Origin: Nemertoderma westbladi
Taxonomy: Eukaryota; Animalia; Xenacoelomorpha
DNA length: 64,000 nt
Assembly (NCBI GenBank): GCA_032718475.1
Contig: JAUCBJ010008747.1
Location: forward strand, 1 to 64,000
Direction of reading: 5' to 3'
Part shown: in pieces, positions 1-64,000 of the stretch
Layout: the number at the start of each line of letters is the position of its first letter
How positions within the stretch are numbered: position 1 is the first letter of the stretch
Position numbers and translations under genes: made by a program
The notes under the pieces: generated by a model
What the model was told of the DNA's origin: nothing
Database searches by the model: none
The model's input: only the letters and a program-made list of their open reading frames with translations

Positions 1-2
1 TG

Positions 3-807
3 ATGATCGCACGCTCCAAGTATTAGCCCTACCCAAAAAACCATATGTTAAATTAATCCCCAACCATCTCTATACTAGATACTGTAGTTTTATGTTTGAA
101 GTAATGCATAATCCCTCGTGCTTGCCATGCCATGCCTAAAACTACGACCTTGTTTGAAATGTTAAGGTGGATTTTTCTATATAAATAAAAATCACGTAAA
201 GTTAAATCTTAATTGTTTTTACTGTCTTAGTAAAACTTCTTAATATTCCTAGTAAAATCTTATTCTTATTCTTATTCTACAACACGTTATTCTTAAATAT
301 AGAAACTAACAATGGAGATGACATATCAAATATGTCCTTACAACCCTTCCCACAGAGTGGCCAATGCTCAAATGCTTAGGCATCTAATAAAATGTAGAAA
401 GCCGGGGGTGGAGTTTGTCAAAGAGTGCCCCAACAATCCAGTGCACAGTTTTCCAAAAGAAGAAAAGGAGTTTCACATAAAGAATTGTCATTATAGGAAT
501 GGGTTACCACATGTTGGTAAGCTCATGAGTTTAGAAAACGATTTGGTTTAAAGAATCAATATGGAGAGAATGAGGGAAAAGTACAACAAGAACAAGATCA
601 ATGCGAATGGCCGACAGAATGGAGAGAAGAAGCTTGGGATTGAGACTGATGGACTAGGTTTGGTTTAGTTTAGTTTAGTTTGTTTTGTTTTGGTTTGGTA
701 TAGTACTATAAAAATATTATTATTAAAATCTTTATTAATTAATGCAATTTATTGTATTTTTGGGAGCAATAGAGCTAATGCGAGCTATAGGGACAATGGG
801 AAGGACA
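3..807 (+). repeat. Left arm of ~800 bp inverted duplication (partner 11594-12378)
   Basis: atgatcgcacgctccaag at 3 is the reverse complement of 12361-12378. Identity continues through the CHHC ORF to gggaaggaca (~807), matching 11594-11603. Confidence 0.95.
312..643 (+). pseudogene. GTSF1/Asterix-like double CHHC (U11-48K-type) zinc finger gene, frameshifted copy
   Basis: Two CHHC fingers: CPYNPSHRV..RHLIKC and CPNNPVH..FHIKNC. A 1-nt deletion near 510 relative to the other copy shifts off the tail ..QCEWPTEWREEAWD* (TGA 641-643). Confidence 0.75.
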
Positions 808-830
808 GACATATTTGATATGTTGTCTCC

Positions 831-2060
831 ATTAAATTAATCCTCAACCATTTCTATACTAGATACTGTAGTTTTATGTACCATATGACCATTGTCAAAT
901 CGCCTGAGAAATGACAATAAACATCTGGTTTGCAATAGATTGACTTCTTTCACATTGTACTTTATGAAGCAGCCTGCGCATATGTTAAATTAATCCCCAA
1001 CCATCTCTATACTAGATTCTGTAGTTTTTTGTAATGCATAACCCCCCCCCCCCCCCCCCCCCTCCCCACGTATGCAATGCCTAAAATATTTCTTCAGATA
1101 CTATAGTTTAACATTAATTAACATACCCCATCTAACGCAGTAGCCCATTATATGCAATTTTCTCCGGCACACTCCCTGCTTCTCAAATCACACCCCATTT
1201 CCCATCATAACTAATGTTTTACATTTAATTAACCCAATGAAATGTATTTATTATTCCCCCAATCCAATAGCACGTCTCTCTCTCTTTTTTTATTTCTATT
1301 GGTTCCCCCAAGCTTCACTTTTATTTTCATTGGTTACCCTTTCCCTTATAAACCCCCAACCATCGCTTTGAACTTTACGTACAAAAATATTATCGACTTG
1401 CTTTTGATGATCTTACTTTTTATTTAAAGTTATAATACATTTATTGTTATTCATAATATATTGTTATACATAATACATTAATTGTTATACATAATATATT
1501 GTTATATAAAACATTTATAACATCAATGTGATTTGATTTTCCTTCTTATTATTCCCAATCAAGCAATTTTCTTTTCCAATACCACGAATCAATCTGCAGG
1601 TAAGAACAATAAATTTGTATTTTTTGTGCATTCGTTTAGTTTTAACATTATTGCCTCAAAATTAAATCAACCCTGCGAAACCATCCCAAACTTATTATTA
1701 TTATTATTTTTTAGTTTTTTTTATTTTATAGCAAACATGCCTAGATCATCAATATTCGTTGACTGTCCTGTCTGCAATAAGAACATGCGTAGTGATAGTC
1801 TCAACAAACATCTCGGAACTCATTTTAAACAATATTCATGCGATTGTTGTAACACCTGGATACCTTCTTTCACATTGTACAGTAATGTATGAAGCAGCCT
1901 GCGCATATGTTAAATTAATCCTCAACCATTTCTATACTAGATACTGTAGTTTTATGTACCATACCACCATTGTCAAATCGCCTGAGAAAATTACAATAAA
2001 CATCTGGTTTGCAATAGATTGACTTCTTTCACATTGTACTGTATGAAGCAGCCTGTGCGC
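831..2060 (+). repeat. Dispersed copies of a ~150-170 bp module
   Basis: The aaattaatcc(c/t)caaccat(c/t)tctatactagat..tgtagttt block occurs at ~50, 834, 988 and 1912, and inverted at ~12290-12338. The accattgtcaaatcgcctgag..gaagcagcctg block occurs at ~888 and 1966, and inverted at 12380-12473. Confidence 0.8.
1737..1892 (+). pseudogene. Truncated N-terminus (C2H2 finger) of a Polinton pPolB-like ORF
   Basis: MPRSSIFVDCPVCNKNMRSDSLNKHLGTHFKQYSCDCCN aligns with MPMSSRIIVCPVCEIEMRSNNLSHHLQTHFKQYKCDNCN at the start of ORF 28477-29820. It is preceded by a plausible 5'UTR intron (GTAAG at 1600, pyrimidine tract-TAG at 1731). Confidence 0.7.
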
Positions 2061-2633
2061 CTAACCGCACATAATTAAATAAGGCCCTCTTTTAATACAT
2101 AAGTCCCACTTTTAATACATAAGTTATATACAGTTTATCTTCAATTTATTTAATTTGTTTTTATTTACAACCCTAATTGTTCTATTGTATTATAATTTAT
2201 GTTTTATTATAACAAGCTATATCCTGTTAATCTTTATTAATTTTATTTGTACTGAGGTTTTCGAGTGTGCTGTTTCCAATGGTCCTATTCTCAAAATGAT
2301 CTAACCTACTGTATAATTAATTACTTAAGTCTGCGAGGTATGCGTAATTAACAAATCTCATTTACCAGTTTTCCTTAAAAACTATGAAGCTATATTGCTT
2401 AAGAGTTCTGAGGGGCGAGCCATGAGGCAAGATGTTTGAGACTTATTTAGATATATTATTACTTAATTTTGACCCCCCAGTCGGTATATATTACAATATA
2501 GGCTATATCTTTTTGTGGAGTCACAGAGTAGTCTGAAGTTCCGAGTCTGCTGCTAGAGGGTGAAATGTCTCAAAGTGAAAACCATACAGTAGCTATGAAT
2601 TGGTTGCTAGGTAATAATACTACATTTTGTATT

Positions 2634-4183
2634 TGAGTGAGTGAGTGAGTGAGTGAGTGAGTGAGTGAGTGAGTGAGTGGGTGGGTTGGTGGATGGGTGG
2701 GTGAGTGAGTGAGTGAGTGAGTGAGTGAGTGAGTGAGTGAGTGAGTGAGTGAGTGAGTGAGTGAGTGAGTGAGTGAGTGAGTGAGTGAGTGAGTGAGTGA
2801 GTGAGTGAGTGAGTGAGTGAGTGAGTGAGTGAGTGAGTGAGTGAGTGAGTGAGTGAGTGAGTGAGTGAGTGAGTGAGTGAGTGAGTGAGTGAGTGAGTGA
2901 GTGAGTGAGTGAGTGAGTGAGTGAGTGAGTGAGTGAGTGAGTGAGTGAGTGAGTGAGTGAGTGAGTGAGTGAGTGAGTGAGTGAGTGAGTGAGTGAGTGA
3001 GTGAGTGAGTGAGTGAGTGAGTGAGTGAGTAGAGAGTAGTGAGTGAGTGAGTGAGTGAGTGAGTGAGTGAGTGAGTGAGTGAGTGAGTGAGTGAGTGAGT
3101 GAGTGAGTGAGTGAGTGAGTGAGTGAGTGAGTGAGTGAGTGAGTGAGTGAGTGAGTGAGTGAGTGAGTGAGTGAGTGAGTGAGTGAGTGAGTGAGTGAGT
3201 GAGTGAGTGAGTGAGTGAGTGAGTGAGTGAGTGAGTGAGTGAGTGAGTGAGTGAGTGAGTGAGTGAGTGAGTGAGTGAGTGAGTGAGTGAGTGAGTGAGT
3301 GAGTGAGTGAGTGAGTGAGTGAGTGAGTGAGTGAGTGAGTGAGTGAGTGAGTGAGTGAGTGAGTGAGTGAGTGAGTGAGTGAGTGAGTGAGTGAGTGAGT
3401 GAGTGAGTGAGTGAGTGAGTGAGTGAGTGAGTGAGTGAGTGAGTGAGTGAGTGAGTGAGTGAGTGAGTGAGTGAGTGAGTGAGTGAGTGAGTGAGTGAGT
3501 GAGTGAGTGAGTGAGTGAGTGAGTGAGTGAGTGAGTGAGTGAGTGAGTGAGTGAGTGAGTGAGTGAGTGAGTGAGTGAGTGAGTGAGTGAGTGAGTGAGT
3601 GAGTGAGTGAGTGAGTGAGTGAGTGAGTGAGTGAGTGAGTGAGTGAGTGAGTGAGTGAGTGAGTGAGTGAGTGAGTGAGTGAGTGAGTGAGTGAGTGAGT
3701 GAGTGAGTGAGTGAGTGAGTGAGTGAGTGAGTGAGTGAGTGAGTGAGTGAGTGAGTGAGTGAGTGAGTGAGTGAGTGAGTGAGTGAGTGAGTGAGTGAGT
3801 GAGTGAGTGAGTGAGTGAGTGAGTGAGTGAGTGAGTGAGTGAGTGAGTGAGTGAGTGAGTGAGTGAGTGAGTGAGTGAGTGAGTGAGTGAGTGAGTGAGT
3901 GAGTGAGTGAGTGAGTGAGTGAGTGAGTGAGTGAGTGAGTGAGTGAGTGAGTGAGTGAGTGAGTGAGTGAGTGAGTGAGTGAGTGAGTGAGTGAGTGAGT
4001 GAGTGAGTGAGTGAGTGAGTGAGTGAGTGAGTGAGTGAGTGAGTGAGTGAGTGAGTGAGTGAGTGAGTGAGTGAGTGAGTGAGTGAGTGAGTGAGTGAGT
4101 GAGTGAGTGAGTGAGTGAGTGAGTGAGTGAGTGAGTGAGTGAGTGAGTGAGTGAGTGAGTGAGTGAGTGAGTGAGTGAGTGAG

Positions 4184-4184
<1 letters not shown>
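2634..4184. repeat. (GAGT)n / (ACTC)n microsatellite, ~1.55 kb
   Basis: Near-perfect tetranucleotide array with minor interruptions near 2680-2700 and 3030. Confidence 0.99.
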
Positions 4185-4223
<39 letters not shown>

Positions 4224-4505
4224 TATTGTCTTCACATTAACTGTTACATAACTAACATCGGTAATATGCACTAAACAAGATACAAAATGAGACGTACAAA
4301 TCAAAATATCTACCGTCACCCTCAAAATAAGACAGCACATTATCATACAAAAATATTACAGATGCTTATATAGACAACATTATAGCCGTGTGAGGACCAG
4401 ATGTAATACATAGTAGAGTAACATATATTTATATTCCCAACAAACACACAAACACACATAATACTAACTAAGTATATCAAACATTACATATATCGGGCTG
4501 TTTAC

Positions 4506-7500
4506 TCAATCGAATACATTATCTAATTTTGAGATAAATTTTGCTATTTTGGCTTGGTTATCCAGACAGAACATCTCAGTCATAGATAACCAAGACAGGG
4601 GGGCGCATTCTCGTCTTAACGTCCTTGTCATAGGACAATCTACAACTATATGGGCTTCGGTCTGAATCCCACCACATCCACAAACTCGGTCCTCGGGTTT
4701 AGCCCTCTTCCATCTCATCCGTTCTACTGGGAAGTTATGGCTACCCAGCCGAAAACGGGTCCAGGGGATGCGATGACGTTCGGGAACTGAGGGGTCACAA
4801 TAGAGCTGGGGGGAAGTTAAGTCCGGGTTCATTAGCTTGAACAGGTGGCGTTTCGTACTCGTTGAAAGTGAAACGTTTTTCTTGACGAGTCGGGAACCTT
4901 CGTCTATAACATTACGCTGTTCTGATTTCAAAGAATCTATTTTCGCGGACATCGATGTGTTACCATCTTTCGATATTTCTATTGCGACAGCAAGAGGGGA
5001 GTCTTCAATAACCTTGAATTTAGTAAGGAACTTTCGTTGTCTCTCACGTACCAACGATTTCAAGTCAGGGATTCCCGCTTCAATGAGACATATGTCTCCA
5101 CACGTGGTGGGTCTAACACCTAGCAAACTCCTTACCATTGACATATATAGAGCCTCGACGTCATTCAGATTAGCACCTAACCACGTTTCGCAACCATATG
5201 TTATTGCTGACACAACTGCTGCATTGAACACTTGTTTTTTAATCATAAACGGAATGTCCGGGTTTTTCATTAGAAATGAACTGTACTTAAGCCGATGGCA
5301 TTGTTTCGCAGATGCATGGAGGGATACTGCAGTTGATACTAAACCATCACTGGTGATTGGTGAGCCAAGATAAATATATGATGAAGTATGTTTTATGGTA
5401 TACTCTTCCAGAATGATATCTTCCCTGTCACTCAGAGTGCCGTTTATCACCATAAACATCGATTTCTTCTCGTTCAATGTCATACCAGAAGACTTGCAAA
5501 AATTAATTAGTATATCCAGCTTGGCCAAAGCGGCCAATCTATTTGTTGCAAGCACCGCTGTGTCATCCATTAGTAAAACAGAATGTAGCAACTTTAGCCA
5601 ACTATCGGGGGTGAGGGAACGTAGGGCACGGACAAATACATCTATTAGCAACGTAAACAAATATCCACTGGCAGGGGAACCTTGACGGAGCCCTTTATTA
5701 AATGATACTATAGCAGATCCAATCAGTGCATGTGTTCCTTTGTAAATTGATTGCAATGCACGGAGCATTCTGCCACCGCAACCTCTGTCAAGTAATATCT
5801 GGAACAAGTAATTTCTATTGACGTTATCGTATGCAGTTTTGAAATCTATGAATACCAAAAACAGGGTCTTATTAGTTTCTCTGGCATAGTTACACAGGAG
5901 GCGGAGTGCTAAGATCTGTTCTAAACAGCCTCTTCCTTTACATGAACCGGCTTGCTCAGGGAGAGGTCTCAACCAGGATTGTAGTCTGAAAGTAAGTATA
6001 GCGTCATAGAGCTTAGCTAGAGAATTTATAATACTTATACCGCGGTAATTCGAGCATATCAACTTATTTCCTTTCTTAAACACAGACACAAATCGCGTGT
6101 AACACCAGTTCAAAGGATATAGCCCCGAGGTAAACACACAGTTTAGTATAAAAACAATAGTTAAAAGCCATTGGACAGGTAAGGCTTTCAGGTAATCTGC
6201 AGAAATACCATCAGGGCCACAAGCTCTCCCGCGTCGCAGGTTGGATGCAGCGTTATAGACCTCGTTAATTGTTATGTCATCGTCAAGTAATGGTATATTT
6301 ATGTCTGAGACAATCTCCCGTTCAACAAATGTGTAGTCATTAAGTAGCTTTGAATAGTGTGCGGCAAACTCATCGTCAGTAGGAGTACCGGATTCTTGGT
6401 CAGATAAGACTTCTCCATTCCAGTCTATGGCTGCCCAAAGGCGTTTTGGGTCATTATTGGTTGCGAGACGCGCCCATCGACTCTTCGTTGATCCGAATCC
6501 TGCCGTCACTGGCTCCTGTGTTACATAATTCGAGGTATGTTTTGAGTTAGATATGTATTTGTAAATATTTAGTGAGAAATCACCGCACATTGCATCAATA
6601 TCAGACTGGGCCGTTTGTATAATGGGTTGGTAAATGGTAGCGGGGCGAGCCATGCAGTGAGCATAGCTCGGAGGAATAGCTAACTCTAACAACGACTTAA
6701 ACTTATCAAGTGAAGCGCAGTTGGGTTTAATTCCCTTAACACAATTCACTGTTGGGGGTCCAGATATTGCATCTGAGGCATTCAAAAGCTCATCGCCCAA
6801 ACATTTCGCTCGGTTGAGTAGTTGTGATGACGTTATATTTGTTGCAACAACAGTTACGCTGATCGGAGCATGGTCAGTGGGGAGTCGTAAATCTCTGTCC
6901 ACATTCATGCATTTAATAGCTGAGGGGACTTTAGATACCTCGTTAACCGGGGATACTAAATAATCTAGAGCAGAAACCCATTTATCTTTTATCCTAAACG
7001 TGAGACCACCCTGATAAAGGGATGAATGAGTTGATAAGCCGTTTAAAATTATACATCCAGTGTCATGACAAATGCGTTTGAAAATTTTCCCATGAGAGTT
7101 TATTGTCTGGTCGGGCCATGGTTGGTATTTCCAACCATTGTCCAAAGCAAATGCTGGGTCGGGTGTACCTATACGGCTGTTAAAGTCACCTCCTACAACA
7201 AAAACATCGTCACACAACAATTTACTTTGAACAGTACTAAACGAACATAAATCAAAATATTTCGATTCTTTTGGCGGGATGTAACATCCACCTATTTGTT
7301 TATTACTAACTGATGGGATAGTAACCCAGATTTGGTCTTCAATTGTTTTGTCAACCCGAACAATAAAATCTACCAGATGTGGCTTCACAAATAAGCTTAC
7401 GCCACCACGGTGTTGACGCCCTGTATGTCTTACACTACTACAAACAAAAGAAAAGCCAGGTATAGTAAAAGATAAGTTAGTTTTCACCTCAGACAAAAAT

Positions 7501-7619
7501 AGAATATCAAACTGTAAAAAGTACCTTACTGTATATAAATCGTCAAACTTGTTTTTTATACCAGCAATATTACACCATACAATCTTTAGTTCTCCATCAC
7601 ACGGCCCAGTTAAAAATCC
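4506..7619 (-). CDS. LINE ORF2: apurinic-like endonuclease + reverse transcriptase + C-terminal Cys/His motif
   Basis: Endonuclease motifs WCNIAG (upstream of the called start), LSE, GGV, GDFN and TDH. RT motifs GPDG, YRGIS, FIDFKTAYD, GLRQG, LMDD and YLG. C-terminal CGCGGIQTEAHIVVDCP. The frame is stop-free from 7619 to 4506. Confidence 0.93.
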   Translation of the reverse strand, partial: GFLTGPCDGELKIVWCNIAGIKNKFDDLYTVRYFLQFDILFLSEVKTNLSFTIPGFSFVCSSVRHTGRQHRGGVSLFVKPHLVDFIVRVDKTIEDQIWVTIPSVSNKQIGGCYIPPKESKYFDLCSFSTVQSKLLCDDVFVVGGDFNSRIGTPDPAFALDNGWKYQPWPDQTINSHGKIFKRICHDTGCIILNGLSTHSSLYQGGLTFRIKDKWVSALDYLVSPVNEVSKVPSAIKCMNVDRDLRLPTDHAPISVTVVATNITSSQLLNRAKCLGDELLNASDAISGPPTVNCVKGIKPNCASLDKFKSLLELAIPPSYAHCMARPATIYQPIIQTAQSDIDAMCGDFSLNIYKYISNSKHTSNYVTQEPVTAGFGSTKSRWARLATNNDPKRLWAAIDWNGEVLSDQESGTPTDDEFAAHYSKLLNDYTFVEREIVSDINIPLLDDDITINEVYNAASNLRRGRACGPDGISADYLKALPVQWLLTIVFILNCVFTSGLYPLNWCYTRFVSVFKKGNKLICSNYRGISIINSLAKLYDAILTFRLQSWLRPLPEQAGSCKGRGCLEQILALRLLCNYARETNKTLFLVFIDFKTAYDNVNRNYLFQILLDRGCGGRMLRALQSIYKGTHALIGSAIVSFNKGLRQGSPASGYLFTLLIDVFVRALRSLTPDSWLKLLHSVLLMDDTAVLATNRLAALAKLDILINFCKSSGMTLNEKKSMFMVINGTLSDREDIILEEYTIKHTSSYIYLGSPITSDGLVSTAVSLHASAKQCHRLKYSSFLMKNPDIPFMIKKQVFNAAVVSAITYGCETWLGANLNDVEALYMSMVRSLLGVRPTTCGDICLIEAGIPDLKSLVRERQRKFLTKFKVIEDSPLAVAIEISKDGNTSMSAKIDSLKSEQRNVIDEGSRLVKKNVSLSTSTKRHLFKLMNPDLTSPQLYCDPSVPERHRIPWTRFRLGSHNFPVERMRWKRAKPEDRVCGCGGIQTEAHIVVDCPMTRTLRRECAPLSWLSMTEMFCLDNQAKIAKFISKLDNVFD

Positions 7620-8327
7620 TTACCCACTGCTTTATAAATAACGTCATCTCCTCTCTTGACGCTCTTGGCCTTCCAGTCAATATATACCACCTCACCCGCG
7701 TTTATTGGTTTATTCTTTTCTTCAATGAGGACCTGTATGAGTTTTTTCCGTTCAGCTTGGATCTTTGGGCTCACGTCTTTCTTAACATATATTCCTTTAT
7801 ATTTAGAGCTTTCAGATGAGAGATTCTTCGCACCCGTTATGGCGATATCCCTTTCATAGTCAGAAAGAAAGCGGATCAAAATCGGACGGGGCCGGGTCGT
7901 ATTCCCTGTCTGCTCGTTGGGGTTAAACCTTCCGAGACGCCTCAGAGAGTACTTAGCGTCGCTTGGTAAACCTGTTACTTGTAGTATCTCTGAACAAACG
8001 ATTTTTGTGTCAGCTAATTCGCCCTCTTTGACGCCGCGTATTATAATGTTCCTAGACCTGCTTTCGGCATCGAAATACTCCAATTGGCGTTGGTGGATAG
8101 CTAGTGTTTTCTTACAGTCTTCCATCTCCGATTTTAAGGTAACATTGCTTCTCTGCTCCGCTGCCAACTTGTCTTTAAGAACAGACACTTCCGTTCTTAG
8201 GGCTCCCAACTCCTCGATCTGTTTTCGCACTAATGATATATCGCTCTTCATGTCAATCATTTCGGATCTTATAGCATCTCGAATTATCTCCGCTAAGTCG
8301 CTGCCATTTGGTTGGCTCGGTGTGTTC
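7610..8327 (-). CDS. LINE ORF1 (coiled coil + RRM-like), N-terminally truncated by the microsatellite
   Basis: Heptad-rich segment, then RSRNIIIRGVKE, RRLGR, RPRPILIRF and IYVKKD..ER motifs typical of LINE ORF1. The THSL repeats in the called ORF are translated microsatellite. Confidence 0.85.
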
Positions 8328-9174
8328 GTGAGTGAGTGAGTGAGTGAGTGAGTGAGTGAGTGAGTGAGTGAGTGAGTGAGTGAGTGAGTGAGTGAGTGAG
8401 TGAGTGAGTGAGTGAGTGAGTGAGTGAGTGAGTGAGTGAGTGAGTGAGTGAGTGAGTGAGTGAGTGAGTGAGTGAGTGAGTGAGTGAGTGAGTGAGTGAG
8501 TGAGTGAGTGAGTGAGTGAGTGAGTGAGTGAGTGAGTGAGTGAGTGAGTGAGTGAGTGAGTGAGTGAGTGAGTGAGTGAGTGAGTGAGTGAGTGAGTGAG
8601 TGAGTGAGTGAGTGAGTGAGTGAGTGAGTGAGTGAGTGAGTGAGTGAGTGAGTGAGTGAGTGAGTGAGTGAGTGAGTGAGTGAGTGAGTGAGTGAGTGAG
8701 TGAGTGAGTGAGTGAGTGAGTGAGTGAGTGAGTGAGTGAGTGAGTGAGTGAGTGAGTGAGTGAGTGAGTGAGTGAGTGAGTGAGTGAGTGAGTGAGTGAG
8801 TGAGTGAGTGAGTGAGTGAGTGAGTGAGTGAGTGAGTGAGTGAGTGAGTGAGTGAGTGAGTGAGTGAGTGAGTGAGTGAGTGAGTGAGTGAGTGAGTGAG
8901 TGAGTGAGTGAGTGAGTGAGTGAGTGAGTGAGTGAGTGAGTGAGTGAGTGAGTGAGTGAGTGAGTGAGTGAGTGAGTGAGTGAGTGAGTGAGTGAGTGAG
9001 TGAGTGAGTGAGTGAGTGAGTGAGTGAGTGAGTGAGTGAGTGAGTGAGTGAGTGAGTGAGTGAGTGAGTGAGTGAGTGAGTGAGTGAGTGAGTGAGTGAG
9101 TGAGTGAGTGAGTGAGTGAGTGAGTGAGTGAGTGAGTGAGTGAGTGAGTGAGTGAGTGAGTGAGTGAGTGAGTG
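8328..9174. repeat. (GAGT)n microsatellite, ~850 bp
   Basis: Perfect tetranucleotide array in the same orientation as 2634-4184. Confidence 0.99.
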
Positions 9175-9490
9175 GAGCAGTGGGGGAGTGAGGCACTGAG
9201 ACACAGACTATGCCTCAGCTTCAGCCTTAACCTCAGCCTCACCCTCAACCACTTCACCAGCACACCACTTCACCAGCACACCACTTCTCCCCACAGGAGA
9301 ATATTTGTTTATCTGTTGTCAAAATCTGTTTTGCCTGTCTTGTTAACTAATTTGATGTTTTGGTTACTCATTCATTATGCATTTAAAATAGGATCAAGTT
9401 GACTTTATTTGTCTAATTAAACATATTATTATGAAATTACATAATTAAAAACGACTAAATATAATAAATATTTCAAACAATCAGTTATAA

Positions 9491-10243
9491 TTAATGTCTC
9501 GCATTAACTGTACGACTGTTCATACGCCGAGGTCGATATACAACAGTTACTGGAGATATAACTTTTCCATTCCTTACTCTGATTTTCTGTCCATTTTCAT
9601 TGTCATTCTCATCTGATTCTTCCTCACTGTCATCGCTACTCTCCTCTGCTTCTTCTACACTACCATCATTACTCTCATCCGATTCATCCTCATCACTCTC
9701 ATTTCCATCATTATCACTCTCTTTATGCGAATGTTTCTACATTTCATTCAATTGTCTAATTATTTTCTGAAATTTATTTTTATTTCCTAATACATGTCTT
9801 AATATCTCCTCATTATCTGAGTCATTCTCCTCCCCACTTTCATGTTCCTCGACTTCTTTCTCGCTCTCATTTTCTTCATCACCACTCTCATTTTCTTCTT
9901 TCTCTATCTCACTCTCTGTTTCATCATTCTCAACCTTTTCACTTTCCTCTGATTTATCATCTTCCTCACTCTCATTATCCTTTTCACTAGGTGGCTGTTT
10001 CTGTATATTTTTCAAAATATTCATGATTTTCTCGAATTTATGTTTCATCATTTGTTTAATCTCTAGAAAGTCACTCTCAACTCTCTTTTTGTTCTCTTCT
10101 TCACTAAAAATATCATCATTATTTTTTAATTTCTTTGGAGAAGGTTCCATTACACCTTCCTTTCTATGTATACTCATATGGCGGGATATATTGTCTCGTT
10201 TCATTTCTTTATCACAAACCATGCATTTTTCATAACTAGGCAT
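9491..10243 (-). pseudogene. C2H2 zinc finger + NLS + long acidic tracts protein (Polinton-associated type), one in-frame stop
   Basis: CMVCDKEMKRDNISRHMSIH, PSPKKLK and D/E-rich runs. The frame continues past TAG 9737-9739 with another acidic tract to TAA at 9491. Confidence 0.65.
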
Positions 10244-10893
10244 TTTATGAAAGAAAACTGTGTTATGTTTTTAAATGTCTACAGCTATATTTTTTCAAAA
10301 TTTTCAGTTTGTTTAGCTAGGGATTCACTTACAAATATAAATCTCAGTAAATATATATCAGAAGATGGAACATTATTAATAGAGTTCAAATTTAATGTTT
10401 AAAGATTAATGTTAATAATTGAAATTTATATATGGGATAATAATTGAAATTTATATATGGGAGGCTATCGCTTATTAAGTGAGGTTTGTGTATGGTATAG
10501 TGTGGCATAAAGTTAGGCATACAAGACAAGAGGCTTGCCTCACCCCCCTATTAGGGAGTGAGGTGCGGTACAAAGTTAGACCTTGATGCCAGGGTCTATA
10601 GGCCAGAGTGTGGTGTTGTATGACATAGTGAGGCATTGTAGCTAACAGTGAGGTATGTCTTACTGCTTCATATAAGCCATGAAGTGAGGTGAGTGAGTCA
10701 TTAATTGAGGTCTATTGGGAGTGTGGCTAGCAGAGTAAAGCTCTGTTAAATCAGATGAAACCGGTTTACCTTATCATGTGATGGTCATTAAGGAATATTG
10801 CTGTTTGAGTTAGACTCGTTAAGACATGAAACAGGTAAGTCTTGGCGAGTGAGACCTCATAAATAACTACATATGCCTCACAATAATAGAGCT

Positions 10894-11429
10894 TTATCCT
10901 ATACTCTTTGTAGAAAAGAATCCACCTTCCATCTGAGAAAATATATAATTTGCATACCCTACAGTTAGTTTGACAGAACAATAATTCATACAACCATGCC
11001 TAGTGTCAATGTGAAAAGGACAGTTAGCATTAATGTGGAAATGACAATCTGCTTTAGGGTTAATGAATTTCTTATTTATTCCAAATATTTCCAGTAGTTG
11101 CGCAGTTATTCTAAGTTCATTCTCCAAAACCATTTGTTTATACATTCCAGAAACATATACTGTTTTTCCTGTCAACTGACGTCTAATATATTGTTTAAAT
11201 ACATCATGATTTAGGAAACCATATTCCCAAGACTTTTATCTCTGCTATTTGCTACTTTTCTTTCTTTAGTTGAATTTAACGTTAAATGGAGTGGTGCTTT
11301 AATGTAATAACAAGATTGTATACAGTTTGATTTCAAATCATAAACCACAAATTCTTTAAATATTACGGAATAAAATGAGTCATTGAGTACATGGTATTGA
11401 AAATCAACAATAAACCCGTTAATTATCAA
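10894..11429 (-). pseudogene. DnaQ/DEDD-fold exonuclease-like protein with Maelstrom-like Zn motif, frameshifted
   Basis: ORF 11211-11429 reads FIVDFQY..IFKEFVVYDL..YIKAP. After a frameshift near 11235 the other frame reads SWEYGFLNHDVFKQYIRRQLTGKTVYVSGMYK and runs into ORF 10894-11175, which ends CPFH..YCSVKLTVGYANYI. Confidence 0.55.
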
Positions 11430-11593
11430 GTGAATCAGAAAATATTTATAAAAATAATAAGCAGGATAAGAATTACTATCAAAAAGAATAAAAAGTTATA
11501 AACATCTTAATTAAATATAATAATGGGTGAGGAAAATTGTAATGAACTTAAAGACTTTTATTAACCAATAAGAAATAGTAGAAATTGTACATT

Positions 11594-12378
11594 GTCCTTC
11601 CCATTGTCCCTATAGCTCGCATTAGCTCTACTGCTCCCAAAAATACAATAAATTGCATTAATTAATGAAGATTTTAATAATAATATTTTTACAGTACTAT
11701 ACCAAACTAAACTAAACCAAACCTAGTCCATCAGTCTCAATCCCAAGCTTCTTCTCTCCATTCTGTCGGCCATTCGCATTGATTTTGTTCTTGTTGTACT
11801 TTTCCCTCATTCTCTCCATATTGATTCTTTAAACCAAATCGTTTTCTAAACTCATGAGCTTACCAACATAGTGGTAACCCATTCCTATAATGACAATTCT
11901 TTATGTGAAACTCCTTTCCTTCTTTTGGAAAACTGTGCACTGGATTGTTGGGGCACTCTTTGACAAACTCCACCCCCGGCTTTCTACATTTTATTAGATG
12001 CCTAAGCATTCGAGCATTGGCCACTCTGTGGGAAGGGTTGTAAGGACATATTTGATATGTCATCTCCATTGTTAGTTTCTATATTTAAGAATAACGTGTT
12101 GTAGAATAAGAGTAAGAATAAGATTTTACTAGGAATATTAAGAAGTTTTACTAAGGCAGTAAAAACAATTAAGATTTAACTTTACGTGATTTTTATTTAT
12201 ATAGAAAAATCCACCTTAACATTTCAAACAAGGTCGTAGTTTTAGGCATGGCATGGCAAGCACGAGGGATTATGCATTACTTCAAACATAAAACTACAGT
12301 ATCTAGTATAGAGATGGTTGGGGATTAATTTAACATATGGTTTTTTGGGTAGGGCTAATACTTGGAGCGTGCGATCAT
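11594..12378 (-). repeat. Right arm of ~800 bp inverted duplication
   Basis: Reverse complement of 3-807 with few differences. Confidence 0.95.
11737..12069 (-). pseudogene. GTSF1/Asterix-like double CHHC gene, copy with in-frame TAA
   Basis: The 69 aa ORF ends LPLCW*. The same frame continues AHEFRKRFGLKNQYGENEGKVQQEQNQCEWPTEWREEAWD* to 11737, giving ~110 aa in total. Confidence 0.75.
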
Positions 12379-15141
12379 GCGCGCAGGATGCTTCATAAAG
12401 TACAATACGAAAGAATGCAATTTATTGCAAACCAGATGTTTATTGTAATTTTCTCAGGCGATTTGACAATGGTCTACATGATAACGAAGCTGGAGGTTTA
12501 TAATTTAAAATTTGTGGCAACCCCGTTGGCATACAGTATAACTCAACATAGGATTCAATGGGATTAGTCATGCTACGTCTAATAAAGAGCCCAAACAGTC
12601 TCAGATTATTGGGGGACTGAGCCAAGGCCAAACTGGCCCACGTATTTTCCTGAAACGGTAATTTATGTTTTATGATTTATGCCCCGCTCGCATCTTTATA
12701 TTTCATTCTATCATTCTATTGTATGACAAAAATAATACAAATGTACTGTATATTGTATTGTATGGTACCTATTGTATTGTATATTTCATCTACTGTACCT
12801 ACTGTAGTACTACTATCTATTCATCACGCATCCCCTGTCTGATTGATTTGTGTCAAATTAAATTGCCTTTGGCAACATTATTTGATACAAATCGATCGAT
12901 TAAACAATTAATTAATTGTATAACCGACCAATTAATTAATTAATTAATGACCTACTTAACACCTAAGGTGTGAAGTTGGTCCAACTGTTGCAGAAAAGGG
13001 GTAACCATTACTACTATGGATTCAAAACCAGCATGCGGGAATATAGACCAACTTATGGTTATTTTAATTAATAATACACAACGAGAGTACACCGTATCTA
13101 TTGGAGATAATCTTTGAACGGAGCAATGCTCCAATACTATATGTTTCTAAAAACATAGGCCCTGAAGACCGTTTTAAGCTTCCAATGCTGGCATTGTATG
13201 AAAATGAAGTTAGTTGTTCTTATTATTAATGAAAAATATATTGTGGTTATGGTTACAGACAGACATGAATATCATATAGCCAACACAGAAAGTAATAACA
13301 ATATAAGAGCATCTAATTAGGATGATTAGTCAGTTCAGTTATTTCCGATTGGTCAAGTAATTTGTAGCAAGATTAATCGAGATAAGTAAGTACGTACTGC
13401 ACCATATTAGTAGTAGGCAATACACCTTAATTGAAACAGCGTCTGCCATAGTAGTAGTCGTAGTCGCGTGCCCAGAGGCACAGCACCAGACAGGCTGGCA
13501 TTTAATTTGCTATAATTCCATATCGAGTAAAATACGGACATATGAACCGTGAATGTTTGGAAGACAACGCAAAGTAAATAAACAACAGACTATTAAAAGC
13601 AGATATTTACAAATACAACCCGAAATATACAGACAATAGTTCGTACGATATAGTGATATTGAGGACAAGTATTAGTAAAAATAGCAATTAAAATCAATCC
13701 AATTACATCAGTCAAAGTATTGCTGGATCAGCTTCTTTTGATACACATATAATATGTTGATGATTAGAACAAGTGTTAAATAAAATTATCAGTTAAGCTT
13801 AAAGTCTACCATATGTTAACCCTATTACCACTGGGGGGGGGGGGGGGGCATACTCGGCCCCTTCCTAGTTTTTACTTGCTGTATCTATGCAACCACATTA
13901 TGTACCAGCCCATTTTTTTTATGAGAATTAGTCAAATTTAATGGCGCATCTTTTGCAAAAAACGGCGTTGCAGTTAGATTTCAACTTTTCGATGTGGGTG
14001 CCATCTAAAATTTGGTCCCCAGCAGAAATTTTTTTGAAATTTTCAAATTTTACAAGGTCATTTGTGAGTTAGTAATTATCTTTATGTTGGGGCTTTTTTT
14101 TATTGATTCTGATTCGTATGGAGCACTCTACTACTCTATATAAGTATAAGGGAAGTGGTACGTTATTTTTTGTGCACTAAAATTAGGGCGTGGCACTTCA
14201 AATTTTCAAAATTGCAATATTCGTTAAATACTCCGAAGTTTTGATTTCAACGCATTTTGATGGGTTTTCTGGCCCACTTAATCGATTGAAAGTAATATAG
14301 AAGACTCAATTCTTAGTGGTACATCATTTTTGGTGCACCAAAGTTAGGGTGTGACAAGTAGGCTTACTTCAAATTTTCAAAATTATGATATTCGGAAAAT
14401 ACCACAAGGTTTTCATTTCAACCCATTTTTATAGGTTATCTGGACCGCTGAATCGATTGAAAATAATATTGAAGCTTCAAGTCTTAGATGTGTGCCATAA
14501 GTTGCAAAGCTCAATAATAATGAGTCAACAATCATTGGTTTACCCGACTTTATTAATAATTAACACACCGTGTGATTCTAATACAAACAGAGATATATTG
14601 AAGGTCAACCAGGATTCGCCTTAGTTTAGCTTATCTGGTAGGAATGATACCAATTATATTGCAATATAGATAAAAATAAAAATATACAGTACTCGGCAAT
14701 CCAATAACCAGTATTGCCAGTAATCATTATTGACACGTCTGCATGTCTTATATATTGACAGAAGACTGAATCACTGCTACTGATTTAGGATTATAATTAA
14801 TTACCCACGTCAGTAGTACAGCTCTGTACCAGTAGTCAGGTTACTGTTTTACAGTTTAATACCGCAGCATCCTAACTACAGTTATTAATAGGTACGCAGA
14901 GCTAAAATATTATTAAGGCAGTATTGTCCGCAGTATACCAAGATAATAAAACTTGGTATATTAGCACCCATGCGCCCTTCCATAATACAGGGCTAAAAAC
15001 CTGTAGGTTCGCAATACTCTTTTTTACCAAATGTGTTTATATTCATGTATATATTCAAACGAAATATCAGAATGTAGGAACGCCTAATAGGCTATTTCGG
15101 GCTAATTATACTGTGGTGCTATTACTGCTCCAGGGAAAGTA

Positions 15142-15937
15142 ATTCTTATACCAAACAACACCTACGTAATTAAGCCTAGTGTTCAAAGTGTTAATTGCAA
15201 TTATATTGCTCATTAATCCTTTATCTCATACACAAATCGTGACTAATCTTTTATTTATGCTTAATTCATTTCACACTTCAGAACAATCATACATATTTAA
15301 TTTATTTTTATACTACAGTAAAGAGCATACTAATCTAGTTTTTTCTAGTTTTTTGCGAAGCTGTGCTCTTATAAATTACAAACTTGAGAAGCTGTGTCCT
15401 ATGAAAATTATAATAACATGAAATCACTCAAAAAACTGATTTTATAAACATTACATACATAGTAATTTCAAATTAGGTATGACACATAATAAAAGAAATG
15501 CCGCTTTTACTTTGATCTGTTTATTTACAATATATTTCAATAGGATTACATAATTGCAACACACAATAATGACAACACTGCTTTTTTCTTTGATATTTTT
15601 AATTGCAATGCTATCAACCTAAAGATAATCTCTAAAACTATGCAAAATTTTCTTTTCATAAAATGACAATTTTTTAAAAGATTATAAAAGGATTATTTTT
15701 CCAGTCATAACGGCGCCAATAGTCTATTTTTAAACCCTAGTGAAACCGTAATGAAACCTCTCCTAATTGGATAACCTACACTTTTGGCTACATTTTGATT
15801 GGTTTTTGCTTCCGATTGGACAAATCGTTATACAAATCCATATATAAAGCATCTTTAGCAAAAGTTTTTCATTCTTTCGAATAATCACTCATATTCAAGT
15901 AAACTTTATCATTTTTTGTTATAATTTGTTTTCATTA
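15142..15937 (+). repeat. Polinton left TIR
   Basis: attcttataccaaacaacacctacg.. is the reverse complement of the sequence ending at 30907. Similarity runs ~790 bp. Confidence 0.93.
15765..15850 (+). promoter_or_regulatory. CCAAT (ATTGG x3) + TATA promoter inside the TIR
   Basis: attgg at ~15766, 15798 and 15816, then tatataaa at 15841, ~140 bp upstream of ATG 15983. Mirrored in the right TIR upstream of pPolB. Confidence 0.6.
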
Positions 15938-15982
15938 ATTATTTTAAATAATTGACAAATAGCTTATTCATCTCACTCACTC

Positions 15983-17646
15983 ATGGATCTAACAACCAAC
16001 GAAAATGAGATCTCAGTATCCGACAATTCATTTGGGTTTTATTTCGACTCCTCCAACCAAAAGTTCCCATTCACTGTCAACACCTTTCGTAATCATCCTA
16101 CTCGCATCCCTTCTCATTATGCTCATTTTATAATGAGGGCCTGCTATCAGTTGGAAGACGGGGTTTATCAATCTTCAGATGAAACATTATACTGCCCAAC
16201 AAATGATTGCCTTAAAGTGCAAAAGTCACAAGATATTGTATCTTTCAATATTCCCACTATTGAAGAAACTTTTACAATTCCATCTTCTGTTTTTACCTTC
16301 ATTCGTGACAACCATAATCATGAAAGTTTTGAAAAAATGTTGGGACCATCATCGTTGAAAGCTACATTTTCTGCTGATAACTCACCCTTCGATTTTCATG
16401 CAACTGCAAAATCAATGTTTCTTCTAATTTGGAATCATAAACCAACAATTAATCCAGAGAACAATCAAGAATGTAGGATATTCAAATTATTCAATATGGA
16501 TATTATTACTTTGTGGGAGAAAATGAATGAGCTAATTTGTATATATGACAAAAAAACCGAGTTACATTTTGGTTTTAATTTTAAAGTTGCTCAGTCATCA
16601 AACACTCAACCATCTACCTATACTGAAATTGTCAACCTTACGGATACCATCAATGGAGGGTGGCTACCTATCTCAGCTACAGCTATCGCTCTTCTTCGAC
16701 ACTATCTCGAAGTCTGTCGTCCATTCATCAACACACAAATACACTTTATTCTTCATCCTGGCAATTATGTTTCCTTCGATAGTTCAACATTTGGCTATAT
16801 TACAAATCTTCAACAAGAAAGGAATATTGCCATTGCCTCAGGAGTAGAAGTCGATGCTGGTAAAGCCATAATCTCACTACATGATTCGATATTACTAACC
16901 CCAGAAGAAGTAAACAAATTAACATTTGATACAGATGAAGCAGATGAATTTGATGAATTAAGTGAGAAACGATTAATCTCTGAAAGAATTAAACTTCACT
17001 TTATGATGCTTCGAATACTGTTGAAATCAGTGATAGGCTCTTGCATACTGCCTTCACTTTTGACAATGATGATCGAGCAACGGAAGCTTTGATACAACTA
17101 CAAAATATGCTTCATGATGTTGCTACTTCAAAGGAAATAACTCTTCCCAATCATCAATGCATGGAATTGAGCAAATCACTCACGAGTTTCATTTACACCT
17201 TCAAGGGGACAAACTACGTTGGAATCTGGCCATACAAACAAAAAGATAATAAATTTAAAACAATATTGTTTACAAGTGGGATGAATATCAAGTCAGATTT
17301 TTTCAAAAAGTTTCATGTAATGCGACAATCACCAAATCATCCTCAATGTTGCATCGCACCACATATTCATGTTCGTTATGCAAATGGTGAAACAATATTA
17401 ACCAATTTGAAGTCCCACAACCAAATTTTGCTTTCAGCAAATTTTGGAGTTGAGCATTGCATCAATTTCCTCAAACAAAAATTAGACAACGCGGTTTATC
17501 TTCCCAACCAACATCATTTGAATCTGTTTCATCCTACTTCCCTCTCAACACCACCAAAAATGTCCAACATTTCTAAAGAAATGTATAAAATAAAATTACC
17601 TACCATATGTCATAAAGACGAAAAGAAAATGAAACTAGATGATTAA
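15983..17646 (+). pseudogene. Polinton accessory protein with PC4-like ssDNA-binding repeat(s), frameshifted near 17040
   Basis: Overlapping ORFs of 369 aa and 201 aa. FIYTFKGTNYVGIWPY..SGMNIKSDFF resembles the PC4 pattern FKGxxYxxIRxY..GIxL. Confidence 0.5.
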
Positions 17647-18063
17647 CTCTTTCATATTATTCATAATTATTTAACTCTTGTGTGTAAGGAATAATTATCT
17701 GCTTTGTGTGACTTATATATCTTCAATGTTTATTTTGTTATATGTCTCTTGTATATAAGGAATATTATATATCTACTTTGTGTGACTTATTATATCTTCA
17801 ATGTGTATTTTGTTATATAACTAACACATTTCATAATTATTTAGTATAATATATTGATGATGTCGGCTATAAAAATTCAAAGTTTCCCTCATAATTTAAA
17901 AAAAAAATAAAGGAAATTTTTTCCACTCAACTTTTTATAATATATTTTTATATACTATATGACTAAATGATATTGACACACAACTATATATAAATACATC
18001 TACATGATTAAATATAATTAACACACACACACATATACACATTACATAATATATAAAATAACA

Positions 18064-18492
18064 TCATCTCTTTTTAGTCTTTCTTCTCAACCAGCATGCT
18101 AGTACTTTTTCATTATGCAACAACTCACTACTAAATATTTTCAATGGATTGACATTTTTTGGACGCTCACATAAATAATATAAGCAATATCTACCACAAC
18201 TTGTACGAAAAGGATGCTGAATTATCTGACGTGTTCTTTCCCATACAATTGTATTACGAACCAACCAATCTTCAATTCTTGGAGTTGGATATTGAGCAAA
18301 TGAATCAAAATATTCACCTTTACCATCACATACATATATAGCTACCCAATGAGTTCCAGGCAAATGACTTGGTTGAATATTACTAATGAAGCTCATCTCT
18401 CTAGAATCTATCTGAGGAAGCTTATCCACTGGAAAAGATCCTCTATAATGATTACCAACAGGATAATCATTTAAATCATATGAGTTTAACAT
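18064..18492 (-). CDS. Adenain-like cysteine maturation protease
   Basis: PGTHWVA (His), EYFDSF (Asp), Q..SCGRYCL (Gln/Cys). Confidence 0.92.
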   Translation of the reverse strand: MLNSYDLNDYPVGNHYRGSFPVDKLPQIDSREMSFISNIQPSHLPGTHWVAIYVCDGKGEYFDSFAQYPTPRIEDWLVRNTIVWERTRQIIQHPFRTSCGRYCLYYLCERPKNVNPLKIFSSELLHNEKVLACWLRRKTKKR

Positions 18493-18502
18493 TTCTTTTA
18501 TT

Positions 18503-19745
18503 TTAAAAGATAGTTACATTACCGTCTTTACTTATATTGAGACTCTTATCATATCCCATCCAGAGAATAATGTTTATTGTTGCTGGTAGTGCATTAGCAA
18601 ATTGCAACTCTAATCTTGCATTGCCAACATGTCTAGGTAAGAAATCATCACTATCTAAGTAACCATCTGGAGCAAGGTTCAAAATAAAGAAAGGGTACAT
18701 ATCACGGAAGCTAGTAGGAGTAATTGCGTTACTAGTGCCTCGTATGATAGAAGTAAGGTTATTCTGAGTATTCATTTATATATTGATTGGCACCAAAATT
18801 TGGTTTATAAGTGACACCACCAAGAACTTTTCCATCCAATGTTATTTGTAAAAAATTTACATCAAAATGCTGAAATGCCATTGAATTACGTCCATATATA
18901 CCTTTATATGCATCATTACGAATCATTCCCAAAATAATAAATCTCGGAGTATTGTTGCCAGCAAATATGTTTTCACGTACATGTGATCTCTGACCATTAC
19001 CAACTGTAAAAGTTGTAACTTCATTTTGTATGAATGGATATATAAAATCTTCCCTCTGTAGAAGATCAACATGTTCTTTCATGAGACTATCTTCTATTTT
19101 TATTCGTTTTGTTTTTAAGACAGCTTTTGTAATATTTACTCTACCTCCTTCAATGTCATCTCCACAAGTTAAACTAAAGTTATCAGGTGCTCTTGTTAAA
19201 GTAATTCTAACACTTGTTCTTGGTGGCAGTACTTTTATTTGATCAAAGATATCAATAAATAATAATCCTTGTACTTGATATTGTGAGCTTTTCAACGCTT
19301 CAGCATTTTCAAAAACAATAGGAACTCCATTTGTGGTTTGCTCTGCATATCCAGCTGCCGTAAGTATTGTTTCTTTAGTATTTCTATCATTAACTAAAAC
19401 AGCCTTTAAAAATGCTTTGTAAGCATAGTTTGAGGTATTGGGTTCAACCTGGCATTCATTAATCAATACATTAATATTAGAGAATAATGTTGATAAGGTT
19501 AATGGTGTTATTGAAACCACACCATTATTTGGTCGAGCTGTAGTTGATACTTCATAGACTATTTGTAGAGTTGTATCACCTCCTACAGTATAATATTCAT
19601 CTGATTTTTCAATTACAAAATCGATTACACTAGTTCCAATTCCAAGTGTTGTTATTGGATATACTTCATGTTCAAAACTTTCATTAATAATACTCTGTGT
19701 AGTAAAGTTGCTAAATAAATTTAATTAATCTATTGTTTCACTCAT
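18503..19745 (-). pseudogene. Major capsid protein (double jelly-roll), with nonsense and frameshift
   Basis: ATG at 19745 (MSETID*LNLFS..TQ..EVYP), NYAYKAF, PRFIILGM, FQHFDVN, RLELQFANALP..I. Stop at ~19726 and frameshift at ~18770. Confidence 0.85.
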
Positions 19746-19765
19746 TGTTATAGATTTTAACAAAA

Positions 19766-20345
19766 TTAACTAAAAATATCATCACAATCGTGTCTTTGAC
19801 CTTTGGTAACCTTTCTCCTTTGATATTTATTAACATTTATCCTTTTCCTTTTTTGTGGTTCGTTTATTGATGATGCATTTGCATTAAGAACCTCACGAAT
19901 TATTTTATTTGCTACACGTCTAGTTATTGGTTTGGTTCTTTTTAGCAATTTGTTGCATAGTTTGTTTAACTATTTTTCTTCTTGATTTTTTGAGTAATGG
20001 TACTCCTTTACGAAGAGCCGCTCGTGCAACAGGTTTAGCAATTTTTGGAATGACTTTTGCTGCCATTTTTACAATATTTCCAAATAATCCACGACCACGC
20101 TGCCCATACCTAGCATAGATAGTTCATGTATTCAAACGTCGACTTCTTAAACCACCTCGAAAATAAGGGAGACTTCCACTACTATTTCCCCATCCTCTTC
20201 CATCTTGCTTATAGCGCATTAGAAGGCGATATGGTGTAGTTTGACCAATTCTTCTTTTTCCTAAAGGATCAGTAGGATCAGGATATGAACCACCCTTAAC
20301 TAAGTAATTATCAACGCTTGACATTCTTTTTATTAAAAATATCAA
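19766..20345 (-). pseudogene. Basic virion core / membrane-lytic-type protein with GRG protease sites
   Basis: QDGRGW and QRGRGLFGNIVKMAAKVIPKIAKPV (amphipathic helix), with a basic tail ending DDIFS. In-frame TGA at 20124 and a frameshift at ~19940. Confidence 0.7.
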
Positions 20346-20390
20346 TTAGTAATATAAAATGAAGAAACAATGATTTGTTTTAGTCAACGT

Positions 20391-21182
20391 TTATTGATGC
20401 TTTAATAATAAAGTAACAACTACAGTCCCAGAATTAAGGTCTATCAAATTTCCATCATCATCTTTTAGCTGAATGTTTATTATTTCAATGTTTTGCATAT
20501 CAACAGGCTTATAATTTATGTTGTTGAATTCACGATGAACCAAAGACCCATAGTCACCTTCATATGGAATTGTTCTCAATAATGGCTTCAATTGATGTCA
20601 TACTATAACATTTGCACTTATATTGGAATAAATATTAATATTACCACTAAAGAAATCACAAGCTTTTTGAATGAAAAAAGTATCTTCATCGAGCATCATA
20701 GAACGGTTTATTTGCAAATATCCATTTTGTTTAATAACTTGGAAACGTTTTTTACTAAAGTAATTTTCTTCTTCCAACCCCAACAAACCTAGCATTCGAA
20801 TCAATTTATTACTATGAAAACGTATACGTTTGATTTTTTTCAAAAAGTGAAGCGAAATAGTATTATATAATGTATTAAATTGAATTTTTACTCTCATATC
20901 TAAAACACTCGCATTCAATTGTTCAATCAAGGTTTCTATATTGTCATAACAACCGGCAGATAATATATATCTCTTTATTTTTCCACGAACTCCTTGTGTA
21001 GTAATTAGAGTATCATTAATATTATACATTGAAGCCAAGTAAGTAATTTCTGATAATCCCACCATCCACATCCCACTCAAACGTAATGGTTGTGATAATT
21101 CTACATTAAAATTTGATGGTTTATTCTGTGGAAATCTTTCAGGTGATGAATTAGAAGGTAAATATAAAACAGTTTGCTGCAT
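20391..21182 (-). pseudogene. Minor capsid (penton-like) protein paralog 2, in-frame TGA at 20598
   Basis: LYLPSNSS..FPQN..F.VEL..L.G.W.VGLSEI.Y, IYSNI..VIV*..PLLRTIP and IQLKDDDG..VTL. Confidence 0.8.
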
Positions 21183-21184
21183 TA

Positions 21185-22009
21185 TTATTTCTTTTTTTGA
21201 CGTAAGTGTAAGGTGATTAGAGTGAATCCTGCATTAAATAGCAAAAGTTCTCCTTTTTCGTTTCGTATCTCAACTGCTATTTGATTAATAATATTGTTTG
21301 CTATAGGTCTATAATAAACTTTCCTAAAATCACTTGGGATAATATTATTTTGCTGAAGTATGATAGGTAATGTACGTAATAATGGCGCTGTTGTATTACC
21401 AACAATTGTATAAGATGTTATATCACTATAAAAGAATAAATTTTGTCTTCCTCTTACCAAATCACATGAAAAAGGACTAATTTTAGAAAAATCTTTACGT
21501 TGATTAGGTTTCTGCTTAAGTGATAAGTTATCTGTCTTTCCTATAGCAATGTTCCAATATTGATGCCACTCAACCTCTATATTATCATTCACAAATCCAT
21601 CAAAACCTAATATAGTTTTCAAATCTCCAGTTATCTCAAATGAAAAATTCTTTGAACAAGTTAGTTTAATTTTATTTGAAAATTTTATATATTTTATATT
21701 TATTGTTGTTTGAGAGTAACCAAAAGCTTCAAATGTTTCATTAATTTTTTGAACGATTGCTTCCATGCTTAAGTATAATCCTGGAGTAAAAAGAACAACA
21801 TTTCGAGAACCATTTTGATAGTAGAATATAAACTGTGATATTTGCTCAATGTTATAATATGAAGAAGAATATCGAATTTCAGATAAACCAACTTCTACAT
21901 CTGATGACAAATATAATGTATATGGAAGCTCAACTATAAATGAACTTAATGAATTATTAGGGAACCTCGAAGTTGGACCATTAGAAAATAATGTAATATA
22001 ACTATTCAT
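21185..22009 (-). CDS. Minor capsid (penton-like) protein paralog 1
   Basis: YITLFSN..FPNNSLSSF..VGLSEI.Y, FYSDI..IVGNTTAPLLRT and IRNEKGE..TLHLR. Confidence 0.85.
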   Translation of the reverse strand: MNSYITLFSNGPTSRFPNNSLSSFIVELPYTLYLSSDVEVGLSEIRYSSSYYNIEQISQFIFYYQNGSRNVVLFTPGLYLSMEAIVQKINETFEAFGYSQTTINIKYIKFSNKIKLTCSKNFSFEITGDLKTILGFDGFVNDNIEVEWHQYWNIAIGKTDNLSLKQKPNQRKDFSKISPFSCDLVRGRQNLFFYSDITSYTIVGNTTAPLLRTLPIILQQNNIIPSDFRKVYYRPIANNIINQIAVEIRNEKGELLLFNAGFTLITLHLRQKKK

Positions 22010-22049
22010 TTTTGGAAATTATATAAATTAAGTTAAATTTAATCATAAC

Positions 22050-23110
22050 TTATTTACGTAGTTGGTTTCCATCAATCCACATATTTCGCTTATTACCCTT
22101 AAATCGTACTAAATATTGCTTGCTTTTGTTTTTTATACGTTCTTTGACTATTTTTTCAATTGGAAAAATATCTGTAGCTTGCTTCACTAGTTGAAGTTCT
22201 TCTTCATAGAAGGTGCCCTCAATATCTCTACCAACAGAATCAGTTATATGATACATTGGATATGGAAGATGATCTCTTCTAATACGTTTTATCTTAAAAA
22301 TTTCATTTGTCCAGTTCCCAATATATGATTTTTCAAATACATGTTTAGCAATATTAAGTCGTACACTATTACCTATTTTCAACTTTGGTTTAGAGAGCTT
22401 CTTAACTGTACCAAAAAGTTTTAGTCTCACTATAGCTTGATTTTGCTTATTTACTTGTAAAGGCTTCATTCCTATTGATCTATGAAATGTATTATTATAT
22501 GTATTAATAATTTTAGGAAGGATATCTACCCATTTAGTATTTCTTCTACGAGTAAATATTTTGAACATCCGTGACTTTAAAGTACGATTAAAACGTTCAC
22601 AAATTGCGGCTTTGAATTGGGATCGAGTTGTATAATAATTCACCTTATTTTTCTTTAGATAAGTCAGTACTATGCGATTATTGAATTCAAGTCCTTGATC
22701 ACTATTGATCACCTTGATCAAAAAATTATTTCTAAATCTACCTTAATTTCTTTCCCTGTTTTTCGTTTTAGTGGTAATGCCCAAACTTGTTTTGAAAAAC
22801 AATCAATTACTGTTATAATATAATTGAAACCAGAATTAACATTGCTATATTTCTGCATATCAACCAAATCTGTTTGTATAGTATCTCTTATACCCGAAAT
22901 AAACATTCTAGAAGTGGGATAATAATGCCTTCTAGCTGATCTATGAAGAGTGTAGGTCGGTTGACTCGCTAGCCAATTTTTTACAATACTTTGCTTCAAC
23001 CCGCTCGCTTTGCTTAGTGCTTTTACGCCACCAAACCCTGCAGTGTTTGAAATATTGTAGTAAACAGCAGCTAGCCGACGATCTCGTTGGTTCACCATCA
23101 CTTTGGTCAT
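22050..23110 (-). pseudogene. Retroviral-like DDE integrase with C-terminal chromodomain, frameshifted near 22720
   Basis: YTLHR, QTDLVDM, IDCFSK, SDQGLEF, ERFNRTLK, YNNTFHRSIGMKP, FYEEEL and QYLVRFKG..W. Confidence 0.93.
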
Positions 23111-23204
23111 AACTACGTTTTTGACTTATACAATTACACACACAATCACAATTGATTTTCAATCTCTTAAACCAAGACATTATTATTAATATTATTACTA
23201 CTAT

Positions 23205-23432
23205 TTATATATAGTTCAAAAAAGCAATGTCGTTTATTGTTTTGATATGTTTTTTATTAGTTATTTGCTTTGAATTCTTGAGTGTCTTCTTCTTCTTCTT
23301 TTTCTTCATCTTCTTCTTCTTCTTGATATTTTTTAAGAGTTTTGTTTGTAATGGAATAGGTTTAGTATATTTTTGTTGTTCTAATAAATTATATTGTTCT
23401 GGTGTTATGAGATACATTTTATGAAATGACAT
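23205..23432 (-). CDS. Small Lys-rich Polinton protein (possibly truncated)
   Basis: KMYLITPEQY N-terminus and poly-Lys; abuts neighbouring genes. Confidence 0.5.
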   Translation of the reverse strand: MSFHKMYLITPEQYNLLEQQKYTKPIPLQTKLLKNIKKKKKMKKKKKKKTLKNSKQITNKKHIKTINDIAFLNYI

Positions 23433-23434
23433 GG

Positions 23435-23800
23435 TTATGATGCAGCAGATGCGATAGTTGTAGCTCTAACAGCTCTAACGGCTCTAACAGCCTCTACAGC
23501 TCCAACTATTAAAGGAATAAGGAATGGAAGGAATCCCCCTTTCTGTGATAATTTCTTACGATAATCCTTAATATTTGAATGCTTCTTAAAATTTCGCATT
23601 TGACTTTTATATGGAGCTAGTTTATTAGCATCGGAAGCTTTTAATCTGAGATTTCCATATAAAACATTTAATGTGATATTGATGAGAAAACGAATTAATT
23701 CATTACTAGCTTGTGTTCTAATAAATAATCCTCGAGCACGAGGTGTGCTATTTTTCAAAAACTCCAACTCAGAACGATGCTTATGAATAATAGACTTCAT
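23435..23800 (-). CDS. Polinton structural/core protein with QKGGFLP motif
   Basis: NVLYGNL and LSQKGGFLPFLIPLI, an adenain-type GG cleavage site followed by a hydrophobic helix. Confidence 0.75.
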   Translation of the reverse strand: MKSIIHKHRSELEFLKNSTPRARGLFIRTQASNELIRFLINITLNVLYGNLRLKASDANKLAPYKSQMRNFKKHSNIKDYRKKLSQKGGFLPFLIPLIVGAVEAVRAVRAVRATTIASAAS

Positions 23801-23985
23801 GTTATTAACTTATTTGAAAAAAAAAAGAATATAAAACTTCAAAACAAACATTTATTAACTAATACGCTTATAAGTGACAAATTTGCATAAAATATATACA
23901 CAAACTAATTAATGATAGAAAGTAGCATATTATTGATATTAAAAAGTAATATACATATGATATATATTGATCAATATTATTATCA

Positions 23986-24621
23986 TTATTGTAAATAAAC
24001 ACAATGTTTATGTGTAAACAGATGCCCCCGAACAAGATAATTATCATTTGTTAACTGATCAAAATCAATGATTAACGGATGAAATGGTTCTGCAGTTGCA
24101 TCACGAAAGGCATCAATTAAGAATTTAGGGTTTGTTGGATTCATCTGATATGAAAGTACACGAATTTGTGTTTGGTCTCTAGGAATTTTAAAAATAATAA
24201 AGTATGTACTATTAATTGAACGAGTTCTTGCTTCTGCTCCTCTTTGATATAAGTTTTGTATTAATAAAATAACTACAGAATGTGTATGTCGAGCAATTTT
24301 GGTGAATAATTGTGTAGTTTGCTTTGAACTTTCTAGCTCACTCATAAGATCATCAAAAACTAATATTGTATTTCTCTGAATATTTTCATTTAAATTTTCA
24401 GGAATTGTATTTAATATAGTTATATTTATCCCTCTAATGTTAGGTTTTGTTTGACCATAGAACCATATGATATTATTAGAAGGAGTATCAAATATAGTTT
24501 TCCTATTTTGAAGCAGTTTTTCAACAAATGTTGTTTTACCACTTCCAGATGGTCCTGCTATTAATATTGTGCTTCCAAATCTAAATCGTACATCAATAGG
24601 GTTATGAGATTTGCTAGCCAT
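23986..24621 (-). CDS. FtsK/A32-like genome packaging ATPase
   Basis: Walker A GPSGSGKT, Walker B LVFDDLM, RH..S and QNL, RT..NSTY...FK.PRD. Confidence 0.93.
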   Translation of the reverse strand: MASKSHNPIDVRFRFGSTILIAGPSGSGKTTFVEKLLQNRKTIFDTPSNNIIWFYGQTKPNIRGINITILNTIPENLNENIQRNTILVFDDLMSELESSKQTTQLFTKIARHTHSVVILLIQNLYQRGAEARTRSINSTYFIIFKIPRDQTQIRVLSYQMNPTNPKFLIDAFRDATAEPFHPLIIDFDQLTNDNYLVRGHLFTHKHCVYLQ

Positions 24622-25111
24622 TATTTTATAAAATGTTTATCATTATTATTATTAAAAGTTTGATATTATCTTGCGCTTATTAAAATTTTCAAATATAAAA
24701 TCTATATGAATTTTTTAAAAATAGAATTAGGCTATATATAGGATAACAATTAGTAACTAAGCCAATATCAAATTAATATAATTACAACAAATTACTATAA
24801 TGAATGCTACTCCTTATACATAAGATTACATGAAAATATGACTTTAATTGAGATAATAATTCTCATTCAAAACTAATCAAGCATATGATAAAATTGGCTA
24901 TATATAATATAGTATATTTAAAGCTATTTCTACTTAAGAGTCAGCAAAAACCTAATTTACTATAAAGAAATGGAGACATTAATTAAGTCTATAAGATAAT
25001 CATATTTACATATTATTATTTCCTAAAGTTCATTTAATAAATAAAGTTTATATAGAATACAATAAGATTTAGCGTTTGAATAACAAAATATAAATTATGC
25101 TAATTGCATAT

Positions 25112-25662
25112 TATATATTTACAAAATAATTTATATACATTATCAAACATAGTTGGATGAGTCATAGATACTATCTTACCAGTATGAAAAATACTAAAAT
25201 ATCACGTATTTATGAAGCATCGTATACCACAAAATAGTTCAGGGTTATAATCTAAGTGAAAGCTATCATTATTTATTTTAAAATTTCCACATTTTTCAAG
25301 ACATTTTCTAAAGTTGATTTCAAGAAAGATGATGCGGGTTTCAGTATTTAGTTTTAAATTTGCTATTTTCAAACTGGTAAGGTTTGCTATATAATCAATT
25401 TGTAAAAGTATATTACTACATAGGCCAACGATTGTTATAGCACCACTCTCAAAAAACATAAAAGTTGCCTCATGATTGCGAAAAATTAACATTTTCGGTT
25501 TTGTTACCAAATGACCATCTATTTGTTTAGATAACTGTATTAAATCTAGTTTTGAAGAGCAGTATGAAGAATATTGTCGATTAACAATTTGATTTAGTTT
25601 AGAAGAAATGATTTGTTTGTCTTTCTTTAATGTTGCATTATCATTAGTTTTTAGTGTTATTC
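25112..25662 (-). pseudogene. Divergent TATA-binding-protein (TBP)-like gene, in-frame TGA at 25202
   Basis: Repeat 1: IVNRQYSSYCSSKLDLIQL..KMLIFRNHEATFMFFESGAITIVG. Repeat 2: LNTETR..DYNPELFCGIRCFINT*YFSIFHTGKIV. Compare TBP KLDL..LIFSSGK..G and YEPELFPGL..LIFVSGKVV. Confidence 0.7.
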
Positions 25663-25707
25663 TAAAAATAGAAGAATAGAATGATTATGAGTTTTCTATT
25701 ATTAGTT

Positions 25708-28700
25708 TTATGTGTTGATATTATTACTATCATTGTCATAGTTGCTGGCATGTCCATGTTGCTGCCCTAAAACCACTTGTGGAGCAATGGTTTTAGGTAT
25801 AATGGGATGAGTTAACTTTGTGATATAATGTCCATAGGGATAGCTGATATTTTTATCCTTCCACCAAAAACGTTTAGTCTCCCATAAAGTTAATGATTTC
25901 TTATGATTTCGGGCTGTCCGGTTTGTCCGATCTAAAGGCATTGGTATACCGAAACAGCTCAGTTTCATTGAAATAGCAATCCAAATAATCTTGATAAGAA
26001 ATTTGCTTTGCTACAACACTTTTTGATACACCTTTACAAGTTTTTTTCTTAGGAGCATCATATGCTTCAAATGAGTATACTTTTGGTTTTAAAAATACCC
26101 ATGATTTGTAGAGACAGCCTTTTGATTCATCCTTCACAAAACCTAATGATGCTTTATATTTATTTGTATATAGATGATGTGAGGTATCATAGTTTGAAGT
26201 ATCTAAAAACCCACCATTATACATTGCAGTTAAAAATTTATCGTGTGAAGTATTAGTGATGCTAAGCATGAGGTTATCAGTATCTCCACCACAAGCTCGA
26301 ATTTGGCATCCTAATTGATGTTCTATAGGCTTAATTTTATAGTAGAAATAATCGTACATTTCCAATTTTGAGAGATCAAGGATAGCTGTTCCAATAAATA
26401 CAGCTTGATTTAAAGTTACAGCTTCCTTGCAAAATGTATGTCCAGATAAATTTGGTAAAAATACAACAAAAGACTCATGATTGGGTTTAGCGACCAATTT
26501 TTCACATTCCTCACTTGATGTTGCTAGCCTAAAATTTATTCTATTATGCACTTTTTGCAGACATTTCCCATATAGAGCATTATTTAAAAGCTTATAGAAC
26601 AGAACTTCGAATGGATTTTTGGCAGATTGTCGCTTATTTGTATTAAAAGCTATATAGTCTCTAAATATATATTTTTGTGAAAATGAATAAATATTATGAA
26701 TTTTTGTAATTTTGAGTCCCATTTTTAGATAAAATTGTAATAGTTTAATATGAACTCCATATTCTTATTTAGGAAATTGATGAAGTAAAAGTTTGGTGGA
26801 TACATCATTGTATTTTTTGAAGGAAGCATCGTCTCTAATATTATAATGCTCCCACTGGTTTTTCATATGTGGGCTGAGAAGAGAAGAAGGTACGCTCATC
26901 TTCTCAGGACCCAATGGCATATCAATAGTGAGATCTTGAACTTTTTTTGGATAATCGAGGCTTACTACACAAAAATACCCAGTATCACCATCAGCATCGA
27001 TTGTGGCCAAGTCAATTGGTATTGTGACTTCTTTGATGTTGGCATATGGAAGCTTTTGAGATAGAGCATGACCATAAAGATTGTTTGCATCCACTGGTAT
27101 CAAATATTTTTCTGGTTTGGAAGAGTCATATTCAGGTTTTCCAGGGATATTGGCCAACACCAAATGCGAGTTTAAAAAAACCATTCCTCCATGGATAGAA
27201 CGTTCAAATTGAGAATAAATGGAAGAATCACTCAATAACTCAATTGAAATATCTGTGAATTTTAGAGCAGCATCATGTGTTAATCCTGGTGCTGTATAAT
27301 AATGGAGTGGTTCTAGACTATAGTAAGTTAGGTAGAGTTGATGAAACTCTTCGAAAACATCAGCTAGGAGAGTAATATCAAGACAGAGATAGCCCATTAG
27401 ATAGTCATAGATAGTCTGACATTGAAGTTCATCCCAAGCAGTAAGTGCACGTTGATAATCTTGAATAGAACAGTCTTCGAGTTTAAGATCATTATAAAAG
27501 TCTCCAATAGGAGGTAGTTTGGTTTCATGAAGGTTGGAAATATTTTGGATATAGCTATAGGGAAAGACACCTTTATTCTTAATAGTAGAGTCTGTAATGT
27601 TTGGATATAGTGCTTTCATTTGAGTTAGCGTATGTGGAATAGCTGTGGATAGATGGAATTGTTGGAGGTAAGATAGCTACTAAGGTTGTCTAAACTAGCA
27701 GTCATAAATTGAAATGAGTCCAAAAAATTAAGGCAGATGGAATCTTTTAATGTGGCAGATTTTGCATTTTCATCTATGGGAAATGTTGCTTGTAAATTTA
27801 TATAATTTTCAGTCGTTTGCGGTATTATATTAAAATGCCAATGTTTGCGTGCACTTGTGGTCATGCCTTCCTTTAACAGTATATGTAGGTCATATTTTCG
27901 GAGATTATGAAAAATGATGGCAAATTTATTAATTTTTATTGATAATTTACAATTACAACTGACGCAAGCAGCACCACGATACTTTCCAGTATAATGGTCA
28001 TGGTCGCAAACCTTTGTAGTTAAATTTTTAGAAATGTCTAGTCCATAAGAGTCAGGAGTAAGGATACAATTACAAGAGTAGCAGTTTGTTGCAAAATTAA
28101 AGTTTTGTTGTTCAGTCTGTGTTAAGTGCATGTGTATATTAGTATTTGTGCCAGAGATTGACCATTTATAGAGTTTCCTACAGTGAGATTCTAAAGCAGT
28201 TAATAAATCATTTATTACATGATTGGAGCCATCATCTTTGAAAGTTTGAATTGGAGTAGGTGGTGGGTTTATTAAATTGCGGTTAGGTATAGTATAAAAT
28301 GCAGCCGCGCTTGCGATGTGTTTCTGAGGAAATTTGGGGTCTGATGTAGGTTCTAGAATAGTTTCTATATCAGAGTAGATGCAGAGCAGAAAGGAGGAGA
28401 AAGTGTTTTATCGAGTCTGTTAAATTTAAGTGTTAGTTTGAGTTTAAGTGTTAGGAGTAGGCATTCGCTCCACTTGTCATTTAGCGGAATAGCAAAGGTC
28501 ACGGTGTGTTTCTAATGCATTCGATGAATAAAATGGTCGTGTGCAACGCTCACAGAAAAACAAACGGTTATGTGAGCCTGTTCTTGTGTTGAATAGGCGG
28601 CCCAAGTCTGATACCGCTGAATAATGTCTAAGAAGACTGTTTGTATTGTCAACGAAAAGTAGAGTTAATACAGTTTTATTTAAGCAATGATATTTGTCAG

Positions 28701-29820
28701 GTTGGCGTAATATTGTAACCGATTTTGTGTTTTCGTGCCAGAGGAGTAAGTTTATACAATACTTGTTATTATCCTTTTCAAATTTATCAATGCCTGTTTT
28801 TATATCTACAGGAAAGGTAAGAGATGAAAAATCGAATTCATTAAGGTAAGGTGTAAATGTTGAAACTCTGCTAATATTTTGTTTTTTCCTATCAATTTTA
28901 TGCTGGAAGGCTGTAGCTAAAACTGCATACTGAAAACATTGTGGACAGTCGACATTAATAGTACTCATTTTGCCAGCCAAATTTTTTGGTATCTTTCCGC
29001 CATTACCTTTAAAATATGCATTGCGATTACAGACAGAAATTTGAATATTAATCCTATCTATTTGTACTAACCGCCAACCAGAACCCATATGTACAAAACT
29101 AGCAACTAGCTCATCTATCCTACCAACAGCATTTTGGTACCAACGTTCAAAATCATTTTCGGATGTAATTTTGTTATTTTCCCCACTAGATTTGAAACAA
29201 AATGTTTCCATTTGCACCCCATCCCCTTGCTCCCGTTCCAAAATTAAAAATATTGAAAGCCAAATTTTTATAAAAACACCTAAATTATTCGAAAAATGTT
29301 GATTCACCCTCCCCCAAACATAAGGCCTATTTTCGTCGAGTGTTTCTTCTATATCTAGATGAGCGGTTGTTAGTTTATTACTATACTCAAATAAATTGTC
29401 GTGGGCAGATGTAGTGTTGGGAAAAACTTCTTCAAAATTATTTGGAGAAGAAGAAGAAGTAGATGGTCCAGCCCCAACTTGTCCCACTGGTGATGACACT
29501 GGTGATGTAGATGGAAACACATCTTGATGTTTTCTTTTACGTGAGATCAATTGAGTGTAGCAAGAGTGTTCTTTAAAAGAAGAGAGAGTGAATGTTTCAC
29601 CGCATTTGCAACTTGAAGGTTCGTTGACAAAGGTGAAACCAGTTCCCCCTTCTTTGCAAAGAGATTGGTGTGCGATTGCACTTTTCTTTTCGGATGTGAA
29701 GACATTGCAATTGTCACATTTATATTGTTTGAAGTGTGTTTGAAGATGATGGCTAAGATTATTGGATCTCATCTCAATTTCGCAGACAGGGCAAACGATT
29801 ATTCGGGAAGACATAGGCAT
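25708..29820 (-). pseudogene. Protein-primed family B DNA polymerase with N-terminal Zn finger and endonuclease-VII-like insert; split into five ORFs
   Basis: GSGW, CFQYAV, DHDHYTGKYRGAACVSCN, FHNL..YD, FLDSFQFM..SLD, KGVFPY, DANNLYG, KLLNNALYGK, DTD, PKVYS and KGV motifs. Confidence 0.95.
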
Positions 29821-29884
29821 TGTGAATGAAAAAGTGAACTTGAATTTTTAAATGAAATATAACTTTGCAGTGTAGTAAAGACTT

Positions 29885-30085
29885 GGTTGATAAAAATACT
29901 TGAATTGTTGTAAAGTTTTTTTTTTTTTTTTTGTAGAATAACTTTGCTGATATAACTTGATGAGAGATAAATAGTTGAATTGTTGAAAAGTTTTTTTGTA
30001 GAATAACTTTGTTGATACAACTTGATGAGAGATAAATACTTGAATTATTGTAAAGTTTTTGTAGAATAACTTGTTGAATTGTTGT
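29885..30085. repeat. Degenerate ~60-70 bp tandem repeat upstream of pPolB
   Basis: Recurring gtagaataactt..ttgatgagagataaata.ttgaatt.ttg.aaagttttt. Confidence 0.65.
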
Positions 30086-30120
30086 ATTAGTATGATAATA
30101 ATAAATTATATTAAATAATA

Positions 30121-30907
30121 AATGAAAACAATTTATAACAAAAATGTAAAGTTTACTTGAACATGAGTGATTATTCGAAAGAATGAAAAAACTTTTGCTA
30201 AAGACACTTTATATATGGTTTGTATAAGGATTTGTCCAATCGGAACCAATAGCCAATCAAAAAGTAGCCAAGAAGTATAGGTTAGCCAATTAGGAAAGGT
30301 TTCTTTACATATGGTTTAAAAATAGACTATTGGTGCTGTTATGACTGGAAAAATAATCCTTTTATAATCTTTTAAAAAATTGTCATTTTATGAAAATAAA
30401 ATTTTGAATAGTTTCAGAGATTATCTTTAGGTTGATAGCATTGCAATTAAAATATCAAAGAAAAAGCGGCATTTGCATTATTGTGTGTTGGAATTAGTGA
30501 ATCCTATTGAAATATATTGTAAATAAACAGATCAAAGTAAAAGCGGCATTTCTTTTATTATGTGTCATACCTAATTTGAAATTACTATGTATGTAATGTT
30601 TATAAAATCAGTTTTTTGAGTGATTTCATGTTATTATAATTTTCATAGGACACAGCTTCTCAAGTATGTAATTTATAAGAGCACAGCTTCGCAAAAAAAC
30701 TAGAAAAAACTAGATTTAGTATGCTCTTTACTGTAGTATAAAAATAAATTAAATATGTATGATTGTTCTGAAGTGTGAAATAAATTAAGCATAAATAAAA
30801 GATTAGTCGCGATTTGTGTATGAGATAAAGGATTAATGAGCAATATAATTGCAATTAACACTTTGAACACTAGGCTTAATTACGTAGGTGTTGTTTGGTA
30901 TAAGAAT
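30121..30907 (-). repeat. Polinton right TIR (matched part)
   Basis: Reverse complement of 15142-15937. Confidence 0.93.
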
Positions 30908-31050
30908 GGGTGTGAGTGATTAAGTATTAACATCTACAACAATAGGATTAACACCTACAACAATAGGATTAACACTCTATGTGTGAGTGATTAAGAGATT
31001 AACACCTACAACAATATAATTAACACCTGCAACAATAGGATTAACACTCT
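30908..31050. repeat. Subterminal 21-bp repeats in two ~80 bp blocks
   Basis: attaacacctacaacaatagg units, each block preceded by gtgtgagtgattaag. Confidence 0.75.
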
Positions 31051-32934
31051 AGGTGTTTTTTGGCACGAAAAAGGTGCGAGTGAGGTCTAAACTGTCGCCA
31101 TATCCTGGTCCTCCTTACTACTCACCCCATAAAGTTGGACAAGCAGGGCCTTTGAGCAATATTGGGGAGTACGAGGTTGATTGCCAATCAACCTCGTATC
31201 ATCCCCAATAAACGGGGATGACAAACCCCAAAGGGCCTCACACAATAGAGGTTAGAGGTCAAGCTACCTCAAGGAGAGAGAGTAACAGCAGCGGGGGGGG
31301 GGGGGGGGGGGGGGGGGGGAACACTCCCGCAAAGGTAAAGGCGAGAAGTAGGTTACTAGCCAATGGGGGAACAGCAGGGCATCAGCTGAGTAATATGGCC
31401 AACCTAGAGCAGTATATTACCGGTTGGTGTTTATAATTCAGTAGTTATCTCAGTCACTCAGTCATGGCAGTACGGTGACATTTTAAGACCGTCACCGCCG
31501 TCACCAACCATATACCTTAGTCAATTACCGGTCAACTGCTGAACTGTGCTATACGTGAACAGTGCTTTGAAGATTATAAACTTCATATGGATAATGCGCA
31601 AATCAGGCTTGATAAAATGAAGTCTAGATTTATACTATACCAATCTGATATTGGAATACCAGTTGACATTAGTACAAGTCACCAAGATAATCAAGCAACA
31701 AACATGTTTGTAGAATATGTTAGTGCTGCTGCTTCTCCAGTACTAACGGTAGGACTACCGGTACCTGTAAGTACTTCAACACCTGTATCCCAACCAGTAG
31801 TAGTCTCATCTGAACAGAATGTATCTGTAAGTGATACGGGATTAGGAGTTTCGCTAGTTTCGCAGTCTGTTTTTAATTCTAGCGATTTGCCATTGTCTAA
31901 GCATCCTTATTCTCATAGTACTGGTCATAGATCAAAGTAACACAATTCCAGTAAACATAATAAAAATACCAGTAGGTCTTCCTGTAATTCTCAGACTCGT
32001 ACTCATCGGCTTCTTGAACAAAAAAAACAAAAAATACATCATTATTGGTACACCACAATTTGGGCATGGTACTTTTCTTCAAAATTTGAATAAGTGCCAC
32101 TCCCTAATTTTGGTGCACCAAAAATGCCGAACCACTAGTCTTCAGGCTTCTATAATATTTTCAATCGATTCAGCGGTCCAGAAAACCTATAAAAACACAT
32201 TGAAATCAAAAGATGGGGGTATTTTACAAATATTGTATTTTTCAAAATTTGAAGTGCCACCTCCCACTTCTTAGGTGCACGAAAAATAGCATCCAGTTCA
32301 ATTTTTGGAAATGGAATATAATCACATTCGATTCAGTGTAGTGAAAAACCTACTAATGCTAGACAACAATGCCACACTATCAGTTTTTAGAATATTAAAA
32401 AAATGTATATTTTGTCCTGGGACTACCTGATTTTGTCCGATGAAATTTTCATTTTTTTGGATTTGAAAATGTTCTTCGATAATTTTTTCACCTACAACCC
32501 AAATTTCGTAGGATTTTATTGGATGATTACAGAAATACAGCGGGGGGCTGAATCGACCCCCCGCCAGTGCTGCTAATGGTCTAAACACCCCAGTGGTAAT
32601 AGGGTTAAAGACTTTGCCGAATAGCTCTTGCCCCTGGTTACCTATGTTTACCATTGTGTATATGTAACATATGTTACCAATGTGTATATGTAACATAAGT
32701 GGTATAAGGCCAGTCCACAGAAGTAATTTAATTAATTCCCGTCTACTAGCGTGTGCTTGACCTTGAACTGCGATAGGTAAAACGCGACATAGTAAGTGGG
32801 TGGCTGTAGACCTTTGGCAAAGTCTTTAACATGATAGACTATGGCAGACGCAACAACTAAAAAAGATAAATAAACATTGACTAGCGCCAGACAACAATAC
32901 CACAATTCTACACTTATTGCCAAGCAACAATATG

Positions 32935-33410
32935 GGGGCGAGCCACAAAGTGAGTGAAGCCTTAGCATATAGGTGTCATTAACGAGTTGTGGGGTGAGCC
33001 ACGAAGTGAGCGAAGCCTTAGCATATGGGTACCATTGACGAGTTGTCTACCATCGTTGTAATCGTTGTCATTGTCTGTCATTGTCATAAATTTTTGATGC
33101 TAATAACTTGGTTATTCCTTGATTTGATGAAAAAAATGGGGCGAGCCACAAAGTGGGTGAAGCCTTAGCATATGAGTGTCATTGGTGAGTTGTCTGGTAT
33201 TAATTGTTGTACTTACATTATAATCTTGGGTAGATGGCGGTGTACGAGTTTGATCGATAGTTCTTGGTGGGCATACACACATCGATTGGTTACCCCACCC
33301 GGGTATAGCGAACTATCCAGACTTCCCGGGGTACGCACCTGGCTATAGCATGCTAACCTGATGTCCTGGACTTTGCGCAACACGAAGTGAGCAAAGCCTT
33401 TAGCATGTAG
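32935..33410 (+). repeat. Cluster of ggggcgagccac(g/a)aagtg.g.gaagccttagc motifs, shared with the element start at 46451
   Basis: Copies at ~32935, 32990, 33138 and a partial at 33380. Confidence 0.7.
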
Positions 33411-35019
33411 AGGTACTATTGTTGAATTTGTCGATTATTATTGTTATTATATTAATTGTCGAAATTATTACTTACATAAATTTTCGGTAGGTGGTGGTGT
33501 ATGAGTTTTGCCAATCATCCGCGGCGGGCATACGCACATTGGTTGTCGACCAGCGATCAGTGAGACGGCGATCCCCGGGAGCACCCCATCTTTACGTAGT
33601 ACGTCCCGTACTCTATCCTCCCACGCGATTCTCTGCAGATTCATCATTATATGTCGCCCCCTTGTTAAGGGGCGACAAATGAAGGGTTCAATAACTGACA
33701 TTGGTTTGTTGGGTTTAGCTTCGGGCATTATAAAGATCACCATTGGCGTATTAGGCCTCCTAAGGGGTTAGATAGCACCCCCTTGATAGCTAGATAGCCC
33801 CACCGGAAAGTTTGGGGCACCCTACCAGGAACCGGTATTTGCTGGATGGGTTCAATGGTTTTATTTGCTTCAGCCATTATACGGAAATTTTTAAACTCGG
33901 AAACTTTTAAGTTAATATATTAATTATACGGAAATATATAGTTTAAATTTAAGCAACAATTTGTATCAATGCATTAACACAATAAATAAAACTGGTGTCA
34001 GTATCACTATTTCAGCTATTATAACTCACTTCATATTAGTATAGTAAACTATCGCCGGTTATTATAACGCAAATTCAGTAAGGCTAAAAATTATCTAATG
34101 CATCACTACGCATATTTATAAGGATTTTTTTCTTTGTGTAACCGCCAACATATGCGAATAGATTGAACACAGACCATTGATTTTCGTTAGAGCGTTTAAT
34201 TATTGTCTAATATGCGTAACATGAAAAGGGGGTAGCATATGTTCTGTTTGTTGTCGTCGTATATTTTTGATCGCTAATAACATCATTATTCCTTGATAAA
34301 ATTAACCAACAAAAGTTTATTAGAAAGAATCTATAGTTTGGTCAAAAACGAATGAACGAACGCGAAGTGACATGACACAAGGGGAGGACGAGTATTGCAT
34401 TGAAGATTTCTGACTAATGGTAGACAACTTGTTAATGGCGCCCATATGCTAAAGGCTTTGCTCACTTCGTTGCTGCATGAAGGCCCTATGAACATGTTAA
34501 GATGGCTTACAGGTTTTACCACATACAAATGCCCCACTCATGTCACTTACCACGTCCATATATTTATTAAAAATATTGTTATTACTATATACCCAAGAAG
34601 TAAATTTTATTAATATTAATATTTGTGACACACTGACAATTGAATATACCCTTAACCTAAATAAATAAATTATCTTATTAATGAAAGTGTCCACTGTATT
34701 AACAATAAATCATTGTACCACAAATTAGAGGTGAATATATTCATTGCTCCGGGATTTTTCGGCACAAATGTGGTGCTTGAATGTGGTCGAATGTGGTGCT
34801 TGAAATATTTTACGATTCCAAGTATGTAAGGTATATTATATACCAATATATATTATTATATACCAATATAGCCAATAGCATATTTTTGGTGGTGGGGCTT
34901 TACCGAAAGAGTCTAAATAATGTACAATCCTGTTAACCACACGTATGCAAGACCAGTGTTGTCCCGGAAGACCTATACGTTGATTCTTAAGGGAACCAGT
35001 ACGTGGTGGAATTCCCTTT

Positions 35020-36166
35020 GAATTACTAATGATACATTAATGATATGCCTACGTACCTTTCTGGTATTAATTCTAGGCTCTTTGCTGACGATGCCAAGTT
35101 ATTTTGTGCTTTTCGTAATATTGATAACCGTATATTACTGCAGAAAAATCTTGATATTTTTTCCAGTTGGTCTAGTGATTGGCAGTTGAATTTAGAAGAA
35201 ACAAAATGTAAAAGCCTCACCCTTGGTAATGTAGCTATGCCTTCATCATATAGAATTAATGATACGCAACTTGCAAATGTTAATTCGTATCACGATCTTG
35301 GAGTGATTGTGGAAAAGGATCTTAAATTTACAGAACATGTAATGACTATTACATCCTCTGCTTATCGGTCTATAAATAAAATATTTCGATGCTTTTTAAC
35401 TTCTAACGTTCAGGCATTATTATGTGCATATACAACGTTTGTTAGACCCATTCTAGAGTAACGCTAGCTGTGTCTGGAACCCATTTTATTCTGGCGCGCC
35501 ATTTCTCTGCCTTACTGACAAAATTGAAGCGACTCAACGTTATTTCACCCGTAGACTATTCTATTGGTGTAAGTTGGATTGTGACATGTATTATATAGAT
35601 AGGCTTTCATTTTTAAATTTGCAACCGCTGGAATTACATAGGATTCATATTGATTTGGTGTACACTTATAAAATAATGCATAATCTTTTAGACCTTGATC
35701 CTGAAAAATACTTCCAGCGATCATTTTCAATTACTCGTGGCCACTCATATAAACTTCGAGGCATTAAATGTGCTACTAACCCAATATCTAATATGTTCTT
35801 TAATCGAGTTGTAAATATCTGGAATGACCTCACCGATGATATTGTTACCAGTATTTCTGTGGAGCAATTTAAACTAAAACTTATTGAATGCGATCTCACT
35901 AAATACTGTAATTTTGATAGGAATTTGTAACTTGTTTCGTTGTAAATTTTTATTTCATTTAAATACTTTGTGCAATGTGTTGCATATTTTATATTAATTG
36001 ATATTTACTTAAGCTAGAGTATCAGTCGCCTCGTTTACCGTGTTAACCTTTTTACTCTTGTTCTGGTCGGTACATTGTGCCTTTTATTGCGATTTTTAAT
36101 GTTGTCTGTGCGCTACTCTAACTGGAGTTATCTCCAAATAATATATCTTTTCTTATCTTATCTTAT
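35020..36166 (+). mobile_element. 5'-truncated CR1/L2-group LINE fragment
   Basis: LFADDAK, DLGV, FVRPILE*ASCVWNP, TRGHSYKL and FFNRVVNIWNDL motifs. Stop at 35459-35461; (TCTTA)n tail at ~36150. Confidence 0.88.
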
Positions 36167-36865
36167 ACAAAGGTACACTTATCTAGAGTTTGACTGAATA
36201 GTTTTTAATAATTTTTTTTTTTAATTACTTAAAATCTTATGCTGCACTTGTGGAACTAAAAAAATTAAAATTTGTTAACAATTAGTTAATAATTTTAGTA
36301 TTATAAATAGTTTAATAATATTTTCATTAATTTTCATTTTATTTCATGTTTATATTACTAATAACTTCCTTGCAAATAAATTATAGGAGCAGATTCTAGT
36401 TCCACATGTTCAGCGTCGTCGACTTGACATGTGTACCAAATTTTGTGAAATTTCATTCAGTACTTTTCGAGAAATCTGTACCTTTGTGTCAAAAAATTTC
36501 GTTTTGAGAAAAACGCATTCAAAGTTCTAAACAATAAAAATATGGCGGTATTTGCTTATAATTGCAGGCAATCTACCACTCTGATAGTGGTAATTTTCAA
36601 AATAACCTCTTTGTTGATCAGATGATCAAAATTAATTATTCAAATTTCATGGAAACTATGAAAAAATCAGGTAGTCAGTAATTTTGGAATGAAAAAGTTG
36701 AAAAAAAAATGAAAAAAAATTTCAAGACTTTTAAAAAAATTCTCACCGTCAAGTAGTTATTAACTTACCTATGTATAAAGGCCATTTGAGTGCTATTTTT
36801 AAAATATGTTTCTATATGTTAATAATAAAATATGTTACTTCTCTGCTTATATTTCTGGGGTGATA

Positions 36866-38430
36866 ATCTACTACTAGGATCGGCATGCTGCATTGCAGCT
36901 GCATTTTTAAGAATGCTGTGCCGGCTTGTCGACAAAATTGCGCCGCCACAACTCCCTATCACCCATGACATTTGCTAGATCATCCGCATCTTCAAGGCCA
37001 GTGTCCTTTAAGATGCGTCTCAAGAAAGTCATGGGCTGTCCACCATGCTTACTCACTCCATGAGGCTGCCAAAGTACAAGATTACACACTGGCTGGTCCT
37101 CACGGCGAAAGCAATGTCCTGCAAAGCGGAGGCGATTTTGTTCTAGTGTCAAGCTTGGGGGAACCAATGAGACACCTCCAATGTTATATAGTGTCTGGTT
37201 GGAGATGTGTGCATTGTACTTGACACAATGAACCCTGCGTAGCATTCTTGTGAATGTGCCATCCAGATATTTGGTGTTCTCAGCAGTTAGAGCCCAGCAT
37301 GGACTCACATAGAGGAGTACTGGAACTACTGCTGCACTAAATAATCGGACCTTAAGTTTCCGATTAATTCTCGGTGACTTCCATATCCTGGAAAGCCTAT
37401 TCAAGGCTGCCCATGCCTTTCCCTTACATATTCGAAGGTCCTCACCTGATTTCCGGATCCATGATCCCAGGTAACAGAAGTCGTCCACATGCTCAAGCAT
37501 ACCATCCTTTGAGCTTATGCTCATCCGATCAGAGACTTGCTGAGAACTTTCAAAGTTAACTGTCAAAATTTTGGTCTTTCTGGAGTTAATAAAAAGACCA
37601 ACACTAGAAGCATGTTCTAATGAGCTGAGGAGCCGTTGGGCTCCCTCTAGTGTTTCTGAGAGTACTCCTAAGTCATCAGCAAACTCTAGATCAGTTAGGT
37701 ACTTGGCAGGATTTCCTCGACTTCTGGAGCCAGTAGGTGGAGTTATCATCACCCCATCATCATTATAATGATCTAAGGACATGCGTAGAACATAGTCAAC
37801 CACAATAATGAACAAGAATGGTGCAAGTGCGTCTCCCTGGAGGACGCCCCATAACACTTCAAATGGTTCTGTGTCACCATCAACAGTAGACACAAATGTT
37901 GTCGAACCATCGTATACTGATCTGATTGCTGCAATAATTTCATCAGGAATCCCATATAATGAAAGTATGCTGAACATACGTGAGCGGGAGACTGAATCAA
38001 AGGCCTTGAAGAAGTCAACAAAGATAACAGCCAGATGCCTGTCTTTCTTTTTTGATAACTCTTCAATTATCCTTCTAAGTGCCAAAATGGGCTCCATGGT
38101 CCCACGGCCTTTACGGAACCCATTCTGATTTCTACGGAGCAGTCTCTCAATGGGATCCCTGAAGCGATTTAATAGAATTCTATTGTATAGCTTTGCATCA
38201 ATCGAGACAAATGAGATTCCCCGAAAAGAACCATAGAGTGTTAGGTTGCCCTTCTTGGGAACTGGCACCAACTTATTTGTTTTTATTTCTTGTGGAACTC
38301 TTGTTGTTCGGTACATGTCTACTATGATGGGATAGATGAGCTTTAAACACTCAGGTATTTTAAAGACCTCAGGGGGAACACCATCTACTCCACTGGCACG
38401 ATTGGTCTTAATGCTCTTTGCAGCAGCCTT
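36866..38430 (-). mobile_element. 5'-truncated RTE-group LINE (RT domain ORF 36907-~38430)
   Basis: [56 protein letters not shown] and DRELWR motifs; (TAG)n tail at ~36868. Confidence 0.9.
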
Positions 38431-38989
38431 CACTTCTGCAAGGAGATATCGCCAATGGGAATATGGGATACACCCCGCCACTCGATTCAGGGCACCTTGT
38501 TACCCCTTATTCGATTGTTTCTGGCCCAACACTTTTTTTTGCTCACCAGCCCTATTGTTGTTGTTATAATCTAATATTATATTTGGGCGGCTCTCTCTCG
38601 GTTTTGTTTACTTACCGTTTAATTAATTATTAACTATATCAAATCGGCTGTGAAATGTATGCCTGTATTAAATATCCAGTCAGCTGGTTTCATCAACTCG
38701 CATTACTGAAAAATAGTCTGATATTATGTTGAACCAATCTTTCCAATATGTATAAACCAATATTTATTTAGCCTACCTACTCTTACGTAAATTAATGGAT
38801 ACCCATATTTATTAGTTTATGAATTGGGTGGTATATCATTTTCAGACAACGTTTCATTTTTTCTCTCCCAGCTTTTCAAAATGGGTGGATTTTCTATATT
38901 GTAGAATGTGGTACCTAAGATGTTAATCTACACGTTTGGCTAGAATATTTTTAATATATATTTACGCCAATATTTCTTTATTTATTTGA

Positions 38990-39220
38990 ATGGAACAATC
39001 ATTTAGGCTCAAAGCCAAGGAATGCCTGTTCACCACCATAGGTGATCTTCCACAGTAAACCCTGTTTCCCAGGTTGCCTTGGTTCCCATTTATCGACCAG
39101 TCAAGGATGAAAGCCAGGGCTTTTAGCTGCAGTTTTTAAAGCAATGCTACCCCATCTAGGGATCGAACCAGGGCCTCCTGATTGGACGCCCTGAAATGTC
39201 ACCACTAGTCCAAGCTGCTG
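38990..39220 (-). mobile_element. tRNA-derived SINE (partly deleted copy)
   Basis: Reverse-complement match to 41067-41460, with A box TGGACTAGTGG and B box GGTTCGATCCC. Confidence 0.82.
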
Positions 39221-41066
39221 TTTGGATAATACATATAACATATAACACAATACATATAACCGTAAATCCAGTATTGTTTTATCTTTAGTGACATTAAATA
39301 TCCTGTAAGCATAACCACGCACAACATATATGTGGTTTGAAAAAAAGACATTTTACAAGGACCTATAAGCAATCCCATGTGTATATTATTCAATTATTGT
39401 CCGAAACAGAGTGGTTTCTCTTTCCACTTGGATAATCGCACAAAAAATATACTAAACCAATAATAATTTGTTTACTCCCGAACAAAATTAAAATATAAAA
39501 ACCTGTTTTGAGAATTTTACCAATATTGAACCAATGAGATACATCAGATATTTGCTTTGTATGTTTTTATTATTTTTTTATTATCTTGCTGTTTTTTTTT
39601 GACCAATGACATACATCATATATATGCTTTGTATGTTTTTAATATCTTGGTGTTGGTGGTTTACCATAGATTTAGAGGGTTTCAGAAGCATCCATTACTA
39701 ATGATACAAACCCCACACTGGCTTTTTGCTATTTCTTATCTTGTTCAATATATCTTAATTTTATTGATCTTTGCACTTATAGAGGACACAATTATCATCA
39801 ACTCTGTAAAGACAATCTCTTCCGTTCCATCTATTTATTTAATGATAACCATTGTAATATACGGAAAATAGGCATTACGTTTTATGAAATATGCGTAAGT
39901 ACAGTATGTCTCCCTTAATTACATGTAAATAACTTAATATATGATGTAATTCATAAGATGTATAATAATTATTAAATTTAATTGAAGTTATTACAATTAA
40001 ATTATTATATTTTTAATTTTTTTTTTTTTTTAATTTTTAATTTAAATTTACAGAGTAGCTTTTAAGAGCTTTTAAACAGAAAATAAACCATAAACGTAAA
40101 TTGTAGTGTATCTTACTGAGAAACTCTATTCCAACTCGGGCCCCAGTATCATAACACCCAGATCGAGTGGCATTTCCAAAGAGCTTGTGAATGCTATGTT
40201 GTGAATGATGTAGCGGAGCCTACGACAGTATATCTTTACTTCCGAAAAAAAAGAGGAAAAAGATCACATGGGCTAACAAAGGATATATCTTTTTACAGAA
40301 CACAAGCGAACACAGTAGAACACACCCGAACACACTCCAAAATCTGCCGAACACAAACGAACACAGTCGAAAATAGAAAGAGCACAAAAAAATAACACCG
40401 GTTACCAACCAAGGCTTTCAGAACGGAATAAAAGGGCTAGTAGGAGCCTAACCGGTGTTAGGACATAATGATCATGGGCTGCTAAAGTTACAAGAATTAA
40501 GACATTGAGAACTAAAAAACAGGCTGAACTACTTAGTGAGCAGTTTGCTGCCACCGATGCAGCAGTAAGTAAGTAAAGTAAAAATAATAACGTCAAGGAA
40601 AGCAAGTAATCTTCCTACTAGAAGAGCAAACTTATTACTGCATTAGTGCTTAAATACATCCCCACAGACAATATCACGTTTTCTAAATTAGAAACAACTC
40701 AGTTTCTACTGAGACCAATAAAACCCACAGTGTTGCTGGCTTACATCAAATGTACAGTTTAGAAGGCTTATACATGTAATTTACCTCAGCTTCATTGTTC
40801 ATTTCATTGGAATTAAAATGTCTGTAAAAAAAAGAAAAAAATACATTCAAATGTTGCGAAATTTTATTCACAAATTCCGCTCTTAGTTTAGATATATGGG
40901 TCCCAAATCCAAAAAGAGACAAAAAGTGCCAATCTTTCACAGCTGTCGTCGCCGCACTGTTTCGCTTTCGTGGCCATAAACAGTGCTACAATTTTAAACT
41001 TTACTTTGCTCTTGAAGAAAACCTTTATTTACTTTCTAATTGCACATTAGGATTATACTATAAATT

Positions 41067-41465
41067 CAGCAGCTTGGTCTAGTGGTGACATTCCTGGGTT
41101 TTCAATTAGGGAGTCCTGGTTCGATCCCTAGATGGGGCAGCACTGTTTGGGCACAGTGCTTGAAATGCTGCAGCCTAGCCCAACTGGCTTAGCCCAACCG
41201 GCTTTCATCCTTCAGTGGTCGATAAATGGGAACCAAGGCAACTTGAGAAACAGAGTGGAAGGGTTTACTGTGGAAGATCACCCATGGTGGTGAACAGGCA
41301 TTCGTTTAGAAAACAGAGTGGAAGGATTTACTGTGGAAGATCACCCATGGTGGTGAACAGGCATTCCTTTAGGAAACAGAGTGGAAGGGTTTACTGTAGA
41401 AGATCACCCATGGTGGTGAACAGGCATTCCTTGGCTTAACGAACCTAAAAGATTCTCCCATTCAT
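41067..41465 (+). mobile_element. tRNA-derived SINE with conserved central domain and triplicated 63-bp 3' segment
   Basis: A box TGGTCTAGTGG and B box GGTTCGATCCC. Core gctttcatccttcagtggtcgataaat is Meta/MESC-like (tentative). 63-bp unit at ~41251, 41314 and 41377. Confidence 0.85.
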
Positions 41466-41986
41466 ATTATAAATTCATTCAAAAATATCCAATATAATAT
41501 GTCCACTTAGAGATGGAGATTCATCAGACATCAAATATTAGTTCACAAATTATATTGTAAATAGCACTTTATCTTTTCTAAACAAAAGTCTTAATTTCAA
41601 AGATTTCATTACCCGTTTTTAAAACTTTATGTCTAATGTTACAATATAATATAGAGTACCATATACATTACATTCACTAACTCAAACTAGACCTGTTTGT
41701 TTCTTTGTTTCACTATTTACTCCACTCAAACATACCGCAATTTAAATAGCAGCCTGCGGGTGGTTGATAATTTAGTAATATTATTAATATTAAATGGAGA
41801 TACAGTACCTCAATATACTGTAATATTAATATTATATTCGCATAAATAAGTAAAAATATCAACATTACTAGGCATTGTTGTTGGCATGTTATTATCAAAA
41901 ATCGATATTTTATGAAGAGGTGGTAGGCCTACGTTAAGCCCATTTAATTACCGAGAGCGACAAAGAAGAACAACTAACGAGTAGCC

Positions 41987-44900
41987 ATGGAAAATGTGAG
42001 TACTTTACAATATTAATATTATTGAAGGGGCACATGGTTGTGGTTGTGTATTGAGTAAAAAATATTAGGACATAAAGTAATTAATGCTTTATTTATGTTC
42101 AGCTAAAGCCCTTATCGCATCCCCTGACTAATAAAAAGTTTCAGTCAAAATTTTAGTTTTGTTGAATAACATGTTTAATCTAAATTTATTAAAGGTTGCC
42201 TTCCACAACACAGATGAGTGTATTCAGATTAAGATGGAGGCGTCGGTTGGTGGCGGTGGTAAAGATAAAAATGTAGAAGATGAGGGGGATAAAGATAACA
42301 ATGTAGAAGATAATACGTTGATCAATGATCCATGGGCTCTACCTGAACTGATGGATGTAGGACTGCCCTGGAATGGTTAGTTATTGTGTGGGGCAGCGCC
42401 ATAAAGTCAGAGGTCCCCATCATACAATGAAGTACATGTTGCGTTGGTATGGTTTTTGTCAGTGTATTTGGCTCCTTGTTTGAACGTCAATGATGTTAGC
42501 GAAAGCTCTCTCACAGTGTCCTTTCCAATTCACGTTTAAACACCTGAGTTTTAGACAATGCCTATATTGACACTTGTTTGACACTCAGAATTATTCAAAA
42601 GGACCTACTGATACAACCGGTGAATTAATATAGATAAATTTCTTCTCAGAATGTTTACTATCATGAGATTCGTCTTCCTTCTATTAACAAAAATTCCATC
42701 ATTGGAAGAAGATATTTATCAACTTATGGGTCCATATTTTCAGGCAGTCATCCAACATGTGTGGATAGTGGAATTGAATTCTACACCTTGGAATTGATGT
42801 CTAAGGAAGTCCTAATGAAATGACAGCCAATCAGTTGGCTTTTTTAGTACCAGTTACTAAGCAAATACATTGCTAAGCAACATATTAAATACTCTTCTGG
42901 TGGTGGGAAATGAAATGTTCGTTTAGTATTTTACCGATATGTATGTACTGTATATTTGTTGTGCTTTTGTTTTTGTTCTCTTTGAAAAAAGATTCCTCGT
43001 GTCCATCAGTTGACTGTATTTTGTTGCAGATTTCACTGATATACAGTAGATTTCGATGAATCAGTATATTTCGTTGTACGGTAATTATAGCATATTTGCA
43101 TATAAAATATTATGACTTAACGAAAAATAAACTGTCAAATAATAACTTTATACCATATCTTTCAGAACTATCAACAACAGGGAAAGTGCGGCGGATTCTT
43201 TGGGATTGGATTAGCAAACCAATATTAATACTAACTCTACTGTATTTCTTCATATGTTCATTAGATTTAATGTCAAATGCATTCCGAATATTAGGTGGAA
43301 AGGCCGCAGGTAAGATTACTTGTGCTATGGTAGGTCATGGTGGGGATAATTTATTATTAAAATTAAAAATAATGGGTCTGATTCATTTTATATTTAAAAT
43401 TTTGAATTACTCAATGAAATATGAACCAATATGCTTAAATTTCCCAGGGGAAGTATTCGCTAACAGCGACATTCTACAGAATCCCGTGGCAGGTGTCGTC
43501 ATAGGTATCATAGCAACCGCCATAGTGCAAAGTTCCAGCACATCTACGTCTATAATTATCTCCATGGTTTCTGGTGGAAGTTAGTATATATTTTAATATT
43601 ATATATTTTAACTAATTTAGAAAAATTCCAGAAATTAGTAAAGAAAAGTAAAAAATTAGTTAAGAAAAGACATTCCCTTCACTAATTTATTACTTTTGTT
43701 ATCTAATTTTTCAGCATACAGCTCACAGATTAAGAAAATGAAACTAAATTGTTTATACCGGGACCGGTACCGAATTTCGACCAATGCATAGGCCTACACG
43801 TATACTGTAGTAGACAGGCTGACAAGGTGTAAGCTATAATGTGTAATGGAGTTACCGGTACTTAGACCGTCTGTGCGGTGTTTGTAAACATGGAGTTACC
43901 GGTACTTAGACCGTCTCTGCGGTGTTTGTAAACAGTAAGACATAGTAGTACATTACATAGTACCGCGCAATCATAACTATTACCTATTAACTGTAAGCTA
44001 ATAACTGTAACTGTAAGGGAACGTTATCGGTTACAGTTTATTGGGGGTATTTTTGATCTATTTTGGTGAATTTTGATGCATTTTGTGGTCATTCGTTGGA
44101 CCGGGAGCTACTGCCTAAGAATTCCAAGTGATCACTTATGAATTTCTGTTGCTTGTGATACCTTTTCTACAGTAGTTTATTTCTGGGCGGGAGACCGCAC
44201 TGGAAATAAGTCATTTTCGTGATTTAATAAATTTACCCATAAGATTATTTAATAATAACAAATTAGTTTATAATTATGTTTGTAATATTAGGCTAATGAA
44301 TGTGCTTTATGCTTATGTTGTTATTGTTCAATAGTAAATATGTTACTGGGGGAAAAAAAAGGAAATAAGTCGTCAGGCTATGTGTGTACTGTAATCCCTG
44401 GCCTAACGGCCGAAGAAAATTGACTTGTTTACTTTTACTGTATTTAAGTACAACTTTGGTGCTAATAGTAGGCCTACAGTACAGTTAGTGTACCGAATAC
44501 AAATATGTATGTGTAAGTATGTTCAAGTTAGTTGGTTTGTACTGTACATGTACAAGAGGGGCAGACACAAATCCCATCTAGATGAATAAATATATCGTCT
44601 CGGCGAATTAACAATGTGAATTTTCACTTTCTGTTTCATATCAATAGCACTGGTTCCCCTTAATTTTCTTTGCATTAATAGGCCCCCTCTATCTGTAGCA
44701 ACAGCTGATCCTTTCCTATCCATGCCAATAACCCATGTCTAACTATTTTTTCCAACGCTACCACCCCTCTTTCGGTTTCAGTTTATTGTACAGCTATTTT
44801 CATAATGCAGTTCTTCCACTCCAACCTGCAATCTATATCGTAATGGGAGCAAACATCGGGACCTCGATAACAAACATCATCGTCAGTCTCGGACAGGCCG

Positions 44901-47900
44901 GTGACCGAAACCAATTCAGAAGAGCCTTCGCTGGTGCCGTGGTCCACGATTTATTCAACTGGCTGACAGTTCTTGTTTTATTCCCGGTGGAGGTTAGTAA
45001 ATATACAGAGTGGCCCTTTGGAATACAATGTCACGGGATAAATAACACTTTTTCAGGATAGAACCCTGCCCACAGCATTTTAGATGATTTTAATAAACCC
45101 TTTTAATCTACATTATTCTTGTATAACATTCGGAGTAGCAGTTTTTCCTGTGATTTTGGTTATTTCAGTAGGACCTTAATAATAGATTATCAATTGGAAT
45201 TATTGGTGTTAATGATTGAAATTATCCAATCAAAGCGTGTTCGAACATTATATACTGTATGTGAAATTGAAACTATATTCATTTTCAGTCTTTAAACTTA
45301 TTTCATAGAATGGCGCAAATTGACCACAAACGCCAAATGTGTGTTTAGTGGGTATGAAAAATAAATTTAATTTAAATCAATCAAGGGAAAGGAGCAGTTT
45401 ACAGTGGCGGTGTTTTCTAACCAAAAACAATAAACGAGACTTTATTTCCCTTACAGTGATTTGCACCACGTGCGGTCAATATGCGCCACTATCTCACCTA
45501 TTTATATTCTAAATAAGTTTAATATAGCGCTAATTCCCTCTTCCTTGTGTGTACACAACCTCAAAAATATTAATTTTTAGGTTGCTAGTAACTACCTATA
45601 CCATTTGAGTGGAGCCATTGTGGACAACCTGCAACTCACAACATCTGGTGGTGACGAAACCGTCCTACTGAAAGCCATTACAAAACCGTTCACTTCTCTC
45701 ATCATACAAATAAATTCAGAAGTTATAAATGAAATAGCTGAAGGTATTCCGGAGGCATTCAACCAGAGTTTGATAAAGAGAGAATGTGTAGTCGGAATGA
45801 TGAATGTCAATAAAACGGTTGATAATACAACATTTATCATTGAAGAACCATTTAAAGATAAATGTAAGATTTCCTTTATATTGAATGATTTGTGTTATAT
45901 CAAAAGGTATCAAAAGGAACTACTTACAACAGAAAGTTGGAGACATTTGAACAATTGAATAATAACTATTTCAGTGGTGGCAAAAAAATACGTTTTTTGT
46001 CAAGTGATATTATTTGGCGAGTGTAGCGAGACAATTAAGAACGCAAGACAAAAAATGTTGTTTGATGTTATGTACAATTTTAATTAATCGAAATTTTAAT
46101 TTTAAACTAAATAATCGATCGAAATCGATTTAAACCGCAGTTTTGCGGATAGATCTTTTTACGTAACACAAGCGAACACACAAAAACACAGCAGAAAACA
46201 CCCCCATACACACATAGGCGAACTCAGCAGTAATTAAAATCTGCACTAAAAATAGCGCACTGGGATAAGAACCGGCTGAATTCATAAAATTGTAAGAAGG
46301 CAATTACATTTTTTAATTAAATGACTGTATTCTATCCTTTAAAATAAATTACTCTTCGTTTATCTTGTAACCATGGAGAATTGTATTCCTACTGCTGTAC
46401 TGTACTGTCACACCGGTATAGGTGTATAGTCAGGTACCAGTATGGGTGGTGGGGCGAGCCACGAAGTTGGCGGAGCCTTAGCGAATTGACACTGTTAGGG
46501 GGTGGGTCAATTTATGCAAATAGTTGTCGTCGTCGTCGTCGTCGTCGTTGTCGTCGTCGTCGTCGTCGTTACGATTTTGACATGCTAATAACTTTGTCGG
46601 ATTTAAAGCTGCCAAGTTGAAAATTTGTAGGTATCAATATGAGCAAAAGTTGCGATTTTTGAGAGACTTTCAGACACCATCAGTGCAATGGTCTCCCGCT
46701 AGAGGGCCACATGTCTAAACATTAAATGCCCTCCCATTTCTTTGCTTTTAATCCGTTTAAGCTGAAACTTGGCAGATATGTATTAGACCATTAGCTGTGA
46801 CTTTCAAAGGAGGCGAATCCATCTGCAGTTCTCCAGTCTGCCGCTAGAGGGCCAAAGGTCTGAAAGTGAAATCGTTGTCGTCGTTACGATTTTGACATGC
46901 TAATAACTTTGTCGGATTTAAAGCTGCCAAGTTGAAAATTTGTAGGTATCAATATGAGCTAAAGTTGAGATTTTTGAGAGACTTTCAGACACCATCAGTG
47001 CAATGGTCTCCCGCTAGAGGGCCACATGTCTAAACATTAAATGCCCTCCCATTTCTTTGCTTTTAATCCGTTTAAGCTGAAACTTGGCAGATATGTATTA
47101 GACCATTAGCTGTGACTTTCAAAGGAGGCGAATCCATCTTCAGTTCTCCAGTCTGCCGCTAGAGGGCCAAATGTCTGAAAGTGAAATCGTTGTCGTCGTT
47201 ATGATATTGACATGCTTATAACTTTGTCGGATTTAAAGCTGCCAAGTTGAAAATTTGTTTTGTTGAAAATCAGTTCAACAGTCACCCGCTATAGGACTAC
47301 TTTATGCCTGAAAGTGAATAGATTCTCCCGTCTCATTGATTTTAATCAGTTTAAGCTGAATCTTGCCATATATTCTGGACCACATGCTGCGTCTTTGTGG
47401 GGGGGGGGGGGGGGGGGGGAGATTTAATCGGTCTGCCGCTATACGACGAAATTTCTGAAAGTGAGATCCGTCTCTCATTTCGTTATCCGTTATTCAAGAT
47501 GAAACTTGGCCGATGTACGTATGTACTATTCATCCATAGGCTGTGTCTTTGTGGGGCTGGAGACCCTAATCCATCTTCAGTTCTCACTATACCGCTAGAG
47601 TCAGAAATGTCTGAATAGAAATGAAAGAGGTAAAAAGTGATTAGGCGAAATCTGCTTAAAATTTGCTAATACAGTAATACTTTCGAATTAGTACTTAAAT
47701 TAAATTTAAGTCACGTGCTGCGCGAAGGCCCCATTTCGTGTATCTGGTAATATGTAATATCTGTAGGAGGCCTAGTGCAGTAGTGTACCGGTAGTAGAGT
47801 TGTTTACTACTGTACTACTCCATCCCATCATTCTTTGGCATTAAAACTGTTGGATACTCTGATTATAAGGGGGATTGTATCAACGAATACCAATCACGAA

Positions 47901-50900
47901 GAAAACCATGAATGGGGGCCGATTGTAATGAGTTTAATTTAGTTCCATAGTTAACGATTAGCGATCAAAGATCGGCCTAGGCCGGGGCCTCGGCCTCGGC
48001 CTACTGCCATATCACCTAGGAAATACAGATATCTTATATTGTAGCAAGTTGTAGACCAGACTTCTCATATATTTGTGCCCATTTTTTAAAATCTGCTTCA
48101 TCACACACTGTTGTTCATGGTTACATATTTGTTATTTTATGCTACTACGTACGCTTATTTGTTGTAATTACATAACGTTTTTATCAGTTTATTGCATCAT
48201 AAATTACAATAATTTTAAATTACTTACCGTTATACTGTATATTTAGTAAAGGTTTCGAAATGAGTATTCCGATCCGATGCTAGGTTACCTATTAGTGCTC
48301 CCGGAAGGGAACCTTGGTGATTTTCTCCCTTTAATTTTAATATTTTAATCTGTGTGTTTCCGATTTAAATTTTAATATTAATTGTGAAATAAATAAATAA
48401 ATAGACCTATCGGTTCCTGAGACAAACAGTCTCTCTCTAATGTTAAGGGTCTTCTTCTTCTGGTGGCTAATATTACCGTACTGCCACGCCGGTGCGGCTA
48501 TACCATATACCACCCATACCAGCATACCGGTACTCTGGTGTGACAGTATAGGAAGACAATTCTCCATGGTTACAAGATAACGAAAAGTAATTTTATTTTA
48601 GAGGTTGTAGAATACAGTCATTTAATTAAAAAATGTAATTTCATTCTTACAGTTTTATGAATTCAGCCGGTTCTTATCCCAGTGCGCTATTTTTTGGTCC
48701 TGATTTTAATTACTGCTGTGTTCGCCTATGTTCGGAGTGTATTCTAGTGTGTTCTTGTGTGTTCGCTTGTGTATGTTTTACTGTTTTATTGGTTTTCAGG
48801 TCACCATTTATTTGCTAATGTTTATTGGTCTGACAATGTTATTGGACTTGTAATGGTTGCTGTATCATTAGTCAGCCTTTGCGTCTGTCTTCTTCTCTTT
48901 GTGAAACTCTTGCAATCCATCTTCAAAGGCAGAGTCGCCGCCTTGGTAAAGAAATTCATCAACAACGACCTCCCAGGTAATTTATTGAAAATTATTGCAT
49001 CCTTATTTTGAATATTGACAGTAGAACAAAATCGCCTCCGCTTTGCAGGACATTGCTTTCGCCGTGAGGACCAGCCAGAGCTTGGCAGCCTCATGGAGTG
49101 AATAAGCATGGTGGACAGCCCATGACTTTCTTGAGACGCATCTTAAAGGACACTGGCCTTGAAGATGCGGATGATCTAGCAAATGTCATGGGTGATAGGG
49201 AGTTGTGGCGGCGCAATTTTGTCGACAAGCCGGCACAGCATTCTTAATTCATATGTAATATATATATGCAATGCAGCATGCCGATCGTAGTAGTAGTTAT
49301 TTGGAATGATTGATGCAGAGATACACAAATTCTAACTGGCACAAAAATAAACAGAAATAAAGATTAGATTCGAGAAACAAATAACTCATTTTTTTATTAT
49401 TTCAGGGCACTTTGCATTTCTCACTGGATATTTAGCCATTCTCTTCGGTATCGGAGCAACTATCCTGGTCCAAAGTAGTTCGGTGTTCACCTCAACATTG
49501 ACGCCATTAGTCGGCATTGGAGTAATATCAGTAGAAAGAGTATACCCACTCTCCTTGGGGTCTAATATCGGCACAACCTGCACAGCCATACTGGCAGCAT
49601 TGGCGAGTTCTAGCGATAAACTTAGTTTATCTCTCCGACTCGCATTCTGTCATTTGTTCTTCAACATCAGTGGTATTTTACTGTGGTACCCAGTGCCTTT
49701 TATGAGAAAAATACCAATAAGTCTAGCAAAAATATTAGGTAAGTACAACTATAAGCGATTAATTTGTGAGTGAAGGTGTCAGAGAACCATCTGCAATAAA
49801 TTCAATAAAATTTGCGCAGAAATGTACAATAGAATCGTCCCACTTTTTGTAGTGAAAGTTTTCACTATTTTTGCGATGTATGTCTGAGTCTGTGGCCAAT
49901 TTGAGACAAGTCATTTACAGACTAGTTTCGTAAATGCTCTTTAAATATCTAAATATCAATATATTATTAACAGGTCTCTATTATTTTACTAAGATGACAA
50001 TAATTCTGGGTGATACATGCTTTTGACTTAATTGGACTCCAATAATTTCATGGACATCCATTGACCTTCACACACGTATTAATGTATGATTGTTATGCCA
50101 TAGGTATAAGGCACTTTTGGAGACTAACCGTACCGTTGAATAACCATGCCCGGATTACACTTATCTATATATGCGCAACAACTTTACCCTTCTGCAATCG
50201 TGCACAAAACTTACCTTTATCAGATTGGGGCAACTAAAATCCATAAAATTCAACCCCTCACTGAAATATTAGTGGCAGCAGATGTTGCTAATTCAAACAT
50301 TTAGCAGCTTTGTGAACAACTTTTTTATTTTTGACTTTCATATTAAATTTTATAAATTCCCAATAAGTTTTTTTATTTAATTTCATAAATATAGCAATCT
50401 GTAAATATTTTAGTAATTTAAGAACTTTATGTTGATAAAAGGATTATTGTTGACAAATTTATTAATAATTATCATCATTGTGCATTCTCATGTGATAATT
50501 ATTATATTAATAAACGTTATTATTTTAGAAATTAATGTACAAGCATACAATATAATATACTTGATAATTTACCCTGAAAATATTTATTCTACTAGTTTTC
50601 GATCCAATATTTATTTTCCAGGAAATACTACAGCGCAGTATAGATGGTTTGGGATTCTATATATAATTATTATGTTTGGAGTGATACCTGGGGTTGTATT
50701 TGGTTTATCCTATGCCGGTTTATACTACATCTTGGGATTTGGTATCCCACTTCTATTACTGATGATTAACGTGGTGATAATTAACGTGCTACAGAGAAAA
50801 TGTCCCCATTGTCTACCACGGTTACTGAGGGACTGGGACTTTCTACCAGAAGTGTTACATTCACTGGAACCTCTAGACAGACTAGTTATCAGAGCTCAAC

Positions 50901-51064
50901 GTCTGTGCTCTTGTTGTCGTGTTAAGTATGTGAGACGTGCCTCCATGGCTGTAAGGAAAGCTTCAGTAACTTTAGCGGATAAATTAGGGATCTCGAAAGA
51001 CCCAACTTACGTTCGCGAACCTAGCGTATATTTTTCTATGCAATCGGTCAATAAATTGACATAA
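41987..51064 (+). CDS. SLC34A: Sodium-dependent phosphate cotransporter type II (SLC34/NaPi-II), ~627 aa, 9 coding exons: 41987-41995, 42195-42375, 43166-43309, 43448-43579, 44811-44992, 45581-45863, 48800-48976, 49406-49738, 50622-51064
   Basis: [62 protein letters not shown] and A.YRWF motifs. All introns are GT-AG and phases sum to 1884 nt. The first micro-exon (MEN) is less certain. Confidence 0.93.
43847..43934. repeat. Tandem duplication, 2 x ~43 bp, intronic
   Basis: atggagttaccggtacttagaccgtct(g/c)tgcggtgtttgtaaac occurs twice. Confidence 0.85.
46166..48772. mobile_element. Non-autonomous DNA element with ~250 bp imperfect TIRs in SLC34 intron 6
   Basis: 46166-46415 is the reverse complement of ~48535-48772 (shared gcgcactgggataagaaccggctgaattcataaaa and ttatcttgtaaccatggagaattg). 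Confidence 0.8.
46451..47620 (+). repeat. Nested modular element: short IR, (GTC)n microsatellite and 315-bp tandem core repeats (Helentron/DINE-like architecture, tentative)
   Basis: (GTC)n at 46524-46570. Units start at 46569, 46884 and 47199; the third is degenerate. Confidence 0.75.
49022..49296 (+). mobile_element. Short 3' fragment of the same RTE family as 36866-38430, in SLC34 intron 7
   Basis: Near-identical to the reverse complement of ~36870-37145 with a small internal deletion; ends gtagtagtag. Confidence 0.92.
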
Positions 51065-51345
51065 TTAGTGACTATCTGGAAATTACTATTATTATCTTGA
51101 ATAATTAATGCCTTAAGGAATTGTGTATTGCGAAATACTGTAGTTAAATTTAATATATTACTTTAATAGCATATATTGAATTACAATTAGTTTTGAAATT
51201 ATATTGAATTATGATTTGTTTAATTATTTACATATTTGATAATTTCAATGGTAGTTTACCACAGTGACCATGGTAACTACCAGCACTTCAATCGAAATAT
51301 TTATGATATTTATCCGAATTATTTAAAGCAAGAAATATCCCAAAC

Positions 51346-54185
51346 ATATCTTATGACGTCATCTACAGTATATCTTATGGCGTCATCTACAGTATATCTT
51401 ATGGCGTCATCTACAGTATATCTTATGACGTCATCTACAGTATATCTTATGACGTCATCTACAGTATATCTTATGACGTCATCTACAGTATATCTTATGA
51501 CGTCATCTACAGTATATCTTATGACGTCATCTACAGTATATCTTATGACGTTATCTACAGTATATCTTATGGCGTCATCTACAGTATATCTTATGACGTC
51601 ATCTACAGTATATCTTATGACGTCATCTACAGTATATCTTATGACGTCATCTACAGTATATCTTATGACGTCATCTACAGTATATCTTATGACGTCATCT
51701 ACAGTATATCTTATGACGTTATCTACAGTATATCTTATGGCGTCATCTACAGTATATCTTATGACGTCATCTACAGTATATCTTATGACGTCATCTACAG
51801 TATATCTTATGACGTCATCTACAGTATATCTTATGACGTCATCTACAGTATATCTTATGACGTTATCTACAGTATATCTTATGACGTTATCTACAGTATA
51901 TCTTATGACGTTATCTACAGTATATCTTATGACGTCATCTACAGTATATCTTATGACGTTATCTACAGTATATCTTATGACGTCATCTACAGTATATCTT
52001 ATGACGTTATCTACAGTATATCTTATGACGTTATCTACAGTATATCTTATGACGTTATCTACAGTATATCTTATGGCGTCATCTACAGTATATCTTATGA
52101 CGTCATCTACAGTATATCTTATGACGTCATCTACAGTATATCTTATGACGTCATCTACAGTATATCTTATGACGTCATCTACAGTATATCTTATGACGTT
52201 ATCTACAGTATATCTTATGACGTCATCTACAGTATATCTTATGGCGTCATCTACAGTATATCTTATGACGTCATCTACAGTATATCTTATGACGTCATCT
52301 ACAGTATATCTTATGACGTCACCTACAGTATATATTATGACGTCATCTACAGTATATCTTATGACGTCATCTACAGTATATCTTATGGCGTCATCTACAG
52401 TATATCTTATGACGTCATCTACAGTATATCTTATGACGTCATCTACAGTATATCTTATGACGTTATCTACAGTATATCTTATGACGTTATCTACAGTATA
52501 TCTTATGACGTCATCTACAGTATATCTTATGGCGTCATCTACAGTATATCTTATGACGTCATCTACAGTATATCTTATGACGTCATCTACAGTATATCTT
52601 ATGACGTCATCTACAGTATATCTTATGACGTCATCTACAGTATATCTTATGACGTCATCTACAGTATATCTTATGACGTCATCTACAGTATATCTTATGA
52701 CGTCATCTACAGTATATCTTATGACGTCATCTCAGTATATCTTATGACGTCATCTACAGTATATCTTATGGCGTCATCTACAGTATATCTTATGACGTCA
52801 TCTACAGTATATCTTATGACGTCATCTACAGTATATCTTATGACGTCACCTACAGTATATATTATGACGTCATCTACAGTATATCTTATGACGTCATCTA
52901 CAGTATATCTTATGGCGTCATCTACAGTATATCTTATGACGTCATCTACAGTATATCTTATGACGTCATCTACAGTATATCTTATGACGTCATCTACAGT
53001 ATATCTTATGACGTCATATACAGTATATCTTATGACGTAATCTACAGTATATCTTTATGACGTCATCTACAGTATATATTATGACGTCATCTACAGTATA
53101 TCTTATGACGTCATCTACAGTATATCTTATGACGTCATCTATATATATATATCTTATGAATTCATCTACATCTTATGACGTCATCTACAGTATCTCTTAT
53201 GACGTCATCTATATCTATCTTATGATGTCATCTATATATATATATTTATATCTTATGACGTCATCTACATCTATATCTTATGACGTCATCTACAGTATAT
53301 CTTATGACGTCACCTACAGTATATATTATGACGTCATCTACAGTATATCTTGTGACGTCATATACAGTATATCTTATGTCGTCATCTACAGTATATCTTA
53401 TGACGTCATCTACAGTATATCTTATGACGTCATCTACAGTATATCTTATGACGTCATCTACAGTATATCTTATGACGTCATCTACAGTATATCTTATGAC
53501 GTCATCTACAGTATATCTTATGACGTCATCTACAGTATATCTTATGACGTCATCTACAGTATATCTTATGACGTCATCTATATCTATATCTTATGATGTC
53601 ATCTATATCTATATCTTATGACGTCATCTATATCTATATCTTATGACGTCATCGATATCTATATCTTGTGACGTCATCTATATCTATATCTTATGACGTC
53701 ATCTATATCTATATCTTACGACGTCATCTACAGTATATCTTATGACGTCATCTATATCTATATCTTATGAATTCATCTATTTCTTATGACGACATCTATA
53801 TCTATATCTTATGACGTCTTCTACAGTATATCTTATGACGTCATCTATATCTATATCTTATGATGTGATCTATATCTATATCTATATCTTATGACGTCAT
53901 CTATATCTATATCTTATGACGTCATCTATATCTATATCTTATGATGTGATCTATATCTATATCTATATCTTATGACGTCATCTATATCTATATCTTATGA
54001 CGTCATCTACAGTATATCTTATGACGTCATCTATATCTATATCTTATGATATCATCTACAGTATATCTATATCTTATGACGTCATCTATATCTATATCTT
54101 ATGACGTCATCTATATCTACATCTTATGACGTCATCTATATCTATATCTTATGAATTCATCTATATCTTATGACGTCATATATAT
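51346..54185. repeat. 24-bp minisatellite (atatcttatgacgtcatctacagt)n, >100 copies
   Basis: Clear 24-nt period, seen as the 8-aa repeat MTSSTVYL in spurious ORFs. Distal variant ..ctatatct.. Confidence 0.98.
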
Positions 54186-54186
54186 C

Positions 54187-57100
54187 TCGCTTTTAGTGGA
54201 TGAGTTCTAAAGAATCGCTTTTAGTGGGTGAGTTCTAAAGAATCGCTTTTATGGGTGAGTTCTAAAGAATCGTTTTTCGTGGGTGAGTTCTAAAGAATCG
54301 CTTTTAGTGGGTGAGTTCTAAAGAATCATTTTTAGTGGGTGAGTTCTAAAGAAATCACAGTTAGTGGGTGAGTTCTAAAGAATCGTTTTTAGTGGGTGAG
54401 TTCTAAAGAAATCGATTTTAGTGGGTGAGTTCTAAAGAATCGCTTTTAGTGGGTGAGTTCTAAATAATCCTTCTTAGTGGGTGAGTTCTAAAGAATCGTT
54501 TTTAGTGGGTGAGTTCTAAAGAATCGTTTTTAGTGGGTGAGTTCTAAAGAATCGCTTTTAGTGGGTGAGTTCTAAAGAATCGCTTTTAGTGGGTGAGTTC
54601 TAAAGAGTCGTTTTTAGTGGGTGAGTTCTAAAGAATCGGTTTTAGTGGGTGAGTTCTAAAGAATCGCTTTTAGTGGGTGAGTTCTAAAGAATCGCTTTTA
54701 GTGGGTGAGTTCTAAAGAATCGCTTTTAGTGGGAGAGTTCTAAAGAATCGCTTTTAGTGGGTGAGTTCTAAAGAATCGCTTTTCGCGGGTGAGATCTCAA
54801 GAATCGCTTTTATGGGTGAGTTCTAAAGAATCGTTTTTAGTGGGTGAGTTCTAAAGAATCGTTTTTAGTGGGTGAGTTCTAAAGAATCGCTTTTAGTGGG
54901 TGAGTTCTAAAGAATCGCTTTTAGTGGGTGAGTTCTAAAGAATCGCTTTTAGTGGGAGAGTTCTAAAGAATCGCTTTTAGTGGGTGAGTTCTAAAGAATC
55001 GCTTTTAGTGGGTAAGTTCTAAAGCATCGCTTTTAGTGGGTGAGTTCTAAAGAATCGCTTTTAGTGGGTGAGTTCTAAAGAATCGCTTTTAGTGGGTGAG
55101 TTCAAAAGAATCGTTTTTAGTGGGTGAATTCTAAAAAATCGTTTTTAGTGGGTGAGTTCTAAAGAAATCGATTTTAGTGGGTGAGTTCTAAAGAATCGCT
55201 TTTAGTGGGTGAGTTCTAAAGAATCGTTTTTAGTGGGTGAGTTCTAAAGAATTGTTTTTAGTGGGTGAGTTCTAAAGAATCGCTTTTAGTGGGTGAGTTG
55301 TAAAGAATCGCTTTTAGTGGGTGAGTTCTAAAGAATCGCTTTTAGTGGGTGAGTTCTAAAGAATCGCTTTTAGTGGGTGAGTTCTAAAGAATCGCTTTTA
55401 GTGGGTGAGTTCTAAAGAATCGCTTTTAGTGGGTGAGTTCTAAAGAATCGCTTTTAGTGGGTGAGTTCTAAAGAATCGCTTCTAGTGGGTGAGTTCTAAA
55501 GAATCGTTTTTAGTGGGTGAGTTCTAATGAATCGCTTTTAGTGGGTGAGTTCTAGAGAATCGCTTTTAGTGGGTGAGTTCTAAAGAATCGCTTTTATGGG
55601 TGAGTTCTAAATAATCGTTTTTAATGGGTGAGTTCTAAAGAATCGCTTTTAGTGGGTGAGTTCTAAAGAATCGCTTTTAGTGGGTGAGTTCTAATGAATC
55701 GCTTTTAGTGGGTGAGTTCTAGAGAATCGCTTTTACGGGTGAGTTCTAAAGAATCGCTTTTAGTGGGTGAGTTCTAGAGAATCGCTTTTACGGGTGAGTT
55801 CTAAAGAATCGCTTTTAGTGGGTGAGTTCTAAAGAATCGTTTTTAGTGGGTGAGTTCTAAAGAATCGCTTTTAGTGGGTGAGTTCTAATGAATCGCTTTT
55901 AGTGGGTGAGTTCTAGAGAATCGCTTTTACGGGTGAGTTCTAAAGAATCGCTTTTACGGGTGAGTTCTAAAGAATCGTTTTTAGTGGGTGAGTTCTAAAG
56001 AATCGTTTTTAGTGGGTGAGTTCTAATGAATCGCTTTTAGTGGGTGAGTTCTAGAGAATCGCTTTTAGTGGGTGAGTTCTAAAGAATCGCTTTTATGGGT
56101 GAGTTCTAAATAATCGTTTTTAGTGGGTGAGTTCTAAAGAATCGCTTTTAGTGGGTGAGTTCTAGAGAATCGCTTTTAGTGGGTGAGTTCTAAAGAATCG
56201 CTTTTACGGGTGAGTTCTAAAGAATCGCTTTTAGTGGGTGAGTTCTAAAGAATCGCTTTTAGTGGGTGAGTTCTAATGAATCGCTTTTAGTGGGTGAGTT
56301 CTAGAGAATCGCTTTTAGTGGGTGAGTTCTAAAGAATCGCTTTTATGGGTGAGTTCTAAATAATCGTTTTTAGTGGGTGAGTTCTAAAGAATCGCTTTTA
56401 GTGGGTGAGTTCTAAAGAATCGCTTTTAGTGGGTGAGTTCTAATGAATCGCTTTTAGTGGGTGAGTTCTAGAGAATCGCTTTTACGGGTGAGTTCTAAAG
56501 AATCGCTTTTAGTGGGTGAGTTCTAGAGAATCGCTTTTACGGGTGAGTTCTAAAGAATCGCTTTTAGTGGGTGAGTTCTAAAGAATCGTTTTTAGTGGGT
56601 GAGTTCTAAAGAATCGCTTTTAGTGGGTGAGTTCTAATGAATCGCTTTTAGTGGGTGAGTTCTAGAGAATCGCTTTTACGGGTGAGTTCTAAAGAATCGC
56701 TTTTACGGGTGAGTTCTAAAGAATCGTTTTTAGTGGGTGAGTTCTAAAGAATCGTTTTTAGTGGGTGAGTTCTAATGAATCGCTTTTAGTGGGTGAGTTC
56801 TAGAGAATCGCTTTTAGTGGGTGAGTTCTAAAGAATCGCTTTTATGGGTGAGTTCTAAATAATCGTTTTTAGTGGGTGAGTTCTAAAGAATCGCTTTTAG
56901 TGGGTGAGTTCTAAAGAATCGCTTTTACGGGTGAGTTCTAAAGAATCGCTTTTAGTGGGTGAGTTCTAAAGAATCGCTTTTAGTGGGTGAGTTCTAATGA
57001 ATCGCTTTTAGTGGGTGAGTTCTAGAGAATCGCTTTTAGTGGGTGAGTTCTAAAGAATCGCTTTTATGGGTGAGTTCTAAAGAATCGTTTTTAGTGGGTG

Positions 57101-60100
57101 AGTTCTAAAGAATCGTTTTTAGTGGGTGAGTTCTAAAGAATCGCTTTTAGTGGGTGAGTTCTAAAGAATCGCTTTTAGTGGGTGAGTTCTAAAGAATCGC
57201 TTTAGTGGGTGAGTTCTAAAGAATCGCTTTTAGTGGGTGAGTTCTAGAGAATCGCTTTTAGTGGGTGAGTTCTAAAGAATCGCTTTTACGGGTGAGTTCT
57301 AAAGAATCGCTTTTAGTGGGTGAGTTCTAAAGAATCGCTTTTAGTGGGTGAGTTCTAGAGAATCGCTTTTACGGGTGAGTTCTAAAGAATCGCTTTTAGT
57401 GGGTGAGTTCTAAATAATCGCTTTTAGTGGGTGAGTTCTAAAGAATCGCTTTTAGTGGGTGAGTTCTAAAGAATCGCTTTTAGTGGGTGAGTTCAAAAGA
57501 ATCGTTTTTAGTGGGTGAATTCTAAAAAATCGTTTTTAGTGGGTGAGTTCTAAAGAAATCGATTTTAGTGGGTGAGTTCTAAAGAATCGCCTTTAGTGGG
57601 TGAGTTCTAAAGAATCGTTTTTAGTGGGTGAGTTCTAAAGAATTGTTTTTAGTGGGTGAGTTCTAAAGAATCGCTTTTAGTGGGTGAGTTGTAAAGAATC
57701 GCTTTTAGTGGGTAAGTTCTAAAGAATCGCTTTTAGTGGGTGAGTTCTAAAGAATCGCTTTTAGTGGGTGAGTTCTAAAGAATCGCTTTTAGTGGGTGAG
57801 TTCTAAAGAATCGCTTCTAGTGGGTGAGTTCTAAAGAATCCTTCTTAGTGGGTGAGTTCTAAAGAATCGCTTTTAGTGGGTGAGTTCTAAAGAATCGCTT
57901 TTAGTGGGTGAGTTCTAAAGAATCGCTTTTACGGGTGAGTTCTAAAGAATCGCCTTTAGTGGGTGAGTTCTAAAGAATCGTTTTTAGTGGGTGAGTTCAA
58001 AAGAATCGTTTTTAGTGGGTGAATTCTAAAAAATCGTTTTTAGTGGGTGAGTTCTAAAGAAATCGATTTTAGTGGGTGAGTTCTAAAGAATCGCCTTTAG
58101 TGGGTGAGTTCTAAAGAATCGTTTTTAGTGGGTGAGTTCTAAAGAATTGTTTTTAGTGGGTGAGTTCTAAAGAATCGCTTTTAGTGGGTGAGTTGTAAAG
58201 AATCGCTTTTAGTGGGTAAGTTCTAAAGAATCGCTTTTAGTGGGTGAGTTCTAAAGAATCGCTTTTAGTGGGTGAGTTCTAAAGAATCGCTTTTAGTGGG
58301 TGAGTTCTAAAGAATCGCTTCTAGTGGGTGAGTTCTAAAGAATCCTTCTTAGTGGGTGAGTTCTAAAGAATCGCTTTTAGTGGGTGAGTTCTAAAGAATC
58401 GCTTTTAGTGGGTGAGTTCTAAAGAATCGCTTTTACGGGTGAGTTCTAAAGAATCGTTTTTAGTGGGTGAGTTCTAAAGAATCGTTTTTAGTGGGTGAGT
58501 TCTAATGAATCGCTTTTAGTGGGTGAGTTCTAGAGAATCGCTTTTACGGGTGAGTTCTAAAGAATCGCTTTTACGGGTGAGTTCTAAAGAATCGTTTTTA
58601 GTGGGTGAGTTCTAAAGAATCGTTTTTAGTGGGTGAGTTCTAATGAATCGCTTTTAGTGGGTGAGTTCTAGAGAATCGCTTTTAGTGGGTGAGTTCTAAA
58701 GAATCGCTTTTATGGGTGAGTTCTAAATAATCGTTTTTAGTGGGTGAGTTCTAAAGAATCGCTTTTAGTGGGTGAGTTCTAAAGAATCGCTTTTACGGGT
58801 GAGTTCTAAAGAATCGCTTTTAGTTGGTGAGTTCTAAAGAATCGCTTTTAGTGGGTGAGTTCTAATGAATCGCTTTTAGTGGGTGAGTTCTAGAGAATCG
58901 CTTTTAGTGGGTGAGTTCTAAAGAATCGCTTTTATGGGTGAGTTCTAAAGAATCGTTTTTAGTGGGTGAGTTCTAAAGAATCGTTTTTAGTGGGTGAGTT
59001 CTAAAGAATCGCTTTTAGTGGGTGAGTTCTAAAGAATCGCTTTTAGTGGGTGAGTTCTAAAGAATCGCTTTAGTGGGTGAGTTCTAAAGAATCGCTTTTA
59101 GTGGGTGAGTTCTAGAGAATCGCTTTTAGTGGGTGAGTTCTAAAGAATCGCTTTTACGGGTGAGTTCTAAAGAATCGCTTTTAGTGGGTGAGTTCTAAAT
59201 AATCGCTTTTAGTGGGTGAGTTCTAAAGAATCGCTTTTAGTGGGTGAGTTCTAAAGAATCGCTTTTAGTGGGTGAGTTCTAAAGAATCGCTTTTAGTGGG
59301 TGAGTTCTAAAGAATCGCTTTAGTGGGTGAGTTCTAAAGAATCGCTTTTAGTGGGTGAGTTCTAATGAATCGCTTTTAGTGGGTGAGTTCTAGAGAATCG
59401 CTTTTAGTGGGTGAGTTCTAAAGAATCGCTTTTATGGGTGAGTTCTAAAGAATCGTTTTTAGTGGGTGAGTTCTAAAGAATCGTTTTTAGTGGGTGAGTT
59501 CTAAAGAATCGCTTTTAGTGGGTGAGTTCTAAAGAATCGCTTTTAGTGGGTGAGTTCTAAAGAATCGCTTTAGTGGGTGAGTTCTAAAGAATCGCTTTTA
59601 GTGGGTGAGTTCTAGAGAATCGCTTTTAGTGGGTGAGTTCTAAAGAATCGCTTTTACGGGTGAGTTCTAAAGAATCGCTTTTAGTGGGTGAGTTCTAAAG
59701 AATCGCTTTTAGTGGGTGAGTTCTAGAGAATCGCTTTTACGGGTGAGTTCTAAAGAATCGCTTTTAGTGGGTGAGTTCTAAATAATCGCTTTTAGTGGGT
59801 GAGTTCTAAAGAATCGCTTTTAGTGGGTGAGTTCTAAAGAATCGCTTTTAGTGGGTGAGTTCAAAAGAATCGTTTTTAGTGGGTGAATTCTAAAAAATCG
59901 TTTTTAGTGGGTGAGTTCTAAAGAAATCGATTTTAGTGGGTGAGTTCTAAAGAATCGCCTTTAGTGGGTGAGTTCTAAAGAATCGTTTTTAGTGGGTGAG
60001 TTCTAAAGAATTGTTTTTAGTGGGTGAGTTCTAAAGAATCGCTTTTAGTGGGTGAGTTGTAAAGAATCGCTTTTAGTGGGTAAGTTCTAAAGAATCGCTT

Positions 60101-63100
60101 TTAGTGGGTGAGTTCTAAAGAATCGCTTTTAGTGGGTGAGTTCTAAAGAATCGCTTTTAGTGGGTGAGTTCTAAAGAATCGCTTCTAGTGGGTGAGTTCT
60201 AAAGAATCCTTCTTAGTGGGTGAGTTCTAAAGAATCGCTTTTAGTGGGTGAGTTCTAAAGAATCGCTTTTAGTGGGTGAGTTCTAAAGAATCGCTTTTAC
60301 GGGTGAGTTCTAAAGAATCGTTTTTAGTGGGTGAGTTCTAAAGAATCGTTTTTAGTGGGTGAGTTCTAATGAATCGCTTTTAGTGGGTGAGTTCTAGAGA
60401 ATCGCTTTTACGGGTGAGTTCTAAAGAATCGCTTTTACGGGTGAGTTCTAAAGAATCGTTTTTAGTGGGTGAGTTCAAAGAATCGTTTTTAGTGGGTGAG
60501 TTCTAATGAATCGCTTTTAGTGGGTGAGTTCTAGAGAATCGCTTTTAGTGGGTGAGTTCTAAAGAATCGCTTTTATGGGTGAGTTCTAAATAATCGTTTT
60601 TAGTGGGTGAGTTCTAAAGAATCGCTTTTAGTGGGTGAGTTCTAAAGAATCGCTTTTACGGGTGAGTTCTAAAGAATCGCTTTTAGTTGGTGAGTTCTAA
60701 AGAATCGCTTTTAGTGGGTGAGTTCTAATGAATCGCTTTTAGTGGGTGAGTTCTAGAGAATCGCTTTTAGTGGGTGAGTTCTAAAGAATCGCTTTTATGG
60801 GTGAGTTCTAAAGAATCGTTTTTAGTGGGTGAGTTCTAAAGAATCGTTTTTAGTGGGTGAGTTCTAAAGAATCGCTTTTAGTGGGTGAGTTCTAAAGAAT
60901 CGCTTTTAGTGGGTGAGTTCTAAAGAATCGCTTTAGTGGGTGAGTTCTAAAGAATCGCTTTTAGTGGGTGAGTTCTAGAGAATCGCTTTTAGTGGGTGAG
61001 TTCTAAAGAATCGCTTTTACGGGTGAGTTCTAAAGAATCGCTTTTAGTGGGTGAGTTCTAAATAATCGCTTTTAGTGGGTGAGTTCTAAAGAATCGCTTT
61101 TAGTGGGTGAGTTCTAAAGAATCGCTTTTAGTGGGTGAGTTCAAAAGAATCGTTTTTAGTGGGTGAATTCTAAAAAATCGTTTTTAGTGGGTGAGTTCTA
61201 AAGAAATCGATTTTAGTGGGTGAGTTCTAAAGAATCGCTTTTAGTGGGTGAGTTCTAAAGAATCGTTTTTAGTGGGTGAGTTCTAAAGAATTGTTTTTAG
61301 TGGGTGAGTTCTAAAGAATCGCTTTTAGTGGGTGAGTTGTAAAGAATCGCTTTTAGTGGGTAAGTTCTAAAGAATCGCTTTTAGTGGGTGAGTTCTAAAG
61401 AATCGCTTTTAGTGGGTGAGTTCTAAAGAATCGCTTTTAGTGGGTGAGTTCTAAAGAATCGCTTCTAGTGGGTGAGTTCTAAAGAATCCTTCTTAGTGGG
61501 TGAGTTCTAAAGAATCGCTTTTAGTGGGTGAGTTCTAAAGAATCGCTTTTAGTGGGTGAGTTCTAAAGAATCGCTTTTACGGGTGAGTTCTAAAGAATCG
61601 TTTTTAGTGGGTGAGTTCTAAAGAATCGTTTTTAGTGGGTGAGTTCTAATGAATCGCTTTTAGTGGGTGAGTTCTAGAGAATCGCTTTTAGTGGGTGAGT
61701 TCTAAAGAATCGCTTTTATGGGTGAGTTCTTAAGAATCGTTTTTAGTGGGTGAGTTCTAAAGAATCGCTTTTAGTGGGTGAGTTCTAAAGAATCGCGTTT
61801 AGTGTGTGAGTTCTAAAGAATCGCTTTAGTGGGTGAGTTCTAAAGAATCGCTTTTAGTGGGTGAGTTCTAAAGAATCGCTTTAGTGGGTGAGTTCTAAAG
61901 AATCGCGTTTAGTGTGTGAGTTCTAAAGAATCGCTTTTAGTGGGTGAGTTCTAAAGAATCGCTTTTAGTGGGTGAGTTCTAAAGAATCGCTTTTAGTGGG
62001 TGAGTTCTAAAGAATCGCTTTTAGTGGGTGAGTTCTAAAGAATCGCTTTTAGTGGGTGAGTTCTAAAGAATCGCGTTTAGTGTGTGAGTTCTAAAGAATC
62101 GCTTTTAGTGGGTGAGTTCTAAAGAATCGTTTTTACGGGTGAGTTCTAAAGAATCGCTTTTAGTGGGTGAGTTCTAAAGAATCGCTTTTAGTGGGTGAGT
62201 TCTAATGAATCGCTTTTAGTGGGTGAGTTCTAGAGAATCGCTTTTAGTGGGTGAGTTCTAAAGAATCGCTTTAGTGGGTGATTCTAAAAATCGTTTTGGG
62301 TGAGTTCTAAAGAATCGCTTTTAGTGGGTGAGTTCTAAAGAATCGCTTTTAGTGGGTGAGTTCTAAAGAATCGCTTTTAGTGGGTGAGTTCTAAAGAATC
62401 GCTTTTAGTGGGTGAGTTCTAAAGAATCGCTTTTAGTGGGTGAGTTCTAAAGAATCGCTTTTAGTGGGTGAGTTCTAAAGAATCGCTTTTAGTGGGTGAG
62501 TTCTAAAGAATCGCTTTTAGTGGGTGAGTTCTAAAGAATCGCTTTTAGTGGGTGAGTTCTAAAGAATCGCTTTTAGTGGGTGAGTTCTAAAGAATCGCTT
62601 TTAGTGGGTGAGTTCTAAAGAATCGCTTTTAGTGGGTGAGTTCTAAAGAATCGCTTTTAGTGGGTGAGTTCTAAAGAATCGCTTTTAGTGGGTGAGTTCT
62701 AAAGAATCGCTTTTAGTGGGTGAGTTCTAAAGAATCGCTTTTAGTGGGTGAGTTCTAAAGAATCGCTTTTAGTGGGTGAGTTCTAAAGAATCGCTTTTAG
62801 TGGGTGAGTTCTAAAGAATCGCTTTTAGTGGGTGAGTTCTAAAGAATCGCTTTTAGTGGGTGAGTTCTAAAGAATCGCTTTTAGTGGGTGAGTTCTAAAG
62901 AATCGCTTTTAGTGGGTGAGTTCTAAAGAATCGCTTTTAGTGGGTGAGTTCTAAAGAATCGCTTTTAGTGGGTGAATTCTAAAAAATCGTTTTTAGTGGG
63001 TGAGTTCTAAAGAAATCGATTTTAGTGGGTGAGTTCTAAAGAAATCGTTTTTAGTGGGTGAGTTCTAAAGAATCGCTTTTAGTGGGTGAGTTCTAAAGAA

Positions 63101-64000
63101 TCGCTTTTAGTGGGTGAGTTCTAAAGAATCGTTTTTAGTGGGTGAGTTCTAAAGAATCGTTTTTAGTGGGTGAGTTCTAAAGAAATCGATTTTAGTGGGT
63201 GAATTCTAAAAAATCGTTTTTAGTGGGTGAGTTCTAAAGAAATCGATTTTAGTGGGTGAGTTCTAAAGAATCGCTTTTAGTGGGTGAGTTCTAAAGAATC
63301 GCTTTTAGTGGGTGAGTTCTAAAGAATCGTTTTTAGTGGGTGAGTTCTAAAGAATCGTTTTTAGTGGGTGAGTTCTAAAGAAATCGATTTTAGTGGGTGA
63401 GTTCTAAAGAATCGTTTTTAGTGGGTGAGTTCTAAAGAAATCGATTTTAGTGGGTGAGTTCTAAAGAATCGCTTTTAGTGGGTGAGTTCTAAAGAATCGC
63501 TTTTAGTGGGTGAGTTCTAAAGAATCGCTTTTAGTGGGTGAGTTCTAAAGAATCGTTTTTAGTGGGTGAGTTCTAAAGAATCGTTTTTAGTGGGTGAGTT
63601 CTAAAGAAATCGATTTTAGTGGGTGAGTTCTAAAGAATCGTTTTTAGTGGGTGAGTTCTAAAGAAATCGATTTTAGTGGGTGAGTTCTAAAGAATCGTTT
63701 TTAGTGGGTGAGTTCTAAAGAAATCGCTTTTAGTGGGTGAGTTCTAAAGAATCGTTTTTAGTGGGTGAGTTCTAAAGAATCGCTATTATGGGTGAGTTCT
63801 AAAGAATCGCTTTTAGTGGGTGAGTTCTAAAGAATCGTTTTTAGTGGGTGAGTTCTAAAGAATCGTTTTTAGTGGGTGAGTTCTAAAGAATCGCTTTTAG
63901 TGGGTGAGTTCTAAAGAATCGCTTTTAGTGGGTGAGTTCTAAAGAATCGCTTTAGTGGGTGAGTTCTAAAGAATCGCTTTTAGTGGGTGAGTTCTAATGA
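54187..64000. repeat. 28-bp satellite (gaatcgcttttagtgggtgagttctaaa)n, ~350 copies, runs off the window
   Basis: Period 28 (line pattern recurs every 420 nt in the homogeneous part). Confidence 0.99.

Follow-up and report, generated by a model that had tools for sequence, protein, structure and literature searches.

Introduction

Proteins of the GTSF1 family are zinc-finger helpers of PIWI proteins, which silence transposons. The passages of PMC9385479 on mouse GTSF1 describe four basic residues of finger 1 (R26, R29, K36, and K39) as RNA binding and three tryptophans (W98, W107, and W112) as defining the PIWI-binding surface, with the W98A/W107A/W112A substitutions reducing MIWI binding more than 60-fold. 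Lineage-specific GTSF paralogues, including mouse GTSF1L and GTSF2 and four genes in Drosophila, are presented in parts of PMC9385479 and PMC9539491 as common, with tails that diverge fast, and some of them as dispensable. Structures are available for mouse GTSF1 (6x46) and for silkworm GTSF1 in the SIWI-piRNA-target-GTSF1-Maelstrom complex (9nhb and 9nhc).

We compared with these systems a locus in a window of animal-type DNA (the whole stretch analyzed, 64,000 nucleotides, 35.5% G+C, no N). We consider the following reading probable: a small intronless GTSF1-family gene occurs twice in the window, as inverted and nearly identical copies that are each interrupted, and its intact form, seen in public DNA contigs, is likely a short PIWI cofactor.

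Results

Two interrupted copies of one small gene

The gene lies at 312-643 on the plus strand (copy A) and again, nearly identical and in inverted orientation, at 12069-11737 on the minus strand (copy B). The features of the two copies are as follows.

3-807, plus strand: copy A of the repeated unit; aligns to 12378-11593, with its outer end cut by the window start
178-190, plus strand: TATATAAATAAAA, a TATA-like box some 120 nt ahead of the ATG, with identical letters in copy B; read from the sequence, putative promoter
312-551, plus strand: open frame present in copy A: 79 codons, both CHHC fingers included, then the frame change and stop
510-511, plus strand: 1-nt gap of copy A relative to copy B and the public contigs (alignment)
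518-520, plus strand: TAA letters, also found in copy B; not in frame here
599-643, plus strand: tail letters QCEWPTEWREEAWD and TGA in copy A, in another frame
808-831, plus strand: inverted fragment of the ORF start (24 nt), joining the unit to the next T repeat
11593-12378, minus strand: copy B of the repeated unit (alignment, repeat finding, tblastn)
11737-12069, minus strand: coding region of copy B, 110 codons and TGA, a single frame except for the TAA (translation)
11986-12048, minus strand: CHHC finger 1, residues 8-28
11893-11955, minus strand: CHHC finger 2, residues 39-59
11860-11862, minus strand: in-frame TAA, codon 70; CAA in the public contigs
11740-11772, minus strand: Trp motif W100-P-T-E-W104-R-E-E-A-W109-D110

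Both copies sit in an inverted repeat of about 805 bp (3-807 versus 12378-11593), the arms of which are 99% alike when gaps are ignored; repeat finding over the 64-kb window scored the arms as 508 nt plus 169 nt, each at 99%. In the alignment the copies are separated by 8 substitutions, one 20-nt gap inside a GTTT-type run of the 3' region, and one 1-nt gap. The last of these belongs to copy A and falls between 510 and 511, where copy B has a T (11870). At codon 70 both copies read TGG TAA GCT. Translation of copy B meets the in-frame TAA at 11862-11860 and then runs through 40 further codons, ending in QCEWPTEWREEAWD, to a TGA. Translation of copy A gives the two CHHC fingers, a frame change, and a stop at 549-551; the letters of the TAA (518-520), of the tail (599-640), and of its stop (641-643) are retained, all out of frame. 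No copy in the window therefore keeps an unbroken reading frame: both carry the TAA, and the 1-nt gap affects copy A in addition. No third copy was found in the 64 kb by tblastn. The preliminary description of this DNA had reconstructed a protein of about 110 amino acids from the two copies, placing one TAA in 12069-11737 and an additional 1-nt deletion at 312-643, and this reconstruction was correct in every detail.

At 35.5% G+C, a run of 40 open codons past the TAA has by our own estimate a chance of about 5%. The pattern exceeds chance on three grounds: the double Pfam match in each copy, the 40-codon open frame, and a family motif in the tail that is almost never seen after shuffling.

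Assignment to the GTSF1 family

Each copy has two matches to Pfam zf-U11-48K (PF05253), with an E value of 8e-15 and 54.7 bits against a cutoff of 21.1, and residues 8-28 and 39-59 fit the pattern C-x5-H-x9-H-x3-C. A phmmer search of the PDB placed mouse GTSF1 (6x46_A) first (E value of 1.3e-5) and a GTSF1 chain (9nhb_E) second (2.5e-4); other CHHC proteins matched more weakly, with E values of 0.074 for U11-48K and 0.29 for TRM13. The AlphaFold model, built from a 16-sequence alignment, had a mean pLDDT of 73.5, with values of 82 to 96 in the fingers and of 50 to 59, which is low confidence, in the tail. The best Foldseek matches of the model were again 6x46 (E value of 1.1e-3, probability of 1.00) and then 9nhc_E (5.7e-3).

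Sequence databases returned distant relatives. A HMMER scan of 1.84 billion representatives gave 229 matches at an E value of ≤1e-3 and none at ≤1e-10. These were 30 to 53% identical, mostly within the fingers, and none exceeded 53% even there, in a collection from which the species' own proteome is possibly missing. Two fingers were present in 140 of the best 150 of the 229 matches. When the read-through protein was used as the query with X at the stop, 5.8 billion proteins (own proteome again possibly missing) contained no candidate close relative sharing three 5-residue words. A profile search found 83 proteins, 12 of them with NCBI names (11 from insects and 1 from a fish); 8 of these 12 are named gametocyte-specific factor 1, or its -like or homolog forms.

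In finger 1 of copy B, residues A17, R20, K27, and K30 align to the mouse basic residues R26, R29, K36, and K39, and three of the four are kept. Copy A has Q20 and keeps two of the four. Judged by its sequence, the gene is a member of the GTSF1 family and is closer to GTSF1 than to other CHHC proteins. The layout claimed for it beforehand, CHHC-CHHC-linker-acidic Trp motif, is borne out by Pfam, PDB, and motif evidence; its miniature size is not new, as short relatives are known.

The tryptophan tail beyond the TAA

Among the 140 two-finger relatives from the best 150 matches, 56 have the motif [ED][ED]xW[DE] after finger 2, at a median of 37 residues on. With 200 shuffles of each tail, the motif was matched 0.7 times on average and at most 3 times. 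The read-through protein has EEAWD 47 residues past finger 2. In an alignment of mouse 6x46_A with a relative, the mouse tryptophans are at 98, 107 (within DEDWD), and 112. The arrangement W100-x8-W109-D has the same 9-residue spacing as mouse W98/W107 and is in frame only past the TAA. Mouse W112 has no counterpart, the protein ending at D110, one residue past W109. In an alignment with 15 relatives W109 is an invariant column; these relatives were chosen for having the motif, so that the column is an illustration and no independent test. The 40-residue tail alone, searched against a protein atlas, returned a best score of 0.80 to bacterial hypotheticals, which is uninformative. We interpret the recovered tail as the family's real PIWI-binding-type Trp motif, one that likely binds PIWI.

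Of the two-finger relatives, 35 of 140 are no longer than 120 residues. Five relatives of 98 to 123 residues end at the motif, and the short GTSF1 form is therefore already known.

An unbroken form in public DNA

Contigs from three public DNA runs (X1 to X3), which carry one organism label, come from two studies, and contain 40 to 51% of the unit's 31-letter words, were placed on 11400-12600; such contigs are not assignable to loci, and rare variants are dropped from them. The preliminary description had asked whether any copy has a sense codon in place of the TAA, and the outcome favors its reconstruction. At position 11862 every contig has G on the plus strand, which makes codon 70 CAA (Gln), and this accounts for the full depth in each run (729.1 of 729.1 in X1, 99.1 of 99.1 in X2, and 107.9 of 107.9 in X3). 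One X3 contig of 532 nt spans 11703-12222 with no gaps relative to copy B, 11 substitutions (10 of them coding), and no stop, and it therefore carries an uninterrupted 110-codon frame. The base missing from copy A is not missing from any X1, X2, or X3 contig. The CAA form may be an allele of the window loci or a further copy.

The contigs are not uniform. At 11871-11985, X1 has two contig classes, one identical to the window (depth of 237) and one with 5 differences (depth of 460). The latter is the majority class (460.5 of 697.6, two-thirds of the depth) and carries C39S, losing the first Cys of finger 2, a zinc ligand, so that other copies are decaying too. X3, which comes from the same sample as X1, contains a third sequence class, so that at least three classes occur within that sample. 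Run X5, with the same species label, had next to none of the words and gave three contigs of low likeness on the outer repeat, which says nothing on absence.

Neither the T at 11862 nor the gap at 11870 appears in the contigs of X1, X2, or X3, which speaks for a gene that is intact in the organism, with errors or rare variants of this one assembly as the source of the TAA and of the 1-nt gap. However, the two window copies share the TAA in spite of 8 differences elsewhere, and absence from the contigs proves little, given that they drop rare variants. The window also differs from the runs by 0.4 to 2.7% across the whole region and therefore represents another haplotype or strain. We consider this explanation by assembly errors or rare variants unlikely.

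Splicing and genetic code

The shared TGGTAAG had been put forward as a possible splice donor, and GTAAG is a good donor consensus. The stop in the window copies might be bypassed either by splicing from TTG/GTAAGC or by reading TAA as sense. Excision of 50, 65, 74, or 80 nt from this donor would open the frame of copy A, with acceptors that are purine-rich coding sequence. In copy B, however, a scan of all GT/GC..AG removals of 10 to 200 nt found none from the TGGTAAG donor that opens the frame. The T of the donor GT is moreover the mutated base itself, read as C by the contigs (TGGCAAG), so that the unbroken form has no GT and the splice donor proposal fails. TAA, TAG, and TGA each terminate long ORFs in the window, with TAA ending 13 of the 19 checked. 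An alternative genetic code was rejected because all three stops terminate long ORFs. Altogether, bypass of the stop is very improbable.

Substitutions and the origin of the gene

Copy B differs from the main contig by 7 nonsynonymous and 2 synonymous substitutions, the stop codon excluded, which over 262.7 nonsynonymous and 64.3 synonymous sites gives a pN/pS of 0.86 from small counts. Between copies A and B there are 3 nonsynonymous changes and no synonymous ones. One contig has 10 differences in 330 coding positions against 1 in 190 flanking positions, which is not significant (Fisher P = 0.063), and the 3' flank at 11593-11717 is itself divergent (6 of 125). The substitutions among copies look neutral-like, with no sign of purifying selection, in counts too small to exclude constraint or positive selection.

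Neutral-looking substitutions, the lack of introns, and a position among LINEs are features that a recent processed pseudogene of the host GTSF1 gene, a retrocopy duplicated later, would share. A retrocopy is nonetheless quite unlikely here. The 3' end (11593 or 807) shows neither a poly(A) tail or A-run nor a duplicated target, a TATA-like box lies about 120 nt before the ATG, and an unbroken form exists. In addition, no protein more than 53% identical was found among the 1.84 billion representatives and no candidate among the 5.8 billion proteins, with the own proteome possibly missing. We read the unit instead as an ordinary young gene duplicate: it is a new, low-copy, intronless GTSF1 member with the short layout, freshly inactivated in this assembly.

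Flanks and copy number

The flanking features that bear on how the unit was copied are as follows.

12266-12474, minus strand: T/S repeat, about 150 bp, immediately outside copy B; further copies at 42-115, 832-1045, and 1864-2058
1737-1892, plus strand: short ORF that opens with a CxVCxKxM...H...H finger; same strand as copy A and 0.9 kb downstream of it
9740-10246, minus strand: ORF that opens with the same finger type; same strand as copy B and 1.3 kb downstream of it

At its inner end the unit finishes in both copies with ...GGGAAGGACA. Beyond this point copy A is followed by 24 nt of its own ORF start in inverted orientation and, after these, by a T/S repeat of about 150 bp, and X1 and X3 contigs have a joint of the same kind; copy B continues into unrelated sequence. 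A contig with the flank of copy B (10820-11603) runs on into unlike sequence and not into the unit; the letters of this loose end beyond 11603 have no match in the rest of the window, which precluded rebuilding an empty site. On the outer side, as far as the window reaches, both copies have a T repeat, a 39-nt insert, and an S repeat. The inner flanks of the copies differ, and some copying at the DNA level has therefore occurred. The flanks show DNA-level copying in a repeat nest without defining an element.

Contig depth of the unit is about 730 in X1, 100 in X2, and 108 to 177 in X3. This is about that of the Maverick described below (390 to 1080 in X1, 60 to 215 in X2, and 58 to 170 in X3) and is 5 to 40 times below the depths of the T/S and other flanking repeats, with the T/S repeat itself at 5 to 25 times the depth of the unit. 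The lowest contig depths were 115 in X1, 50 in X2, and 34 in X3, and 9300-20000 offers no clean single-copy baseline. The copy number of the unit is somewhere in the low single digits, the exact figure not being fixed by depth.

The preliminary description took the intronless, multicopy state of the gene as a sign of capture by a mobile element. The state itself is confirmed, with no intron and at least two copies. The capture is not: neither terminal inverted repeats nor a target-site duplication were found around the unit (the outer end of copy A lies beyond the window); it has no poly(A) tail and no transposase of its own; its depth is low; and tblastn found no CHHC gene in the neighboring Maverick. 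Cargo of that element, at 15142-30907, was rejected for this last reason.

A more general form of the mobile reading makes the unit the cargo of a nonautonomous element that has the T/S repeat and a leader of about 115 bp as its end, spread by transposition and possibly retained as a free GTSF1 look-alike that disturbs PIWI silencing. The T repeat plus leader (42-160 and 979-1085) indeed precedes two different inserts, the GTSF1 unit and an unrelated segment at 1034-1863 that contains the start of a zinc-finger ORF resembling the first ORF of the Maverick. There are also two inner flanks, one in copy A and in X1 and X3 contigs and the other in copy B; the contig with the copy B flank (10820-11603) continues into unlike sequence instead of the unit; and one sample (X1 and X3) holds at least three sequence classes. 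However, neither terminal inverted repeats nor a target-site duplication were found around the unit, it has no transposase, and the two inserts share no common 3' end. Its Maverick-like depth, 5 to 40 times under that of the flanking repeats, makes it low-copy. The window truncates copy A on its outer side, and the outer flank that is visible is the same T/S repeat. In the full-text literature, among the matches listed, no GTSF1 gene carried by a mobile element was found as a precedent. We therefore regard a mobile cargo as doubtful. A bolder version, in which a repeat-borne, self-copying GTSF1 look-alike with its own promoter and a minimal PIWI-cofactor gene (the fingers and the Trp motif) would soak up or misdirect PIWI when intact, as a countermeasure of the transposon to piRNA silencing, and the host would survive by knocking copies out, as in the shared nonsense codon, is in our judgment improbable. 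An ordinary young duplicate remains the preferred reading of the unit.

Surroundings of the two copies

The window contains several other repeats and one host gene. Within 2570-9214, a LINE on the minus strand has an ORF2 with endonuclease and reverse transcriptase (7619-4506) and an ORF1 (about 8290-7610). It sits between (TCAC)n tracts at 2570-4222 and 8290-9214 and has the appearance of an element targeting this microsatellite or terminating in it. The blocks at 12513-13226 and 13941-14654 have contig depths 5 to 40 times that of the unit in the three runs and are unclassified high-copy repeats, like T/S. A Maverick/Polinton at 15142-30907 has terminal inverted repeats of about 445 bp (15142-15586 and 30461-30907) and encodes a protein-primed polymerase B, an A32-type ATPase, and an integrase-like ORF with a weak chromodomain match; the polymerase frame is interrupted twice, at 26765-26767 by an in-frame TAA and near 27650 by a frame change. 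The CxVCxKxM...H...H finger that opens the ORFs at 1737-1892 (plus strand) and 9740-10246 (minus strand) also opens the first ORF of the Maverick (28480-29847, minus strand), a likeness of only 23 to 47 residues, and the link of the region to the Maverick is limited to this 47-residue finger motif.

Further along, exons of an SLC34-type Na/Pi cotransporter lie at 43060-43584 and 50639-51061; the best named relatives are fish proteins (45%), and an unnamed protein reaches 63%. A 166-nt inverted repeat (36907-37072 and 49082-49247, 99%) brackets the exon at 43060-43584, and one of its arms is the end of a second LINE reverse transcriptase ORF (36907-38499). Just past the last SLC34 exon, the stretches 51200-53600 and 54070 to about 62000 consist of long minisatellite arrays, whose periods are 24 nt and 28 nt.

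Discussion

The protein encoded by the unbroken form would bind RNA through its two CHHC fingers and PIWI through its C-terminal W-x8-W-D motif. What points to a function as PIWI cofactor is the set of conserved residues, from which we infer it. In the lineage of the window's assembly, a recent C-to-T change would have turned CAA into TAA. The TAA would then have reached the second copy by one of two routes, an inverted duplication at the DNA level of at least about 0.8 kb among the repeats of this region or a gene conversion from arm to arm, and copy A may have lost its one base afterwards. Both the order of these events and the route of copying are our proposal.

The hidden tail was recoverable by comparing the broken copies. 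The locus adds one young, fast-changing GTSF paralogue in a repeat nest, apparently intact in some DNA samples but interrupted in the window's assembly. For the locus to matter more, the unit would have to be mobile and to counteract silencing.

Compared with known systems, the unit gene is like mouse GTSF1 (6x46) and silkworm GTSF1 (9nhb and 9nhc) in its two N-terminal CHHC fingers, and copy B shares with mouse GTSF1 three of the four basic residues of finger 1 and an acidic Trp motif with the W98/W107 spacing. In contrast to the mouse and silkworm proteins, which have 149 to 167 residues or more, it has 110, and its fingers are only 30 to 50% identical to theirs. It also lacks a counterpart of mouse W112, ends one residue past the second Trp of the pair, and has an additional W104. 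Unlike in the GTSF1/Asterix system, the copies in the window are both broken. U11-48K and TRM13 have the same finger type (PF05253), but their matches, at E values of 0.074 and 0.29, cover one finger only; the Trp motif was compared with GTSF1 only.

An equally small layout of two fingers and a linker is found in the 113-residue gametocyte-specific factor 1 of Bicyclus anynana (P0079), which, like four further proteins of 98 to 123 residues, ends at [ED][ED]xW[DE]. The Bicyclus anynana protein is 38% identical over 55% of the query, and the host here is not evidently an insect. Extra copies of family members are likewise found among the mouse and Drosophila GTSF paralogues; here, however, the copies are 96 to 99% alike, inverted, embedded in repeats, and just inactivated. 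The state of this paralogue fits the known rapid turnover of piRNA cofactors.

What the first reader, a model, noticed from the sequence alone, without database searches (positions are those of the whole stretch)
2634..9174. LINE embedded in (ACTC)n arrays with an (AATC)n tail: probable microsatellite-targeting or microsatellite-seeding element
Seen: both ends of the LINE join directly to same-orientation (ACTC)n arrays (1.55 kb and 0.85 kb). The 3' tail (AATC)9 differs from the array unit by one base and grades into it in register. The 5' end is cut within ORF1 exactly at the array. Known: microsatellite-specific APE LINEs occur mainly in the Tx1 and R1 clades; this one has a different LMDD-type RT. 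Inference: the tail pairs with the target to prime TPRT, or reiterative RT extends the array. The intact ORF2 suggests recent activity.
Basis: partly seen in the sequence, partly recalled or inferred. Interest (0 to 1): 0.7.

Follow-up and report, generated by a model that had tools for sequence, protein, structure and literature searches.

The report
Young LINE landed in ACTC repeat
A young jumping gene sits inside a long four-letter DNA repeat, but other copies of its family appear to lie in ordinary DNA, so it likely landed in an existing repeat that its tail could partly pair with, rather than being a dedicated repeat-targeting or repeat-making element.

Summary
A minus-strand LINE (4222-8327) has an open 1037-aa endonuclease-RT ORF2 with an LMDD motif. 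It ends in AATAAA-C-(AATC)9 and joins in register to (ACTC)n arrays of 1,552 and 847 bp.

Strict targeting is not supported. In public contigs of three runs, 0 of 11 displayed 5'-side loose ends start with the repeat. Six of them, at five places, look like 5'-truncation junctions in other DNA. Fifteen of 33 rows were hidden, and the 3' flanks of other copies were not seen. None of four decayed relatives from other sources has arrays on both sides; one ends AATAAAT(ACT)4 in unique DNA.

Seeding is unlikely. A tail-made repeat lies on the 3' side only, and both arrays have degenerate outer ends.

Best reading: a weakly specific LINE, with the hexamer-plus-microsatellite tail that is common in RTE-group LINEs, primed on a pre-existing (ACTC)n array. 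A real family preference for (ACTC)n remains possible (about 0.23). The clade is unresolved: the RT forms its own lineage and differs from Proto2-Snek. Side lead: ORF2 lacks an early AUG and overlaps ORF1 at G_GAU_UUU_UAA, a possible -1 frameshift site.

The parts
2634..4184 (-). 3' flanking (ACTC)n array, about 388 units; interruption near 3029-3037; C-rich variant units near 2678-2700
4185..4221 (-). element tail C(AATC)9, in register with the array
4222..4227 (-). AATAAA hexamer directly before the tail
   Evidence: same layout in relative L090 and in Proto2-type ends
4222..4505 (-). 3' UTR, 284 nt; last 145 nt with tail fold no better than shuffles (z 0.57)
4506..7619 (-). ORF2, 1037 aa stop to stop: APE endonuclease (N17, E44, D145, N147, D219, H250), RT (FIDF 590, RQGS 645, LMDD 683, YLG 750), C-terminal Cys/His motif (980-995); first Met at codon 238
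   Evidence: model mean pLDDT 78, best fold match human L1 ORF2p, E 1.1e-29
7610..7619 (-). 10-nt ORF1/ORF2 overlap, G GAT TTT TAA; candidate -1 frameshift site (inferred, untested)
   Evidence: G_GAU_UUU is a shift site in pea enation mosaic virus (PMC5009743 passage); no downstream hairpin
7610..8327 (-). ORF1, 5'-truncated, 238 aa: long N-terminal helix, then an L1-ORF1/FP25K-like region
   Evidence: low confidence, pLDDT 55; score 0.93, PF25298 on 63-67% of members; a lead only
8328..9174 (-). 5' flanking (ACTC)n array, 211 perfect units, with a C-rich cryptic outer end
3..807 (.). left arm of a long inverted repeat that encloses the whole unit (may start before the window)
   Evidence: I1, I4, I6: 95-99%
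11593..12378 (.). right arm of that inverted repeat; the enclosed DNA looks like a Polinton derivative (inferred)

Best explanation
This is a young, 5'-truncated APE-RT LINE with an (AATC)n tail that likely inserted into a pre-existing (ACTC)n array, and its family likely has no strict target. Shown: the domains, the tail, both junctions, and near-identical family sequence in three runs. Inferred mechanism: the endonuclease (or a spontaneous break in the long repeat) nicked the (GAGT)n strand. The (AAUC)n RNA tail annealed in register at 3 of 4 bases per unit and primed reverse transcription. Synthesis stopped up to about 370 nt short of the 5' end and joined the upstream half of the array. 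The array was thereby split into 847 and 1,552 bp; any target-site duplication is invisible in a perfect repeat. Later slippage may have changed both lengths.
For: Other copies: 0 of 11 displayed 5'-side loose ends begin with (GAGT)n. One is poly-G, one an internal variant, three continue as diverged paralogues, and six rows at five places (7143 in X1 and X2, 5354, 5157, 5631, 7336) are unlike the element and non-repetitive (compared by eye). In X3 contig depth steps up at three of these places (57 to 125, 119 to 203, 132 to 240), as truncated copies would cause; the tool warns that depth is no copy number. Relatives: 0 of 4 family loci have arrays on both sides; L090 ends AATAAAT(ACT)4 in AT-rich unique DNA. 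Hexamer-plus-microsatellite tails are ordinary in Proto2-type LINEs. Tail-target overlap is described for RTE, L2 and CR1. Degenerate outer ends point to an older array.
Against: Only 18 of 33 loose-end rows were shown, and the tool drops human-like contigs without notice, which could hide repeat junctions. The five junctions could be later insertions or deletions. At 7143 the depth step is 89 to 101 in X1 but only 82 to 84 in X2. The four relatives are decayed and 30-37% identical, so they say little about this family. No 3' flank of another copy was seen. The tail-pairing step rests on one junction, with about 1-in-4 odds of being in register by chance. L003 breaks off into an (ACT)n run, and one X3 contig has a (TAG)n loose end at 5329, so links to microsatellites recur.
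Confidence: 0.5

Rival explanations
1. The family prefers (ACTC)n, through its endonuclease or its tail, with some off-target copies. It would be a microsatellite-targeting APE lineage outside Tx1 and R1.
For: Same repeat, same strand, on both sides; near-cognate tail in register. One published criterion calls a family target-specific at more than 20% of flanks (PMC4494074 passage); 1 of 6 known junction places here (17%) is close to that. Hidden rows could hold repeat junctions.
Against: 0 of 11 displayed 5'-side loose ends show the repeat; 0 of 4 relatives lie between arrays. The 1-of-6 count includes the locus that was picked for having the arrays.
Confidence: 0.23
2. Pure coincidence: a non-specific insertion, or repair at a break, in a large array, with no role for the tail.
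For: The arrays are 4.0% of this window; a near-cognate tail has odds of 13 in 60. A scan of very many windows will collect such cases.
Against: Orientation, unit similarity and register all fit pairing at once; tail-target overlap is common in related LINE groups.
Confidence: 0.15
3. The element seeded the arrays: reiterative reverse transcription or a mutated tail made (ACTC)n, which then expanded.
For: The tail grades into the array in register; RTE LINEs do create microsatellites by slippage (PMC2887409 passages).
Against: In that paper the new repeat lies at the 3' end between the target-site duplications. Here an 847-bp array is also on the 5' side, the unit differs from the tail, the boundary is sharp, and variant units lie at the far ends. 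No duplication longer than a 6-mer was found outside the arrays. About 600 units would have to arise around a very young copy.
Confidence: 0.08
4. Assembly mis-join through the repeat.
For: No long read across the arrays was examined; no listed contig spans the element.
Against: Left and right flanks belong to one inverted-repeat-bounded element. Both junctions are element-to-repeat, so a mis-join inside an array would not remove them. One X3 contig matches the window without a difference over 7307-8326 and ends 28 nt further on, as expected on entering a repeat (letters not shown).
Confidence: 0.04

Closest known systems
Microsatellite-specific APE LINEs: Kibi (TC)n, Koshi (TTC)n, crocodilian Tx1 on (TTCC)n/(TTTC)n; Waldo (ACAY), Mino (AC)n (PMC3812793 and PMC4494074 passages)
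   Same: APE-RT LINE with the same microsatellite on both sides.
   Different: Those are family-wide preferences in the Tx1 and R1 clades. Here one locus shows it, five other candidate junctions do not, the RT motif is LMDD, and (ACTC)n is not among the targets listed in those passages.
RTE LINEs with microsatellite tails (Tay et al. 2010, PMC2887409; PMC6007223; passages)
   Same: Microsatellite tail instead of poly(A); tail proposed to guide or prime insertion; 5' truncation.
   Different: Their repeat is short and on the 3' side only. This element has two ORFs and a C-terminal Cys/His motif; RTE is typically single-ORF (recalled).
Proto2 (Proto2-Snek and relatives, PMC7846101 passages and supplement)
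   Same: Similar length (4,357 bp against about 4.5 kb inferred here); AATAAA directly followed by a short microsatellite.
   Different: Proto2-Snek relatives read MYADDL; four codon patterns for MDDT had 0 hits in that supplement (line breaks can hide matches). The TGGAC motif before their hexamer is absent here but present in L090.
Human LINE-1 ORF2p (PDB 8sxt, 9k6i)
   Same: APE-RT-C-terminal domain order; best sequence (E 3.4e-21) and fold (E 1.1e-29) match among solved structures.
   Different: About 14% identity in the structural alignment; poly(A) tail; separate, non-overlapping ORFs.

Membership tests
APE-type non-LTR retrotransposon | APE endonuclease followed by RT in one ORF | tested here: met
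APE-type non-LTR retrotransposon | 5' truncation and a simple-repeat or poly(A) tail | tested here: met
APE-type non-LTR retrotransposon | target-site duplication | tested here: inconclusive
   hidden in a perfect array; nothing above a 6-mer outside the arrays
Microsatellite-specific LINE (Kibi/Koshi/Waldo/Mino type) | same microsatellite on both sides of a copy | tested here: met
   one locus
Microsatellite-specific LINE (Kibi/Koshi/Waldo/Mino type) | strict form: most copies flanked by the repeat | tested here: not met
   0 of 11 displayed 5'-side loose ends; 15 of 33 rows hidden
Microsatellite-specific LINE (Kibi/Koshi/Waldo/Mino type) | loose form: more than 20% of flanks (PMC4494074) | tested here: inconclusive
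   1 of 6 known junction places, biased sample
Microsatellite-specific LINE (Kibi/Koshi/Waldo/Mino type) | endonuclease cleaves the repeat | not testable with these tools
   needs an assay
Tx1 or R1 clade | RT phylogeny with named references | not testable with these tools
   no named reference sequences could be put in the tree; LMDD and an ORF1 without a Cys/His knuckle in the 238 aa kept argue against (clade traits recalled)
Proto2 clade | RT motif of Proto2-Snek relatives (MYADDL) | tested here: not met
   other Proto2 lineages were not seen
Proto2 clade | AATAAA followed by a short microsatellite | tested here: met
   not unique to Proto2
Microsatellite-seeding RTE (Tay et al.) | new repeat on the 3' side only, inside the duplication | tested here: not met
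   an 847-bp array on the 5' side too

The most novel reading that the evidence does not exclude
An undescribed LMDD-type APE LINE lineage, outside Tx1 and R1, homes to (ACTC)n arrays by annealing a near-cognate (AAUC)n RNA tail, so that the tail sets the target; it may also make its RT by -1 frameshifting from ORF1.
Probability: 0.2. Interest if true: 0.6.

Novelty: new member of a known kind. Interest (0 to 1): 0.3.

Why it matters
If the best reading holds, this is an ordinary event: one LINE copy in one long repeat. It is a fair example of tail-assisted priming and a warning against calling targeting from one locus. If the family does prefer (ACTC)n, it would add a third APE lineage to microsatellite targeting. 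It would also offer a clean test of whether tail or endonuclease picks the site, since tail and target differ by one base per unit. The LMDD lineage has no names in the protein collection and may need a clade assignment. The AUG-less ORF2 with a known shift heptamer is directly testable.

Tried and rejected
No whole genome is held, so copies could not be tallied directly.

No RNA holder was listed. Run X5 laid 0 records, which is no proof of absence. The contig ends at both termini of the element remain unread.

Viral contigs held no relative and no tail-array junction pattern. ORF1 had no homologue at E 0.001 among 295 candidates and no Pfam hit above cut-off; its single-sequence model was too poor to search.

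No RNA structure above shuffles at the 3' end or after the candidate shift site. No second copy of the element in the window. No homologous empty site in the rest of the window.

LMDD terms had no hit in 12 of 33 supplementary files of PMC10294476; 21 files were not searched. The clade-defining paper that I tried by a recalled id is not held. The profile search of protein representatives was queued and had not finished.

Element-length contigs of relatives (2.5-5.0 kb) were rejected as evidence for repeat flanks, because any young multicopy element breaks short-read assemblies that way. Earlier findings by place and by sequence: none.

Full report
Observation. The element lies on the minus strand. 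ORF2 (4506-7619) is open for 1037 codons and carries an APE endonuclease and an RT. The catalytic residues are in place and the RT motif is LMDD. An AlphaFold model from a 17-sequence alignment (mean pLDDT 78) matches human L1 ORF2p best. A 238-aa ORF1 piece runs to 8327. After a 284-nt 3' UTR come AATAAA, C, (AATC)9 and, in register, (ACTC)n; the 5' end joins 211 perfect ACTC units. The arrays are 1,552 and 847 bp. Both outer ends carry C-rich variant units.

Context. The unit lies between inverted repeats of about 800 bp. Two inner ORFs begin with a zinc finger like that of an ORF of the neighbouring Polinton-like element: 59% over 41 aa, E 3e-15, and 43% over 23 aa, E 9e-05. The host is therefore probably a Polinton derivative (inferred). 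Both flanks belong to one element, which argues against a mis-join between them.

The family in this species. No genome is held. Three runs from two studies hold 0.79-0.93 of the sampled words; one may be the window's source. Of their laid contigs, 26 of 52, 35 of 50 and 13 of 27 are at least 99% alike, so the family is young. One X1 contig extends 370 nt past 8326, so the window copy is 5'-truncated. One X3 contig matches the window exactly over 7307-8326 and ends 28 nt further on; its letters were not shown.

The key test: 5' junctions of other copies. One search showed 18 of 33 loose-end rows; 11 lie on the element's 5' side and none begins with (GAGT)n. By eye against the element, one is poly-G, one an internal variant, and three continue as diverged paralogues. 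The other six rows, at five places (7143 in two runs, 5354, 5157, 5631, 7336), are unrelated, non-repetitive DNA; the one at 7336 starts with a short duplication of element sequence. In X3 contig depth rises at three of these places. The tool warns that depth is no copy number, and in X2 the step at 7143 is negligible. These rows argue against strict targeting. They do not exclude a preference: 15 rows were hidden, human-like contigs are dropped silently, and 3' flanks were not seen.

Relatives. 27 proteins passed E 1e-20; 15 are 34-40% identical over 56-97% of ORF2, and none has a name. Fourteen of those 15 carry LMDD. In a quick RT tree of 80 rows, 19 rows of this family group with support 94, and with three further rows at 100. 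The tree held no named reference, and loci whose single best segment was under 200 residues (L002, L003 among them) were left out. DNA was found for four family loci among 100 fetched. L001, L002 and L090 have non-repetitive 5' flanks. L090 ends AATAAAT(ACT)4 in unique DNA. L003 breaks off into (ACT)n at its contig end. All four are decayed and distant, so they are weak evidence, but they show that a hexamer-plus-microsatellite tail can go with ordinary flanks.

Mechanism. Shown: anatomy and junctions. Inferred: a nick on the (GAGT)n strand, in-register annealing of the (AAUC)n tail at 3 of 4 bases, priming, early termination and joining to the upstream array. Tail-target overlap and tail-guided site choice are proposed for RTE, L2 and CR1 (PMC6007223, passages). 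Seeding by slippage is described for RTE, but gives a 3'-side repeat inside the duplication (PMC2887409, passages), which does not fit here. The coincidence odds at one locus are modest.

Comparison with what is known. Target-specific APE LINEs are mostly Tx1 and R1 (PMC4640811, passages). Listed microsatellite targets are ACAY, AC, TC, TTC, TAA, TTCC and TTTC (PMC3812793, PMC4494074, passages). Proto2-Snek relatives share length and tail style but read MYADDL (PMC7846101, passages and supplement). I found no paper describing an LMDD LINE or an (ACTC)n-targeting LINE in the listings. Those searches did not use LMDD or ACTC as terms, and they do not cover Repbase Reports or most subscription journals, so the family may already be catalogued. 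PMC10294476, PMC3747384, PMC3124438, PMC13708176 and PMC5786205 were seen as passages and added nothing on targeting by this lineage.

Side lead. ORF2 has no Met before codon 238 and overlaps the ORF1 stop by 10 nt in the -1 frame at G GAT TTT TAA. No difference near this site was listed in three runs (26 rows not shown). Four close relatives (P0003, P0005, P0030, P0059) have a called start reading ME a few residues before the same position. G_GAU_UUU is a -1 shift site in pea enation mosaic virus, where a nearby stop is needed (PMC5009743, passage). No stimulatory hairpin was found. This is untested.

Verdict. The feature is real. It is most likely one copy of a young, weakly specific LINE in a pre-existing array (0.5), with a family preference possible (0.23), coincidence (0.15), seeding (0.08) and mis-join (0.04) behind. 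It is a new member of a known kind; interest 0.3.

Noticed in passing
window 303-548 (+) and 11863-12078 (-): Each arm of the inverted repeat holds a short ORF with two CHHC zinc fingers (zf-U11-48K, E about 1e-14), the domain pair of the piRNA factor GTSF1 (recalled). A Polinton-like element may have captured a piece of a silencing gene in its terminal repeats.
   Followed up: partly
window 7610-7619 (-): AUG-less ORF2 overlapping the ORF1 stop at G_GAU_UUU_UAA; candidate -1 frameshift.
   Followed up: partly
window 15142-30907: Polinton-like element with inverted repeats, polymerase B split over several ORFs (DNA_pol_B_2), A32-type ATPase and an ORF with a weak chromodomain hit.
   Followed up: partly
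window 36907-38499 (-): A second, unrelated LINE RT fragment with an FADD motif, outside the LMDD group in the tree.
   Followed up: partly
window 5583, 5855, 5927 (loose ends): The same runs hold at least one other, diverged LMDD family; one loose end reads as LLLMDDSVI by eye.
   Followed up: no
window 5329 (run X3): One contig joins the RT region to a (TAG)n run: an antisense insertion with such a tail, or a copy broken at a microsatellite.
   Followed up: no
window 51346-54163 and 54187-63997: Long satellites with 24-bp (116 copies) and 28-bp (352 copies) units, so kilobase tandem arrays are common here.
   Followed up: no
window 43060-43584 (+): Exon-like piece with a Na+/Pi cotransporter hit (E 2.1e-06, below cut-off).
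   Followed up: no
L090:219-2450: An animal-type LINE with AT-rich flanks abuts bacterial-looking coding DNA in a binned genome contig, probably a chimeric contig.
   Followed up: no

Follow-up and report, generated by a model that had tools for sequence, protein, structure and literature searches.

A GTSF1-like gene and an adintovirus-type MAEL-like gene, both broken, among Polinton-type debris of Nemertoderma westbladi: candidate PIWI-cofactor decoys

We analysed a stretch of 64,000 nucleotides from one contig of Nemertoderma westbladi, referred to here as the window, in which two broken genes sit among Polinton-type debris (Table 1). Here we refer to the GTSF1/Asterix-like one as gene 1 and to the MAEL-like one as gene 2. 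That the copies are disrupted had already been noticed in a first-pass annotation and holds true, as gene 1 has an in-frame stop, while gene 2 has no ATG and a frameshift.

Table 1 Coordinates of the features identified in the window
Feature	Position	Strand	Remarks
Inverted second copy of 11593-12378	3..807	+	96% over 806 aligned bases
5′ fragment, similar to the beginning of the Polinton pPolB ORF	1737..1859	+	58.5% over 41 aa; 1.1 kb past second gene 1 copy
Acidic ORF opening with C2H2-like finger, of the type of the Polinton pPolB ORF N-terminus	9737..10243	-	Score 64; in high-depth repeat
Gene 2, adintovirus/Polinton MAEL-family, in two frames	about 10894..11423	-	By profiles, hhalign and alignment
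11-base overlap joining the gene 1 side to the gene 2 side	11593..11603	.	Most contigs of three public runs diverge each side
Gene 1, GTSF1/Asterix-like, two CHHC fingers and acidic Trp tail	11737..12069	-	110 codons; intronless; in-frame stop at codon 70
Short high-depth repeat upstream of gene 1	12266..12474	.	Pieces also at 42-115, 832-1045 and 1864-2070
TIR-bounded Polinton	15142..30907	.	TIRs 15142-15953 and 30104-30907, 94%; pPolB, ATPase, integrase, protease, pX and capsid-like ORFs

The fingers of gene 1 open from an ATG at 12069, and the acidic tail EWPTEWREEAWD follows in the same frame, 3′ of the stop, which falls between the finger pair and the tail. The first-pass annotation had described tandem CHHC fingers with this tail and had called the gene GTSF1-like. 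Both are borne out, since PF05253 (zf-U11-48K) of Pfam matched gene 1 in two stretches (E 4e-14) and the best matches in a sequence search of the PDB were mouse GTSF1 (6x46, E 1.3e-5) and the GTSF1 chain 9nhb_E (E 2.5e-4), with U11-48K being a weaker match at only E 0.07. Judged by its sequence, the resemblance of gene 1 to GTSF1 exceeds chance. With its two PF05253 stretches and 110 codons, it also fits the definition of GTSF1/Asterix as a protein of <20 kDa with two N-terminal CHHC zinc fingers (PMC9539491).

The RNA-binding basic residues in finger 1 of mouse GTSF1 are R26, R29, K36 and K39 (PMC9385479), three of which (R29, K36 and K39) are kept by the 12069 copy in an alignment with mouse GTSF1 in which the numbering of the 6x46 chain is assumed to be that of mouse GTSF1; the position of R26 is occupied by Ala. 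The stretch HLIKCRK in finger 1 is identical to mouse. After the fingers, and 3′ of the stop, the acidic stretch carries the aromatic residues W100, W104 and W109, with a spacing of 9 residues between W100 and W109, as between W98 and W107 of mouse (cf. PMC9385479). Small, with two N-terminal CHHC fingers and an acidic tail with Trp residues, gene 1 thus has GTSF1 architecture, similar to mouse GTSF1 (6x46) and the GTSF1 chain of 9nhb. On the other hand, it differs from these in having just 110 codons, in a longer linker from finger 2 to the Trp motif, in being intronless and in occurring as two broken copies amid Polinton debris. Its putative product looks like a competent activator which keeps the features of activating GTSF proteins, and a working cofactor would fit it as well as a decoy. 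No relatives of gene 1 were retrieved by a word-index homolog search or by scanning viral contigs with it.

A second copy of gene 1, missed by the first-pass annotation, was identified at 312-643 inside the inverted duplicate. The two copies are identical at 346 of 349 aligned bases, with one gap. The second is frameshifted before the tail and keeps 2 of the 4 basic residues of mouse finger 1, and no gene 2 was found downstream of it. The duplicated blocks (3-807 and 11593-12378) were also considered as the terminal inverted repeats (TIRs) of one element. This reading was set aside for two reasons: the repeat includes gene 1 itself, and its copy stops at the rearrangement junction described below. 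At the end of the duplicated block, an inverted copy of the first ~25 bases of gene 1 was found at 807-831; it also appears as loose ends in public runs and suggests template switching.

Gene 2 is split between two frames, with its front half at about 11423-11235, its back half at 11232-10894 and the frameshift near 11235-11211. The motifs FIVDFQ..KEFVVYDL..IKAP and CPFH-x10-C..YANYI, which had been read before as the two ends of one Maelstrom-like protein, are both present but in different frames (ORFs 11211-11495 and 10894-11235, respectively), and the front frame is devoid of Met over its first 60 codons. Searched directly, the two halves gave no Pfam or PDB sequence match of note, no usable Atlas match and no match in the protein database. 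The front half had no relative in the scan of viral contigs, and the word-index homolog search returned nothing for the back half. A HMMER search of the back half against representatives returned 4 matches, all of them repeat proteins, which were discarded, and the one match of a phage tblastn was judged to be due to chance.

As the direct searches with the gene 2 halves failed, loci were fetched by an integrase pattern instead (17 viral and at least 117 metagenomic), and another Polinton core ORF was also matched in 76 of 134 fetched loci. An ORF resembling gene 2 was present at its full 170 aa in three loci, split in a fourth and cut by the contig end in a fifth. A first family profile was built from four of these five ORFs, and the two halves of gene 2 ranked first and second against it among the 764 segments of the window (E 0.0019 and 0.0036). 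The family comprises 621 proteins among 1180 candidates, mostly 160-200 aa long and, among the 120 listed, mostly unnamed ant proteins without a Pfam domain. Against a deeper profile of 102 sequences, in which the protein of locus L013 was aligned with 101 of the 120 listed relatives, the two halves took first and third place (E 0.019 and 0.26), and both frames jointly reached 18.5 bits vs a best of 8.3 bits in shuffles (880 scored of 1000). With hhalign, the halves were colinear on the family with E values of 4e-4 and 2e-4, at probabilities of only 35 and 45%. The identity of gene 2 to the family is 15-33% per half.

The family profiles showed no significant PDB sequence or Pfam match, and the structure model of the gene 2 back half was poor (pLDDT 52). 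The model of a family member (L013:2199-2717) reached a pLDDT of 90. Its top PDB match in Foldseek was Bombyx MAEL (5af0, E 1.1e-4), with REXO2 and arenavirus exonucleases within a factor of four of that E value. In a wide structural search, Drosophila MAEL (4ybg, Z 12.9, 160 aligned, rmsd 3.1) was tied with DinG (Z 12.9), the MAEL of the SIWI-GTSF1-Maelstrom complex (12.7) and DnaQ (12.3). Two independent structure searches therefore both placed MAEL chains first or close to first. The first-pass annotation had proposed a MAEL/DnaQ profile hit as a check on the second protein; no such match was obtained for gene 2 in Pfam or PDB sequences, and the DnaQ/MAEL fold was found in the model of the family relative. 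In BFVD, this model closely matched a Drosophila adintovirus protein. It also matched four ichnovirus ORFs (Apophua simplicipes and Ichnoviriform fumiferanae, E 2e-10 to 2e-7), and polydnaviruses appear, by predicted fold, to carry the same MAEL-type family.

The MAEL domain is defined by its ECHC zinc-binding residues (PMC4408791), and gene 2 has this set by alignment, with E24 in the front half and C63, H66 and C85 in the back half, the CPFH pair being an alternative; its Cys-rich end was aligned to the family by MAFFT only. The full residue set of Maelstrom is EHHCHC (PMC2628886), for which the family has H34 and H61/H62 as the two first His; gene 2 has Cys in place of the first and lacks, at its break, the part in which the second would stand. 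In the alignment, gene 2 keeps D-x-Q, KE, W..G, Y..G..K and C-H-C (D8, Q10, K21, E22, W66, G69, G100, K103, C144, H147 and C151 of the family), differs at G11, H34, W43, W106 and others, and carries an extra CxxH. The second acid of the DEDD catalytic set is a Gln in gene 2 and in 45 of 45 family rows, which speaks against an active DEDD enzyme.

Compared with metazoan Maelstrom (Bombyx 5af0 and 9nhc_F, Drosophila 4ybg), gene 2 would share the DnaQ-derived fold, as modelled for its relative, and has in common the kept first Asp and the lost second acid, the Glu on strand 2 and the C-terminal C-H-C. It differs in the Cys for the first His of EHHCHC, in being about 65 residues shorter and in showing no sequence-level match. 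It also differs in the HMG box found at the Maelstrom N-terminus, for which there was no match in either gene 2 half or in five family members, and gene 2 is not classed as a Maelstrom ortholog. The fold would place the family among the DEDD proteins, and the E-C-H-C residues together with the lost second acid would indicate the MAEL type (PMC4408791). The family is thus characterized by a DnaQ/MAEL fold, modelled on a relative, by E-C-H-C residues at a predicted zinc site and by the lack of both a second catalytic acid and an HMG box.

A stand-alone gene of this kind has been labelled before. The adintovirus maps in Suppl. Fig. S2 of Starrett et al. 2021 carry the label MAEL in four places, one of which (in the first map) comes directly after penton and hexon (PMC8502044), and Pannagram sets apart 'mael-associated' polintons (10.1101/2025.02.07.637071). 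The MAEL-family gene also follows penton and hexon in two of our loci (L005 and L013) and, from gene order and predicted fold, the family fetched here appears to be the labelled adintovirus MAEL. Gene 2 has in common with it the ~170-aa DnaQ/MAEL-fold gene type with D-x-Q, KE and C-H-C, and differs in being distant and broken, with a second CxxH and a longer Cys-rich end, in lying outside a TIR-bounded element and in having a GTSF1-like neighbour. Judging from the alignments, gene 2 is a distant, broken member of this known adintovirus-type MAEL-like gene type, and the earlier Maelstrom-like call stands in this form, on the family profiles, the fold of the relative and E-C-H-C. A Polinton origin of gene 2 is supported, because the family to which it belongs is a Polinton accessory family. 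The terms GTSF and CHHC are absent from the searchable text of the Starrett et al. 2021 and Pannagram papers, and a literature search with coverage short of most subscription papers turned up neither a Polinton-borne GTSF gene nor a GTSF/MAEL pair. The adintovirus MAEL gene type is therefore known, while the GTSF1-like neighbour found here seems to be unreported.

In the window, gene 1 ends about 314 bp before the conserved front of gene 2, in keeping with the spacing of about 300 bp first noted. Three public runs, which come from two studies and share one organism label, contain contigs covering both genes at about 97% identity. Most of these contigs, in all three runs, leave the window at 11593 or 11603; divergence falls at 11603 for the gene 2 contigs of every run and at 11593 for the gene-1 contig of run X1. 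Among the contigs listed, one of 49 bases (run X3) crosses the 11-base overlap at a depth of 33.5, vs 113.6 and 44.5 for two other listed contigs ending at 11603. It is below the bridge length of the tool, and its ends are as expected of a junction-specific piece. Because most contigs diverge at the overlap and the usual upstream sequence of gene 2, as given by the public-run contigs, is absent from the window, the ~300-bp spacing is a derived minority form at a rearrangement junction, true of the window and absent from most contigs. By a rough measure, contig depth over both genes is close to the value in the flank, the adjoining repeats being covered far more deeply. The public-run contigs differ from the window at the gene 1 stop, at the missing start of gene 2 and at the gene 2 frameshift, which suggests that less decayed low-copy versions of both genes exist.

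The pair had been taken to lie in the remnant of a Polinton, and no enclosing element was found: the genes are 3 kb outside the TIRs of the sole TIR-bounded Polinton in the window, and no TIR pair encloses them in 9250-15200. We therefore rejected the pair as part of the adjacent Polinton, an element which has no significant match to gene 1 or gene 2. The support that the first-pass annotation drew from neighbouring ORFs holds in part. The gene 2 family is a Polinton accessory and Polinton-type debris is nearby, but the pPolB ORFs (25901-29847) belong to that separate element. As for the debris, none of 2000 shuffles reached the score of the finger at 9737-10243 or of the fragment at 1737-1859, and Polinton-type fragments and the same high-depth repeat lie near both copies of gene 1. 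By eye, this repeat (12266-12474, 832-1045 and 1864-2070), which translates to Cys/His-rich pieces, could be a decayed RING-finger gene.

Within the TIR-bounded Polinton, pPolB is in four pieces, and the integrase and major-capsid-like ORFs are split. Two paralogous minor-capsid-like ORFs (20598-21233 and 21185-22018) are 27% alike, with all capsid names taken from relatives, and plus-strand ORFs at 15956-17646 have no family assignment. Right after pPolB lies an ORF at 25202-25684 (-) whose match to the TBP domain PF00352 is weak (E 0.0017) and falls short of the curated cut-off. Scanning viral contigs with the ATPase returned one locus only, from an unrelated phage. Elsewhere in the window, a LINE at 4506-9214 (-), whose endonuclease/RT frame is open over 1037 aa and preceded by an ORF1-like frame, sits between two long TGAG microsatellite arrays, and that microsatellite may be its target. 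A second RT-like ORF was detected at 36907-38499. Exons at 43060-51064 (+) resemble a SLC34 sodium-phosphate cotransporter, presumably a host gene, and 24- to 28-base satellite arrays, strongly GC-skewed, occupy the window end (51200-64000).

Conserved linkage of the two genes, an expectation of the first reading, was not seen, as no second element with both was found in the collections searched. No tandem-CHHC ORF was detected in 160 fetched loci (9811 ORFs, with 7 single chance-like motifs), which include the 5 distinct contigs with a MAEL-family gene, or among 22 pattern matches in viral contigs; these collections contain few complete animal Polintons, so the absence weighs little. The MAEL family, with its 621 relatives and these 5 contigs, is widespread without a GTSF partner. 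Overall, the earlier observation was partly confirmed and its interpretation partly supported, and the PIWI decoy function is something that we infer throughout.

The PIWI* complex is said to consist of PIWI, a piRNA-target duplex, GTSF1 and Maelstrom. Genes 1 and 2 resemble exactly its two cofactors, although the complex is a host one and a mobile-element version of the pair was not found in our searches. As GTSF1 and Maelstrom are cofactors of the same PIWI complex, a random pairing of the two would be unlikely. We tentatively favour the reading that both broken genes were accessory genes of another, decayed Polinton and acted as PIWI-cofactor decoys, which we regard as quite possible, if short of probable. 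The two genes would have been carried by one Polinton, farther apart than in the window, and a deletion at the 11-base overlap would have brought them to 300 bp. Host GTSF1 and Maelstrom would assemble on target-engaged PIWI, which has been reported to bind both together, at adjacent target positions (PMC13269885, PMC13618286). The viral GTSF-like protein could dock on PIWI via its Trp tail and first finger while the HMG-less MAEL-like domain could occupy the Maelstrom site, and the resulting complex would pass no signal to slicing or heterochromatin formation; HMG-less Drosophila Mael was reported to be nonfunctional (PMC4408791). The more far-reaching claim, that a Polinton lineage has a two-gene mimic of the PIWI* cofactors GTSF1 and Maelstrom which jams target-engaged PIWI, with the first GTSF1 homolog in a virus-like element, seems to us rather unlikely.

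Alternatively, gene 1 might be a host GTSF paralog or retrocopy which local rearrangement set beside an ordinary adintovirus MAEL gene, and there would be no two-gene viral module. The junction absent from most contigs, the second gene 1 copy with no gene 2 following it, the strong rearrangement of a region with a LINE and repeats, the low contig depth over both genes and the lack of a viral tandem-CHHC gene in the collections searched all fit such an origin, and GTSF paralogs are common in animals (PMC9385479, PMC12014135). So does the GC content, at 40% in gene 1 vs 30% in gene 2 and the Polinton, although coding for Cys, His and Trp alone can raise it. We still consider this origin somewhat unlikely, given that gene 1 is intronless, that both its copies have Polinton-type fragments and the same repeat nearby and that the chance landing of a GTSF copy beside a MAEL-like gene would be improbable, a judgement rather than a computed figure.

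It is also conceivable that one Polinton carried both genes and that they were not suppressors, the products binding or processing its own RNA or being working cofactors which steer or boost PIWI (e.g. against rival elements), and perhaps by now retained by the host. MAEL domains bind ssRNA (PMC4408791), the family is widespread without a GTSF partner, gene 1 has kept finger-1 basic residues together with the Trp spacing that activation requires, and the differences of the three-run contigs at each of the three lesions point to less decayed low-copy versions. A mobile element silenced by piRNAs would, however, profit most by blocking the pathway, and the gene 2 family has no HMG box, which makes a non-suppressor role distinctly unlikely in our view. 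Finally, that gene 2 is a generic DEDD-fold remnant or a chance resemblance with no special tie to Maelstrom would agree with the empty Pfam, PDB-sequence, Atlas and protein-database searches of its halves and with the tied fold scores among DEDD proteins. Yet the halves align colinearly with a single family at scores that exceed the shuffles, the E-C-H-C residues are kept, MAEL chains lead or nearly lead both structure searches and the adintovirus gene is labelled MAEL in the literature (PMC8502044), so that we find this very improbable. The decoy reading thus remains the one that we tentatively prefer.

Animal transposons and endogenous viruses are, to our knowledge, not firmly known to encode suppressors that act directly on the piRNA pathway. 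Should rearrangement have paired the two genes by accident, the finding would come down to a GTSF pseudogene and a further broken MAEL gene. For the MAEL genes of adintoviruses, the literature consulted gives a label with no functional explanation. If the decoy reading is true, the GTSF1-like partner would point to the target-engaged PIWI complex as the target of these genes, and would make the idea testable by existing slicing and reporter assays.

Follow-up and report, generated by a model that had tools for sequence, protein, structure and literature searches.

The Polinton in the window

The window, which is the whole 64,000-nucleotide stretch of DNA analysed here, contains a Polinton/Maverick element of ~15.8 kb at about 15142-30907, with most of its genes on the minus strand. 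Its ends are a left terminal inverted repeat (TIR) at 15142-15953 and a right TIR at 30104-30907, features without strand that match each other in inverted orientation. The two arms are 93.75% alike over 816 nt and their outermost 34 nt are exact inverses of each other. A 6-bp target-site duplication was not seen, the flanks at 15136-15141 and 30908-30913 being different; the element could have its true ends at other positions, or decay could have erased the duplication. The Polinton marks found in the element are a DNA_pol_B_2 domain, an rve integrase, long TIRs and an A32-type ATPase.

The remains of the protein-primed family B polymerase (pPolB) lie at 25711-29847 on the minus strand, with Pfam DNA_pol_B_2 matches on three separate stop-to-stop ORFs. 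Altogether the polymerase is broken into four pieces between stops, spread over two frames; a TAA interrupts it in frame at 26765-26767, the frame changes near 25925-25960, and the polymerase ends at 25708-25710 in the shifted frame, which contains the PolB C-terminal motif. The A32/FtsK-type packaging ATPase is an intact ORF on the minus strand (23989-24636, ATG at 24621; Pfam Pox_A32, 29.1 bits). Another minus-strand ORF at 23438-23809 has a weak match to the adenovirus protein X/mu (Pfam Adeno_PX, 25.9 bits at a cut-off of 25). The rve integrase with its C-terminal chromodomain is split over two frames at 22053-23125, also on the minus strand; its Pfam rve and Chromo matches are weak and fall on two ORFs, with E-values for rve of 0.009 and 0.14 on the two frames. 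A candidate Ulp1/adenain-like cysteine protease is annotated at 18067-18513 (minus strand), where Pfam Peptidase_C48 reaches 17.8 bits and stays below the cut-off of 20.7. There was no Pfam match for the ORFs at 15956-17646, 18762-19724 and 20601-22018, which may be of capsid type or other. Some of these Pfam-negative ORFs are collinear in tblastx with unnamed ORFs of L007, a 23-kb metagenome contig described below.

The ORF between polymerase and ATPase

Between the pPolB (25711-29847) and the ATPase (23989-24636) lies the ORF that is the subject of this study, a short homologue of the TATA-binding protein (TBP) which we call mini-TBP. The location and the two TBP half-repeats had been recognised in a sequence-only reading of the same DNA, and both stand: the peptides KLDL, FFESGAITIVG, YNPELFCGI and IFHTGKIV are all found in the minus-strand translation of 25100-25699. 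The extent given at that time, 25112-25662, describes a real ORF but has to be replaced by the bounds 25103-25684 on the minus strand, closed by a TAG at 25100-25102. The ORF has 194 codons with its internal stop read as X and scores 30.5-30.6 bits on Pfam TBP. About 23 nt separate the pPolB stop from the stop codon that opens the TBP frame.

The first TBP repeat covers residues about 32-103 (25376-25591, minus strand), which is the range of the elements in the structure model, and its best stretch on the Pfam model comprises residues 32-88. The second repeat covers residues about 107-190 (25115-25366, minus strand), again as delimited by the model elements, and residues 119-173 within it are aligned to archaeal TBPs by phmmer against the PDB. 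In the minus-strand translation an in-frame TGA at 25202-25204 cuts this second repeat. Thus both repeats are present as had been claimed, but the second one is reached only by reading across a stop codon that went unmentioned.

The longest uninterrupted part of the frame is 25205-25684 with 160 aa, and none of 2000 Markov shuffles of 24637-25708 gave an open frame of this length (longest 153; local GC 23%). The missing start codon was confirmed, as no in-frame ATG occurs before residue 65. With the in-frame TGA and no early ATG, the coding sequence of the window mini-TBP is not intact. Moreover, a glycine that is nearly invariant across the mini-TBP family is missing from the window protein.

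Homology to TATA-binding proteins

With the internal stop read as X, the window protein matches Pfam TBP (PF00352) in two stretches with 30.6 bits and an E-value of 3.1e-7, where the cut-off of the family is 22.9 bits; the uninterrupted 160 aa alone score 18.6 bits and remain below it. An exhaustive HMMER search against 1.84 billion representative proteins found six matches with E<=1e-3, all of them TBP-domain proteins. These six proteins (P0002-P0007) have 153-173 aa and lack an N-terminal tail; they are 27-31% identical to the query and align with their residues 3-151 to query residues 32-190. Each of them is intact with an ATG, and they score 26-92 bits on Pfam TBP. Two further profile searches brought in first 10 and then another 35 proteins; PF00352 is assigned to every one of them, and one is a named cellular TBP. 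We consider a spurious motif to be disfavoured, because the path from the query to the mini-TBPs and on to Pfam TBP is significant at every step.

Single-sequence comparisons gave weaker signals. The best three matches of a PDB sequence search are archaeal TBPs with E-values of 0.26-0.31, and TBP clusters make up 29 of the 30 ESM Atlas feature matches, with a low recognition value. A word-index protein search with the single query listed 128 candidates, none of them at E<=0.01. As Pfam, HMMER and the Foldseek results below agree, the identification of the ORF as a divergent two-repeat TBP homologue, first made from the letters of the DNA, is well supported.

Predicted structure and DNA-contact residues

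AlphaFold2 with a 52-row alignment returned a model with a pLDDT of 82.7 and a pTM of 0.71, in which residues 1-26 are disordered. It consists of two units of the type S1-H1-S2..S5-H2, residues 32-103 and 107-190, and the first repeat has a pLDDT above 90. Prediction from the single window sequence gave a pLDDT of 34.8 and was unusable. In a Foldseek search of the model against the PDB the matches listed (to rank 44) are TBP entries, with E-values from 3e-9 and TM-scores of 0.58-0.70, most of them at least 0.62. The comparison to TBP by structure prediction, which had been suggested as a check, therefore came out positive, with TM-scores of 0.62-0.70 to solved TBPs. The fold model is to be read as a confirmation of the sequence evidence and not as independent proof, since the alignment consists of TBP-family proteins. 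One Foldseek match, 3eik, has 'double stranded DNA binding protein' as its whole title.

In the viral models of the BFVD the matches that have a name comprise TBP/TFIID-like proteins of giant viruses and a B263R homologue of an asfarvirus; herpesvirus proteins match more weakly. E-values range from 1.8e-9 to about 1e-4.

Aligned with the cellular TBPs P0036 and P0038, the mini-TBP clade retains the motifs YxPE-F and F-x-(S/T)-G-K. Compared to cellular TBP its stirrups are shorter, the first by about 5 and the second by about 3 residues. At the positions which we take, from yeast TBP, to be those of the DNA-kinking phenylalanines, three of four hold F in the alignment, and the first is M, L or Q in the mini-TBP clade. 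In cellular TBP the stirrups carry the contacts to TFIIA and TFIIB. With three of these phenylalanines retained, but both stirrups shorter, the mini-TBP protein may bind DNA.

Related Polintons carrying the gene

With P0002, one of the six HMMER matches, as single query, relatives were found in 11 metagenome loci. The 23-kb contig L007 is a Polinton in which genes for PolB, KilA-N, a PLA2-like protein, TBP, ATPase, a zinc finger and an integrase (rve+chromo) follow each other in this order, with large unnamed ORFs after them. Its PolB has 1483 uninterrupted aa with zinc fingers, an EndoVII-like domain and DNA_pol_B_2; the TBP gene lies at 10001-10510, the ATPase gene at 10579-11229 and a large downstream gene, an ORF of 514 aa, at 13545-15089. 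By tblastx PolB, ATPase, integrase and one downstream gene are collinear between the window and L007, mostly with 35-47% identity in the longer segments. Some relatives carry tRNA genes; none were found in the window's Polinton.

The comparison also describes the state of the window's genes. The window PolB is collinear with the 1483-aa PolB of L007, with 40-50% identity in most longer tblastx segments, and the window integrase aligns collinearly with its intact rve+chromo counterparts in L004, L007 and L009 (37-47% identity), with nothing extra at the change of frame. As no intron-sized sequence is added relative to L007, we interpret the breaks in the window PolB and integrase as frameshifts and not as introns. 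These frameshifts and the 6% by which the TIR arms differ indicate an old and decayed insertion.

Besides L007, the shorter contigs L004 and L009 share ATPase and integrase with the window, and L002 shares the ATPase. The window ATPase is 36-42% identical to those of L002, L004, L007 and L009 (tblastx). In these four contigs and in the window the TBP gene is positioned directly upstream of the ATPase gene, and the proposal that the ORF is a Polinton gene is borne out by this shared order. In the nine open copies (L002-L010) the TBPs of the relatives have 163-175 aa and are single ORFs with their own ATG. In the alignment this ATG corresponds to residue about 30 of the window ORF, which has no ATG there. 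In L011 the TBP frame closes after 31 aa. The locus L012 was rejected as a Polinton relative, as its TBP lies beside a DNA methylase, and served only as an outgroup row.

The window protein and the L007 TBP are 22% identical. In a maximum likelihood tree of 52 rows the window protein falls within a 14-row clade (support 97/89) together with the TBPs of Polinton context and apart from the cellular TBPs. The survey and the phylogeny that had been recommended thus agree with a Polinton gene. The exact partner of the window protein within the clade is unsure, because its long branch is joined to another long branch. Among six relatives dS is unsaturated in 3 of 15 pairs, for which dN/dS was 0.185, 0.099 and 0.039; in the remaining 12 pairs the silent sites are saturated and protein identity is still 52-73%. 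From the conserved place, the clade and the purifying selection it follows that the gene is an old, selected part of a Polinton lineage rather than a recent capture. Judged by gene order and tree, it is well supported that the mini-TBP gene belongs to such a lineage and is not a stray insertion.

Viral contigs searched with P0001, P0002, P0035 and P0039 contained no relatives. With the window ATPase as query they gave one weak locus (L001), whose record was negative in a Pfam TBP search. The metagenome contigs had no match to P0001.

Copies in the host

The sequence-only reading had considered absence from all other family copies as the result that would speak against a Polinton gene. This is not the case: the contigs from three host DNA runs (X1-X3) contain several diverged copies that cover the ORF with 80-100% identity. 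At the position of the window stop a sense codon is found at all depth in X2 and X3 and at 271 of 439 in X1, which also contains the window's own version with the stop. Contig depth over the ORF was not counted as evidence. Some of the host copies have small indels of their own inside the ORF. The 40 substitutions listed of 60 among the host copies fall on codon positions 3/1/2 as 17/12/11, an excess that is a weak sign of constraint and too weak for claiming selection. Because the window copy is decayed, it adds little beyond the presence of the gene in the Polinton family of the host.

A recurring box near the genes

In L007 the sequence CATAAACA occurs 7 times, always on the coding strand, a number that none of 200 shuffles attained. 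Over L002-L010 the coding strand has 25 of the 26 matches. Eight loci (L002 and L004-L010) have CATAAACA after the TBP gene, with one copy each soon after the TBP stop, and in the four loci with a located ATPase ATG (L002, L004, L007 and L009) this copy precedes that ATG. In the relatives the box is found 36-57 nt ahead of the start codons of ATPase, integrase and 514-aa ORF, and no copy lies before the TBP gene itself. The relatives have a conserved T-rich element that starts with AATCA and lies 25-50 nt before the TBP ATG.

The window shows a fainter picture. Exact CATAAACA has 3 matches against about 5 expected and is not enriched. The sequence GATAAACA at 24633-24640 on the minus strand shares 7 of 8 letters with the CATAAACA of the relatives; at 19 nt before the ATPase ATG it is too close to resemble a classical TATA box. 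ATAAAC[AG] is found 10 times on the coding strand and 4 times on the other. Since the box sits at gene ends and contains AATAAA in the window, it could be a poly(A) signal instead of a promoter. A pyrimidine-rich tract of the minus strand at 25662-25681, TTCTATTCTTCTATTTTTAG, starts with the same letters as the AATCA element of the relatives and may, on this slight likeness, be its counterpart. Of the classical TATA motifs, CTATATATA was counted 8 times against 1.7 expected and TATATAWR 61 times against 29; as the DNA is AT-rich and the shuffles were of the whole window, we draw nothing from these counts.

Possible role of the mini-TBP

In our view the ORF is probably a broken copy of a Polinton-lineage mini-TBP, encoded upstream of the ATPase, whose intact form is predicted to recognise a box within the element and to recruit host RNA polymerase II. 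In intact Polintons the mini-TBP would bind a promoter box such as CATAAACA, and once bound it would direct the RNA polymerase II of the host to genes of the element. The targets would be the ATPase, the integrase and the 514-aa downstream gene, and not the TBP gene itself. The position of the box before several genes suggests this promoter-reading role.

A further-reaching version, which we put forward tentatively and think somewhat doubtful, is that this Polinton lineage has the smallest known virus-encoded TBP as a private promoter factor. The TBP gene would have its own upstream element, and its product would read a CATAAACA-like box before the packaging, integrase and capsid genes. Within that version, a virus of 15-20 kb without a polymerase of its own and with a private promoter factor would have a two-step, self-contained switch acting on host Pol II, and perhaps on Pol III for the tRNA genes of the relatives.

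The main functional rival to promoter reading is that the protein is real and does something else, by bending DNA for packaging or for replication at the TIRs, or by acting as a decoy for the partners of host TBP. Several observations would suit such a role: the gene is in tight linkage with the packaging ATPase in every relative seen, the two stirrups are 3-5 residues short of those of cellular TBP, a kinking phenylalanine is missing at one of the four positions, and the box that recurs may be a poly(A) signal rather than a TBP site. Against it, the box of the relatives is strand-specific and precedes several genes but not the TBP gene. The TBP relatives of giant viruses and herpesviruses are transcription factors, proteins of this kind are among the BFVD matches, and to our knowledge every PF00352 protein whose function has been studied takes part in transcription initiation. 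We therefore regard a role other than promoter reading as rather unlikely.

A functional window copy, rescued by splicing, is less probable still. An upstream exon would supply the ATG and be joined to an acceptor at 25662, in the manner of adenovirus E2B messages, which receive their ATG from a small exon far away. The earlier proposal of an acceptor holds in so far as the 20-nt pyrimidine-rich tract ends in AG at 25662. The frame is also open for 29 codons upstream of the start of the relatives, for which we estimate a chance of about 1 in 15 at this AT-richness and which could mean a longer N-terminus or an upstream exon, and the ~23 nt after the PolB stop leave no room for an own promoter. 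The splicing part of the proposal is unsupported: the in-frame TGA would still cut the second repeat, the TBPs of the relatives are intronless single ORFs that begin with their own ATG and need no exon, and the genes of L007 are uninterrupted ORFs, so that the element family shows no introns. Nor do the frame changes in the window PolB and integrase add intron-sized sequence compared to L007. The nearest run of ATGs, at 25757-25733 and in one frame, is the only one upstream that is followed by a GT donor; this donor, GTAATA, is in phase 0, and the acceptor needs phase 2. We rejected this run as an upstream exon joined to 25661, as its reading stops after 5 codons. As the frame has an internal stop and the PolB and integrase of this element are broken too, we find decay a better explanation of the missing ATG than splicing, and the window copy of the mini-TBP is presumably a dead pseudogene that splicing would not rescue.

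That the ORF is a recently captured fragment or retro-copy of host TBP, or a chance frame with a spurious TBP-like motif, we consider largely refuted and very improbable: the weak scores of the window protein alone (18.6 bits; PDB E-value 0.26) and the low ESM recognition value would fit, but the same gene is found at the same place in Polintons whose core genes are only 35-47% identical in most longer segments, it groups with genes of Polinton context and not with cellular TBPs, its open frame exceeds 2000 of 2000 shuffles, and the profile route is significant at each step.

A conserved and selected mini-TBP gene beside the ATPase makes the transcription control of Polintons testable, with the strand-specific box of the relatives as the short motif. 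Virus-encoded TBPs would also extend from giant viruses and herpesviruses down to elements of 15-20 kb. Several groups of eukaryotic dsDNA viruses are proposed to descend from Polintons/Mavericks.

Comparison with known TBPs

The statement that TBP is not among the core Polinton genes fits the searchable papers, with the exception of a gene label 'TBP' in the legend of Fig. 5 of Starrett et al. 2021 (PMC8502044; preprint 10.1101/697771), which concerns MELD elements with adintovirus-like PolB. Those elements, as far as the legend goes, resemble the present case: next to pPolB and integrase, a TBP-like gene is part of a Polinton-type genome that measures 10-50 kb (PMC8502044). They differ in coming from datasets of non-animal eukaryotes, and the TBP gene is known here by its legend label, which leaves the carrier element unstated (PMC8502044). 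Section 3.4 and the figure legends of that paper say nothing on the conservation, size, neighbours or function of the TBP (PMC8502044). In the main texts of the searchable papers we found no further mention of a Polinton TBP than the label in Starrett et al. 2021; the string 'TATA' in PMC12220804 is just part of an author's name in its reference list. Virus-encoded TBPs and a TBP-labelled MELD gene are thus already known, and the window ORF adds another member.

Cellular TBPs and their paralogues (for example 1ytb_A, 1cdw_A and 1ais_A) likewise form one saddle from two tandem repeats, and the model superimposes on solved TBPs with TM-scores of 0.62-0.70. In contrast to them the mini-TBP has about 160 aa without an N-terminal domain and is about 20% identical to the solved TBPs. 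Its gene resides on a mobile element, its stirrups are shorter and the window copy is broken.

The TBP-like proteins of giant viruses, such as the Heterosigma akashiwo virus TBP, the Marseillevirus 'TFIID' and the asfarvirus B263R homologue, are also virus-encoded proteins with a TBP fold. Giant viruses have large genomes and many have their own RNA polymerase, whereas the window element has 15.8 kb and no polymerase subunits. In herpesviruses a TBP mimic reads a non-standard box of late promoters. The TBP-like proteins of giant viruses and herpesviruses are mostly longer than the mini-TBP, with 186-400 aa or more among the BFVD matches.

Gene order around the TBP and ATPase genes

In the window's Polinton, PolB is followed directly by the gene for the TATA-binding-protein homologue (TBP). 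In related Polinton contigs from metagenomes, which are named here by L numbers, KilA-N/DUF3627 and phospholipase A2-like genes are found between PolB and TBP (L007 7151-8011 and 9095-9496, L002 32-1219 and L009 1084-1524). The window's Polinton is without these genes, unlike its relatives L002, L007 and L009. After the packaging ATPase comes a small ORF (23438-23809, minus strand) with a match to the adenovirus core protein X/mu, which at 25.9 bits is borderline to the Adeno_PX cut-off of 25 bits.

The PolB of the window's Polinton lineage (window 27625-29847, minus strand; L007 3-4454) contains C2H2-type zinc fingers and a stretch resembling Endonuclease VII, both in a long region N-terminal to the polymerase domain.

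One contig of X1, a DNA sequencing run of the same organism, joins position 25261 of the window to 25789 with 15 other letters in between. It represents a copy of the family whose TBP ORF has mostly been replaced.

A recurring 8-mer box and tRNA genes

In the related Polinton contigs, an 8-mer, CATAAACA, is repeated at the borders between genes (L007 6521-14994; L002 and L004-L010), and 25 of its 26 matches in L002-L010 are on the coding strand. In all eight loci having a match after TBP (L002 and L004-L010), the 8-mer is positioned shortly 3' of the TBP stop codon, and among the same loci it lies 5' of the ATPase ATG wherever that ATG was located. No match was found in the 150 nt upstream of the TBP gene of the related contigs (63 nt in L004). 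The 8-mer may serve as a promoter box or instead as a poly(A) signal.

Two of the related contigs contain tRNA genes: L002 has tRNA-Ile(GAU) at 3449-3523, in the interval separating its TBP gene from its ATPase gene, and L007 has tRNA-Cys(GCA) at 5524-5595. A search of the window's Polinton found no tRNA genes. A connection between the Polinton TBP and the tRNA genes of these two contigs is conceivable, because TBP in cells acts in Pol III transcription as well, via TFIIIB.

Other features of the window

Remains of two non-LTR retrotransposons are present on the minus strand. The first (4506-9214) has a 1037-aa ORF with endonuclease and reverse transcriptase and, upstream of it, a 534-aa ORF; the second (36907-38499) has a 530-aa reverse transcriptase ORF. 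The GC skew is very strong at 2001-4000 (+0.77) and 54001-64000 (+0.41 to +0.49), where long open frames overlap in several reading frames; both stretches are probably repetitive DNA.
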